Source: Setoptus koraiensis (Eukaryota; Animalia; Arthropoda). From it: a stretch of 64,000 nt of DNA. Below are positions 1 to 64,000 of this stretch, one piece after another. Every line of letters starts with the position of its first letter. Position 1 is the stretch's first letter. The translations under genes and the position numbers were made by a program. The stretch spans positions 10,230,001 through 10,294,000 of the forward strand of contig CM106585.1 in assembly GCA_048013815.1 (NCBI GenBank), in the 5' to 3' direction. Below the pieces are notes generated by a model. That model was not told where the DNA came from, made no database searches, and was given only the letters and a program-made list of their open reading frames with translations.

Positions 1-34
1 TCAATCTGTCACATATCCGGTTTATGTTTTAACT

Positions 35-165
35 GGGATACGGTCGTTTCAGAGACGTAAGTTTCAGCGAAGTACACTTCGGAGACGTATATTTCAGAGA
101 ACGTCTATTTCAGCGAACGTATTTTCCAGAGAACGAATGTTTCAGCGACGGACATTTCATCGAAT
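35..165. repeat. Subterminal repeat array / probable terminus of a MULE (Phantom-like) DNA transposon
   Basis: GGGATACGG at 35 is followed by 8 degenerate copies of TTTCAG(C/A)GA(A/C) at about 47, 62, 77, 92, 108, 124, 140 and 155 (15-16 bp period). It lies directly 3' of a MULE transposase C-terminus. The partner TIR is not in the window. Confidence 0.65.
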
Positions 166-237
166 ATGATTATTATATGATTATCATGATATCATATGAA
201 TACGATACTTGACGACTGATTGATATTACTAATTGAA

Positions 238-623
238 CTACTCCTCTACTTCAGTCTCATCGTCATCTATTGAGAAGACAAAAGTAAATTTCAGATTGTG
301 AGCTAGACTTTTTAGAAATTCAAGATTTTCTCGATTGCTTCGATCTTCATAAACAGATCTTATGCTTTGTTCGCGTCTAGCTAACGCTGTGTTTGGCGGG
401 ATGAGCTGGCCGGACTCCAATTTTTCTATCATTATCATCACAGCATGATCTTCATCTCTAAACAATCCAACACGACCATAAACTCCAAGATGCTTATGGC
501 CAGATAAGCAACCAAACCTGCAATACCACGCTTCCAATGCATTTTGAGTGCGAGGTAAGCTGCGATCCTTTAGTTCGCTCACTGACCACATCGCAGATGC
601 GAATTGGGGACCACTTCCGGTTC
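238..623 (-). mobile_element. MULE/Mutator-family transposase C-terminal fragment (5'-truncated)
   Basis: Translation PQFASAMWSV..LPRTQNALEAWY..GHKHLGVY..R..IRSVY..EFLKSLAHNL matches the invertebrate MULE C-terminal pattern (P.F...W / PRTNN..EGW / H / YL..IAHN). Homology stops at ~620, where chemoreceptor 3' flank sequence begins. Confidence 0.75.
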
Positions 624-855
624 CCCGAACATAGCAACGTAATAATTATACTACCATAATTTGATCATGCATGCACATTCAAACAATTGATAGAACTTTG
701 AGAGGATGGATCGCCTGACATAGCTGAGAACGTACTATAAACCTCAATGAGTTGCACCCTCTATATGCATGTCTTTATTGTGAATATTTATCGGATTCCT
801 ATAGTGTGAGCGTGGCGGTTTTGACTAGTTTACCGATGAATCGAAAGGAATTTGT

Positions 856-3016
856 TTATCTCAGATCTAGAGTGAAGGAGTATTGCAAGAATGTATACAC
901 TGCTGTTGTGATCCACACAAAAATCTTTGATAGGAAAATAGTTTAGAAAAAAAGTTGATCGTTAATAATTGATGCCACAAGAGTTGGTACTGATAAGGAT
1001 TTGGATAAATGAGTTTGCAAGAAAGATCATTATGAAACTTACTGTAAGAAAACGATCGTGCTTGATTGCGAAAGTACGAAACAAGACAAATGATGTGGCC
1101 GATCTAGATCGGAGATGCTCCGAGGTCTCTGTCAATGCGGATCTATTTCGTGGCTTCAGCAAGGACTGAGCTGATAGCAATATTAAATTCTCATTGATGA
1201 TTTTGTACTAGAATCATTTTTTTGTTTGATGTTGAGATTAAATGAAAAACAAATGTTCTTACAATTAGAAGAGCGATGAAAAATGATGAGAAAAGAGCAG
1301 TGAAGTAGACTGATCATTGTGCGAAATTACCCTTCGCGACAGCTGGGACAGGAAGAATATTTGACAAAACACATTGATCACGTAGCTAATACCAGCAAAG
1401 CCAAAGACCAGAAAAGTGATAGCCAGCCGTCCGGAACATATCGCACAATTATAGGCACTGACCATTGAGCTTAGAACCCAAGTGCATGAGCACAATGACA
1501 TAAATACATCTAAATCGGTTCTATCGGTGAATACTTCTTTCAGTATTTTCATTTCATACAATAGTTGATGCAAAACTATCAACATTTTTTCGCATTCCTC
1601 ATCACATGTTTGCAATCGCCAACGAAGAGAATCATCAAATGAGGTCTTCTTGCGTTCTTTTGCTCGATCTTCCAGTGGATATGTTGGATATGTCATTTCT
1701 TTTTCATTAAGATATGCAGAGAATGCTGGATTTGAGGCAGTTAGATTTCGGAATGATAAGTCCCGCTCCCTCTTCAGAGTAAATCCAACACAGTTAATAG
1801 AGCGCCCATAATGTTGGTGATACGAAATTTTGATCATGTTTAGTTGCTCAATGAATTCTGTTAATTGAGTATTATAAATAGATAATCTATTAGCAAAAAC
1901 AATTGCCACTTCCATAAGGAAATAAGAATCTCCGAAACTAATCAAATGCAGGCATACACCCATAAATATGTAAGCAGTTTTCGACCAAGCCAACAAACCA
2001 CCAGCGGTTTTGTCCGAATCAACTACGATAAGTGAAAGTCCAGGAGTATCAGTAGTGGTCCAGTAGTATTGCAGCGAAAAGAGCATCGGTATAACTATCA
2101 TAAGAACAAGTAAGAGAATTGTAACTCTAACTAGAGTCTTGTATACATGAGAGGCGCATAACACACCGTTGTGATGATGTATGGCCATCAAGTCGAAGCT
2201 AGATATATCTTGCTTATTCATTTCTTTCAATATTGGATATTCCTTGATTAAATATTCAGGCATGGGCCTGCTGAGCACAAAATAAAGAATGCACTCTTTC
2301 AAAGTAAATCTAGTAGAATGCAAGAATTCTTGGTATTGAATGAAATCGCTCACAAAACCAGTAGATGTGTCGGCGGATAATACTGGCGATGGAAAATAAG
2401 TATAGTCTGTGTTTCTACGACAATTCTTTTTGGCTACTTGATGTCTGAATAAGCAAAATAACCTTTCGGCAAAGTTGTTCAATCCATATAAGAATGATAT
2501 AATATTCAATCTTCTTCGATATTCTTTCATGGGGCCGAAAAGATCATACGTAAGTACTCTCCTGACTGTCAGCTTGTACGATTCGGTATCATTCCAAGTT
2601 TGCCGTGATTCTTCTATGTATTTGGACAGATTAAATCCGTTGTAGGATGTTTGCGAGAGCCAGATCATCAGGAAGATCATTTGTAAGAAGTGGAAGAATA
2701 GCCTCAATTTACAATGTCGATACATCACAATGAATACTCGCTGACCGGACCCGTACTCGACATCGTAATAATAGGGCATCCAAGAAAAGTTGCAGCAATG
2801 TGTGATTCTCATGGCCAAAGCAAACACGTTGAATTTTGCTCTATCGTTCCAATTCCCTTTTCCTCTATTGATGTCTGCGGAAGTCCCACGATCTAATATG
2901 TCCATTTTATATGAACTTGCCATGGTTGGTTGTTTAAATCCTGGACTCATGTCTGCTTCGATCGTTTCACCATTTATTAACTGATTCGGACTGTTTGGTT
3001 GTCCCGAGATAATCAT
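856..3016 (-). CDS. Gustatory-receptor-like 7TM ion channel, copy A (639 aa)
   Basis: Manual splice model complement(856..924,1043..1207,1331..3016). GT-AG phase-0 introns of 123 and 118 nt. Last exon IFVWITTAVYTFLQYSFTLDLR* resembles the GR S7b TYhhhhhQF motif. About seven hydrophobic segments. Confidence 0.75.
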
Positions 3017-3445
3017 TGGTCTTTAAAGAATAATGATTCTAGGAAAAAAATAATTGAGGGAAAAACACACAAACTCCAGTGAGCACTATCAACACAGCTC
3101 TACGGTATACCTATTTCGAGCTTAGATTGGCAAATGTCATCATATTAACTGTTTAATAGCGTGTTTCAATCAGGTTGAACTTTCGCGAAAAAGTTGCAAA
3201 AATCATTGAGAGAGCATAAGGGCTTGATTGGATTATAACACGTTAATGTGTAAATTGATTAGTTGGCGCATCAATATTATACCATCATCATCTGAGATGA
3301 ACTGTTTCGTGACGAAAATTCGAAGAAAATTTTGCTCGCGGGCACCCGAACATAGCAACGTAAACGTTATACTACTATAATTTGATCATGCATGCTGTAA
3401 CACTTGTACAATGCTTGACTTATTAAACTAGGGACTATTACTGTA

Positions 3446-3846
3446 CAGGGTGTCCCACGAAAGACCTGCATACTTTATTCTTGAATAACTTCAGATCCCC
3501 ACCGTAGGGGGCGCTCAACTTTTTTTTCAAGAGAATATGAGTCAAAGGAAATCTGTTGACAATGATTTCATCATTGTAAGTTGCACGATAGACCCATAAC
3601 ACGACTAAATGAAGAATTTTCGGTGTGAAAACTTCCTGAAAAACTGAACCTCTGCGCAGAATTCAGCGAAAATGTACCTTTGCTTATGGAAATGTTTCAA
3701 AACTTTTCGTGGCGCATAATGATAGAACCTTTACCAATAAATTTCCTTTGACTAATATTCTCCAGAAAAAAAAGTTGAGCGCCCCTACGGTGGGGATCTG
3801 AAGTTATTCAAGAATAAAGTATGCAGGTCTTTCGTGGGACACTCTG
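3446..3846. mobile_element. Non-autonomous Tc1/mariner-type MITE (401 bp)
   Basis: ~105-bp near-perfect TIRs starting CAG(G/A)GTGTCCCACGAAAGACCTGC (3446-~3552 and ~3741-3846). Flanked by TA at 3444-3445 and 3847-3848. No internal transposase. Confidence 0.92.
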
Positions 3847-4187
3847 TATATAGTGCCTGTGAATGGTTGCTACCATCATTTATTAACATGAGTTGAGTAT
3901 GAGTAGGAAATCGACCACGATTGGTCTCTGTACAAGGTTTATATAGTGAGAGATGGCAGCTTCATAGCTAAAAAGTGCGTAGCGCGACGTTTGAACGTTA
4001 CAATGCACATCCAAACAATTGATAGAACTTTGAGAGGATGGATCGCCTGAAATAGCTGAGAACGTACTATAAACCTCAATGAGTTGCACCCTCTATATGC
4101 ATGTCTTTATTGTGAATATTTATCGGATTCCTATAGTGTGAGCGTGGCGGTTTTGACTAGTTTACCGATGAATCGAGTGGAATTTGT

Positions 4188-6269
4188 TTATCTCAGATCA
4201 AGAGTGAAGGAGTATTGCAAGAATGTGTACACTGCCGTTGTGATCCATACAAAAAGCTATGATCATGTAGAATACATTTAGAATATTTGATTGCAAAAAT
4301 GATGATTAGTTTGATAAATATTTTTTTTGACAAGAATCAGATTATGAATGAGACAAATGAATATGAGACTAACTGTAGGAAAATGATCATGCTTGATCGA
4401 AAATGTCCGAAACAACACAAATGATGTGATCGATCTGCAACGGAGATGCTCAGATGTCTCTGTAAGCAAGCATCTATTTCGTGGCTTTAATACTCTTTGC
4501 GATGAGAGCGATACTAAATTTCCGTTGATAAGTTTAAACTGGGATCACATATCAGTCGCATCACGTAGATTCATGTCAAGACGTCATGAAAATGTCATAC
4601 AAACAAAAGTATGAATATTTTTATATGAGAGAGATGAAGTGGCGGTACAAAGATAAGGTTCTGAATTATGTTGATTTACCTTTTGTGATATTTGCGACAT
4701 GAAGAACAATTGACAGACCACATTGGTCATGTAGCTAAGACCAACAAAGCCAAAGACCAGAAAAGTAAGAGCTAACCGTCCGGAACATATCGCACAATTA
4801 TAGGCACTGACCATTGAGCTTAGGAGCCAAGTGCATGTGCACAATGAAATCAATATATCTAAATCAGTTCTATCGGTGAATACTTCTTTCAGTATTTTCA
4901 TTTCATACAATAGTTGATGCAAAACTATCAACATTTTTTCGCATTCCTCATCACATGTTTGCAATCGCCAACGAAGAGAATCATCAAATGAGGTCTTCTT
5001 GTATTCTGTTGCTCGATCTTCCAATGGATGAGATGGATATGATTGTCTTTTTCTCTCGGAATACAAAGAACATACCGGATATGAGACTCGATCTTGGATT
5101 TCGGAATTCACCTCGTTTTTCTCCGTGATATCACATTTTCTTAAAGGCCGACAGCTCAGAGCGTAAGTATTTGCTAAAATACTCAGTTGCTCGATAAGTT
5201 TCACTAATTGTATGTTGTAGATGAACAATCTGTTCGCAAGTATAACCGCCATCTCTGAAAGAAATTGAGAATCTCCGAAAGGGACAAAATTGAGAAGTAC
5301 TACGATGTAGAGATAACCAGTTTTTGACCAAGCCACGAAACCATTATCTAAAGTGATGTTATCCGTGTTGACTCTATATATAGATGGTCCACGGATGCTT
5401 ATAAGATAATAATATTCAATTGCAATAAACAGTGGTACAGCAAACAGCGTAATAATTAAGATACTCGTATATCTGACTAGAATCTTGTATATGTGAGAAG
5501 CGCATACAAATCCGTCGTGTTGATGTATGGCCATCAAGTCGAAGGTAGATATATCTCGCTGATTCATTTCTTTCAGTATTGGATATTCCCTAATCAAATA
5601 TTCAGGTATGGGCCTGCTGAGCACAAAATAAAGAATGAATTCCTTTAAGGTGAATCTAGTGGAATACATGAATTCTTCGTACCTAACAAAATCGCTCACA
5701 AAACTAGTAGATGATTCGCCGGATAGCATTGACTGTGGGAGATTGGTATATTCAGTAATTCCGCGGCTGCTTTTTCTTGCTACCTGGTGACGGAATAAAC
5801 AGAATAATCTCTGGATAAAATTGTTTAATGCATACAAGAATGTTACGATGTTTAATCTTCGTCGATAATCCTTAATTGGCCTGAACATGTCATAGGTGAG
5901 CGTGCTTCTAATAGCCATCTTATACCATTGGTAATTGCTAAATTCTTTCTCATTGCATTCCAGATATTCTGATAGATTGAATCCATTGTAGGATGTTTGT
6001 GAGAGCCAAACCATTATTAAAGTTATATGTAGACAATGCAAAAAAAGTCTAAATTTACAATTTCGGTACATAACAATGAAAATTCGTTGACCTGAACCAT
6101 ACTTGATATCATAGAAGTAGGGGCACCAAGCGAAGTTAAAGCAACTAAGCAATCGTATGGCCACAGCGAATACATTGAATTTTGTTGCTTCGCTTTGAAT
6201 CGCATTTTGTGTTCTCTTTACGAAGTCTTTGCCAAGACTTGATGTGCTGATCCCAATTAAGTTCGGCAT
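4188..6269 (-). CDS. Gustatory-receptor-like 7TM ion channel, copy B (607 aa)
   Basis: complement(4188..4256,4374..4538,4680..6269). Phase-0 introns of 141 and 117 nt. Last exon LFVWITTAVYTFLQYSFTLDLR*. Closest paralogue of copy A. Confidence 0.75.
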
Positions 6270-6741
6270 CTTTGATTCCCGGAATTAGAACGTCATATCC
6301 GTTTGAACCTAAACCATTCTATGAATGATCTTATCGAAAATGTCCCAAGAGAATGACTTTTCTTTGCTCGTTCTAGAATCTAGAATGATCGATGAACTGC
6401 ATGCAGCAAACTGTATAGATGCAGTTGTGCCACAGCATAGCTATTTTTGGAGGCGCACCGCAATTACGACAAATGGCAAATTTCATTTTGTCGACTTTCT
6501 AATGGCGTGCTCAAATGACATCACGCTTCCACTAAAAGTTAGTACCTGAGATGCAATTATCTATTTAGTGTGCAAGGCTCATGAGAGACTCTCAAATAAA
6601 TTTATTTTTACTTTTGGTTGCTATTACTTAGACGATTCAAAATGCGCACTGGAAAAGAAAATGTCTAATTTTGATCTGAGTGATAACATTCGAGAAACGC
6701 ATGATAGTGATTTGGTTCACTCCTTTTCTTACATACCATGC

Positions 6742-8800
6742 CTAATTCAATTCAAGAGCGTTAGAGAATTGCAAGCACGCATAAACTGCTGTCGTTATCC
6801 ACACGAAGAGCTGAAATTTAGATAGAGGGATTGGTCATGAAACAAATGCGAACAAAAATACTCGAAATGTGTCATTTTACTCACTTCGCACCGAGCAAAA
6901 ATCTGTTGGGTATAGTCTGGGTACTTACTTTGAGAAAATTTTCATTATTGACTGACACAGTTCGAAGCAGAACAAATGAAGTTTCAGATCCCGATCGAAG
7001 AAATTTGGATGTCTCGATTATCCAGTAACGAGTTTTCGGTTTCAAAATATGTTGTTCCACTAATAACAACAGAAGATTCCGATGGATAGTTTTGAACTCA
7101 TTTTTTTTCGGACAGAGTTGAGCGATTGATGTTGGTTGACGAAAAAGATAATTACTTAGAATGTTTTGATATATCAAGTTACCTTCAGCAGATAATTCTA
7201 TAAAAACGCAGCTTACTTTTTCAGCAATGCGAACCAAAAAGAATAATTGTAGGACAACATTGGCCAAGTAGAAATTCCCCATACAAGTGAATATAATGAG
7301 AGGCCATTTGGTGGTGCACGTTTTGCGATTGAAAGCAACTAACCACGTACCTAGAACCCATGTGTATGAACACACTGACATGAAGACATCTATGTCAGTT
7401 CTATCAGTAAATATTTCCTTCCACAGTTTAAATTCGAACAGTAGCTGATGCAGAATCATGACCATGCGTCTGCATTTCGAATCTAATGATCGCTGTGTTT
7501 TTATTTTGGATGTAACCGGTAGCGACGAAAGGCGTCTGTCATATCGAAAAAGCATCATATCATTATAGTTCTTAGAATAAGGATTTCTTGTTGGTGAGGT
7601 GTGGTAATGGCTCCCTTTTATTCTGTCCTTATGTCTCATAAACTGTGTTGGTTCATAATGATTGCTATCAGTGTTCAGATCGTTAGTCAAGATGTTCAGC
7701 TGCTCGATGAAATCGATCAATTGTATGTTATATATTGATAATCTGTCTGATAGTAGTATTGAACGACATATGAGTACAAATGATTCGATTACGGTGCTAA
7801 CATTCAGAAATACAAGCAGCATCAAGTCAATATGTTTGATACAGTAAACGAAAGTAGTCCCTTCAAAATAGTCATCCTGGCCATAAACTTTCAGTAAGAC
7901 AATGGTTAACTGTGAAAAAAAACAAGTTTCTAGCACTATGATTAGAAGGCCGACGATTGCTACTCGAACCAAGGTTTTGTATACTTTTGTCGAGCACCAC
8001 AGTCCTCCATCAATACATATTGCCATAAGATCGAATTCTATTATGTCCTTTTGTGTCATTTCCTTTAGAACAGGGTACTCTCTTGTGAGATGTTCGGGCA
8101 CAGGTCTATTGAGTAAACAATAAAGAATGTATTCTTTACAGGACAATTTCAAAGAGAATAAAAAGTCCCGGAGCATGATTATCTCACAAAAATTTGATCG
8201 AGATTTCTCATGCAGGAGATTTCCAATTATGCTAGGTCTTGAAGTTCTTTGCTTCTGGTATCTTAACAGACAATAAAGTCTTTGCGAAAAGGAGTTCAAT
8301 ACGAATGAGAAAACCAAAACATTCATCCTTCTACGATAGCCAGCGACTGAGCTCCACACATCATGAGTGATTATTTCTACGATCGCTGACCAGCAAAATT
8401 TTTTGACTTGAGATATTGGAATATTTGCATAATCCATGTTATCATTATAATTGGTTTGGCTTAAATAATTGCCAAAATATTTTGCCAGGCCGAATCCACA
8501 ATAGGCACACTTTAGAAGCCACATAAACAGGTATAGCATCTGGAGACTGCAAATGAGTGATCTCAACTTACTCTCCTTGTAAATAATAGTGAGAACCCGC
8601 TGTCCTGTTCCATACTTGCTTATCTCATAATATTGGGGAATCAAAGAGTAGTTAAAGTAGTCAATCAACAAGTAGCCCAAGTAGAAAGCATTAAATCTTC
8701 CCATTTTGCCATGAATTACATCTGCATTCTTCTGTCCATCATTGCTGGCTTCTTGACTGCCAACTGAATTAAATCTTGAGGTCGCTAAATTGATCGCCAT
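6742..8800 (-). CDS. Gustatory-receptor-like 7TM ion channel, copy C (606 aa spliced; 646 aa if intron 1 retained)
   Basis: complement(6742..6810,6929..7096,7217..8800). Intron 1 (120 nt) is in-frame, stop-free and has a weak GAG acceptor. Last exon LFVWITTAVYACLQFSNALELN*. Confidence 0.72.
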
Positions 8801-10601
8801 CTGAATGTCAGTATATAATAGTTAGTAGAAGTTTCGCGATGATTATGGATCGGATTATGAAGCGAATAGGGGTACTGGCATAAGAGTGCATCGTTGAATT
8901 TGTCTAGGTGTAGTCTACAAAATGAAGCGAAGAGCTACACAATCTCGTGCAATCGGCAATAAGTATTGCCAGCATCAAGACAGATTAAATTTATTGTAGG
9001 AAGTTTACGCTACTCATTTTGAAAAAAACTGTATAGAGTGTCTATTTTGCGATAAGCGCAAGTCAATAACGTGCTTAATTCTTTGGATACTGATCGCATC
9101 TCAATCTCACCCAAACTGCCTGACTCGTTCATCAAAAAGTCGCATAAAAATCATACACAAAAGTTTGGAATTTTTTGGCCTAGGTCGTGCTTATCTAGAC
9201 GTAGCATAAAGTTAGTGTGCCCGCTTGAATGGTTCGTAGAAACAAAGGAAATCTTAGGCCAATTGGCATAAATTCAGAACCTGTCTGACTAAAATGCCCC
9301 TACTGCTCGAATTAAAGATAACTGCGCTATCTAACACCTTTAACTAAACCGACAGAGATATTCGATTGTTTATTGGTCCGTCTAATCAATGCTAGCCTGA
9401 AATCATCAGTCCTAGTTTTATCAATCGACATGGGTCACGATTCTTTCAATGCGTATTACTCCTTGCACAATAGCGATATAGGATCTAAGCGATCGCATCA
9501 GTACTATTGCGATCAAATAAAAAATAAAATTCAGCTGAAATTTATGAGAGATGCCATAGAGATCGCATGAAAACTCGAGTGATTAATGAAGTCACGCACG
9601 AAGGTGTTATACGGAAGATATCATTCATTATCAAGAGAGAGGCACAGGCAAAACTCGAGATATGATTTCCGTTATATCGGCTATTCGTGCTTGGCATCAA
9701 AATCTTTGAGGGAAGAGAACTGTTTTTTTTTCCGAAAAAAGACCCACGTTGCCAATTCAGCGAGACATTCTTCGACGAAATAGAGTCAAGTAAAGAAAAT
9801 GGCCATTCGAGAAAAAATGAGAATATTCGCTTGATTTTTTTTCACCTTTTAGTTGGACAAATGTCCATGTTTGATTGATTCATTCTACGGAGGGAAATAT
9901 TTTTAGCATTTTGACAGATAGATGATGATTCTATGCTCTGTAGTTATTCTTCCATCGTTTCCACGAGATTAAATCGAGATATTGCGATTCAAAAGATTAT
10001 CTATCCCAGCGCCGGATAAAAAAGTTTACCATCATCTGGACTGCCCGTCTGCAGATCTTTACATCCTGTTTCTTCAAAAATCTTCTCTTTTTTTCTCTTC
10101 TTCTAACCATGTTAAGGCAAAAGTTTCTGCCAGGCTTGATATTTTGCAGATTGAATATATCCAAAAATTACTCAAGCACCACCGTCAAACTTTTAGAACC
10201 TGGCATTGAGAGACTCATCGCTATTTTGTATGAAACCTCTGACACATCGATCGAGAAGATCATCATTGACTCAGACCGTCAGAAATTGGTAGATTTCCAC
10301 TCTAACCTCGACGAAATTTTTAGCTTAAAATGCAACATCTTCTTAAAATCGTCTCCTAGAGTGAACACATCTGGAATGATTCCTGAATACCTCTCGACTT
10401 CCGATAAGTAATTGATCGGCAAAATTGTCTTTTCAACTTTCAGAGCTGATGCCTTGTCATCAATTTCAATGCTCGAGCTGATATAAATGAGGATTGTTTT
10501 ACCTTAGCAGCAACTCCGCTCGTTGATAGGAATCCCATGGCTTGAAAATCGCTACTGATCAAATTCAGACAAACACGATCTAATAAGATAAGTAACAATG
10601 T

Positions 10602-11015
10602 TTAATTTATGTCAATAGCACTGAAGAATTGTAAAAATGTATAAACTGCTGTTGTTATCCATACAATGAGCTAAAAATTAAAATATATAATATATTTAGA
10701 TCAAAAGTTGACAATGCCTCGATGAAACAATGAGCCCGATCAAAAAGTTTTAGTAGAGATTTTTTGATTTGAGCGGAACGAATCCCAATACTAACTTTGA
10801 GAAAATTTTCGTTTGTGACTGAAACAGTTCGCAATAGAACGAATTTCGTCTCCGAGCCTGATTGAAGATGTTTCGATGTCTCCATCAACCAATAACGAAT
10901 CCTTGGCTTCAACGTATGTTGTTCTACCAACAGAATCAAGATGCTTTGATTGATGAGCTTGAACTGATATACAACGAAATAGTTAATTTGAATTCAGAGC
11001 AGAAGATTTTATATT

Positions 11016-11086
<71 letters not shown>

Positions 11087-12625
11087 CACCTTTTGGGCTA
11101 TGCGGGCCAGAAAGAATACTTGTATGACGACATTTAGTAAGTAGATATTCCCCAAACTAACTACAATCACCAAAGGCCAGTTGCTGACACAATTCTTACA
11201 ATAGAAAGCAACTAGACAGACACTTAATATCCAAGTGTATGTGCAAAGAGATATAAGAATATCTATATCGGTCCTATCTGTAAATATCTCTTTTATCAAT
11301 TTAAATTCAAACAGGAACTGATGCAGAATCATAATCAACTTTTCACATCGAGTTTCAAACTGAGTTTGTTCCAACTGTGTTTGCGATAGATCAGGTAGTG
11401 TTTTCCTCCTGCTATTTTGGATAGCTATCATATCAAGATCGTTTTTCCTATGACCACAGTCTCTACGAGCTAGAGTTTGCTTTGATCTTTTCTCTTCCCT
11501 CTCCTCAGTGCAGTTGTAAAACTTCTTGAAATATGATAATTGGCTGACACCATTGTTATGACTGTTTCTTGCCGTGCGTAACTGATCAATAAAATGAATT
11601 AGTTGAATATTGTAAATATACAATCTACTTGACAGAATAACTGATGGAATCATCAATATAAAGGGATCACCCAAGCTGGCGACAGTGATTAATATTATCA
11701 ACATCATGTCGATTCTCTGTAGGCAGCAGATAAAGATGTTCCGCCCGAAGTAGCCACTTTGACCATAGGCATCTGCTAATAAGACTGGTATTTGTGGAAT
11801 AATAAAGGTTTCCAAAACTAGTACAGAGAGGCAAATGATGACAGATGTATGTAGATGCTTTAATACACTTGTATCGAAGAACGTTTTTGTGCTGTTTGAC
11901 CAACTCGGCAAATCTAAATCCAATAGATCCTTTTTGGTCATTTCCTTCATGAACGGATATTTTTTAATCAAATGTTCCGGGGCCGGTCGATTGGAGAAAC
12001 AAAAGACCCCCATCTCTCGCAATGTCAACTTGAATGAGAATAGAAACTCAAGAATTGCCATCATCTCATGAAGGTCGGATTTTGATTTCGAAAACTGTTT
12101 AATTATGCTGGGTCTTGATATTTCACGCTTCTGGTGTCTCAGTAAATTGAACAACTTCTGGGAAAAAGAGTTTAACAAAAAACTGAACAATACCAGATTG
12201 AGCCTCCTGCGATAATCATACACTGGACCCCATGGATCTTGAGTGAAGACTCTTCTGAATAACGAGCAGCATAATGTTTTATATCCTGTGTCGGTACCAT
12301 TGGGACTGCACAAATATTTTTCGAAGTGTCTCTCTAGACCAAATCCATTATAAGAAGTTCGAATGATCCAGGTGAATATATATAGCACTTGTATGCAATA
12401 TAGAAATAATCTTGGTCTATTTTCTCTGTAAATAACAGCGAATACTCGCTGGCCGGTTCCGAATTTATTGTCGTAGTAGTAAGAAATAAACGAAAAATTA
12501 AAATACTCGATCAGCAGATAGGCCAAACTGAACAAACTGAATCTTCTAGCTTTATATTGATTCATATCGATCTTCTTCCGCCCATTGTTTGTTTGACGAT
12601 CGGAAATATATGTGTGAGGCACCAT
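10602..12625 (-). CDS. Gustatory-receptor-like 7TM ion channel, copy D (590 aa)
   Basis: complement(10602..10670,10796..10963,11090..12625). Phase-0 introns of 126 and 125 nt. Last exon LIVWITTAVYTFLQFFSAIDIN*. Confidence 0.75.
11019..11084. repeat. (AG)33 microsatellite inside intron 1 of copy D
   Basis: Perfect 66-bp AG run. On the gene strand it reads (CT)n starting directly after the GTGAG donor. Confidence 0.97.
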
Positions 12626-13674
12626 CTCAAAATGAGCAAGAAATTGAATATTTATTGCAGCTTATTGAGGATGTAATTTCTCGGTTCGCGATGATCCACC
12701 AGCTTCGTGAAATTTGTGAGTTCCTTAGGTATCAGATTAGATAGATTTTTGATTTTAGACTTGACGTACATGTCTATTGCAAGTGTCAGAAAATCTCGAT
12801 TCTTTCATATTTTTCAAATCCATACTTGATAAAATTAATGACGGAACAAGCAAAAGACTGCGATTACTAATCATGCAGCATTAAAAGAAAATAAATTGGA
12901 ATCTATCGCGGAAGTCTTAATATTTAATCCTTTCTTTACTCTAAATTAAAACTCCATCAAAATCAGCATTGATAAAAATTTCGTGATCGATTGAGCATCT
13001 CAATCAATAAGAAAATGTCTCGAAATACCCTAGTGAATTCCATTGAAGTCAGAAATATTCGTCATAAGTCATGCATATCTAACGAAAAAATCCTTACTAG
13101 CAACAAAAGAATATGTTGATTGCCCATTGACGTGCCGTTATTATATAGGGCCACCAACCTCTGTGTTCAATTCAATGGCGCAGTTATCGCATTTATTTAG
13201 GCAATCATCATCACTGTCTGGATCGATGTAGCCAACTAGGATGGCCATTATTATCACAACGACTAAGATTCCGTGACAAAAATTGTCTGAAGCTCATTGA
13301 ATATTTCAATCTGTCATCCCTATTCCGCCATCGTCTTACTTTTATATATTTGATTGAATAAACACACAGAAGAAAAATATAAAACAAAAATTTGTGAATT
13401 ATTGAAATCATGTACACAACTTTCTCGGCATCCGATCTTCCTCATTTCATTCATAATCAGTGGCTGAAGTGTCAATCGATGTCCTATTCAGTGTGTCGTT
13501 CCTATTGTTTATATTGACTACTGTTTTTCCTTCAGAGTGCTGATGGTTCTTACATAAAGTTCATTTGGCTTTTCTGGGGTTTCTTGGGCAAACTGTCTTT
13601 ATTGGTGCCACCTACACCTGTGACCCTTTAGCACCAAAACATCGATAATCCATTGTCCTTTCTCCAAGTTTTGA

Positions 13675-15709
13675 TTATTTCAATTCTAGTGAATTGGAAA
13701 ATTGAACGAATGTATACGCTGCTGTCGTTATCCATACAATAAGCTAGAAAATACATATATATATTTTGTAATATATTTGATATGTGCATGATATTAGAAT
13801 AGCAAATTTCAAATATGGTTGTCATGCATAGAAATAATGTAGATATATATCACAGTTAAATCTTGAAAAAAACAATTTTATCTAGAGTGAACCATCTTTT
13901 AACTACCATACTCACTTTCAGTAGATTTTCATTTACCACCGACACAGTTCGAAACAGAACAAACGATGTTTCTGAACCTCTCTGGAGATGCCTGGATGCC
14001 TCCAACAGCCGATAACGAATTTTGGGGTCCAATATATCTTCTGCTAATAGCAACAAAATACATCGATCAACGGTTCTGAACTTTTGTGCGATTGGGTGAC
14101 ATGGAGTTATCATTTTAGGGGGAGAAGATTGCAAAGCTTTTTTTCAATAGGTCGACATAGATCGGTCATTGTTTAGCTGTGAGAAAAAGTCATCAGGATA
14201 GTCGCTCACCTTTTGAGATATACGGGCTAGAAAGGACACTTGATTGATGATATTGATCAGAAAGAAATTTCCCATTAATCCCATTAAAATCAGAGGCCAC
14301 TCTGATTTTTGTTTCATTGAAACTAGCCACACGCTGGACATCCAACTATATGTGGCCAATGATATCAGAACATCTATATCTGTCCTATCGGTAAACACCT
14401 GCCTCAATAGTTTGAATTCATGTAATAATTGATGCAGGAGCACAATCGAATGCTCACATTGTGTTTCAAAAGATCTTTGCAGCATAACTTGCGATGAGTT
14501 TTTTCGTCCGTTATTAACGTTACATGGTGGAGGAAAAGTGTTGCTTATCGGTGAAGTTAGCTCATTTCTATTGACTGTTTCTCCTTGATGCCAAATAAGC
14601 TGAGTCTGTTCGTGATGATTTGATCTACTCCTCGAGCTCTGTCTAACTGAACGCATTTGGTTAATGAGATGATTCAATTGAGTAGTGTAGATGTATATTC
14701 TGTTTGATATAATTACCGACGCAAGGACAAGTATGAATGAATCGGTCACAGTGGAAATATCCATGATTACCATCAGAAATATGTTGATATGCTCGAGAAA
14801 GTGCATGTCGCCATCAGATTGATAGAAATCCCCCAAATACGCTAGTGCCGCCGTAACAAAAAAACCTTCAAATAGTATCAGAAAGAGGCCAAATATGGTG
14901 GCTCTAACTAGATTCCTAAATATTTTTGGTGTGCAAAGCGAACCCCCGGGATGTTGTGCCTGTAATAAATCAAACTCTATTAAGTCTTGATAAGTCATTT
15001 CTCTTATAATAGGATTTTCTATCATTGCAGATTCAGACACAGGTCGATTTAAGCAATATTGAACGTAATCTTTAAACGATAATTTAAAATCAAAGACGCT
15101 CTTGATAAGCACGACTATCTCACAGATGTTTTCCGATGGATCGTCCATGAGAGATTTGATTAGGCTAGGTCTGGAAATCGTCGACCTCTGATGTCTCACC
15201 AGACAATACAATCTTTGAACGAGGCCGTTGAATGCGACGGAGAATGCCAATATATTAAGCCTCCTTCGAAAGTCTTGCCTAGGATGAAAATGATCCCATG
15301 TAAATATTTTTTCTATTGCCGACCAATAAAGATTCTCGGTACGAGATTCCGTATCATTGGTGCGACTGCTTGATGATTGGTCTAAATATTTCGCTAAATT
15401 GAATCCATTGTAGCCACTTCGACATACCCAAGTTAGCAAGATGAGGATCTGTAGACAGTATAGAAATAACTTTAATTTATTTTCCTTGTAAATGCCAGTG
15501 ATTACTCGTTGTCGGGGACCATTCTTTTGTTCATAATATTGAGGAACCATAGAGAAGTTAGAATGTTCAATCAGCAAGTAACCGATAAAGAACACGCTGA
15601 ATCTTATAGTATTACTCTGGTCTGTGCCCTCTCGTCTATTGTTTTTGGACAATTCAGTTATCCGAACGCCTTGAAATTTCGATCCTAATGGTATAGTGTC
15701 ACCCGCCAT
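13675..15709 (-). CDS. Gustatory-receptor-like 7TM ion channel, copy E (577 aa)
   Basis: complement(13675..13743,13916..14080,14210..15709). First ATG at 15709 (the ORF track start at 15742 is TTG). Introns of 129 and 172 nt. Last exon LIVWITTAAYTFVQFSNSLELK*. Confidence 0.73.
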
Positions 15710-16885
15710 ATCAATTGATTCGGCGATAATCGGCTGCAACAATGAAATGATACTATATGAAGGGTCACCAGGGAAATGTTAATTGAAAATGTATGCCTTC
15801 AACGACTCTCTATAAAGAATATTCAAGATATTCACAGTATATCCACTTTTTGAGTGGGAATCATAATAGTCAAACGACCAAAATTGATGGTTGTGGACAG
15901 AGTGAAAGGAGTTCTCTATATATCTCAATGAATGTTTAATACTCAGTTCTTGGAATTGCCACCGCAGATTATTAAAATGGTATTCCTGTGATGATGCAGC
16001 TCTAACTCCTATCTGTGTATTTGTTTGACCATTATTAGCGGACAAATCTGATTAGTCCTCAATTATGATATCGCATCGATTTACTCATCCACAACTATAT
16101 GGAGACAAATTCAATGTCTTGATCTAGTGAATATCATAGAAAGATTTCTGGTGTCAATTTTAGTGGGTCCATCAGTACTAGTGAATAGAAAAATGGATGA
16201 CAAGATTTGGAGGACTCTTGTACAGAAACACTGAACTCGATTGAATAGTATGCAGTCAGACGCTATATGTTCAGTCGCAGATTGATCAATGGCATGCCAT
16301 ATAATGGTGAGAAGGCATACACTCAAAACTGAATTAAAGTTCGTCTGAGATATGAGCGCAAATTGATGTGAAAAGCTGCAGAATAAGGCTCGAGTCAGCA
16401 TCGATTATTAGCTAACGGCACGTAAGTAGCGTATTTTATAGAGAGGTTCATGGTCGGGAATGAAAGCTTGAACAGTCACGAACCTACATGAACTTTGCAA
16501 TCACCATCTCGATCATCAAACGGGTTGATTGTTCGCCCGATTTACATAAGCTTGATAAAATTGCATGTTTGGATACAGAAATCTGAGCTGATACTAAAAG
16601 ACGTCAAAATACCGTATACATTTTAATCTACAAGCGTGTGAATTTTCATTACATTACCGGTAATTAGTTTGGTATTCAGGGCGAGTCACTAGAGTTGCTC
16701 AAGTCGATAAGAAGATGCAATCCCACAAATGTAGCCCAAAGTGATTATCGAGTGGCTTGATTCATTCTATCTGATTGGTATTTTCGTCTGAAAAGAATGC
16801 ACCCTCTCCAACAAGTCACCGAAATAATTGGCTCAAATAAGAATTTTCCTAGTTCATTCAAGCTTGAAGCTTATATCGGCTGTTT

Positions 16886-18884
16886 TCAATTCATGTCTAA
16901 TGCGATGGAGAATTGTAAGAATGTATAGACTAACGTTGCTGTCCATGCAAAGAGCTGGGAATAACGTTGAAGAGTGATATGGATAGATTTTTGTGTTAGT
17001 AGGATGAGAAAGTGGTTCGATGGAAGTAGGAATCATCCGAAATAGATTTATTATGGTTACATAACGCAGTAGAGTATCAGAGTGCATCATAGGAACTCCT
17101 AAACTGTAATACTTACTTTAAGAAAATTTTCATTATTGACTGGTACAGTCCGAAACAAAAAAAATAATGTCTCGGATCCTGATTGCAGATGCGCGGATGT
17201 CTCCAGAATCAAGTATCGACTTTTCGCGTTCAGTAAATGCTGCTCCACCAGTACCGACAAAAGATTTCTATTAATATGTTTGAACTAATTTGAATTTGTA
17301 GCGGAAGAAAAGACTGGTCTTTGTTCTCAGATATATCAAGGAAAATACTAAAAGTCAACTATTTAGGTTGGGTTGCAGAGAATAGCTCACCTTTTCTGCT
17401 AATTTAGCTAGGAAGAATATCTGATTGATGATGAAGAGCAAAAAAAAAGTACCCACAACAATAAATACAATCTGAAGCCATCTAGAGTTATATGAATCGC
17501 AATCATGAGCAACTAGCCAAGTGCTTAGTACCCAAGCAAATGAGCACAATGATAAAAGAACATCGATGTCAGTTCTATCAGTGAATAATACCTTCACTAA
17601 TTTGAATTCTGACAATAGCTGATGCAAATGAAGAATCAATCGTTCACACCGTGCGTCCAACGATTGTTGTGGTATGGTTTGTGAGGGCTCGCGATGCATG
17701 TAAATTGAAATTCCATTGTGGAGAAAGTTTCTCAGAACTCCAATTCTCTGGCCCCGTCGATAGCTTATTGATAGTGATCGTCCAGAATAGTAGTTGTTGC
17801 TTCTATTATTTCCGTAATTGTTCCGCAAAGTGCGCAGGTGCTCAATAAACTCTATTAATTGAGAATTGAAAATTACTGATCTATCCGATACAATAGCCGA
17901 AAGTCCAACGAGAACGAAAGAATCAGCCAATGTGCAGGCATTCAGCCATATTACTAGCAACATGTCACACAACTTGAATGCATTTTGAAGATGGCTTCCG
18001 AAATTCAGTCGATTTATATACACCATTACAATCGCGTAACAAACCAATTGGAACATAACTAATGCTCCGCTGATAAAGGCACATTGGGTAAATATCCGGA
18101 ATAATTTTGCTGTGCACAACAATCCATTGTTTTCATGCATCGACATCAGGTCGAACTCTAATATATCTTCTTTTGTCATTTTCTTCAAAATTGGATGCTT
18201 TCTGATGAGATTTTCCGGCATCGGCGTATTGAGGAAACAGTAGCGCATGTATTCTTTGAATGATAATTTCAATGAAAATATGAAATTCATCAAGGACCTT
18301 ATCTCACCAATGTTAGAATTCGCATATACAAGATTTCCAATCATGTAGGGCCTCGAAACTAGGGAATTCTGGTGTCTTATTAGGCAGTGGAATCTTTGAA
18401 TGATTGAGCCAAGCGTAAATGTGAACACGAGTATGTTTATTCTCTCCCGATAATCAGTCATGGATTCGAATACATCGAATGTGAACACTTCCTTAGCAAA
18501 TGACCAAATTAATTTAGGAGGGCTGGATTCGGCGTTGTCCTCATAATTCGGATTGCTCGAATTTTTTCCGCTCAAATATTTGGCCAGATGAAAGCCATTG
18601 TACGCACTACGAGACAGCCAACTTAACAAATAAAGCATTTGCATGGAATACAGTGAAAATCTTATTTTACTGTGTCTATATACAGCAATGAATACTCGTT
18701 GTTCTGATCCGTATTTGGTGCCAGTCTCAAGAAAGTGAGGAATCAAATTCATGTTACATTGCTGAACAAACTTATAATACACATGAAATATACTGAACCT
18801 ATAGATTCGTCGATTTGCATTGTTTCGCAGATTGATTCGAACACTATTCGAGTTTAATCTTGATAGAAGATTGTTGAGCGCCAT
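16886..18884 (-). CDS. Gustatory-receptor-like 7TM ion channel, copy F (576 aa)
   Basis: complement(16886..16954,17117..17284,17391..18884). Introns of 106 and 162 nt. Exon 2 FKHINRNLL..NENFLK. Last exon LFAWTATLVYTFLQFSIALDMN*. Confidence 0.75.
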
Positions 18885-20092
18885 ATCAAAATCAGTTTTA
18901 GCAATTTTAATCAGTTGGTGTAGATCTTATAAATTTATTATGGCTAAACAAAAGGTATTTTAATCAGTTTAATTCATATATACATTTATTCTTACACTAA
19001 GTATGGGCGAAAACAGTTGATGGCTTTGAAAATCGCTGTAAAATGATTCTCAGAAGTGATTATTCGAACGAATTCCCAGAAGCAAGGCTGTTTAGATATC
19101 TAGTCTTTATCGCAGGATGCTGAGAACAAACGAATGATGAGGGACCAAAGAATGTCAGGTTTGCGTGCGCGATTGATAGCAGTACGGGATATTTATTGTC
19201 TTCGTTTGCCTCTCTTTCTTTATTAGTACTTACCCTATTGGTGTAATATAACCATATATTGAGGAGTTACTCGTTAGCTGCTGTCATCAAAGAGATGCTG
19301 ATGCTATTACAGAGATGCCGTGCAGAGAATCATTTTATTAGAATGACACGATCCGCTCAAAAATTTATTATTCAAGTTTTGCTCACCAGCGTCTTTTCCT
19401 CGAATCATTAAATATTCCATCAGTTATTGGTGAAAATTCAAGCTATCACGACGCCTCTGGTGTTCATCACCAATCAGTCAAATTTTACTTTGACTACCAT
19501 TGAGAAATTCCCATTGATTGATATACTATTGATTTGAATAGATCACAGCAATCGATCTAGCGGCAAATCAAGCGAGTCAGAATAAAGATGAGACGAAAAT
19601 ATCGATCGCTAAATCGCTTGCGGAAGTCTCATCAGCAATCGGCTATCTGAGATTTCCAATCAATGCTAACATGTAAAATGTATTTCGTCAAATTTCCACT
19701 CTCGAACTTTTTTGCCGCGATGCGTCATTGGTTGTTCCCTAGTTCAGTACTAGAATTCAGTATCCTTTTAAAATCTGAGCTCTTCCTGATGATAATAACA
19801 TGCGAAGTCTCAAGTGAATCTCTTCAGATTATTCTAAAGAGCTAGTTCACTCTACTATTGTCGTCAGCACTCCAGGCCCTTGTTGCAGGAATGAAAAATT
19901 TTAGTCTACAGTCGATCTCGTGAATTTTCGCGCGCGCTATCATCAGAGATGCAATATTATTTTATATTTTGATTTCATTTCATTATGATCACAATTGATA
20001 GTTCTTTGGTTTTTATCGAATAAACAGCATCTATTTTAGAGCGATACTCTAGATTCCGTATTTCTAACAACATTTAATTATTGACAAGCCAT

Positions 20093-23000
20093 ATGATGAG
20101 TTCGAGACCAAATCAAGAGTATAATTTCGATAGTATCCACAAGGATAACACCAAAGCAACAATAATGGACCCGAACATTATCGAGAGGTATAAGGTGCCA
20201 AGAAAGAAGATAATTTTTGTGTACATGACCTCAAAAGCTTTGTGGTTTAGCACAATCACCTGTGTGTTGTTGTGTCATCATTTCATTTCAACTTACAATA
20301 TATTTATTTACACCTTGTTCATTATTACCATTTTGTTGCCCATTCAATATCATTTGGCTGGCTATGAATCATTTAGAAACACGCATAATGTACTGCATCA
20401 TTTGAGGCATTCTCGCAAGAAACGAGATGAATTCCTACAAATAATTACTGACACTACTACATTTGATCTACCACAGTATGGCAGTAGTTCAAACTATCAA
20501 TCTAATTATGGGACAGGTCTGGGGCAAAATAAAATCGCTAACACTGATGCAAAAATTATTACAGACGTTGATCATGATACACTAATGAGATTATCATCGC
20601 CAGTGAAGAGAATAATCACATTTAAGCCCACGGACAGATTGTATCGTTGTGAATACGATCAAGTGGGAGTCAGCCATGTATGGCTAAACAAAATTATACA
20701 ATGTTGTTGGCCCTATCTTGCTGAATATTTGCAAGGTGAGATAGAGAAACTGTCCATCGATAATCCCAAGGGCATCAAATTGGACAATGGCAGTCAGAGA
20801 ATCAAATTCGAACAATTCCAATTGGGCCATACAGCGCCAGTGATAAAAAAGATTACACTAAACAAAGAAGGATTACGCAACGATGAGCTAGTGTTTGATA
20901 TACAACTATTATATAGTGGCAATTTCCTCATGTCCATCCTATATAAATATCTGTACTTTTTTTCATCTCGCGCTGGCATCAAAGATGTCTTCTTGCGCTT
21001 CAATATGCGAGTACAGTTGAGACCAATTGTTGATTCATCCCCGTTTATAGGTGGCCTTAATTTTACTTTGCTCGATTTACCCACCATTAATTACACTGGT
21101 TTAAATCTGGGCGAGGTGGCTGAGTTGAAATTCGTTCGAATATTGATGATGAATCTAATTGGTGCCTACCTATTACAGCCAGAATCAATCAGCATACCGT
21201 GGGGTAAGCCAGCCAATCTATTAACGCAAGAGTTGATGCACGAAGCCAAGTCGGAGTGTGTGAAAAGTATGAAAAAGCAGATAATGTTGTCCAGAACGGG
21301 ATCCAAAGTTGAGGATACTCGAAAATGGTCTGGTAAGCAATCTAGAAGAGTTCAGAAGCCACCTTCGAAGCGCAACAAGAGAGCTACAAGATATACCGAT
21401 TTGAGCTTTTTGGCGCCTTCAGAATTGGCCGGAACCCTCGGAACTAGACTGCAGGGCAACAATAAAAATGTAGACAAAGAGTCAAGGAAATTGAAAAATA
21501 TAATGAGCAAACTCACCGAACAACAAAAAGGCGACCTCATGAAAACAAGTACCCGGGCTATACGCGACAACGACAGCCTTTTCATCAATGATTGGGAACG
21601 TGACGTCCGTTGCCCGATACCTGCTGGAATTTGTTTAATACATTTGATTGAGGCAGTAAATTTGCCAATGGTCTCTAGCACTGTCATGAAGATGTTTCAA
21701 TCGACAAAACCCAACTCGTTTTGTAGTGTACTCATTGGTAAGCACTTATTCAACACTCCTATAGCACACGGAACTGTCAATCCGTTTTGGGGATACTCGT
21801 TTGCGGCACCTGTTCATGATATATATGATAAAATAAAATTATCCACTTTCGATAGGAGGAAATTCCTTGCCGATAGGCCAATTGGAACTGTCGAATTCAG
21901 CATTGCTTCAATGCTAAACTCATCAGCATCCAATCAAAAATCAGGACAACAATCGGCAACAAACACATTCAAAAAATTGAAAAACGGAGGTGACTGTTGG
22001 TTGCGCCTGACAAATGCTGATGCCAGCATAGATAACCAATATGTCATAAGTGATTGGCAGACAACTAATCAGTTAGATAAATGTACAAGCAAGAGTATTA
22101 AACTGGCTTCATCAATGAATGCGAGCTATATTCACATCAGGTTGGCTTTTGCCCAGCTGGATACCAAATGGAAATTATACAATCTCGATAATATGGAGGC
22201 CCTCGAAATCTGTCCTCCCATCGATATTAGCTATAGTCCCAGATTGTTGATCAGTGAAGTTTCTGGACATGGTGCCGGGAATGGTCAAATTGGTGCAGCT
22301 AGTGCAACAATCAGAAAAGTTGATCCGTATGATCGACTGATCAAAGGCCATAAGAGTAAGCGCCATGCAAATAATCAAAGTTGTGCCATTGCGTTGAGTA
22401 GAAAACATCCCTTTCCATCGGCTATAGTTACACTTTATTTAGATTGTGTTGATAGATTCAATGATGATTTGAAACATAGTAAACACTATAAATCTTACAT
22501 GCCGCACTTGGAGGTGAGTCTCAATAGTCAGAAATACACCGATATCGATTGCAATAAGTATGACCCAAACTTTAAGAATTGGCCTATCGGAAGACAACTC
22601 AATCTACTATCAAATGATGTCAACAAAGATGTCATCAATATTAAATTTAGAGGTTCAGTTTATTTTAATTCAAAATCTACAATGAAATACAATCAACGCT
22701 TGAGAGATCGTCAATTTCGTATGGCGAATATAGCACCTATAATCAATCTACAAATAGATCAACAAACAGCAGTAAGCAGCGGAGGAACCAGCGAGCTGGC
22801 CACTATTATGAGCAACACATCTTCACTTGCCAGTAGCGCCACCGATTCAGATAGCCAATATTCCAAATTGTCACATTTTACCGAACCAACAAGAAAGAAC
22901 AAGCAGCAACCAACTGACCACAAGAAGAAAACAGTAATTCCTACCATCTCAGTGAATGAACACAAGATCGAACGGGCTGCAAAGTATTCGAAACCTAAAT

Positions 23001-23770
23001 ATGATAGCTCATCCCTGAATTCTTCATCATTGGGAACAACAACATCGGCCAGTGCTACGCAAAATTCCAGCGATGACGACAGTCAAATCTTAGACGAGAA
23101 AGGTCATAAAGGTGGCCGCCGAAATGGTAAACGATTCTTGACTAGGATTGCCCAAAAATATCTAGAACATAGGGGCCTCGATCCAGACACAAACCTCCAA
23201 CTGAGCCCAAATAAAATTGCTGGTGATCTTAAAGCCGAGCTCAAATTAGAGCTAAAATCACTTTTTGATTATTCATTGCCGGATTTGGTGGTGCACCGTC
23301 GATTCGATCTCACTGTTACATCCATGCACAAAATTCTGCTCACTCCCGCCTCAAATCACAATAACAACACTCAATACAACCGGACCAAAGACCATTCATT
23401 TGATCAAAATTTACCGAGCTTAGAGCCGTTCAAACCGCCACGTTTACAGTTGTTCGCAGCATTACGTTTTGTCAGGCCAGAGCGAAAAACTCTGCAAAAC
23501 TTAGCCAAACCATTGTCGGTACTTAATTTGAACCATAAAGTTTTGTCTGATGCAAACAAAAAGAAGGATCAGACTGAGCAAGATCGTAAAGCCGAGAAGA
23601 GGAGCACTGACACTATTATCGGCGTTGATAATGATGCAATGAGATCAACCATGAATCCAATAAATGCCATAATTAAAAGGGAAGATGAACATGTTCAGTT
23701 GAAGATGATGAAAAAAATTATCGCTGACGAGATTGCAGCAAAGCATCTGCCCATGTTGGATATTAGTTGA
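20093..23770 (+). CDS. ESYT: Divergent extended synaptotagmin-like protein (TM hairpin + SMP + C2 domains), 1225 aa, intronless
   Basis: N-terminal hydrophobic hairpin. SMP-domain motifs WLNKIIQCCWPY and FNFTLLDLPTINY. C2A start PIPAGICLIHLIEAVNL and VNPFWGYSF. Degenerate second C2 (SAIVTLYLD). ATG at 20093 (20081 is TTG). Confidence 0.75.
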   Translation: MMSSRPNQEYNFDSIHKDNTKATIMDPNIIERYKVPRKKIIFVYMTSKALWFSTITCVLLCHHFISTYNIFIYTLFIITILLPIQYHLAGYESFRNTHNVLHHLRHSRKKRDEFLQIITDTTTFDLPQYGSSSNYQSNYGTGLGQNKIANTDAKIITDVDHDTLMRLSSPVKRIITFKPTDRLYRCEYDQVGVSHVWLNKIIQCCWPYLAEYLQGEIEKLSIDNPKGIKLDNGSQRIKFEQFQLGHTAPVIKKITLNKEGLRNDELVFDIQLLYSGNFLMSILYKYLYFFSSRAGIKDVFLRFNMRVQLRPIVDSSPFIGGLNFTLLDLPTINYTGLNLGEVAELKFVRILMMNLIGAYLLQPESISIPWGKPANLLTQELMHEAKSECVKSMKKQIMLSRTGSKVEDTRKWSGKQSRRVQKPPSKRNKRATRYTDLSFLAPSELAGTLGTRLQGNNKNVDKESRKLKNIMSKLTEQQKGDLMKTSTRAIRDNDSLFINDWERDVRCPIPAGICLIHLIEAVNLPMVSSTVMKMFQSTKPNSFCSVLIGKHLFNTPIAHGTVNPFWGYSFAAPVHDIYDKIKLSTFDRRKFLADRPIGTVEFSIASMLNSSASNQKSGQQSATNTFKKLKNGGDCWLRLTNADASIDNQYVISDWQTTNQLDKCTSKSIKLASSMNASYIHIRLAFAQLDTKWKLYNLDNMEALEICPPIDISYSPRLLISEVSGHGAGNGQIGAASATIRKVDPYDRLIKGHKSKRHANNQSCAIALSRKHPFPSAIVTLYLDCVDRFNDDLKHSKHYKSYMPHLEVSLNSQKYTDIDCNKYDPNFKNWPIGRQLNLLSNDVNKDVINIKFRGSVYFNSKSTMKYNQRLRDRQFRMANIAPIINLQIDQQTAVSSGGTSELATIMSNTSSLASSATDSDSQYSKLSHFTEPTRKNKQQPTDHKKKTVIPTISVNEHKIERAAKYSKPKYDSSSLNSSSLGTTTSASATQNSSDDDSQILDEKGHKGGRRNGKRFLTRIAQKYLEHRGLDPDTNLQLSPNKIAGDLKAELKLELKSLFDYSLPDLVVHRRFDLTVTSMHKILLTPASNHNNNTQYNRTKDHSFDQNLPSLEPFKPPRLQLFAALRFVRPERKTLQNLAKPLSVLNLNHKVLSDANKKKDQTEQDRKAEKRSTDTIIGVDNDAMRSTMNPINAIIKREDEHVQLKMMKKIIADEIAAKHLPMLDIS

Positions 23771-24200
23771 TACAAGTGAGTTTTAGGAATAACAATTACT
23801 ATTTAGCATTTACTCAATAAATAAAATTGCGCTAGCAAAATATTCGCAAGTCACGCGCAGCCAAAAGATGAAATCCGACACATGTGACATGTATTCCTCA
23901 TCTGCTACCTATCTATTTTCGCGAGATCTCATTTATCTGTCTAGGCTAGCGTGCTTGCAAACTCTTTTTCCTGAAGCAATTTATCTGATATCATCATACA
24001 ATAAAATCAGCAATAAATCTTTATTTGTGTGTGGGATGGAACCTCACTTCTGAATTGTATAATAATTCCTGCATCGTTGTTATATCTGGAGATAAGCATT
24101 CATTCGACAAGTCGATAATTTTGATAAATTGCCAATAAATCAACCAATTAACAGGCGGTAGACTCGAAAATATACAAGACAAAACTAGAAATCACTGCAT

Positions 24201-24838
24201 ATGGTGACAGAGCGGCAAATTGCGGCCTTGGTGGCCGCCATCTGTCTAGTGGCATCCGCTATTATGGCTCCACAGTTGGATTGTAATGATGGTACATATG
24301 AGAGTCTCTGGATTCTATTGATAATTTGTTCCGTACTTGCGACAATAATAGCACTAAGCTATTTCATTGACATGTCAGCCGTCCTATCGGGAACTGTATT
24401 AACCATCGTGAGTGCCCATTCTGATCGATCGATTCTTCTATTTAATTTCATGCAACACCCAGATGAACCTGCATTCTGTCATAAAATCTATATCAATTGT
24501 CTCTCATCCATTTTCTTTTTTACATGGTCAGGTCAACACTTTGTATATTTTGTTTGCCGGAGCTCTTCTATGGACTATTTTATATGTAGATTTTAACAGT
24601 GTATGCGGACAGGAAAAAATATTTTTCGATGCTGCTTTCAAATACGTTATTCTATATGTTCTTGGTGAGTAGAAAATGACAGTTCGTAGTGCAGTTGACA
24701 GCAGCATAGCAACCAATCGAGGTATTTCTTCTCATTCTTTCTTTTTACTAACGACTGCACTTTATATATTCCAAAAAATACAACTTTGCAGAAATTCTGG
24801 GAGGGCTCGCTATGGTCAGGGTGCATTCGATGCTCTAG
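24201..24838 (+). CDS. Small four-transmembrane (MARVEL-like) protein, 128 aa
   Basis: join(24201..24407,24532..24664,24792..24838). GTGAGT donors, CAG acceptors, 124 and 127 nt introns. The join keeps frame and links four hydrophobic segments. Family assignment is topology-based only. Confidence 0.55.
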
Positions 24839-25119
24839 CAAAAATTGCACATCTACTGATGAAATCGGGTAGAATTACAACGATCACTTTCACTATGTAG
24901 AGTCGCTTTATTAGTTTGGCAAAATGAAATCACAATCAGCACCACAGTGCCGCCCGTTCTTTCTCGGCTCGATCAGGGGAGTAAAAATAGGCTACAGTTT
25001 GGTGGAATTTTCTTGTGGGTGGAAAAAAGGTTTACCTTGTTAGCTTCAATCAATTCGTTTCGACATTCGATATATTGTTTCTCTCGCTAGAGGTGGAACT
25101 GTCACGCAGCGACAGTTAT

Positions 25120-25145
25120 GCGACGTCGTGCTTGCACGACGTCGC
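25120..25145. repeat. Perfect 12-bp inverted repeat GCGACGTCGTGC-TT-GCACGACGTCGC
   Basis: Direct reading. Lies ~420 bp upstream of the ATG at 25567. Confidence 0.85.
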
Positions 25146-25416
25146 GACAAATCTCGGCTTCAACCAATTGAGGCGCCTTTTTTCCTCACGCTTGCGCAAA
25201 CAGACCACTTCCCCCACTCAAATTAGGCTTAAAAACTGACTTGTGCATATGGGCCTATATCTTAATACTATACTAGCAGCACAATGAATGTTGTTCAATC
25301 TCGTTGAAGTTTAAATAGAAAGTTTGATGTCTTGTGATCGAACTATTTTCAGAATAGACAAGAATAGATCCGTTTGCTAACCTGTGAGCTTAACGTTTCA
25401 TAACGCGGATTCGGAG

Positions 25417-25425
25417 TATAAATAG
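25417..25425 (+). promoter_or_regulatory. TATA box (GTATAAATAG) of secreted paralogue 1
   Basis: TATAAATAG 150 bp upstream of the ATG. The identical GTATAAATAG precedes paralogue 2. Confidence 0.6.
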
Positions 25426-25566
25426 CGGCGTATCTCTGCCAATAAAGAACCAGATCGAACAAAAACTTTTTATTACAAATTAGTTAGTACACATTAGTCA
25501 GTACTAGAAAGCCCCTCATTTTTTATTATTCAAATAGTCAGTTGCGCAATAAACTAGGCAAATAAA

Positions 25567-27057
25567 ATGATGTCGAGAAGCATCCTATTAATTATATGTT
25601 TGATCTGTGTTGGCGAAATTGCATTGCACAATAAGGTCAATGCAGTTAGTAAGGAGCAATGCGTTGCTAAAGTCAAGAAACTTGATAAAGTTGAATTGTC
25701 TTCTTACTTGGCCGACTTTTCCAGCTTGCTGAAAGAGGAAGATGTTGGAATGGTGAACAGGTGTCTACGTAGTGTTGATGGACACTCGGATCTAAAATTG
25801 TTGGTTGGTTTGGTGGAGCAAGCATCAGCCTCATCGGTATGTAAACCAGAATTTGTGGATCAATTGTTGACCGTTCATAAACAATTGAAAGCTAATGCTA
25901 GTCGTGGTAAGGTACTTAAGCGCAAGCAGACGAACCGACTACTTCCATTTTTCCGAATGTTTGCTGGTCAGGTTGTCTTAACTTGCAAAAAGTCGTTAGC
26001 AGAAAAACTGGAGTCGGCAGAAAAAGATGAAGTATTAGTTGCAAGTCTGGCCATAATCACAGAGGTGTCGGAAGCAAGAAATGTGCCAATTGATGACAGA
26101 GAGGTTCAAAAATTGAGTGCTCCCATGAGAAAGATATTCAACCTGGCCATAAAGTATACTCCGACAGTCTTCAACAAGGTTGAGAATATTATTTTGGCAG
26201 ATTCGTTAAAACCCACGCCAGATTCAGAATTATCGATTGAAATGACATTCAATAGTCAACAGTCAATCGAGGAGTTCTACTCAATTAAGAAGGCTTGCAA
26301 AAAGATCGAGCAATATGCACAAGGCTCCATCTACGCCATACCCCGACTGGCTGTCGAGGGATACTTGGCACGTGATGATACAAGTGATCTTGAAAGAAGC
26401 TTGAGCGAAAATTCACAACTTCTTAAATGGATCCAAGCCGTTCAATACTGCCAAGGTGTTCTCCTTGTCGTAGCGAATCTAGATTTAGAAAGCGATGTCG
26501 TTGATAGACTCGACAAGGAAATACTTAATGACGAACGGATTTTCATCGTCAACATCGACAAAAAACCAACTGGTGCCATCGCGAGCAATCCTACACACAC
26601 ATTTGATCAATCAGATACGTTCGACTCATTCGACGAAAATCTCAAATGTTATACCCAATCAAAAGGTTTTTCCGATTGGTTGATGAAACATGTTGGTGCC
26701 GAGCGCTTGTTATCGAAATATCTAAAATTATCTGTCCTCGACGAATCCATTAAGCAATCCTTGATGGCTAGAGAAGAGGATCCCGAGCATGAAGTTCAAT
26801 TTGGATCTACTGCTCCTATAGCCTACGGTATGGGGTATGCACATGGTACGACAATGGCTAATATGCAAGCGCATGTAGCCCATCATGCCTCATCTCATGC
26901 TCATGTGGTCCATCAATGGGGGGTAGCAATAGGAGTCGTTATGGGATGCATTCTTGCTGTAGTGTTGTTTATAATGTGCCTATCTAAACATGGAAGTGTA
27001 GGCTCAAACCACCCTGATCGTGGCAAGGATTTTCAATGGACCGTCTATCGAACATAA
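25567..27057 (+). CDS. Lineage-specific 6-Cys secreted-type protein with C-terminal TM anchor (496 aa), paralogue 1
   Basis: Signal-peptide-like N-terminus. Six Cys shared with 28257-29357 (EQC, RCL, SVC, LTCK, ACK, QYCQG). His/Ala-rich stretch followed by TM GVAIGVVMGCILAVVLFIMCL. Intronless. Confidence 0.8.
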   Translation: MMSRSILLIICLICVGEIALHNKVNAVSKEQCVAKVKKLDKVELSSYLADFSSLLKEEDVGMVNRCLRSVDGHSDLKLLVGLVEQASASSVCKPEFVDQLLTVHKQLKANASRGKVLKRKQTNRLLPFFRMFAGQVVLTCKKSLAEKLESAEKDEVLVASLAIITEVSEARNVPIDDREVQKLSAPMRKIFNLAIKYTPTVFNKVENIILADSLKPTPDSELSIEMTFNSQQSIEEFYSIKKACKKIEQYAQGSIYAIPRLAVEGYLARDDTSDLERSLSENSQLLKWIQAVQYCQGVLLVVANLDLESDVVDRLDKEILNDERIFIVNIDKKPTGAIASNPTHTFDQSDTFDSFDENLKCYTQSKGFSDWLMKHVGAERLLSKYLKLSVLDESIKQSLMAREEDPEHEVQFGSTAPIAYGMGYAHGTTMANMQAHVAHHASSHAHVVHQWGVAIGVVMGCILAVVLFIMCLSKHGSVGSNHPDRGKDFQWTVYRT

Positions 27058-27291
27058 TTATTGTCTCTTGTTGTGACATTGTTAACAGCTAGTCAAGCAC
27101 CATCTCATTATTGAGTTACCCAAATATCCGATAGTCATCCAATTTGACAGTTGCACACGGTATGGCTGCCCAAATACAGCCCGGTCTGAGCCAAACAAAA
27201 TAAAGATAGAAATGCATTGAATTCGAGCCATTTTCGAATCTTTCTATTCGCTATATTTCTGGTCTTCAATGGTTCTATTGCTCCCTGCTCC

Positions 27292-27335
27292 CGGCCGATC
27301 GGGGGAGGAGGGAGCTCCCCCGATCGCTACCCCAT
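27292..27335. other. GC-rich hairpin element 1 (CGGCCG-12 bp stem-ACCCCAT)
   Basis: Stem 27296-27307 pairs perfectly with 27315-27326; 7-nt loop. Confidence 0.7.
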
Positions 27336-28153
27336 AGATTGTGTTTAAATCAATGATAAGACCTATCTGATTGAATAAATTAGAGTTTTCAAACATTTCT
27401 AGATCCAAATTCAAGGTAATATGTTAGTAGAACAAAAGGTTGTCTTAGTTTGTTGCGCTTTTATTTCCTGCCTTGGATTTTCGAGAATAAGGTATGGTTG
27501 CGTAGTTCCAATGATCGTCTGCCATCTAAGTCACAGTTGCAATCGCAGCTCGAAATATCTCGCAAAGTATTGGCAGATTTTGACTCACTAGCTAGCCCAA
27601 AAATGAGATAAAGGGTCCCCAAATTGTACTGTTGACACTGCACTAACAACATGATACATGCAGATCAGAAATATCAGCGGATACACTGTGTCTTTGTGTA
27701 TATATGCAAGCTCTAGTTCTCCTCAATTTTGGCGCGCTGTCGCTTCACTTCGTTTCCGCCGCGAGCACCGACCATAGCTTAAAATAAACTAAAAAGTATT
27801 CGCGAATGTCGAAAAACATTTCAAGGTTAGTTGGATGTCGAATGGCCCAGACAGGGAGCGAAAACATTTCACTTCTGACAAACAACCAACGAATGTTTCA
27901 TGTGGCAATTCTCCATTTTTTTTTTGCATACAGAGCTGATAGAGAAACTGACTTACAAGAGAAATTTTCAACGATTGTTTCAGACAGAATGAATTTTTTT
28001 CAGAAAAAAAAACCTTAAAATACCTCGAATGTTGCAACCTTTGCTGCTCATGTGCATCAAGTGATCTACTCATCATCATCAAATGATGATATGGCAACGT
28101 AAAAATAGTGCTCCTCAAATATGGCTTTTTGAAGGAAAATAATTTCGATTTTG

Positions 28154-28162
28154 TATAAATAG
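28154..28162 (+). promoter_or_regulatory. TATA box (GTATAAATAG) of secreted paralogue 2
   Basis: TATAAATAG ~100-125 bp upstream of the candidate ATGs at 28257 and 28278. Confidence 0.6.
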
Positions 28163-28256
28163 GGCTGACATTTGACTAAATAAAAATATCATCACTATTC
28201 CAGAGATTGTGTTCAAATTGAAACTAATCAACAGTAAACCTAAACGAATCGAATAA

Positions 28257-29357
28257 ATGATAGAAACTCGAATTAGGATGTCTGTACAACAAGTGTCATT
28301 CTTCTTATTGATCGTGGGCGTCGCTGGCTGTTCCGCTGCTGGTATTTCCGCTGGCTTGGGAGAACTATGGACATCATCGCGGGAACTTTGCGAGAGTAGG
28401 GTAAAATCGATTGACTCAGTGGCGAAATTCGTAGAATTTGCAAACGAGTTGGACCAAACACCGGAACTGAACAGCACAGCGACAATTGAAACCATCAGCG
28501 ACTGTTTGCAGAGTTTTGACGGCGAGCAAGATGTGAGAGAGCTGTACGAAATTGTTCAACGAGCGCGATCAGTACAGTCTGTATGCGAGCAGAATTTCGT
28601 TAGTGCGTTGTTACAATTCAACAATCACATACAAAATTATGGATCTCGAGCGAAGGAGGACAGAACAACTAATGGATTGCTTCATTTCACTTCATTGCTA
28701 TATGGCCAGATTGTTCTAACCTGCAAAAGAAGCGTGGAAACAAAATTAGAGCAAGCAGAACAATCAGGCGGCGACGATCTTAAACATAGCTTCGATGTTG
28801 TGGAAAATGATAAGAGTGTTCGTAAGATTGTCGAAGACCATGTTTTATCGCTAGACGTTGATCTGCCGGAGAATATTCTTTCATTCGGATTTTTGTTATC
28901 TAAACGTGCCAGTACGGATGTCTACGAGAAACCCAACAATTACCTTCTTTTGGATAACCAAGAATTGATTGGCCAGTTTACGGAGCTCAGGCGCTCTTGC
29001 CAATTGATTCAAAGTTATGCTGCTAGCTCGATCTTTCCGATTATGAGATTAGGGTACAATGGTTACAAGGCCGGAGACATCGGGGATGCTACAGACAACA
29101 AATTGAAGAGCAGCCCAAGAGTCCGTCACTGGCTCAAAGCTATTCAATATTGCCAAGGTGCAGATTTAACGCTATTCCGTCCGTGGGAGGCAGTACCTGA
29201 AAGCCTGTGGTATGACTCGGAGCCAAAGAGCTTTGATGTGACTGAGCAGATCAACGAAATTGGTTCGGATCTTGTAAACAAATTTACACCGGAGGAACCA
29301 GAACCAGAATCAGATTCAGATTCGGAGTCGGAGTCGGAGCCAGAGAAGGAAGACTGA
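28257..29357 (+). CDS. Lineage-specific 6-Cys secreted protein with acidic tail (366 aa; or 359 aa from ATG 28278), paralogue 2
   Basis: Signal peptide FFLLIVGVAGCSAA. Aligns with paralogue 1 (CL.S.DG, SVC..FV..LL, GQ.VLTCK, W..A.QYCQG). Ends EPEPESDSDSESESEPEKED with no TM. Confidence 0.8.
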   Translation: MIETRIRMSVQQVSFFLLIVGVAGCSAAGISAGLGELWTSSRELCESRVKSIDSVAKFVEFANELDQTPELNSTATIETISDCLQSFDGEQDVRELYEIVQRARSVQSVCEQNFVSALLQFNNHIQNYGSRAKEDRTTNGLLHFTSLLYGQIVLTCKRSVETKLEQAEQSGGDDLKHSFDVVENDKSVRKIVEDHVLSLDVDLPENILSFGFLLSKRASTDVYEKPNNYLLLDNQELIGQFTELRRSCQLIQSYAASSIFPIMRLGYNGYKAGDIGDATDNKLKSSPRVRHWLKAIQYCQGADLTLFRPWEAVPESLWYDSEPKSFDVTEQINEIGSDLVNKFTPEEPEPESDSDSESESEPEKED

Positions 29358-29691
29358 GCGCAGAATCAACAGCTATGGACAGGCTTAATCACAAAGTCTA
29401 ACTAGCAATAATACGAAACTTTTGTCAGTATCATATCAATAAAAATTTATGCAGCATATCGCAGTGCAAGTGACTAACCGTAGCGCTCTGATCTTATACT
29501 CGAGCGTAGCGGGGGTTTTGGTGCAAAATGGTAATACAGAGTGTGACTTAACATGAGTTAGGGACAGAGACGTCTGGTGCAAGATCTAACAGACATTTTA
29601 TTTCTACTTTGTTTTGTCTTGTCGTTTTGTAATCTTATTTTATGTATAAGATTTCATTGGCTAGATAAATTACAAATTCTACCTCGTATGT

Positions 29692-29741
29692 CGGCCGCCT
29701 AACATAGTGGCCCTCCGCTATGTTAGGCGGATAGACCCCAT
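29692..29741. other. Hairpin element 2 (CGGCCG-13 bp stem-ACCCCAT)
   Basis: CCGCCTAACATAG (29695-29707) pairs perfectly with CTATGTTAGGCGG (29718-29730); 10-nt loop. Lies between convergent paralogue 2 and AASS. Confidence 0.7.
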
Positions 29742-29760
29742 GGACAGATAACAAAAAATG

Positions 29761-32700
29761 TCACTGCAGGCAAGTGATGCCTTCGTCCTTCAATCGTCTC
29801 AGCATGGGCTGATAAATCTCTTGTGTCAGCGGAACAATCATTCCTTTTGTTTGTATTTCGCCATCTAATATCATCTTGGCAGCGATAGCCGCTGGATAGC
29901 CCACTGTCTTGGACATGGCCGAAAAGTTGCCCGGTTCGCCATACACCACCATGTTCAATGCCTTCTCCTCTACACTCCTATCGGGCCATTCGATCTCTAC
30001 GTCGATTCTCATCATAATTAAATCGTTTTCGTTGCTTTTGAACAGATATTTACTTATTAGCGCCTGCCTTATTGTGTTGAATGGCGTGCCACACTTGATC
30101 ACTGGCTCATCGTCGAACAAGCCCAACTCTTTAATTGATTGAAGTTTTGCATCTGAATTGGCCACTTTGTCATATACTAAATTGTTTAAATTCGACAATG
30201 ACAAATCTTGTGAATGGCCCAAAAATTCCGACAGCAACTGTCTCCAAGTGAGATCCGGACTATTATTTGGCTGCAAGCACGGATGCGGCACTTGATCCAT
30301 CAATCCAATCATCTTTAATGCCTGTATTGTCTCACTAAAGCCCTTGTATCTTAATGAGCCCCGAATAATTGTTCTAGCGTCAGGCAAGTTGTATAGCTGT
30401 TTGTACTCTAGAGAGTTTCTATTGGGGAACGCTTCCAATGAGAAACCCTTGAAAAACTTTGTCACTGGCTTGGCAAAGTTCATCAAAGTTCCTGGCTCTG
30501 CGGTGCGCACCTGACCATCTTCTAGCCATGTCGCACCGTTCATTGTAATGGCAAAAGCACCAACTGGATTCCAGCCAAACTTATAAGCTAACGGATTGTC
30601 AGCGTATTCTGGCGTGGGCAAACCACAACAATATGACACAAACGATGTTATTCGGCCACCCTCGCTTGTCACCTGATCTATGATTTGTTTAGCTAGTAGA
30701 TGGTCGATGCCAGGATCTAGGCCAACTTCATTCATAACAATAATGCCCGCCTTTTCGGCTTCATCGTGCAATTCTTTCATATCGTTACTTAGATAACTTG
30801 CAGTTAGCATATTCTTTTTGTGCTCAATGCACATTTTAGCTATATAAGGATGTAAATTATATGGCAATAAGCTTACGACGAGGTCAGCATCTTTAATAAC
30901 ATCTTCAACAGCTTGCTGATCTTTACTAACATCCACCAACAACGAATCGATATTGTTGTGTTTGGCATGTTTATGAAGCAATTTAGTTTCGTTTTCCAAT
31001 GATGATGCTATTGTGACGTAAGTGTCGGCATCGCGGCATAGATATTCAATTAATGGGCCGCTGACATGGCCAGCTCCCAATACTAGAACGTGTTTTGCTG
31101 ATTGTGACTTGTTGCTATTTTTGCTCGTCTTTTGGCTCTCTTGTTTCCTTCTGAGCTCTTGAATATATTCATAATTAGGCTCCAATTTACCATTACTGGC
31201 AATAATAGCTCTCTTGACGACAGAAGAAAATTGTTCTTCTTCCAATGGTTTAGTAGCATTAGATCGTACAATGTCCATGATGTAGGGAAACAGCAAATTG
31301 CCAAACATGTCGGTGGATTCTAGCGGCAATTGAGTGGGCATATTGTCTATTGAGCACATGAGTATACCATTTCCGGCAAATGATTGTTCGCAAGAGCGAT
31401 TGTGATCGGCATCATACAAATAAAACGGGTTGTCTATGGTTGTGCAATCTTGCATGAATTCAATTGAGCCGCCAGGATCGGCGCTTATATCACAAATAGC
31501 TATCAGTCTATGAGGTAATACTGGCGAACCAATAGAATGTACTAGGTCGTAATCGGGATCAACCAAAACATGGCTAGTTGTATCGAAAATAGTTGAGTTA
31601 CTAATGGACCTGTAGGTTTGACTGCTATTCTTGATTGGTTGTTGCAATTTTTTAGCGTCGGGAATAGTTAATAAGCGCGGGGCATTGGGTGGCCAGTATA
31701 CACCGTTGATTATAACACTGGCATAGGGCGCTATGTGAGTGGAGAATGTCGAATAGTATCGTTCCGGGTGTTGCATATATTCCTCCAAATCCAATTGATC
31801 CAAGTCATTGTGACCGCTTTTCCTGTCCCGCGATGGAGCTGATATTTTACGTTTCAGATGATCTTGACGAGTTACAACACTGCCATATATTTTGTTTGTG
31901 GAGCCCCTCTCGGCAACCTCTTGCAAATCGGATGCATCGACATACTCTATCGGGAGCTCGCTGAATAAATCCCTTGCTCCCTGTGATACATTTCCGCTGC
32001 CTGTGAAGACGAAAGTTAGTGGTCCAATCGATCGAGGCATCTTGCCAAGAGCTATCTCGTAGCCTAAACTCGTACAAAAAATTTAGCGACACATGTTTAT
32101 CGAGTAACAAGAATCGAGATGAACGAAAGGAAGTCTGCTGCATCAGTATTATATTTACCTGCATCTCGAATTGCCTGTTTAGCGGTACCGGAATTTCTAT
32201 AGTTGTGTGCCGGGCCCACATGCATAAAAGGAGTATGATGTCCGAGAGCTAACAGTCTCAGACCAATACCATGCAAAATATTTATCATACCAGCTACGCC
32301 AGCGTACTTTCCAAAAGCCACTACTCGATTGTCTCTATCATCTACCATTCGTTCATAATCTATCAATCGGATATTTCTTTCTAGAACAGCATCCAATATG
32401 GGCATGTTAGCCTCTTGGGCCTTGATTGTATGCGAGAAAAAACAGTATGTCTTGCTGGGCAAAAGAGACTCGGGAGGCACTTGTTTTACACCTAATATCA
32501 CAGGAGCCTCGCTTATATCTTCTTTAACTTCGGCGCCGGCTCTCAGATACGTTCGCAGCGGATAGGCCCGTCGGTTGGACGGCTGTATCAATATTCTAAC
32601 ACCATTTTTTGTAAGTTTTTCTACATGATATGGAGCGAGGGGGGCCCTTCTTTCCCAAATTGAGGCATCCTCTCTTCTGATTGCAACGCAAGGCCTATCA

Positions 32701-32771
32701 CGTAAATAAGCTACCGCGCGATGAAACTTTCTGAGAAACACGGTTGCTGTCAAACTGGAGGAAGCGGGCAT
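29761..32771 (-). CDS. AASS: Alpha-aminoadipic semialdehyde synthase (bifunctional LKR/SDH), 971 aa
   Basis: complement(29761..32063,32159..32771) with one 95-nt intron (AG/GTAAAT..TTTAG/G, giving RDAG-YEIALG). Motifs [57 protein letters not shown]. Confidence 0.97.
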
Positions 32772-33403
32772 TTTTGCAAAGATTTAATATGCTCAAAAAA
32801 CTAATTTCTGTATAGAGAAACTGATACAGATTGGGACTATGTGGAAATAAATAAAACTAATTAAATCTCAACTTATATCCTATGTGAATAGTTGCCAATT
32901 CATTACGATACTTAGCGCATGAAAAGCTATCTGTCGTTAAAAATGCAGAAGTCGATAATTGGCGTAGATGATAAAAATAGAAGACGGCAAGGCGATTCAA
33001 GAGAAAAGTAGATCGTGATAAGGGATATCAGTCAATTATATAATTAATTGGTCTAATAACACAGTTGTCTGTTACCAATGTGACACTTGCGTTCATCTCG
33101 CAGCTAACAATAGAAAAAACAGAGTATTCATTTAGATACTGAAATATTCCAGATAGATTTTTAAGATAATTGGTATTCAAATGTTTGAACTTATCATCAC
33201 GAGGAATCAAACAAGAAATGTATGGAAAATTAAAGCAAAGTTAGTAACAAGATGCGTCTCATAGAATTATTTACTTTGGTTTATCGACTTTCATAGTAAG
33301 ATCCCACGGGTGATGTCTCATTATCATTGATTACTAGTTGTGCTGTCACTCAAAAGATGTTGTGATTGAGTATGAGATTAGAAGGTCCTGCTCGTACCAT
33401 TAT

Positions 33404-34573
33404 CTAGTTTTGTTTACACTCGGCAGGCTTGGAGTTGGCCTTAGCATTTTTGGCATCATGATTCTTGGTTTGTCCCTTCTTTGACGGCGCGTCTTTAGCA
33501 TCTAGACTGTCGCTGTCTGAACCAGATTCATCGGAAGAGTCGTCATCGTCAGACATTTCGTCGAACTCGTCGTCCATGTCGTCATCATCGTCGTCATCAT
33601 CGAGTAAATAACCGGTGTAGTACAAGATCGATTTTGATATTAGTGATTGCCTGATAGTTTCACCCAGTTCGAAATCAATAGAGGCGAGTGTTGAAGTTTC
33701 TTCGTCCATCTCGTCGCGATTATCAGGAATTTCGGGTGGGTTGAAGAAATGGAAAAATGATTCTCTTTCAACAGACTTGCTTTTGGTACGGACGGTGCCC
33801 TTAGTTTTATGTTTCTGGCGCACATTCATAGTTTTAACAGTGGGATCCTTGCCTTCATTCCAATCAATTTTACAACCTTCGCTTTTGACGACCTCATGGC
33901 CCTCGTAGGAGAATGGATCCTTGTCGTCTGGTGCTGAGCTAAGGAAGTATTTCTTGGTGAGAACTGGTTTGTTGAAGTAAGGATTTGGTTCGAAGTGAAA
34001 TTCCAGAATGTAAGTGACATTAAGGCCTTCTTTCTCATATTTAACCCTGATGTCGGTCAAGTGACGCAACACAGGCTTATCATGCTCCTCAATGGCGTCC
34101 ATGAAAGATAGCGATGCGTTTAAGACACCTAACCAATAGTATGGGATACCGGTAAGTTTCGCTTTATACTCCTGTTCTTCTTCTTCGCTTAATGTTGGGA
34201 AGACTTCCTCGCCTGCGGCTGGTTCATCCTCTTTCATTTTGTCATCTTGATCACCGTCGAGATCGTAGTCGATGACGCTAGCTGGCAATGTACATTCATC
34301 GTCAGTGGGCTCGTGTTTGCCACTGGTGATGTCAAAGCGTTTCTGATTGAATGGTTCGTATAGTTTAGCGTACTTAATCTCAAGCTCTTGCATTTCATTG
34401 TGGTACTGTTGGTCCAGTTGTATTCTGTCCAACTGTAACTTTTTTAGAGCATTCACTCTTTGTTTCAGAAATTTCGGTAGCTTATCAAAATGAGATGGAT
34501 TAAATTGTTGAAGAGACTTCTTGATGACGTCCAGCTTACCAGATCCTGACGATGTGTCGGCATTTGACGACAT
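33404..34573 (-). CDS. NAP1L: Nucleosome assembly protein 1-like (389 aa), intronless
   Basis: LP..KQRVNALKKLQ, GIPYYWL, FEPNPYFNK.VLTKKY, GCKIDW, ESFFHFF.PP, acidic tail, C-terminal CKQN. ATG at 34573 (34630 is TTG). Confidence 0.96.
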   Translation of the reverse strand: MSSNADTSSGSGKLDVIKKSLQQFNPSHFDKLPKFLKQRVNALKKLQLDRIQLDQQYHNEMQELEIKYAKLYEPFNQKRFDITSGKHEPTDDECTLPASVIDYDLDGDQDDKMKEDEPAAGEEVFPTLSEEEEQEYKAKLTGIPYYWLGVLNASLSFMDAIEEHDKPVLRHLTDIRVKYEKEGLNVTYILEFHFEPNPYFNKPVLTKKYFLSSAPDDKDPFSYEGHEVVKSEGCKIDWNEGKDPTVKTMNVRQKHKTKGTVRTKSKSVERESFFHFFNPPEIPDNRDEMDEETSTLASIDFELGETIRQSLISKSILYYTGYLLDDDDDDDDMDDEFDEMSDDDDSSDESGSDSDSLDAKDAPSKKGQTKNHDAKNAKANSKPAECKQN

Positions 34574-36998
34574 GATGATGATGATGTTATTATTACAGGT
34601 ATTATTACAGTTCTTTAACGACAATGACAATAAGACAAGGGGCTATAATTAAGATACAATGTGATGTGATATATGATTATTACAACAATGGAAGTGCCTA
34701 AGGTAGGTCTATAATATGTATGATTTATGTATAAGATATTAGAGTGGGCAGGATTGTCAAACAATAAATGAAAGCAAAACTATGGAGTTATCAGCTAGAT
34801 ATATATACGCTGTGTGTAGTGTTGAAACTGAAGCGGGAGTGAGGTAGAAGATTTAGCACGCGTCTGACTAACGATTGGCTTCGGTTGGTACGGTTGTATA
34901 GCATGACTTAGCACATGCTGCATGTTCACGCAACTTTAACGCAATGCTGTAGAGCCGACTATATCCGGTAGGCGGCACTACAATTATTCAGTTGCTACGA
35001 AGCAGATACATTCTGTATGCCAGGCGCCATTTGTAGTCAGGTGAAATAATCAACAATTATGCACTTTGACAGCAGTTTTGCGTAGATGCCTTAGCATGAG
35101 GCACGACCTCTGGCGTTGACGCGCAAAAGCGCTAATTAAACCAACAGCTTGACATGCCGACCAATAGTGCACCCTGCTTCGTTGTACTGCGAACTCTAGG
35201 GCATGCCCAACTACCAAAGGGCACACACGTTTTTCGCCCCTTTGTACCCAAAAGAAGTGCAGTGCGTCGAACGCCTCACAAATTGCATGGTGTTGTCTAT
35301 GCTGAAGTTGTAGACAACACGCGGTGCACTTGAGAAGGCTTCTCGAATGCGCATGACTGATGCAAATTTGGAGCGAGTTTTAAATTATGAAAAAAAAAAA
35401 AATCGAAAACCTCGAGCAAAAGTGAAGGTCAAATGAATGCCTACATAGTCTACACACTATACTGTAGGTCAAATTTACAGTGGATAGACTTTTCACCAAC
35501 CCACAATAATTCGATATTCGACCAAATATCCGCTTTACCATGAGTACGTTCACCTATTACAATGCACAGTGTGGCAACGCTGGCAGAGTAACTTGGTTGG
35601 CGATTCGCAAGTTTTTGAAACGTAGCGAAGATTGTCGAAACTAATAGGTTGATCCGATTGGCTAACAGGTGAAGGGCTTGGGATGCGCAGATCAGATTCT
35701 GGCAACTGAGGATGGTTAGCTTTGGATTGCTATAGGCGGCTGAACTACCCGAAGTATCTGCCAGAGTGCCACTCGGTCCTCTTGAATGTTGAGTAAATTC
35801 TCTCAGAATGTTGAAATCGCATCATGTTTTCGAATCAGTCTAACTGCATCATGAGTACATATTGAACTTGGAAGTTGAGTGCATGCATGCTCTGCATCTG
35901 CAGCAAAATGCGCAATCAAATTACTTATGGCGGCATACATGTAATAAGCGAAGAATGCTGATTCCTATCGAGTTCTCCGCTCTCGATTCGTTTGATTACA
36001 GATCAACATTACTCCTTATATTAATAGAAGATATATTATTGTAGAGATTATACGCAAAAGAACTACCACAGGCGCGCAAGAAAGGGCCTATCAGCTAGTG
36101 TGTTCAACGGGGGTCTATTGAAAGTCCTACTGGCTCAAGGTCGAAAGGATGCAATCTCTTCTAGAGCTCAGTGAAAGTGAAGGTGGTTGTTCGGGACACA
36201 AGGAAACTCGATAGCTCGATCAAGTGAAAAAATGCAGCTTGACAGAGAGTAAATGTACGCGCAGGGTGTGGACTAAGGCGATCTTTTGATGAGGGGAATT
36301 GGGACAATCGACAATCGGGTATATTGATGATGAACGGTCACATTGACATTGTTGCTTTCAGTGACCAACTCGGACATGGGCAGTCTTGGGGAGGAACACC
36401 AAGGTAAAACAAATCCAAATGCATCATACTCTCACAGCTTGATATTTCTCACAATTCGACGAATCATAAATCAATTGTCTCTGGCAATAGTGAGACAGCC
36501 GATATCGACACCTTCTCGTCGCAACAACTTAAAGTCGCGCGTGATCTTGGCAATGATTTGAAACTCGCTCTAAGTACTGAGCTGAGTACTCATGCGCTGC
36601 TAGCTTGCCATTTGCCAAATCATCTTGCAAGCGCAAGTAATTACAGATTCACCCAAAGTCTCGTACTAGTGAACACATATGCTATACTCTGCCACCCTAG
36701 CATAGCTGGCTTGACATAGCAGTAGTTGTTTATTTTTTGATACTGTTTGTACTGTGTGACTGTCTGCACGCAGACTCACACCACCCCATCCAGATAGTAT
36801 AGTGGCAAGCTAGTTTTGCCACACTATCCACCCCTCTTTTGAGCAATGGTGCAAAAAACAAAAAGCAAAGCGTCGTTGTCCCACAAAAGCCCATCGCATA
36901 AAAGCTCGGCAAATTCTCGCACATCACCTATTAACATTCACAAACCAAAATCTTCAGCATCGACACTTTCAGTTAGTTCATCAGGACCTCTACCAAAA

Positions 36999-38215
36999 AT
37001 GGCTAATTTCAATTACTTGCCCCTAGAACGTCAAGCAGAGCTCAAGAAAACGGCCGAAGCCATTGTAGCGCCTGGCAAGGGCATTTTGGCGGCCGATGAA
37101 AGCACAGGTGAGTATATTATTACGTGACATGTTTATATATAATATTTGAGTTTTTCATACTACCCCATCTCTAACCAACTTACTAACGCACAATTTCCAT
37201 CTTAACAATACGCGATGCTCAAACATCTCTAGGTACCTTGGGTAAAAGATTTACCAAGATCAACCTTGAAAACACAGAGGCCAATCGCATCAAATACAGA
37301 CAACTATTGTTTACGGCGGACAAATCTATTGCGGAGCACATCAGCGGAGTTATTCTCTTCGATGAGACCGTATACCAGAAGGCCGACGATGGAACACCAT
37401 TCATCAAATTGCTCAATGACCGAGGCATCATACCAGGTATCAAAGTTGATACTGGTGTAGTTCCTCTGTTGGGAACGGACGAAGAAACAACCACACAAGG
37501 TCTAGACAAACTTGGCGAGCGTTGCGCTCAATATTACAAGAATGGCTGCCGTTTCGCCAAGTGGCGTTGCGTATTGAAAATAACTGACAGCTGCCCTAGC
37601 CCATTGGCAATATTGGAGAATGCCAACGTACTCGCTAGATACGCTTCAACATGCCAACAAAACGGTCTTGTACCCATTGTTGAGCCAGAGATTTTACCCG
37701 ATGGTTCGCATGATCTGGAGCGATCGCAGAAGGTCACAGAGAAGGTCTTGGCTGCCGTTTACAAGGCACTTAGCGACCATCATGTCTATTTGGAGGGAAC
37801 CCTTCTCAAGCCAAACATGTGTACGCCCGGCCAGAGTTGTACTAAACGATGCTCGCCCCAGGATGTTGCCAAAGCCACTGTAACGGCTCTACAACGAACT
37901 GTTCCTGCTGCTGTACCAGGAATCGTATTTTTATCAGGAGGTCAGTCGGAAGAGGACGCCTCTGTCAATCTGAGTGCAATCAATGAGTACCAAGGCAAGA
38001 AACCTTGGGCTCTGACCTTCAGCTATGGTCGCGCCTTGCAGGCCTCTACAATAGCTGCATGGAAGGGCAAGGACGAAAACGTCAAGGCGGCTCAAGAGGA
38101 GCTAATGAAAAGGGCCAAGGCAAACAGTTTGGCTTCAGTTGGAAAATATGTGCCAGGCTCCATTGCCAGCCTAGATGGTGGACAATCATTATTTGTTGCA
38201 AAACACTCTTATTAG
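36999..38215 (+). CDS. ALDO: Fructose-bisphosphate aldolase, class I (363 aa)
   Basis: join(36999..37107,37233..38215) with a 125-nt intron in [10 protein letters not shown]. Motifs [47 protein letters not shown]-terminal Y. Confidence 0.98.
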
Positions 38216-38600
38216 TTGTAAAGGGCTCACAGACTTGTTTACTCTAACTAAATCACAGTCTCTTGTTTTGTTAGATATTGAATATCTAGAGCTTGAAAAT
38301 ATTGAGTTTTAAGTATAATAAAATAGTTATCATGCCTTGCTGTGCACACCATCTATACTAGAGATATCTATTTGCCCCTGATGTAAACACAAATTTATCT
38401 AAGGTTGTTGTTGTGCAAACACTTTCTCCACCGACACTTTTTGGTCTCTCCTCGTGAACAAGTTACAATTGTAATCAAACATAGCCACGACCTACATGTT
38501 TTATCTCCCGGGATCTACATAAACAATAATATTCGCGTGCAGGTGATTGCTTTTTGACGTCAATGCTTATCAATGTTTACGGATTATCAAAATTACGTAC

Positions 38601-38640
38601 GAGATGTTGATATCAAGCGCGAAATTTGAGCATCCCAAAT
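38601..38640 (+). promoter_or_regulatory. 40-bp motif copy 1 (E2F/CDE-CHR-like), upstream of TXNDC15
   Basis: 31/40 identical to 40981-41020. Contains GCGCG-AAA-TTTGAG. Confidence 0.4.
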
Positions 38641-38979
38641 GTTCAATAATTAACAGATCGACAATACCAACTAACAGTTATGATGTAAAATATGTAAAAT
38701 ATGAAGTAGGAAATCCATTTCTCTGTCCAAGTCACGGAAGAAAAGATAAATAATAAAATTTTGCAATGGTCGCGATTGCAACATAAAGCCGTGCTGATCA
38801 TATGAGAAGATTTTCTCACTGACAAGCTCCATTATGTCTGTTCGGAAGGATCCTTTCTCAAGCCAACGAACATATGTTCGCCTGCTCAATGTTGCAAAAC
38901 AATGTGAACGATGCGAAAATCATTTGTTGCCTCTTAAAATGTTTAGTTTCTTCAACGAGACAGTGTCGAAGTGGTCAAC

Positions 38980-40272
38980 ATGAAATACAGAAAACGTCCG
39001 TCACCATGTGACAAATTTTTGAACATTTTATGTCTATCATTAGTGAGATTAGCATTAATACCTTTGATGGTACTAGGCGAACCAAGCCTAGAAATTCAGG
39101 AGATACAACACAATGATCAATCAAAGATTCAATTATCAGATGGTGAACTATACCAACTAGCTCAAGATTCAGACTTGCCATCCCTTGTAACCCATTCTAG
39201 CGATCAGCTATCTAAAACTCCACCAAATGTCGAAGCAAACCAAGAAATTATGGATACTGTCGAAAGTGAGACAGACAACACTATTATTGTTCCAGATGTC
39301 ACCGAAGTGAAAAATACAAGTTTCGCCCAGAATGATACTTCAAAAACAAAAGGTTCAAGACGAATCTACAAATGTAAAATGCCAAGAGAACCCAATTCAA
39401 AGGTTATAATACTAACTGCAAAGTCAGTTACAGATTATATCAATGCCGGAAGAAAGATCGAGAATAATGTGCCGCTGGGGAAGAATGAAACTTTATTAGA
39501 AGGTGGAATCAATGTTATATCGGAGGAGAAACTTCCATCCAATGACAGCGCTGTTAACATTGTGCAGAAAGAAGACGATTCATCCACTCTGAATAGCTCT
39601 GAGAGTCTTGATCATCCAGCGGATTATGGATCACCTAATGAGACTTTAGATCATGATCAGATTCTAATAGATGTCGATGGAACAAAACTGAAGATTGAGA
39701 ATGAGGAGGCGAATAACAAGCAAAATAAAAGTGAGGACGATAGTAATGATTCGGAGGGTAAATGTATTCTCATTTTGTTATACTACGATTGGTGTCCATT
39801 TAGCGCAGCGGCTGCAAAACACTATCATGCTATTGCAAGATTATTCCCCAGTATAACTGTCATGGCGCTGGACGCCTATGGATTAAATGGCCTCACTATG
39901 CGGTACGGTATGATTAGCGTTCCGACAATTTTGTTCTTTTTTGATGAAAAGCTTGTTCAACGTTACAATGAGTCAGAGATAACGGTTGAACAGATGGCTA
40001 AATTCATACATCACTTAACGCTGATCGAACCTAAAGATGAGGTCAAGTTGATAGAACAAGACAACCATGGACCATTGCCCACAGAACCAGTAAGTCATGT
40101 TGATTATGTACTTATACTAGCCTGTTTGTTTCACATTCCATTGGCAATGTATTATATTCCAAGGACACGACTTTTTAGAAAACTGATAGAATTTTTTAGA
40201 TATATTACTCAAGCAGCGAGAACCCACACGACTACTGTTCACCAGCAGCGACCTCGTGAACACTTTGATTAA
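38980..40272 (+). CDS. TXNDC15: Thioredoxin domain-containing protein 15 (430 aa), intronless
   Basis: Signal peptide, long acidic linker, atypical single-Cys Trx motif CILILLYYDWCPFSAAAA, VPTILFF, C-terminal TM. ATG at 38980. Confidence 0.85.
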   Translation: MKYRKRPSPCDKFLNILCLSLVRLALIPLMVLGEPSLEIQEIQHNDQSKIQLSDGELYQLAQDSDLPSLVTHSSDQLSKTPPNVEANQEIMDTVESETDNTIIVPDVTEVKNTSFAQNDTSKTKGSRRIYKCKMPREPNSKVIILTAKSVTDYINAGRKIENNVPLGKNETLLEGGINVISEEKLPSNDSAVNIVQKEDDSSTLNSSESLDHPADYGSPNETLDHDQILIDVDGTKLKIENEEANNKQNKSEDDSNDSEGKCILILLYYDWCPFSAAAAKHYHAIARLFPSITVMALDAYGLNGLTMRYGMISVPTILFFFDEKLVQRYNESEITVEQMAKFIHHLTLIEPKDEVKLIEQDNHGPLPTEPVSHVDYVLILACLFHIPLAMYYIPRTRLFRKLIEFFRYITQAARTHTTTVHQQRPREHFD

Positions 40273-40554
40273 TCTGATTGATTATGAGCATTGTTGTTTT
40301 TCTCGCGAATGAATACATTAATAAACTAAAGTTACAAATGTGAGATACTTACTTAAGATATGGTCAAATTAATTGAGAGAGATCATCAGAAAGAAAATGT
40401 TTGTTGCGCTCTAGATCAATTAGTGGACAGCTATGATTTGGTGAAAAACACTCATTAGCTATGTAGAACTGTCCGTATTAATTGTTCAAAGCGTATAGAG
40501 GAGGCTCTTCTTTTGTCAAATACATGAAATTTAAGTATAATAAATTAGTCATCA

Positions 40555-40878
40555 TCATGCCTTGTGCATATTATCACCACTTAGGGCATCTTTTTGCTTC
40601 TGAAGAAAACACCAATCGACTTTGATATTTTGTTGAAGAATGTCAGTGTTGTTCAGAGCATTTATGGCGTCTCTTGCTGACTTGTAATTGTCATATTCTA
40701 CGAGGGCGTATCCCTTGAGGTACCCGGTCCTTCTGTCAACATTCAGATGTAAATTTTTAATATTACCAAATTCGCTAAACCTTACTTGTATGTCCTCTTC
40801 GCTGGCCTCCTCGTGAACACCAGAAACAAAAATGATCCATCCCTCAATCGATTTCTGGGGCTGTCTTTCTTGGTCCAT
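40555..40878 (-). CDS. RBM8A: RNA-binding protein 8A / Y14 (exon junction complex), apparently reduced to the RRM (107 aa from ATG 40878)
   Basis: [50 protein letters not shown] is diagnostic of Y14. The 5' end is uncertain (alternative ATG at 40914 or a short upstream exon). Confidence 0.88.
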
Positions 40879-40980
40879 TATAAAATATAGATAAAATAAG
40901 GACGATATCCACATGCAGTTGATTACTTCTATGTAAGTCAGACATGGTTGTTCATCATTGTTTATGAATTATCAACACGA

Positions 40981-41020
40981 AAGATGTTGATATCGGGCGC
41001 GAGATTCGAACGCCCCAAAA
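40981..41020 (+). promoter_or_regulatory. 40-bp motif copy 2 (E2F/CDE-CHR-like), upstream of RBM8A
   Basis: Contains GGCGCG-AGA-TTCGAA. About 100 bp 5' of the RBM8A ATG, in reverse orientation relative to the gene. Confidence 0.4.
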
Positions 41021-42755
41021 GCAAAAAATGCTGATAAAATTGACCCTCTGATGTGAGAAATATACGAGAAATAGGACAAGATGATCCTTATCTCGTGTCC
41101 TTACAGGGCTTTCTTGACCTCTCGGGAAGGGCAAATTTTCAAGCTTCAGAAATCGCTACAATAAAACCCAGGGACAAAAAAAAGACATCGATCGCACGAA
41201 TGGAGAACCGATGGTCATCAGAGCAGTCACTTGGATTACTTTGTAGCCCTTGAATTATATAAAGGTATCATGTTATTGTGTTTTCATTGTCATGGTCAAT
41301 ATGAATGATTGATGATTAATGGTTAGGAATTTCAAGAGGAACGATTCTAGCTACAATATTTCATAGAGCATACACATAATTAGATAAATTTAGCTTACTG
41401 GTGGAAACAGAACAGCGCTCTAGCTCCCGGCCAACAACTGTAATCTTGAATTCAACATATATGTGTATTATTATGTAATAAATGGTGGAAACCTCTGTAA
41501 ACAGTTCAATTTTTTAAGCCTACATTGCCACAATACTTGACGTCAAATCTACGAACTAGAGAGGACATTAATACTGGAATACACAAATCTAGTAGTAGCA
41601 TTAATGCAAACAGAAGAGACTGCCTAGATCAGCAAGGCGGAATTACGCAAACCTACAGACTTCTTAGCTTGTGCATCATTTGCATGAGCTATATGGTGTA
41701 TAGTTTTGAATATTAATATACAGTGATATAGTTTTTTTTTCACCAAGTTCACTGGAGCTTCACAAGATGAATATTGAAGATAATGTTTAAGTTTGACAGC
41801 GAAGAAAATGAATCATAGAGAGCGCATCCCTGGAAAGAAATTAGAACCCTCCCCTAATTTGCGTAAACCACTCTCATTCTCTATGGGTGACAAATATTGG
41901 CAAGCTAAAGTTAGCAAAAAAACGTATACTACATAATAATAAATGTTTGAGAGAGCTGGCTAGAAAAACAGGATGAAGTAATGATAAGAGAATGAGCAGA
42001 ATGAAGAAGAAGAAAATTTAAGACTATAGCGCCAAAAATCTACTACAGTTTTGTAGTATATGTCTACAAAAATAAGTACTGTAGGGTTGCTCATTTATAT
42101 TGTAGTCTCTCGCTCTTACTACAAATGTATGAATAATATCAGAAGTAGTGCAAACTAGCACTGTAGTTATGCAAGGATCATCATCGTAGATATTAACAGA
42201 TGCCACAAGCGACTTGAAATAACATCATGTATTAACATCATCTGCTGATCACTTGCGCGGCCATATACACAATATACTACAAGATATAATTATATGTATA
42301 TATGTAATAGTATAGCACATATAAATATAAAATGAGCAGTGATTCAGATCACAAGTGAGTGACGAAAAAGAAGGCCGTGAGGAGAGACTGTTAAACTAGT
42401 TGAAGCCCCCTCCATGATTTCTCAAATAGTAACAATAAACAAACAAAGATAGTTACAACAAGTAGTAAGAAACGGTGCCCTCGTTGAGGTTTTTATCGGT
42501 CAACCACAATCGTCACAATCAAACATATATTATCAAGCTCACAACAATTAGTGTATTTAGAGGAAAGAGAGAGGGCTAACTGAAAAATATCTCATCATTT
42601 AATCAAAGCCATTCCTTCGTTTAAAGACACACTAGAAACAATTATTGATTGAGGAGGGCACTAGTTTCAATTGATTGATTCTCTAATTGATTGATTTTAA
42701 AAACATCACTCTACCTCGATAATTATCAAGATTCATAAATATTTATTTGAAGGCA

Positions 42756-45700
42756 ATGACAGAATCCAACAATATCAACGACATCAACCAGAACGATAGT
42801 GTATTGGTGACTCAAAATCAAACTAGATGCCTCGAGAATACTCAAAATGATAACCATAATGGGCCAGACGATGAAACGTTAACGAGGCAACATGAGGAAC
42901 AAATACAAACTAATCAAGCAACAATTGATGAGCCTCAGCTGTGTCAAAATGAGCAACTGAATCACATTCACCCAAACCAATTAGAGCAACATGATGATAC
43001 TAATCAACAAAGTGATGATGTTTTCAATAAAATACCTATCACCTTCAACGAAACGAGATCATCCGACACGATTGATAGCGAAAGCCTTCTTGATTCGGTT
43101 GTTAACTTGATACATTTCAATGATTGTTACAATGTCGAACCCACGGAGGGCCAATCAAGTGGTGCCGCTGGATTCCTCACCGCGGTCAATGAATACCGTC
43201 ACTTAAATCCGCTTATTTTGTTTAGGTAAGTATACTATACTCACCAAGTCGATTGTCCTAATTATTTAATAATTATCGTTGACTATCACTTGACTAACAA
43301 CTACAGGCAATCTGATACTTACTAATTATTTCAACATGTACACTTCCATCACATTATGATACAACGTCATTGATACTTGCAAATAATCAAACAAATAACA
43401 ACAAACAGTGGAGACATATTATCGCCCTCCTTCAGTGAGTACTTCTAGACTAATCCTCTACATCATTCATCAGTCTTTTTACACAATTAGATTTGTTGAT
43501 ATGTTGAATTGAACCACTTTTAGATCGACTATCTAGTTATTATTTGAACAACAAGTAACACTTGTTGCTACTCGACTGATCACTAATTACTTTTCTATCT
43601 ATCAAAAACAATACATTTTCTCATATTACCATACACTCAACAATAACAAACAAACACAGTGAGCACCTTTACCAAAGGCGAACAGATGATACCGGTACTA
43701 AACGATATTGGAGTTGATTGTGCTGTCTTTGGTAACCACGAATTTGGTAAGCTATCACTATCAAGGCATGATAGAGAGAGTGAGAGAGAAAGAGAGAGAT
43801 TGAAAGACAATTATGACATCAGACTAATAAACCTTTTCTAGTGTCTACTGAAGGTCTTAGATTATGGCGATGGTATCATATCTGTTATCTCTCACATCAC
43901 TTATCTATCATTTAAATTATCTATTGTTTCCTTACTCATCACTCTCAATTATTATTATCTATTTTATTCTATTTTTGTTTGTATTCAACTACGTCATCGT
44001 ACTACGACGGATCCTTCAATGAAAAACCGATTGTAAACTTGTTTTTTCTCTATAAACAACAAACATCTCGAATGATATGATCGGACGATTCTTTACCATT
44101 AGATTACGGTGTTGATAATCTGATTTCATTTGTGCAAAAAACAAACTTTCCATGGCTGTTAAGCAATGTCATTGACAAAGAAACAAACAATCAGCTTGGC
44201 GATGGAGAGGTTTACAAAATCTTTGAAAGGAATGGATTGAAAATTGGCCTTATCGGTCTAATAGAGGAGGAATGGCTATCGACATTATCCACATTAGATC
44301 CATGCGACGTTATTTATAAAGATTTTAGTGACGAGGGTCGTCGCTTGGCCAAATGGCTAAAAGAGGAACTACATGTAGACTATGTTATTGCCCTAACACA
44401 TGCCAGAACTCCAAACGATATCAAATTATCTGATTCTGTGCCTGAAATCGATCTCATACTAGGTGGTCATGATCACGTCTATGAGATTATAAAACGGCCA
44501 AATAATTATATAATAAAGTCTGGCACAGATTTCAGAGAATTCTCCAAGATTCAGTTAGTTTTGAATGAGAATTATGTTAGGCCAGAAAGTTCTGTTGCCG
44601 CAGGATGCAATGAAACAGCAATGAGTCCAATCAAAGAGATAAGAATCACTCGAGTCTATTGTTTGGGTCATGAGGAGGATTTCGCTTTGAAGATGAAATT
44701 GAAAAAGTTTCAGACTACCATTGATGAAAAAATGAGCCACGTACTCGGTCAGTTTAACTGTGATCTAGATGGTACCTTCTCTAGCATACGGACAGGGGAA
44801 ACAAACTTGGGAAATTTCGTCACTGATATTATGCTTGGTTCAACTCACGCGGATTTGGCCATATTGAACTCAGGCACTCTGAGGAGCGATCGTATCCACA
44901 GCAAAGGAGATTTCACTATGAGGGACTTGTTCTCCATTCTCGGTTAGTATATTATAACGGTATTTAGGACCGTATGCTGATGACATTAGCTGTCACCATT
45001 TTCCTAACTATTCCAATATATTTTTCTTTGCTCTTTCGAACTAGGTTACATAGATCCAATAGCTGTGCTTCTGGCAACTGGCCACCAAATATGGAGGGCC
45101 CTGGAGAATGGTGTTTCGCAATATCCCAAATTGGAGGGAAGATTTCCTCAGGTCTCAGGCTGTAGTTTTGAATTCGATCCAAGCAAGCCATCAGGAAAGA
45201 GAATAAATCCCGAGACAATTTACATTGGCGATGAACCGTTAGATTTGAACAAAAGTTATAAATTGACCACCAAGGCCTATCTGGCTCAAGGTAAAGACGG
45301 TTACGATGTACTCAAAGATTGTAAGATTCTCATCCCTGGTGATGAATCGCCAGATCTAACAACATCTATACTGAATCATTTCGAGTCTATAAGGATCATA
45401 AAATCTAAAAAACGAACTCATCATAGACAAAGTCTTGTTTGTGTCAGTCGTTCATCATTGTTGAAAATGATTGAAAATTTAAAACAACAAGATGTACCAT
45501 TATATTCTTCTACAAAAGCTGCTGACACAGACAGTAGTACTAATCAGCAATTAGTATCGCATGATACTAATTGTCATACGCCACCATCGAATAACAACTA
45601 CATCCATTGTAACAACAACATCAATAATGCTGACGATCATCCTATAGTGCGTAATGGTAACGCAAATAATGATGTCGAAATGATAGATAAGTTGAGTCCG

Positions 45701-45811
45701 TTGCCAAAAAAGTTGCCCAAACGCGCTCTTTCAATTGATCAAATGGAATATGAACAATGCAAGCTCGAGCCTAAAATCGAGGGTAGGATTAGAATAGTTG
45801 GGAAAAATTGA
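42756..45811 (+). CDS. Cytosolic 5'-nucleotidase-family metallophosphoesterase (CG11883-like), 729 aa
   Basis: join(42756..43225,43409..43434,43660..43746,44103..44942,45045..45811) keeps frame and rebuilds the metal motifs HFNDCYN, SGDILSP, GNHEFD, ALTH and GGHDH, plus the 5'-NT C-terminal domain (ETNLGN, NSGTLR, GRFPQVSG). No signal peptide. Includes a 26-nt micro-exon. Confidence 0.9.
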
Positions 45812-48800
45812 AACTCACTTCTCTTACTAATACTATCGACACTTGACCTAAATCTGATTTGAGAAGAAGAAAGAATGATGAGACTATTAAGAGTCTATAA
45901 TCTATGATAATATTGGTAACTGCATTCAATGCCCCATAGAGAAAGAGTGAGAGAAAGAGTGTTCAGGGAAAACATGTGATCCATATTATCATTACCATAT
46001 ATCATCATTAGCACCACCACCACCGCAGCCACCATCTTTATCACGGAACGCTCGTCTCTCACCTGTCCGGTGTGTCTAATCTTATTATCGTAGAATTCGC
46101 GTCCATTTTATATCATATAATATCATCGAATGAGTGTAATGTTCCTTGACTAGACTTATCTTGGTCACAAAATAAGTGTTCCTTTCATTTGCGTACCAGG
46201 TCACGATCTTGTTTCATTGAGCTATCGTTGGTAGTTGCCTTTTAGAATTAAAATTTATCAATTCATAGACACACACCGGAAACACCCTCAGCGTACTACA
46301 ATACTTTTAATTCATCCACAAATCGTCATTATAATCATATCTATTATTACTATTGAAATATTGATGTAAGCAACGAAACAGAATAATTACTAAACCAAAT
46401 AATTATTTTGATGTTTTTATTGTGATAATAAATAGTTTGCTTATAGTTAAATAATGTAAGTTCGTAGCGTCGATGATGTTGGCAATTACGTTCAAGTCAT
46501 ATTGATCCAGTTCACCTGTCCACTTGAAAGGTCATTCCATTCGCTACGACCAAACAACTGTGAACGTTTTCCACTCCGGGGTTTATTGTTTTCGCAATGT
46601 AATGACGACGATATTTACAATACAAAGAATGGTAATAATTGGTGCGATGTGGCGTTCAAATCGCATATATGAGTTCACTAATCTCTACATTCGCATGATT
46701 ATTGAATTATGAGTGAAAGAGTGAAATAGAGAGATACAGAGAGACTTGACCAACCACAGATAGAGTTTAATTCAATATTCAATTACTACCTCTCTGGTGT
46801 CACTCACACACATCGATTAAAACAGACTTAAGCCGCAACAAAAATATTATCATTATTACATGACTGAAATTATCCATTTCTCAATGTTACTTATGAACTA
46901 TTTTTAGTGTTTAGTCTCCATGATAGGTGTGCAATACTACTCTTATGTTGCCTAAGAATACTTATACTTATGAATACTTAGATACTTTTGAGGAGGCAAC
47001 TCTCGGAATAACTCTGCAGATACTATTTATATATTCTCGTTTTATTCATCCCGAAATGCACCGAGCTAGAGAGATGTTTATTTTTCCAGTCTTGCAGCAC
47101 TATCAACACCATATAGTAGTAGTGGTCTGCTTCTCTCTTGCAGCAACAACATGATAAATTTAGTGGCAGGTAGGTAGGGCAAAAACGAGAGTGAGCAGTT
47201 GATGCTCTTATCTTGATAATCACGACGAATGAATGGGCATGAAAAGAAAAGAATAATCACGATAAATTTCTACAAAGCTACCCTAGCTTGACTTTCACTA
47301 GGTGTAATATGCTCAATATTTATTGGCTTACGTAATGAGTGTGTGTGTGAGATAGCGAGAGATAGGGAGAGCGAGATGGAGGGATACAGGTGAGTTGCAG
47401 CAGCAAAGAACTGGCTTCACCCGAGGTATATGTCTCGCGGTTCATGTCTAGCGGTGTTGTATTATGCTAAGTAATACATCAAGTTGCTGCTTAGCCTTAA
47501 ATATCTGACTATGAAATATTAAGCTATTGAGCTCGGTTCAGTTTGATATCGTGAATTGAAAGAGAGTGATCACTCTCTCAATAAACATTTCGCTGCACTA
47601 TCTATAGATCAGTTGCGTTCACGTTTTTCATTGCTACCCAGAGATGGACGCTTAGATGGTCAGATTTGGCAGCTTCGTTTACTAGAAATTGTTGAGTTGT
47701 GGCGGCGGCACTAGATCAGATTGGGATCTAATAGGCACTATTGCAGCAACAACAACAACAGCAGCAGCAACAAGTTCATTTTGGTCGACCAAACTAAATT
47801 GGCAAGTTGACAATGAGTTCAAATTGTGATGAATATTGAATAGCTGGCCAATGGTTAATGGTGCAAATGACTGAATTAGATATAAAAGCGGTGTTAGTCT
47901 CTCTCTCCCTCTATCTCTCTCTATCTATGGTCAATCCCTTCTTTCAGTCAAGTCAGTTTGGCTAGTTCTATGAGCAAGCCTATTTGGCTCTCCCACGGCC
48001 CAATTATCTCGGCGGCGGCAAGTCGTGATAATTGGACATCGTATAGTGATAATGGTCAAAGTGACTCGCTTGACGCCATCTTTCGACCACCCCACTACGA
48101 TTAAACGATCACGGAGTGAAAGATGGACATAGTTGGAAAAATGGTCGATGAAACAGGAAGAATGACGACCGATCGATTCTGCATTTCGGTTATCGGCTCA
48201 AACAGATATTAGCACTATCACCAGTAGTATCATTCGTTCGGTCCGGTTCTGCTTCTTTTATTTTCTTTCCTTTCGTTTTTTAATATGTTTTCGGCAGGGC
48301 AACCTATCATGAGCGAGACGGCGATGGCGACGGCAACGACGACGACTTGAGATACATAGTAGTGCGTGCCTAAGAAAAATAACGACAACATGTTTCGTAA
48401 GTAAATTGCGAGTAAACGTATCAGCGCCACTCACCAAGCGGCCATTCAACAGGTGAACAGGCCCTTTATTTTGCAAGTATCAAAGGCAAACTGCTAGGCT
48501 TGTCCATCGCTTCTTTTTATCTTTTGAATTATTATCATTGATATGATGTTAACAACTATCAGGAAAGGGATATGTAGAAAGAGCGTGCAACTAATTGTAT
48601 GACTGTCGTTGTTCTTGTTGCTGTTAAATCATCTAATGTGATCGGTGACGCTAACAGCAGTGACGCTAACAACAAAGAGGCCAAATACTATTTGGGTCGT
48701 CAGCAGTTAAACAATCATATCTGTCGTTCTGCTGATTCGTTTACCATACAAACAGGACGAGCAGTAGATGTAAACACACTTGCACTTTGCTAATCTATCA

Positions 48801-49319
48801 ATGATAACCGGCTTGCCGATAAGTTAGAGTGAGTGAAGAAACGAAACGTAACGTAACGCAGCGCTTTGATGATAAACGTAAATGACAGCGAAAACTTCAA
48901 CAATAACAAGTGAGAGAGGAAGTGAGCGACAATGGATTAGATTACGTCACCGATTTGTCTAATGCATTTAGTTAAGTGACCGGCTATTTGGCTGTTGGTC
49001 AAGCGTTTGCCAGCAAGCATTTGCTACGATTTGTATACACATTATTGTTGATAGGTTACGAGCGAGTGGTCAAATGAATCATAGAGAAGAAAGGAAAAAG
49101 ATTTCTATTCTAAATGCACAAGTGGACAAATGATCAAAGCAAAGAGAAGATGATTCAGGAAGTGACTCTCCTGTGGTGAACGTCTGGGTCGTGTCGCTTG
49201 TTCTAATGGACACTGATTAGATCAATATCGCGTTAATTATTACAGTGAATTGGATATAAATAATGATTAAATGCACTCAATTTTAACAAGCGTTAATCAT
49301 TCTTGACACACAAACACAA

Positions 49320-50967
49320 TGTGTGTGTCTGAGCGAGAGAGAGAGAGAGATCTTACTGAACCTATTGTGCTGTATTGCAAGCGAAGGAGCATTTTAAAGT
49401 TTTGTGTGTTACTTCTCTCAAATGGGCTGACACGACGAGAGCCACCTTGTTGTTTGTTGTGTCATGTTTTGCTGATCTCTCTCTCTCTCTCTCTCTATCT
49501 ATGTGTACCATGCAGTCTCATCCACGACGTTTAACATTACATAACATTGCGAAGCGATCCCGTTTTTAATCATCCCATAACATTGAATGCAGCGAGCGCA
49601 TGGGTTTTATTGTCAAGATCATTTGTGGTTTTTACCTGTGCCATGGATGATACTGTTACATAAGATTTACAATATCCAGCGAGTGTGCTCATAATCACGC
49701 TGATGCACCGCCAATAAGTCGTCGTTTGTTTATGTGCCACAACTGAGCAAGCACCGTTATGATACACCCAAATGATGTTGTTGTTGTTGTTATCATGTTC
49801 TCTTACAAACATTGTCTGAAACAATCGAGTTAAGTGAACTTCGACCGTGCTAAGGCAACGCATTGTACAGGGCAGCAACAATATAGTGCACACAACTAGA
49901 GTAAAAAATGAAATCAAAACAAAATTTCTTGCTGATCGACACCGTTATCTGGCTGTTTGATAAACTCGCTGGCTGTCTCTGTTTGTCTCAATATATATAT
50001 ATCTATATGGCCACCCATAATTGTTGTAGTCACGCTTGCAGTTATGATTATGGTTTTCTGTATGGCATACATCTAATACAATAATGTAATAATAATAATA
50101 AGAATAGTCAGCACAGTTCATTCGTGAGCCAAACCTAGCAGATCCATACCTATGGTGACGATCAGCTATTTCCATTGTTTCATTTTGGCCACCAAGAAAG
50201 GCCATCGCTCAATCTGTTTTGGCGAACAAGCGAGAGAGAGAGCGAGCGAGAGCGAGAGTGAGAGTGAGCGAGATCAATTAGACATGAGAGAATATGAGAG
50301 GGACAAAGGCATATAATTGGATCAATCGGCGTCATCTCGAGCTCACTTGCTGACTGACTGACAAATGACCGAGCAACACACAAATATCTTACACATCATG
50401 GGCACAATGTGTGCAAGCGTGACTAGCCAGAGATAGTCCGCTAATGATCCTTTTGCTCGTTCGGCAGTCAATCGGCTGGAAAATTCTCTTAACCGCTTCT
50501 CCTCTTTCGCCTTCCTACGACACAGTCGTTCCCTGGTGTGATGGCCAACAGCAACAACAAGCTTGCTTGCAACAAGGCCAGCTCACTGTAGCTGGCTAAG
50601 TCGAGCAGACAAGCTGGAATCAGTTGGCTGGCTCAAATGGAGCCGAGCCAGCCATGCCGCCTATCACATATTGATGATGTCAATTGAATTGCGAGCTGGG
50701 ATGATCAAGATTATTGAGGCGGTTCATTGGGCACATGTGCTCGCTTTGGCTGCCAACAGGCTGGCCGGTGGATGGAAAAAGAATAGAATCAGTGTATCGT
50801 CATCGATTAAATCTCGACAGATATCAGGCAGCAACACTTGTTGCGCCGCATTCGCTAACACTATGTGTGGTATCGCATGCGACTCGGCTTGCCAGCGAGT
50901 GCCAGTGAGAAGGAGACGACGACGACGACGAACTTCGATTGATGTTTGTTGAATAGAATGGGAGAGC

Positions 50968-51003
<36 letters not shown>

Positions 51004-54000
51004 ACACAAATTAATACACCTGTTTCGTACACAGGCGAATGTTGCCCGGCCAAGGGTCATTCGCTTGCGTGCGATTACACTCCTACCGTTCGGCTACCTG
51101 GCATTCATTCATCATTGTCCGTTGTGTGGCACTCACCGTCGTCGTCGTCGTCATCATCATGTTCAAGGGTTCGACCAGCGACCGGCCACCACTTTTACGG
51201 AGAAAGTGGTCTCTTCGTGTGTGTGTGAGAGAGCGAGCGAGAGCGACGCAATCAATATCCATTGGAACGGTCCGGAGCGAGTGTTGCTCGAGCGGTCTGT
51301 CCAACAGCGACTAGCCAGCTCACCGCAAGATGCCAAAATGCCCAACACAAAGATGATTCTGTTAGTGTGGGCGCCAATCGCCGCCAGAGATGGTCAAGTA
51401 TTGCCTGACCGCCTGGCCGGCTGCCTTCTTCGATTCGGACACTGAGCATTCTTCAAGTGTTTGCAGAGTCTTGCCAAGAAGGTTAAATGGTGCAATGGAG
51501 AGCCGCTACGTCGGCGGCGGCGACGGCGGCAATTTATAATATGTATATAATGGGCCCGACCAAAGAGTAAATTATCTAGTTCTTGGCTCATTCATCCAGT
51601 CTCATGTGTGTATATAAGAGAGTGTTTGTATACATAAATATATGGCTAACGCCGATGGAAACTGTGTTCACTATTGTTATGTCTCAATGCTGTAGGCAGA
51701 CAGATTAAGATGAACACAAACGGAGGATCGAGTGTGTGTGTGTGTGTGTGTGTTGGAATCGTCATTATGAAGAAAATTCTCTCTCCCTCTCTCTTCATGT
51801 CTGTAAACCTTTCTCGTTTCTTTCGCATTTGAATGGGTTTCGCGGTGGCGAGCCAGCTAACGAAAAGTTTAGACAGTGTCTGGTTGTTTCTTGGCTCGTA
51901 GACCAATGCGCGCACAACAGGTGCAAAAATACACAATCAATCATCGTCGCTTGTTGAGTAGCGGTACAGTCAGCACACACACACACACACACACAACGGC
52001 TAACTGCAAACCGCACTGCATTCCAGTCGATCTGGCGAGAGAATTGAAATTATACCGATGATTGAATAACTTCCAGCCGGCCGGGCCTAACCTTAACTGG
52101 AAACTCACGTTGGGTGGATTTAATATTATTAGATGTTACTGTCGGTGTGCGTGCGTGTGTGTGTGTGCCCATGTTGCGAAATAAACAATTGTTATGGCAA
52201 AAGATACAGCAATGCAAGCATGATACAATCTCAATTGCGACAACAATAACAACGATATTGAATGAACAAAAACAAAACAAAAGGAAGCCACAAGTGTGCA
52301 ATGATCGCCCTAGTGAACTCGTTGATTAAATTAGCACAACAAAACAGCAAAGTGAACACCACAAACAAACGAATAAACGCCACCATATTTACATAAGTTG
52401 CATGATGCTGTCATAAGCCAGTGCCCAACGTAAGTAACATCGAGACAACGCAAGCTCGTTTCGCAGTGCCGCCACTAATGATTCATTAGCAGTGAATGAT
52501 GACGCGCGAATCACCGATCAAGAGGGCGAAGAATACATTGTTGTGGATACATTGTTGTCGCGTTATGTGTGTGTGTGTGTGTGTGTGTTATGTAACCAAC
52601 GATGAATTAAATTCCAAGCTGCATCAGATGCGGGCTGCTCGCCTTCATTCGAACGCTGTCTCAGTTCACAATGCATCACAACTTTAGCTGCCAACATGTT
52701 AACATCGGCCATGAACGCCATTTAGTGTCTCGGTTGAAGTTCGAGATGGGAGCCTAGTATCAGTGCACTCTACATTAATAGATTTGTTTCACCATCAATC
52801 AGTGGACATCAGTTGCATATGCACACGCAGCGAGTTTGAAATTTATCTTGATGGCCGTCAGGGTCTATTTTTAAGATTCAATTGATGCTAGTCACTGATC
52901 AACCTTCATCCTTGATGGTCAGTTTGCGCAGTGTTTTCGCATACAATTCAATGATGTGACGCCTGCCGATAATGGAGCCAAATAAATTGCAAGGATCCAT
53001 GAATCGAAATTCAGGATGAACTCGGCAGCAATCATTGTATGTGTTATATGCTGTACTGGGAGAAAAATGTTGCTGGCCTTGATCTTATTTTGGTCCATTC
53101 GCCATTGTCTTGTCTTTTGTAACAAGCGAGAGTGGCCACTAAATTACGTAAGCCAGACTATTTAAAGTGAGATTGTATTGGTACCAGACATAATACAATG
53201 ATGGCAATGTAGATCATTAGTGATAGTTCTATTGTTTCTTGCTGTCGTGCATGACAAATACTTTGCCATTGCCAAGCAAATTATTATTAATCAGCATTTC
53301 TAGCAAAACAAAATCTCTTGACAGTGTGACCGTGATTGTGTGTATGCTAATAAAATGTAGCTGTTGCATTCTGAATGCCATTGCTGTGATTAGCGAAGTG
53401 TCTCAATTAAAAATGATTGTTATGAGATAAGAATGCGACAGATAATTATAGATGGCCTATGATTAGCAGCGGCAGCAGCAATTGTAATATGTCGATACAT
53501 ATGTTGCCATAACAGCAAAATAACAACAACAAATGGACATGATTAACTTTCAGCGAGGGGTCAGCGTCAATCTCGCCACCATTGTATGTCTTGACCTACT
53601 CTTACTTATATTTATTCACGATAAGTAGGATAGGGGGCGCTGATATTAATGAGTCGGTGTGTCCGTTGTGAAACAGGTCGGCCCGCGCGATACAGAGAAG
53701 TTCCATTGACGTTGCTCTGGGGTGTCCAGACCTAACCATCAAGGCACAAAGGCATCTGTGCAGCACATAAGTACAGAGCACGAATTGTGAGCGTTGTGTG
53801 TGCTCAAAAAGTTATATTAAGCGGGAAACCCAACTTGTAGCCCAGACGAGTTTGCAATTCGCACTTTGTAAGGCAAGATAACTGTGTGCACTTATGCACA
53901 CACTGTGCCTGGCTAGCTTGCACAGTGCATGCCGAGAGAATGCATTGCGTAAGGCAGCGTAGCATCATCTGCAGAAACTTGGTCGCTTGCGCTGGACACC

Positions 54001-54420
54001 CCATAGTACACCCTCTGCAGCCGTATTGCGCGCGCTTATTTCGGCCAGCTTCGCTTGCCCAGTGCACAGTCAACCTGGCTGGACACACACTCCACAGTGC
54101 ACTGTGCACAACAAGACACATTTGTGTACTGTGTTGTGTGTAGTTCGGCCATATGAGCAAGGGGGTAGCGCATTGGAGGCAGAGCTGGAGAGAAAAAAGT
54201 TCGATTTAGGCACAGAAATAGACACTTTCATTTTTGCCGACTTCTCACACAGTTGCCCGACTCGCGCGCTAAATGTGTGCGCAAGTGTGTGTGTTCAAGC
54301 ATTATCACTGTGTGAGTGTGTGTGTCGAACTTTTTTACTGCCTCATTCGTCAATCGAATTTGAGTTGTTGGTGCGAATCACAAGACACACACACACACGC
54401 ACACACACACACACACACAA
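49320..54420. repeat. Microsatellite-rich non-coding tract
   Basis: Multiple (AG)n/(CT)n and (CA)n/(TG)n runs, e.g. (AG)15 at 50971-51000, TG runs near 51733 and 52567, CA runs near 51975 and 54385. Confidence 0.85.
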
Positions 54421-54744
54421 ACTCACATGCTCACATAGGAGGTAAAAAGTTCGATTTTTGTCCATTTGTCGAACGTTTCTCGACCTATATTAATGTTCAC
54501 ACTAATTTAGTGGCGGTAACGAGAATTGCAAAATTATTCGAAAATTTTATAATCTAACAAATAACAACAGAAATATCAATCAATCTCTTATAATTCAATA
54601 TCAACAGTAGGTAAATAATCTGCGCCGATAATTGAACAATCCGACACTTTATTCGATGATCAACAAGCGAGCCTCAAACGAAAAGATGAGAGGGCAGTAA
54701 CTCGATCAGACAGGTTGACCAGAAAATACCAAGAAGCAGACAAA

Positions 54745-57700
54745 ATGAGGCAGCCGCACAATTGTGGGTCGCAAGCAAGCGAAATATCAGCAAAGATGAA
54801 CGGTGTGCATCACAGTCCAGCAAACAATAGCAGAAAACCAATCAAGTATCCACATATTAGCTCAGTAATGAATAGACTGCATCAACGAAGGGAGAATTTT
54901 AGAATTTTCCACAACATTTGTTCTGCCGACCGATACGAAAACTCTCATAGCGCTACAACTACTGAATCGTCGATGCCAAATACAACAAATGTTTGTCCTA
55001 CAACCACAAATCAACTCATTAGATTCTATGCAAATGAATCATCATTCAGTAATCAATTAACGTCATCAGTGATAGCTTCTAGAAACAGAAAAAATCATTC
55101 AGCATCAATCATGCACAATATACCAGTTAAGCATCCTTTGGTGATTAGTTTATTTCTTATAATATTGGCTATAAACAACAGTTATATTCTTCTCTCATAT
55201 GCGAAGAACAATAATAATCAGCCAGATACAAAATTGAACATTAACAATAATAATGCCAATAAGAACGCTATCAACAACAACAATGCAAGACAGAAAAATG
55301 ACGATTACTACATTAGTCCTCTTTTACAAGCCGATGAAGATCTCATTGAAAAAATTAATAATAAGCTTCGATTAGACACAGCCATGCCAGCTGCAAGCCA
55401 ACAGCTAAAGTCTTCTTCAAACTTGTCAGATCGCCAAAATAATCAACCAGAATCAGATGTTGATAGCCAACAAAAACAAGAATATGAAGCATTAAAGGCT
55501 GAAATTGATGCATTAGAGGATCAATTAGCATTGGCTAGCCAAAATCAAATACGTCTAACTTATGATAAACCCTTGGGCTCTGTGAGTCAGCAGCAACAAC
55601 AGCAACGAAACCAATTGATATCCAACAATAATTATAATCAGGATACACAGCATTATCAGCAAGACGCTAGCTATGCGCCAAAAGAGCAAATTTCACGATC
55701 ATCATCTAATGTGCACGATAGCAGCAATGAAACGAACGCGGCCCCAAAAACTTCACCTGAGCGAAGTAAACAAGACAAGCCTATGAGTTTATCCTCATCG
55801 TCTCAGCAAAGCAATAACAATTCTGATAATTCTCCAACAAGCTTGTTTATTGGTCAACTGGAATCATCGCCCACTGTTCACGATTCTTTAGTGTCCGACA
55901 TGGAAGATGACTACTATCCAATGTCGCAGGGGTCAACAAACGAAGATGATATAGCATCTTCACTTTCCAGAGTTCCAAATTCTAACAAAGCATCAGACGC
56001 TTCAAAGGTATCGAGCGCTAGTTTACCGAACGATAAAAAAGCTATCAATGGTGCCATAGATAAGTCTAGTGATAGTAAAATCAACAACGATCTGGAAGTG
56101 TCAGCGCAAACTCAAATCTTGAATTCCAACTCTAGAAGAGGATTCGATTTTGGTCCGCAATCGCATCAGTCAAACAATCCTACTTTGATAGCAAGCAACC
56201 AATTTCCAACCAATCCAACTGTGACCAGACAGCAAGCAAATCAGTTCAACCAGCAAGATCCATCAACATCAACTTTATTATCAGTGGAAAATGTTTGGAG
56301 GCCTCAAAATGACCAGGAATTGAATCAGCAATATAATCGAGCGAGAAATTTACAGATAACATCTGCATCAAGATTTGATACGAATGATGGTGACCAAACC
56401 AGTCAACCAAGTGCTTTAGAGCATAGACCTCAACCTCATCATGTTCATTTCACCGGGCATTCCTTCCTTCCAACACCACCACCCCTTCAGCCAACAAACA
56501 ACCGAGAATTTAAATTCCAGCAACCAGGCGCAGCAGCTTCTGGGCCGCTTATTTCAGTTTTGAGCGGTGGTGATAATGGAGGTGGTCATCATAGTGTGAC
56601 TTGGAATCCACCACCGACGATAAATCCACCGACACTAGGACTACAACCAGGGCAACCGCAAATAAGTGGTAATCAATTTCCTTTACCAGTTCCACAATTC
56701 GGACCATTAAGCCCTTTGCCGATTCAACCCTTGTCCAACAATGGCAGAGCTCCAACAAGATTCGAGAGCAGCCCGCAACAGGGTCAGCCTAGATTTGAAA
56801 ATCAGCAGAATCAACTGAGATTTGAGAATCAGCCGAGGTTCCCCGAAAACAGTGCTTCAAATAGACAACGTTTCGAGGATCATTCTCAAGGACCACCGTC
56901 TCGATTTGAATCTTCTATGACCGAAGCGGCACCGAGATTAAATGAGCAAGATGTCTCCACAATCTCATCTAAATTTGATAATCAACTCAGCCTTTCCACT
57001 GGACAACCAATCTCTTCATCTACAGGACTCCAATCGCCGTTATTTGATGGAGCCTTCCAAAATTCCAGAAATTTCACATTCAATGACCAGAACAATTTTA
57101 ACACTCAGCCAAGTGTTGATGACATTCCAACGGAAGGTATCAGTGTTCGACCGCAACCACCACCTGTTGCTAATTTCGACAACAGAAATCAATCATTTAG
57201 ACCTAGTCAATGGGCTTCTCAAGGTCCTTCCACATCACCTAGAACAGAAATCAACGAAAAAGCTGCTTTCGATAGTCAGCCCAAACCCATTCTCAAAGCT
57301 CCTCAAACCCAACTGGCTACGAACCAAGCGCTGAACAAACCACCCCCAAAGCAACAAGTCAATGCACCTTTTACAACTTCAACTCGCTCTAGTTTGGACG
57401 TAACGAGTCCACCTGGAAATGTGGGAAATACCACAAAGAAGGAGGACGTTGTTATCTACTATTATTATTACTACGATGATAACAAAAATGGAACTGTTGT
57501 CGCCGTGAACGGAACTGCAGCAAATGGTAACCATTCGTCAACTAGCGAGACAGTGATGGAAGACGGGTTAGAGGACACACCTTATATGGACGACCCCATG
57601 ACAATTCCATCAACGAGTCAAGCACCTGGCTCGACTGACAAGTCACCAAAAGTAACATCTTCTACTGATCCTACAAGCAGTTTCTCGACTCGCAATCCTA

Positions 57701-60657
57701 CGACTATCAGACAACAGACTTCCGGACAAATCCAAACAACCACCCCAATCGCCCGACCGTCAGGTTCTACAGTAGATTCTATAATAAGATTTTCCCCTCA
57801 AAACACGTTGACTACTACTACTTCCTTGCCAATAGCGAAATCATTTGGCACAGGAAATGTCATATCTGGAGGAGCAGTCAACGCCAATACTCATCAAAGG
57901 TCCAAACCTTTCACTGCTAGCGGTATGCGTCAGGACTCATTTGAGAGAGAACATCAACTGAACAAAGCACATCCAACGGATCTCGAATTATCTACAAACC
58001 CACCTTCCTTCTCAGATATTCCTATGGCAACGACCAAGCCTACGAACGCATTACAGCCTGAACCGAGCCGATTCCAATCCCAGCGTCAATCACAAGTCCA
58101 GACGGACTTTCCTGTTAATCGCGTTTCATCAACTACATCGGCAAATATCAGACATCACAATGACAGTCCAGCTAGTTTGGCAGTGACTCCGGTGTCACAC
58201 AAGGCAGTCACTCCAAATACCAGTCAGCACTCAGCCCTGATTGATAGTATACTATCAGGTGGAGTGTCCAACCCTGGACAGAGATTGAAACCTGCCTTAA
58301 GTCCTAATGCGGTCAACCCACAGAAAGCTGGCTCCTCATCTAATACACTTAGATATGGAACTAACAACAACGTGGCTGTCGATCCATATGGACTTGATCC
58401 AGCTGCACCGGCGTCTTTGCCTCATTCCTCTCTGTCTAGTGTAGATCAGCAGAGGATCCGTACAGGTTCTCACAGCAATTCTCCCACTTCGTTTCATTTG
58501 CCCAACTACAATCAGCGTCATCCCAACCCATCACCAGTGGATCAGAGTTTGGATCAAAACTTCGGCCACACAAACACCCAAAGTCACAGTCAGACACCAG
58601 CCTCAATCTCTCAAGGTCAAATACAAAACTCAATGGAAGCTCCGCTCAATAGGATCACAAACAAACCAAATAGCACCAGATCTAATACGGACCAAAATCA
58701 GATTTCGCCAGCTCAACCGACTTTGCGTCAGACTTTACCTAGCACAACAACGGCCGCCAATACAGTTCACTCAGCTTCACAGACAATCACGTCTAATCCA
58801 CGAACAAATGGTCCAAATCATCCACCTCAGCTTGACAGCCGTGCTAGTGTTGATGGACCTAATCGTAATGCGGCACACGGAGCCAGACGAATACAACCCG
58901 CAACCTTACCAACCCCTTCGCCTACATCTGAATTTACTCCCTCTTCCGTTCGCAGTACATCAACCAGTAGCTCTAGAGATCCAACATCGTCAACTAGTAT
59001 TGTCAACCAATCTAGGGGTGCATCTGCAAGGGTAGCAAACAGTCAGCGCGGCTCAGCCAGTAACTCCAACAATCACAATAGCAATCAATTGATTGCGAGC
59101 TCTATGATAGATGAGCAAAACAATCACATGATGAATAAAATGGAATCTCACTCTATGCGAACCCCACATCCAACAACAAATGGCCGTGCCAGCCCCTCGG
59201 AAGGAAGTACAGCTAATGGTTTCACTTCAGTGCCAATCCAAGTAAGCGTGACCTCATCGACTTCAGTATCATCAACAACGGCGTCCAGCATACAGAGAGG
59301 AACAAATATGAACAATCAAAGGCTATCGTTGGTTGCCTCTTCAGTAAATCCACCTACATCACAGAATACAATTAACGATGCATCTTCGCCTAGCTTGAAC
59401 ACTCATCAGCATGCTTCTAGTGTAATGCCGACAGCTCACCTGTCAACAAATTCTCTGAACACAACAGCACTATCGACTACAACTACCACCACTACAACAG
59501 TTGCACCAATGGTTGTGTCAACGAGTTCTTCAAATTCCACGAGCTCGATTTCTTCAGTAAGTCCATCGTCCAATCAACCGGAAGCTTCAAGCACAGCACA
59601 ATCAGAACCTACACAGGGAAGTACAACTGAAGGTACTACAGATCCATCTAATAAACGAAGACTTGGATTGGATAGATTTGGCACTCGTCGCAACCCATTC
59701 GCTAATCGATTGAACTCTGCTCGAGATAGCCAAAGTTCAAGTGTTCGCTCAACCACATCAACAACAACCACCACTACTCCAGCTCCTTCGACCACTCGTC
59801 GTGCCTCGGTTTCAACGACGAGGCGACCTAACAGACAGTTCTTCACAGGACGACGACGCCTCGGAGGATCTGAACCTCTATCTAGCACGCAAGCACCAGC
59901 ATCTCCATCGGCCCCAGCTGCAGCAGTTTCGGAATCAATGCCAGAGCAATCTAGTCCCTCCCAGCCCATGTCAGATACGAGCTCTGATGCTTCTCCGGCA
60001 TCATCTACGCCTCAACCAGCACCGTCAACTCAGCCATCTCAAGCTCCTAGTAGAACAAGATTTGGTTCAAGCAATTTTAGAGGAAGACTTTCTTCGACTT
60101 CTACGACGACAACTACAACCACCACCGTTCCAAGTATTGTAAATGAAAAAGCTAGTGAAGGAACTTCTTCATCAACTACGCAAAAGCCTAACCTCTTCAC
60201 AGGAGCCAGGGGTCGACCAACAGCGAAAGCGCGTCTGCCGTTTTTGCGTGGTCGTGGTCAAGGATCAGAGGATACTAGCTCAGTAAGTCCGGCAAGTCAG
60301 GAGAATAGCAATTCAGTAGGCTCATCAACTCCATCTACACCTGTCGTGTCTGTGCAACCTCAACCTGCATCGTCGCCATCCACAGCCACATCGGTAACGT
60401 CAAACGAAGATTCTGGCGAAACTGGTCCAGCAAGTGGCGAAAGTTCTAATGATCCTGTAAACTCAGTGAGTTCATCGCCAGCACACACATCTGATGCAGA
60501 AAATGTCAGCACCTCAACAGCACCTCCTACATCCTCTGCATCCTCAAACGACCAATCGACATCTTTAAATGATAGGAATAGAACCAAACTGAGAGCACTG
60601 TTTGCTTCAAGACAGAGAAACTCAACGCTCTTTGGAAACAGACAGCGCAACAACTAG
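54745..60657 (+). CDS. Very large low-complexity S/T/Q/N/P-rich mucin-like extracellular protein (~1970 aa), single exon
   Basis: 5.9-kb open frame. One hydrophobic segment (PLVISLFLIILAINNSYILLSYA), which becomes a signal peptide if ATG 55111 is used. Poly-Thr/Ser stretches and a distinctive EDVVIYYYYYYDD motif. First ATG at 54745. Confidence 0.8.
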   Translation: MRQPHNCGSQASEISAKMNGVHHSPANNSRKPIKYPHISSVMNRLHQRRENFRIFHNICSADRYENSHSATTTESSMPNTTNVCPTTTNQLIRFYANESSFSNQLTSSVIASRNRKNHSASIMHNIPVKHPLVISLFLIILAINNSYILLSYAKNNNNQPDTKLNINNNNANKNAINNNNARQKNDDYYISPLLQADEDLIEKINNKLRLDTAMPAASQQLKSSSNLSDRQNNQPESDVDSQQKQEYEALKAEIDALEDQLALASQNQIRLTYDKPLGSVSQQQQQQRNQLISNNNYNQDTQHYQQDASYAPKEQISRSSSNVHDSSNETNAAPKTSPERSKQDKPMSLSSSSQQSNNNSDNSPTSLFIGQLESSPTVHDSLVSDMEDDYYPMSQGSTNEDDIASSLSRVPNSNKASDASKVSSASLPNDKKAINGAIDKSSDSKINNDLEVSAQTQILNSNSRRGFDFGPQSHQSNNPTLIASNQFPTNPTVTRQQANQFNQQDPSTSTLLSVENVWRPQNDQELNQQYNRARNLQITSASRFDTNDGDQTSQPSALEHRPQPHHVHFTGHSFLPTPPPLQPTNNREFKFQQPGAAASGPLISVLSGGDNGGGHHSVTWNPPPTINPPTLGLQPGQPQISGNQFPLPVPQFGPLSPLPIQPLSNNGRAPTRFESSPQQGQPRFENQQNQLRFENQPRFPENSASNRQRFEDHSQGPPSRFESSMTEAAPRLNEQDVSTISSKFDNQLSLSTGQPISSSTGLQSPLFDGAFQNSRNFTFNDQNNFNTQPSVDDIPTEGISVRPQPPPVANFDNRNQSFRPSQWASQGPSTSPRTEINEKAAFDSQPKPILKAPQTQLATNQALNKPPPKQQVNAPFTTSTRSSLDVTSPPGNVGNTTKKEDVVIYYYYYYDDNKNGTVVAVNGTAANGNHSSTSETVMEDGLEDTPYMDDPMTIPSTSQAPGSTDKSPKVTSSTDPTSSFSTRNPTTIRQQTSGQIQTTTPIARPSGSTVDSIIRFSPQNTLTTTTSLPIAKSFGTGNVISGGAVNANTHQRSKPFTASGMRQDSFEREHQLNKAHPTDLELSTNPPSFSDIPMATTKPTNALQPEPSRFQSQRQSQVQTDFPVNRVSSTTSANIRHHNDSPASLAVTPVSHKAVTPNTSQHSALIDSILSGGVSNPGQRLKPALSPNAVNPQKAGSSSNTLRYGTNNNVAVDPYGLDPAAPASLPHSSLSSVDQQRIRTGSHSNSPTSFHLPNYNQRHPNPSPVDQSLDQNFGHTNTQSHSQTPASISQGQIQNSMEAPLNRITNKPNSTRSNTDQNQISPAQPTLRQTLPSTTTAANTVHSASQTITSNPRTNGPNHPPQLDSRASVDGPNRNAAHGARRIQPATLPTPSPTSEFTPSSVRSTSTSSSRDPTSSTSIVNQSRGASARVANSQRGSASNSNNHNSNQLIASSMIDEQNNHMMNKMESHSMRTPHPTTNGRASPSEGSTANGFTSVPIQVSVTSSTSVSSTTASSIQRGTNMNNQRLSLVASSVNPPTSQNTINDASSPSLNTHQHASSVMPTAHLSTNSLNTTALSTTTTTTTTVAPMVVSTSSSNSTSSISSVSPSSNQPEASSTAQSEPTQGSTTEGTTDPSNKRRLGLDRFGTRRNPFANRLNSARDSQSSSVRSTTSTTTTTTPAPSTTRRASVSTTRRPNRQFFTGRRRLGGSEPLSSTQAPASPSAPAAAVSESMPEQSSPSQPMSDTSSDASPASSTPQPAPSTQPSQAPSRTRFGSSNFRGRLSSTSTTTTTTTTVPSIVNEKASEGTSSSTTQKPNLFTGARGRPTAKARLPFLRGRGQGSEDTSSVSPASQENSNSVGSSTPSTPVVSVQPQPASSPSTATSVTSNEDSGETGPASGESSNDPVNSVSSSPAHTSDAENVSTSTAPPTSSASSNDQSTSLNDRNRTKLRALFASRQRNSTLFGNRQRNN

Positions 60658-60964
60658 GAGAAGAATTTTTCTGTTCAAGCTAAGTGCAAACTCAATGTAG
60701 ACCACTTCGGAGAGAAAATATGTGCCACAAAAAATGTATTCTAAATTAATCTACTCACATATAATCAAATATGAGTAACCTTTCGTTCTAACTAACGAAG
60801 ACCAGGCGATCTCGCACTTTCATTTCATGCTGGGATTACCTTTCTTTTCACTAAAGGAGTGGAGTAGTTTAAAATTGAGACATATGAGACATCATTGTTC
60901 CTGTAGTAGCCATTGGTTGTCGGAATGAGGTGGTTAACTTGAGTTTGATTTTTCTCATTTATTG

Positions 60965-61936
60965 TTACACTCTATCAAAACTTTCCTCAGAAGTTATGTC
61001 GACTATAAGTTCTTTGGGCCTATCTTCATCATTTTCAAACTCTTTTAGACTACCAGCAACATAACTCACGGAAGTTTCATACATTTGTCGACACTGCTTT
61101 GATTGTGCATAGTGTAGAAATTTCAACCAATATTGAGAATTTTGATTCAATTCATGTACTGCACTAATCATGACTCCAATTGGATGACGACCGCATATAG
61201 TATTGCCATATTTCCTGAGATAAGAAGAAAATTTGGTTGGCTCAAGTTCTTTGATTGTTTGCATACCCATTTTATCTAACCTCTCAATACTTTGGTAAAT
61301 TTGTCCCCATGATTTGTCGTAGAATTGGTATTGGAAGCCTTGTCCCCAATGACAGAAATCTGATGATATAACAAAGGCGTTTTCACGATCTGCGAGATAT
61401 TTGGATAAAATTTTACCATACACCTGTTCTTTTTCAAAAGTTAAAGATCCTACCATCACTGGTACAATTGTGTAAGGTGAACCACGTTTCTCCATTATTC
61501 TCACAATATATGGCAATTGCATTTCTATACTGTGCTCCCTCTCGTCACTTTGAATGGTCATTTCCTCGAACATGGTTGTTGCGAAGAGTTCTTCATAAAT
61601 ATCTTGATCAATATTCAGATTGCCGATAGGGGTCTCATAAGTAGAAGCTGGACTTAAGGCACATCCGCCTAGTCTGACCCAATGAGACGGGCCGAGTATG
61701 AATATTCTCTTAACAATATGGGGGTCGATTTCTTTGAATGCATGAGCTGCACAACTTCCACTGTATTCATATCCAGCGTGTGGTGAGATAATCGCTCTAG
61801 CTGGCGAAAAAACTGGCTGTCCGGCGGAGTCAAGCCAATTGTTGAGTTTAGTACGCAAAGCTTCGGGTGAGTCCTCATACCAATCGCCGGCGTGTGCTGC
61901 CCTACGGACGAGATCCTTTTTTGTTCGGCGAGGCAT
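60965..61936 (-). CDS. MEMO1: Protein MEMO1 (mediator of ErbB2-driven cell motility; dioxygenase-like fold), 323 aa, intronless
   Basis: R.A.HAG.WY, IISPHAGYEYSG, FILGPSH, EHSIEMQLPY, ISSDFCHWG, NTICGRHPIG, SVSY. Confidence 0.97.
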   Translation of the reverse strand: MPRRTKKDLVRRAAHAGDWYEDSPEALRTKLNNWLDSAGQPVFSPARAIISPHAGYEYSGSCAAHAFKEIDPHIVKRIFILGPSHWVRLGGCALSPASTYETPIGNLNIDQDIYEELFATTMFEEMTIQSDEREHSIEMQLPYIVRIMEKRGSPYTIVPVMVGSLTFEKEQVYGKILSKYLADRENAFVISSDFCHWGQGFQYQFYDKSWGQIYQSIERLDKMGMQTIKELEPTKFSSYLRKYGNTICGRHPIGVMISAVHELNQNSQYWLKFLHYAQSKQCRQMYETSVSYVAGSLKEFENDEDRPKELIVDITSEESFDRV

Positions 61937-63527
61937 GATGATGTCTTGTGATATTCCCAGATAGTGGATTTAGATTGCGAGTTTTAGTTCTAATATGCTA
62001 ATCATTCAATATTCAAGAGCTCAAATCATTCTAGCCCTCGCACAATGGTGCGCACTGCACAATTTGGTTGGTCAAGCTTGAATCTGTGCATACTTTCGTA
62101 TGAGTCCGGACAAAGGGCCACTAATTGGTATAGCTGAATCTCCCGTCGTAACCTGGCCAATGCGCGGTAGCACTCTCAGTGATCATGGGAGATGAAGAGA
62201 ATCATCTGAGGATATATATATATGGGGTATTGATTGATAAAAGAGAAATAAGCTTCGCATTTGAAGTTTTAGTTACAGATGCTGATCTATCTAATTCTTA
62301 TTTTCAATGATCTTTTATTGAGTGTCTGAATGTTCCGCACAGTCTCGATTCTTTTCTCTCTAGGAGGCTCTCCCTGGGAGTGTATCCTCTATTGACTATT
62401 TGATTTCAGTATTTTATGCAACGTCTTGCGCATGGGAGATTGCCTTTTGTCCAGATGATTCGCCTCTCGCAGCTGAACAGCTGAAGGAGCACAAATTGTA
62501 GTGCGTCGAACGATGCACAGAATGCACACTTATCACACTTTGTGATATTTGCGCACATTCTGACCATTTTTGTTGTGTTGTAGCTGCTGACATTAATATT
62601 ATATTTATGGTGGACGCAGCGCACAAAGCGCACACTTGGCGAAAAGTGTACACAATGTGCGTAACAAAATTCTAGGGGGCGCTCCAAAGCGCACTCATAC
62701 GCCGTCCTGCCTATTTCTATTATTGTTGTTGTTAGTGCTATTGTTATTATTAGTACTATTGTTATTATGAACCCATAATAACTCGCCATTACTGCATCTC
62801 TATATTGATTCAAATACAAACGAACTGAACTATTTGGGCATCACAGGAACATCGTTGGTATAGTACAATCAAGTTACTATCATTGTAGATAATCATTTTC
62901 ACAGCAGCTCTCCCATATATTAGCATATAGAGAATAGATAGGAAAAAATACGACGCATCAGATTGGGCGAAACATATCATAGGAACAAAGAAGATTGTTA
63001 CTCCGATAGGCAAATCAAAAAGATAGAAGGTCAATCAAAATTGGCTATAGATTTCAATTGGTCAATGGAACAAATTTTTCATCACTGCTGACATCAATCG
63101 GCCTGAAATCGCACACAAATTGCAAATTTACACCTATGCAATCAATTTAGTGTCTGACCATTGGACAATATTATCGGATCGTATTTGTCTCGCTGAATGT
63201 CTTTCTACCTCTGACTTTCACTATTTGGGACACTAAATCAGGGTAGTGTCCACAAATCTATATGTACACTACAATTGATTAGGAGATATTATGTATATTT
63301 GAATTGAACATAGTTACGATCGCTTTATTACTACATAACTGATGTGCCACATATAGATTTTTTTTTTTTTAGGAATAACCAATTGTAGTTAAGACGAGTT
63401 AAAACGAGAACAAATAATAATAGAATTTCGCTCAAAGCCATAAAAAATCAAAGTCATCTACAATCTAGGCAACTACTTGCACAGAGAAATACAACAATAA
63501 CATCGTACAATTGCACACAGCAGTTAG

Positions 63528-64000
<473 letters not shown>

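What the first reader, a model, noticed from the sequence alone, without database searches (positions are those of the whole stretch)
856..18884. Hidden six-gene tandem array of oversized gustatory-receptor-like 7TM ion channels
Seen: six same-strand genes share an identical 3-exon layout (large exon 1, 55-56-codon exon 2, 23-codon exon 3, both introns phase 0). The ORF track misses exon 3, which carries W-x-T/A-T-x-x-Y-x-x-x-Q-[FY]. Known: arthropod GRs end in an S7b TYhhhhhQF motif with conserved phase-0 introns near the C-terminus, and typically run ~350-450 aa. Inference: these 576-639 aa proteins are a highly diverged, locally expanded GR/7TMIC subfamily that standard HMM searches could miss. 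All six look intact, which implies selection. This matters especially if the host is an eriophyoid, a group reported to have very few GRs.
Basis: partly seen in the sequence, partly recalled or inferred. Interest (0 to 1): 0.8.

Follow-up and report, generated by a model that had tools for sequence, protein, structure and literature searches.

The report
Hidden gustatory-receptor-like channel gene array
Six neighbouring genes in this eriophyoid-type mite genome encode unusually long, fast-evolving proteins that no sequence search recognises but whose predicted fold matches insect smell and taste receptor channels, so these tiny mites may have more chemoreceptors than BLAST-based counts suggest.

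Summary
Six intact minus-strand paralogs (576-639 aa) share one 3-exon plan: exon 1 of about 500-560 codons, exon 2 of 55-56 codons, exon 3 of 23 codons including the stop. Both introns are GT..AG, phase 0, 106-172 nt.

Exon 3 carries W-[ILV]-T-[TS]-[AG]-V-Y-x-x-x-Q-[FY] once after every gene, here and in a related species. It reads as T-A-hhhhh-Q-F, a variant of the GR TM7 motif.

No RNA run was available, so the junctions rest on conservation (ortholog dN/dS 0.24-0.32; exons 2-3 conserved, introns not). The full spliced protein, including TM7, could not be folded.

The host is eriophyoid-like. The family has at least 21 genes in one sister species and is not found elsewhere by sequence. First readers of this scan noted three similar arrays and one truncated copy elsewhere in this genome (unchecked). 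Channel or chemoreceptor function is inferred, not shown.

The parts
1331..3016 (-). G1 exon 1 (562 codons from the first ATG)
   Evidence: family HMM E 3e-182
1043..1207 (-). G1 exon 2 (55 codons); intron 1 is 123 nt, GT..AG, phase 0
856..924 (-). G1 exon 3 (22 codons plus stop; IFVWITTAVYTFLQY...); intron 2 is 118 nt
4680..6269 (-). G2 exon 1 (530 codons)
4374..4538 (-). G2 exon 2 (55 codons); intron 1 is 141 nt
4188..4256 (-). G2 exon 3 (22 codons plus stop); intron 2 is 117 nt
7217..8800 (-). G3 exon 1 (528 codons). Intron 1 (7097-7216, 120 nt) is in frame and stop-free, so the raw ORF runs on into exon 2.
6929..7096 (-). G3 exon 2 (56 codons)
6742..6810 (-). G3 exon 3 (22 codons plus stop); intron 2 is 118 nt
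11090..12625 (-). G4 exon 1 (512 codons); intron 1 (126 nt) is mostly a (CT)n microsatellite
10796..10963 (-). G4 exon 2 (56 codons)
10602..10670 (-). G4 exon 3 (22 codons plus stop); intron 2 is 125 nt
14210..15709 (-). G5 exon 1 from the first ATG (500 codons; the mechanical ORF starts at a TTG at 15742)
13916..14080 (-). G5 exon 2 (55 codons); intron 1 is 129 nt
13675..13743 (-). G5 exon 3 (22 codons plus stop); intron 2 is 172 nt
17391..18884 (-). G6 exon 1 (498 codons). Residues 21-498 were modelled, giving TM0/S0, TM1-TM6 and a conserved insert of about 90 aa between TM2 and TM3.
17117..17284 (-). G6 exon 2 (56 codons); intron 1 is 106 nt
16886..16954 (-). G6 exon 3 (22 codons plus stop; LFAWTATLVYTFLQF...); intron 2 is 162 nt

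Best explanation
The six genes are a tandem array of a lineage-restricted, fast-evolving family within the seven-transmembrane ion channel (7TMIC) superfamily that holds insect gustatory and odorant receptors.

Shown here:
- The three-exon gene models are intact and conserved.
- Exon 1 folds, in prediction, into an N-terminal short helix plus six long helices that superimpose on OR and GR cryo-EM structures. These include the long TM4, TM5 and TM6 that form the cytoplasmic anchor domain.
- The family is under purifying selection but accumulates amino-acid changes several times faster than the two neighbouring housekeeping genes compared (dN 0.21-0.34 against 0.04-0.09).
- The array order is conserved with a sister species.

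Inferred:
- Exon 2 supplies the end of TM6 and the cytoplasmic TM7a. Exon 3 supplies the pore-lining TM7b with a T-A-hhhhh-Q-F/Y variant of the GR motif.
- The proteins assemble as tetramers and act as ligand-gated cation channels, most likely chemoreceptors of the mite.
- The extra length relative to ordinary GRs comes from a conserved cytoplasmic insert of about 90 residues between TM2 and TM3, a first extracellular loop of about 55 residues, a long disordered IL2 and an N-terminal tail.
For: Gene models:
- GT..AG, phase 0 and no internal stops.
- Exactly six copies and six exon-3 motifs in the window.

Structure, model mab3f16599ed3 (pLDDT 75.7, pTM 0.72):
- Foldseek against PDB is led by AaegOR10 (probability 0.99, TM 0.41/0.49), followed by other ORs and Orco.
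- AFDB clusters named 'Gustatory receptor' score probability 0.97-1.00, including models with a Tetranychus-style accession and unnamed models.
- Swiss-Prot gives LITE-1, Gr66a, ORs and Orco.
- In the ESM Atlas shape search the only good hit is a cluster that is 96% 7tm_7: TM 0.49/0.61, 299 residues, rmsd 4.7.
- An independent, poorer model of G3 also had ORs on top.

Other lines:
- Language-model features of G2 and of a 33-43% identical relative both land on 7tm_7, DUF267 and DUF3537 clusters.
- Helix lengths are 34, 66, 58 and at least 30 residues for TM3-TM6.
- Loop lengths and net charges fit an N-in topology.
- Ortholog dS is 0.87-1.06, close to housekeeping dS of 0.73-0.86. dN/dS is 0.24-0.32. 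Exons 2-3 have dN 0.10-0.24, and introns are not conserved.
- The 7TMIC criteria and the phase-0 intron before the TM7 exon are taken from PMC9998090 and bioRxiv 10.1101/2023.08.30.555482.
Against: - No sequence method links the family to GRs. Pfam finds nothing in 26 members even at E<=10, nor in exons 2 and 3 scanned alone. A PDB profile search finds nothing. A profile search of 1.84 billion representatives finds only family members.
- Foldseek E-values are not significant (0.07-2) and TM-scores stay below 0.5 on the query side.
- The modelled protein lacks TM7, so the split TM7 and the pore were not seen.
- The canonical tyrosine of TYhhhhhQF is replaced by A or G.
- No transcript evidence exists for the junctions.
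- No functional or expression data exist. Some 7TMICs (PHTF, LITE-1, many Grls) are not known chemoreceptors.
Confidence: 0.78

Rival explanations
1. The proteins do have the 7TMIC fold but are not chemoreceptors. They might serve another sensory role (light, as in LITE-1, or temperature, as in Gr28b-type receptors) or a non-sensory membrane role. The conserved cytoplasmic insert of about 90 residues would then couple to an unknown partner.
For: LITE-1 is the best Swiss-Prot Foldseek hit. The IL1 insert is conserved and confidently modelled (pLDDT about 90) and has no counterpart in ordinary GRs. Benton & Himmel note that most cryptic Grls and PHTF have no known chemosensory role.
Against: Tandem arrays, birth-and-death dynamics (the G1/G2 duplication) and dN several times the housekeeping level are the usual signature of environmental receptor families. 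At least 21 paralogs in the relative are more than a housekeeping role would need.
Confidence: 0.17
2. The resemblance to ORs and GRs is a generic arrangement of long helices. On this view the family is an unrelated multi-pass membrane protein, for example transporter-like.
Against: The ABC hits have probability 0.1-0.47 and TM 0.12-0.22, against 0.75-0.99 and 0.34-0.49 for ORs. They are a known false-positive class in 7TMIC screens. All eight PDB 7TMIC hits rank first, with full-length alignments and a gap of 3-6 Z units to the rest. Independent language-model features, the C-terminal T..QF motif and the phase-0 intron before the last exon all point the same way.
Confidence: 0.04
3. The small exons are not used: each gene ends shortly after the long ORF, and the downstream conserved pieces are non-coding elements or relics.
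For: No transcript data exist.
Against: All 17 database relatives and all six window ORFs end their conserved part at the same codon, which is followed by GT, and the read-through tails are unrelated. Exons 2 and 3 keep frame, length (55-56 and 22 codons) and AG/GT boundaries in the relative's genes wherever they could be located. They show dN well below dS while introns drift. Without exon 3 the protein would lack its seventh helix.
Confidence: 0.01

Closest known systems
Arthropod gustatory receptors (Pfam 7tm_7 / Trehalose_recp; structures BmGr9 8vc1, DmGr43a 8jm9, DmGr64a 8jme)
   Different: There is no HMM match. The proteins are 576-639 aa against about 350-450. They carry a conserved insert of about 90 aa between TM2 and TM3. 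The motif is T-A/G-hhhhh-Q-F/Y, with the Tyr shifted two residues towards the C-terminus. EL2 is very short, about 5-12 residues.
Insect odorant receptors and Orco (7tm_6; MhOR5 7lic, AgamOR28 8v3d, AaegOR10 8v02, ApisOR5-Orco 8z9a, Orco 6c70)
   Different: ORs are an insect-specific branch of the GRs, and a mite protein cannot be a member. There is no 7tm_6 HMM match and no OR-type C-terminal sequence.
Cryptic Drosophila Grl proteins (Benton & Himmel 2023, PMC9998090)
   Same: Both are taxonomically restricted, invisible to sequence searches and recognised only by fold. Some keep a phase-0 intron before the TM7 exon and a variant motif T(H/N)(S/A)hhhhQ(Y/F/W). This is the same kind of discovery.
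   Different: Grls are single genes of ordinary length in flies. This is an expanded mite family (six genes here, at least 21 in the relative) with extra domains.
The two canonical GRs reported in Aculops lycopersici (aculy03g00430, aculy03g06080; PMC7738191)
   Same: They come from the same mite superfamily and, on the reading here, the same protein superfamily.
   Different: Those are detectable by InterPro or BLAST; these are not. A direct comparison was not possible because no sequences were available by reference.

Membership tests
7TMIC superfamily | Seven transmembrane helices | tested here: inconclusive
   Six long helices plus an N-terminal short helix appear in the exon-1 model. A seventh hydrophobic segment is encoded by exon 3 (Kyte-Doolittle peak in four of the six genes, G3-G6). 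No dedicated topology predictor was available and no model of the spliced protein could be made.
7TMIC superfamily | [quoted passage not shown] | tested here: inconclusive
   Family-wide net charge is about +2 to +3 for the N-tail, IL1 and IL2, and about -1.5 to 0 for EL1-3. N-x-S/T sequons fall in EL1 in five of six paralogs. This is consistent but rests only on simple counts.
7TMIC superfamily | Intracellular loops longer than extracellular loops | tested here: met
   Mean lengths are IL1 97 and IL2 46 (plus helix extensions) against EL1 55, EL2 11.5 and EL3 7.
7TMIC superfamily | Long TM4, TM5 and TM6 projecting into the cytoplasm (anchor domain) | tested here: met
   The model has helices of 66 residues (278-343), 58 residues (383-440) and at least 30 residues (448-477, cut at the exon boundary). 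The most conserved block, LHQLLxEFK..FTDRTDxD, lies in the cytoplasmic part of TM5.
7TMIC superfamily | Split TM7 (cytoplasmic TM7a, pore-lining TM7b) | not testable with these tools
   The spliced protein has no reference and could not be submitted. The only model that included exon 2 (through the in-frame intron of G3) had pLDDT below 55 there.
7TMIC superfamily | N-terminal re-entrant helix (TM0/S0) | tested here: inconclusive
   Helix 12-23 of the model aligns from residue 4-20 of the OR chains. It is hydrophobic, but membrane insertion was not assessed.
Arthropod GR family (Pfam PF08395 7tm_7 / PF06151) | Match to the family HMM | tested here: not met
   No 7tm_7, 7tm_6 or Trehalose_recp hit in six plus 26 exon-1 translations at E<=1 and E<=10, nor in exons 2 and 3 alone. 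Caveat: the joined C-terminus, where the HMM is strongest, could not be scanned.
Arthropod GR family | TM7 motif TYhhhhhQF | tested here: inconclusive
   All genes have T-[TS]-[AG]-V-Y-x-x-x-Q-[FY]. Anchored on QF, the T at Q-7 and the Q-F/Y are kept, while the Y at Q-6 is A or G. This compares with the accepted variant T(H/N)(S/A)hhhhQ(Y/F/W) of Gr36/Gr59c/d.
Arthropod GR family | Phase-0 intron(s) near the 3' end, one just before the TM7 exon | tested here: met
   Two phase-0 introns are present, and the second lies 10 codons before the motif's T at Q-7 (the second T of the TT pair). They are conserved across the family. Positional homology to the ancestral GR introns was not tested by alignment with GRs.
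Arthropod GR family | Phylogenetic placement inside GRs | not tested
   No GR sequences were available by reference, and sequence identity is too low (7-15% in structural alignments).
Ligand-gated tetrameric cation channel (function) | Tetramer with a TM7b-lined pore; ligand-evoked current | not testable with these tools
   Needs AlphaFold-Multimer on the spliced protein, and electrophysiology.

The most novel reading that the evidence does not exclude
Eriophyoid mites, held up as animals that have almost lost chemoreception (two GRs in A. lycopersici), in at least one lineage carry a cryptic, expanded family of oversized GR-derived channels (20 or more genes). These channels have a new conserved cytoplasmic domain inserted between TM2 and TM3 and a rewritten pore motif. 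On this reading, chemoreceptor counts based on BLAST or HMM searches in miniaturised or fast-evolving arthropods are systematically too low, and the insert marks a new mode of regulation or coupling for 7TMIC channels.
Probability: 0.35. Interest if true: 0.75.

Novelty: new variant of a known kind. Interest (0 to 1): 0.62.

Why it matters
Insect-type chemoreceptors are among the most divergent protein families known, and repertoire counts drive conclusions about ecology. One example is the claim that minute specialist mites have nearly abandoned chemosensation.

This family was invisible to Pfam and to HMMER searches of billions of proteins, and in the tools used here only structure prediction and language-model features recognised it. 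It adds six genes here. At least 21 exist in the sister species. Unchecked notes from this scan describe three more arrays and a truncated copy in this genome.

It also offers a natural variant of the 7TMIC channel, with an extra cytoplasmic domain and an altered TM7 motif, that can be tested for gating and assembly. Eriophyoids are crop pests and virus vectors, so their host-finding receptors are of practical interest.

Tried and rejected
- Pfam on exon-1 ORFs, on 26 family members at E<=10, and on exons 2 and 3 alone gave no relevant hit.
- A profile search of PDB sequences gave only a chance hit to ATP synthase subunit b, E 1.2.
- A profile search of 1.84 billion representatives found only 16 family clusters and no bridge to GRs.
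- A word-indexed search with the 23-sequence profile was swamped by candidates and returned two known members.
- The first AF2 model (G3 read through its in-frame intron, 17-row alignment) was poor (pLDDT 53) and its Foldseek PDB list was meaningless. VIA on that model already put ORs first.
- RNA evidence was not obtainable. Both run searches returned only DNA contigs, and the 'joints' seen when contigs were laid on the window were cross-mapping between paralogs G1 and G2.
- JGI metagenome scans with protein patterns and with a degenerate exon-3 DNA pattern gave no family member. The one DNA hit was a chance match.
- Synteny of the flanking 1229-aa SMP/C2 gene with a 1237-aa gene next to P0003 was rejected: the two proteins are unrelated.
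- Submitting the spliced full-length protein to folding or to Pfam was left out. It has no reference and would have had to be typed.
Full report
**Observation**

The region 856-18884 holds six long ORFs on the minus strand. Reading the DNA downstream of each and assembling models in a script gave the same plan six times:
- exon 1 of 498-562 codons;
- a GT..AG intron of 106-141 nt;
- exon 2 of 55-56 codons;
- a GT..AG intron of 117-172 nt;
- exon 3 of 22 codons plus the stop.

Both introns are phase 0. The products are 639, 607, 606, 590, 588 (577 from the first ATG) and 576 aa, with no internal stop.

The exon-3 pattern W-x-[TAS]-[TAS]-x-x-Y-x-x-x-Q-[FY] occurs six times in all six frames of the 64-kb window. 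Each occurrence follows one of the six ORFs. A family HMM finds six members and no fragments.

One detail explains the odd 639-aa ORF of G3. Its intron 1 is in frame and free of stops, so the mechanical ORF runs through into exon 2.

**Are the small exons real?**

No RNA data could be brought to bear. Both run searches returned only contigs that cover introns and spacers evenly, meaning DNA. The two 'joints' were cross-mapping between paralogs. The evidence is therefore comparative.

- All 17 database relatives and all six window genes lose similarity at the same codon, which is followed by GT. Their read-through tails are unrelated.
- In the relative's contigs, exon 2 and exon 3 were found with AG/GT boundaries wherever enough downstream sequence was available: eleven full-length exon 2 copies of 56 codons and nine exon 3 copies. 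This includes members only about 20% identical to the window genes.
- Between four collinear ortholog pairs, dS is 0.87-1.06 for three pairs and 2.1 for the partial G6/P0002 pair. The three values are close to the housekeeping neighbours (AASS 0.73, NAP 0.86). dN is 0.21-0.39 and dN/dS is 0.18-0.32.
- For the three pairs that could be split by exon, exons 2 and 3 have dN 0.10-0.24 and 70-81% nucleotide identity. The introns sit at 55-65%, near background.
- Paralog comparisons agree.

**What the proteins are**

Sequence methods are blind here.
- Pfam gives nothing relevant for any of 26 members, even at E<=10, nor for exons 2 and 3 alone.
- A profile search of PDB sequences gives nothing.
- An exhaustive HMMER profile search of 1.84 billion cluster representatives returns 16 clusters, all at E<1e-30, and then nothing.

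Language-model features of G2, and independently of relative P0003, put arthropod 7tm_7 clusters and other 7TMIC families (DUF267/SRR, DUF3537, 7tm_6) on top, with scores of 0.94-0.95.

The first AlphaFold2 model was G3 read through its intron with 17 alignment rows, and it was poor (pLDDT 53). I then gathered all relatives and extra paralogs from their contigs. With these I modelled exon 1 of G6 without its first 20 residues, using 26 rows. The result had pLDDT 75.7 and pTM 0.72.

VIA-align against 48,161 PDB cluster representatives ranked these eight first:

|---|---|
| MhOR5 | 15.2 |
| AgamOR28 | 14.8 |
| AaegOR10 | 14.7 |
| ApisOR5-Orco entry 8z9a | 14.4 |
| ApisOR5-Orco entry 8z9z | 14.3 |
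| DmGr43a | 12.8 |
| DmGr64a | 12.6 |
| BmGr9 | 12.1 |

The other structural libraries agree.
- Foldseek against PDB is led by ORs (probability 0.99-0.75), with non-significant E-values. That is typical of true 7TMIC pairs according to Himmel et al..
- AFDB clusters give 'Gustatory receptor' models at probability 0.97-1.00.
- Swiss-Prot gives LITE-1, Gr66a, ORs and Orco.
- The ESM Atlas shape search gives a single good match, a cluster that is 96% 7tm_7: TM 0.49/0.61, 299 residues, rmsd 4.7.
- Even the poor first model had ORs on top.

**Anatomy**

In the G6 model, counting model residues:
- a short hydrophobic helix (12-23), aligned to the N-terminal S0/TM0 of ORs;
- TM1 (44-77);
- an EL1 of about 50 residues with a helix, carrying N-x-S/T sequons in five of six paralogs;
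- TM2 (126-149);
- a conserved, confidently modelled region of about 90 residues with short helices (150-238);
- TM3 (239-272);
- a very short EL2;
- a 66-residue TM4 (278-343);
- a disordered IL2;
- a 58-residue TM5 (383-440);
- a short EL3;
- TM6 (448-477), cut at the exon boundary.

Family-wide loop lengths and net charges fit an N-terminus-inside topology with long cytoplasmic loops.

The most conserved blocks are the NFSWxPYYYD loop before TM1, the cytoplasmic part of TM5 (LHQLLxEFK..FTDRTDxD) and exon 3. This matches the reported 7TMIC pattern of conserved anchor and pore regions.

By position, exon 2 should complete the TM6 extension and form TM7a, and exon 3 should form TM7b. Anchored on Q-F, the exon-3 motif reads T-A/G-hhhhh-Q-F/Y. 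The T and the QF of the GR signature TYhhhhhQF are kept, and the Y is replaced. This resembles the accepted variant of Gr36/Gr59c/d and Grl36a/43a. The phase-0 intron just before this exon parallels the ancestral GR intron.

The extra length over ordinary GRs comes from the N-tail, EL1, the TM2-TM3 insert and IL2.

**Host and distribution**

The neighbouring lysine-ketoglutarate reductase/saccharopine dehydrogenase gene (AASS) was used to place the host.
- It is 93% identical to a protein from Logan sample SRR33593474.
- It is 64-70% identical to a block of proteins that includes Aceria tosichella and an 'Olea europaea' entry that is probably a mite contaminant.
- It is at most 55% identical to non-eriophyoid mites, ticks and spiders.

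The window is therefore eriophyoid or very close to that group.

Every family member whose contig I checked comes from that one sister-species sample, as does the AASS ortholog contig. That species has at least 21 members.

A tree shows collinear orthology:
- G6-G5-G4-G3 correspond, in gene order, to P0002, L001:3168, L001:6498 and P0001 on one contig. The G3, G4 and G5 pairings are well supported; G6 sits in an unresolved group with P0002 and P0003.
- G1 and G2 are a lineage-specific duplicate of the P0008 type.

No member was detected in the other eriophyoid-like genomes in the databases or in JGI metagenomes. Because dN here is several times the housekeeping rate, this absence may reflect divergence beyond recognition rather than true absence.

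A. lycopersici was reported to have only two GRs, from BLAST and InterPro searches (PMC7738191).

Unchecked first-reader notes of this scan describe three further arrays and one truncated copy elsewhere in the same genome.

**Mechanism and limits**

The best reading is a family of GR-like 7TMIC subunits that form tetrameric, ligand-gated cation channels and serve chemoreception.
- Shown: the gene structure, selection, the predicted fold of TM0-TM6 and the array's conservation.
- Inferred: the TM7a/TM7b split, tetramer formation, channel activity and chemosensory role.

The full spliced protein could not be folded or scanned, because it has no reference and typing long sequences was excluded.

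I rate this a new variant of a known kind. It is a sequence-orphan, oversized and expanded branch of the 7TMIC superfamily, analogous to the cryptic Drosophila Grls.

Noticed in passing
window 671-931 vs 4003-4263; 1316-1615 vs 4665-4964: G1 and G2 are a mosaic. Exon 3 plus about 190 nt of 3' flank is 96% identical and the end of exon 1 is 89% identical, but the 5' parts are only 71-80% identical. This suggests gene conversion, or a younger partial duplication, at the 3' ends.
   Followed up: partly
window about 11010-11085 (intron 1 of G4): A (CT)n microsatellite fills most of the intron. Read-through of the ORF gives an SLSLSL... tail.
   Followed up: no
window 7097-7216: Intron 1 of G3 is 120 nt, in frame and stop-free, so intron retention would insert 40 residues into the TM6 extension instead of truncating the protein.
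   Followed up: no
G6 residues about 170-258 (window about 18110-18375, minus strand) and the equivalent in all members: A conserved region of about 90 residues between TM2 and TM3 (KLSLKEYIxYC..RPxPExL..YPILKxMT..DxxxFDL), modelled at pLDDT about 90, with no Pfam match. It is the main family-specific addition to the 7TMIC core.
   Followed up: partly
window 29761-32040 and 32097-32771 (minus strand); L010 2334-3029 and 3026-5335: The AASS gene appears as two ORFs (AlaDh_PNT_N part and the rest) in both species, probably separated by a short intron. AASS and NAP are neighbours in both species (synteny).
   Followed up: no
same genome, 1.56, 4.17 and 9.57 Mb beyond the window and on another piece: First-reader notes s1-314239, s1-314247, s1-325875 and s1-307654 describe further arrays of 'oversized GR-like' genes, one of them with a TM7 signature changed to SG/TG (compare WITSGVY in relative P0016). 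If correct, the family has about 20 or more genes in this genome.
   Followed up: no
window 238-591 (minus strand): A 117-aa ORF just downstream of G1 with no similarity to the family. It was not examined further.
   Followed up: no
window 20081-23770 (plus strand): A 1229-aa ORF with SMP_LBD and C2 domains (extended-synaptotagmin-like), head-to-head with G6. It is unrelated to the 1237-aa ORF next to P0003 in the relative.
   Followed up: partly
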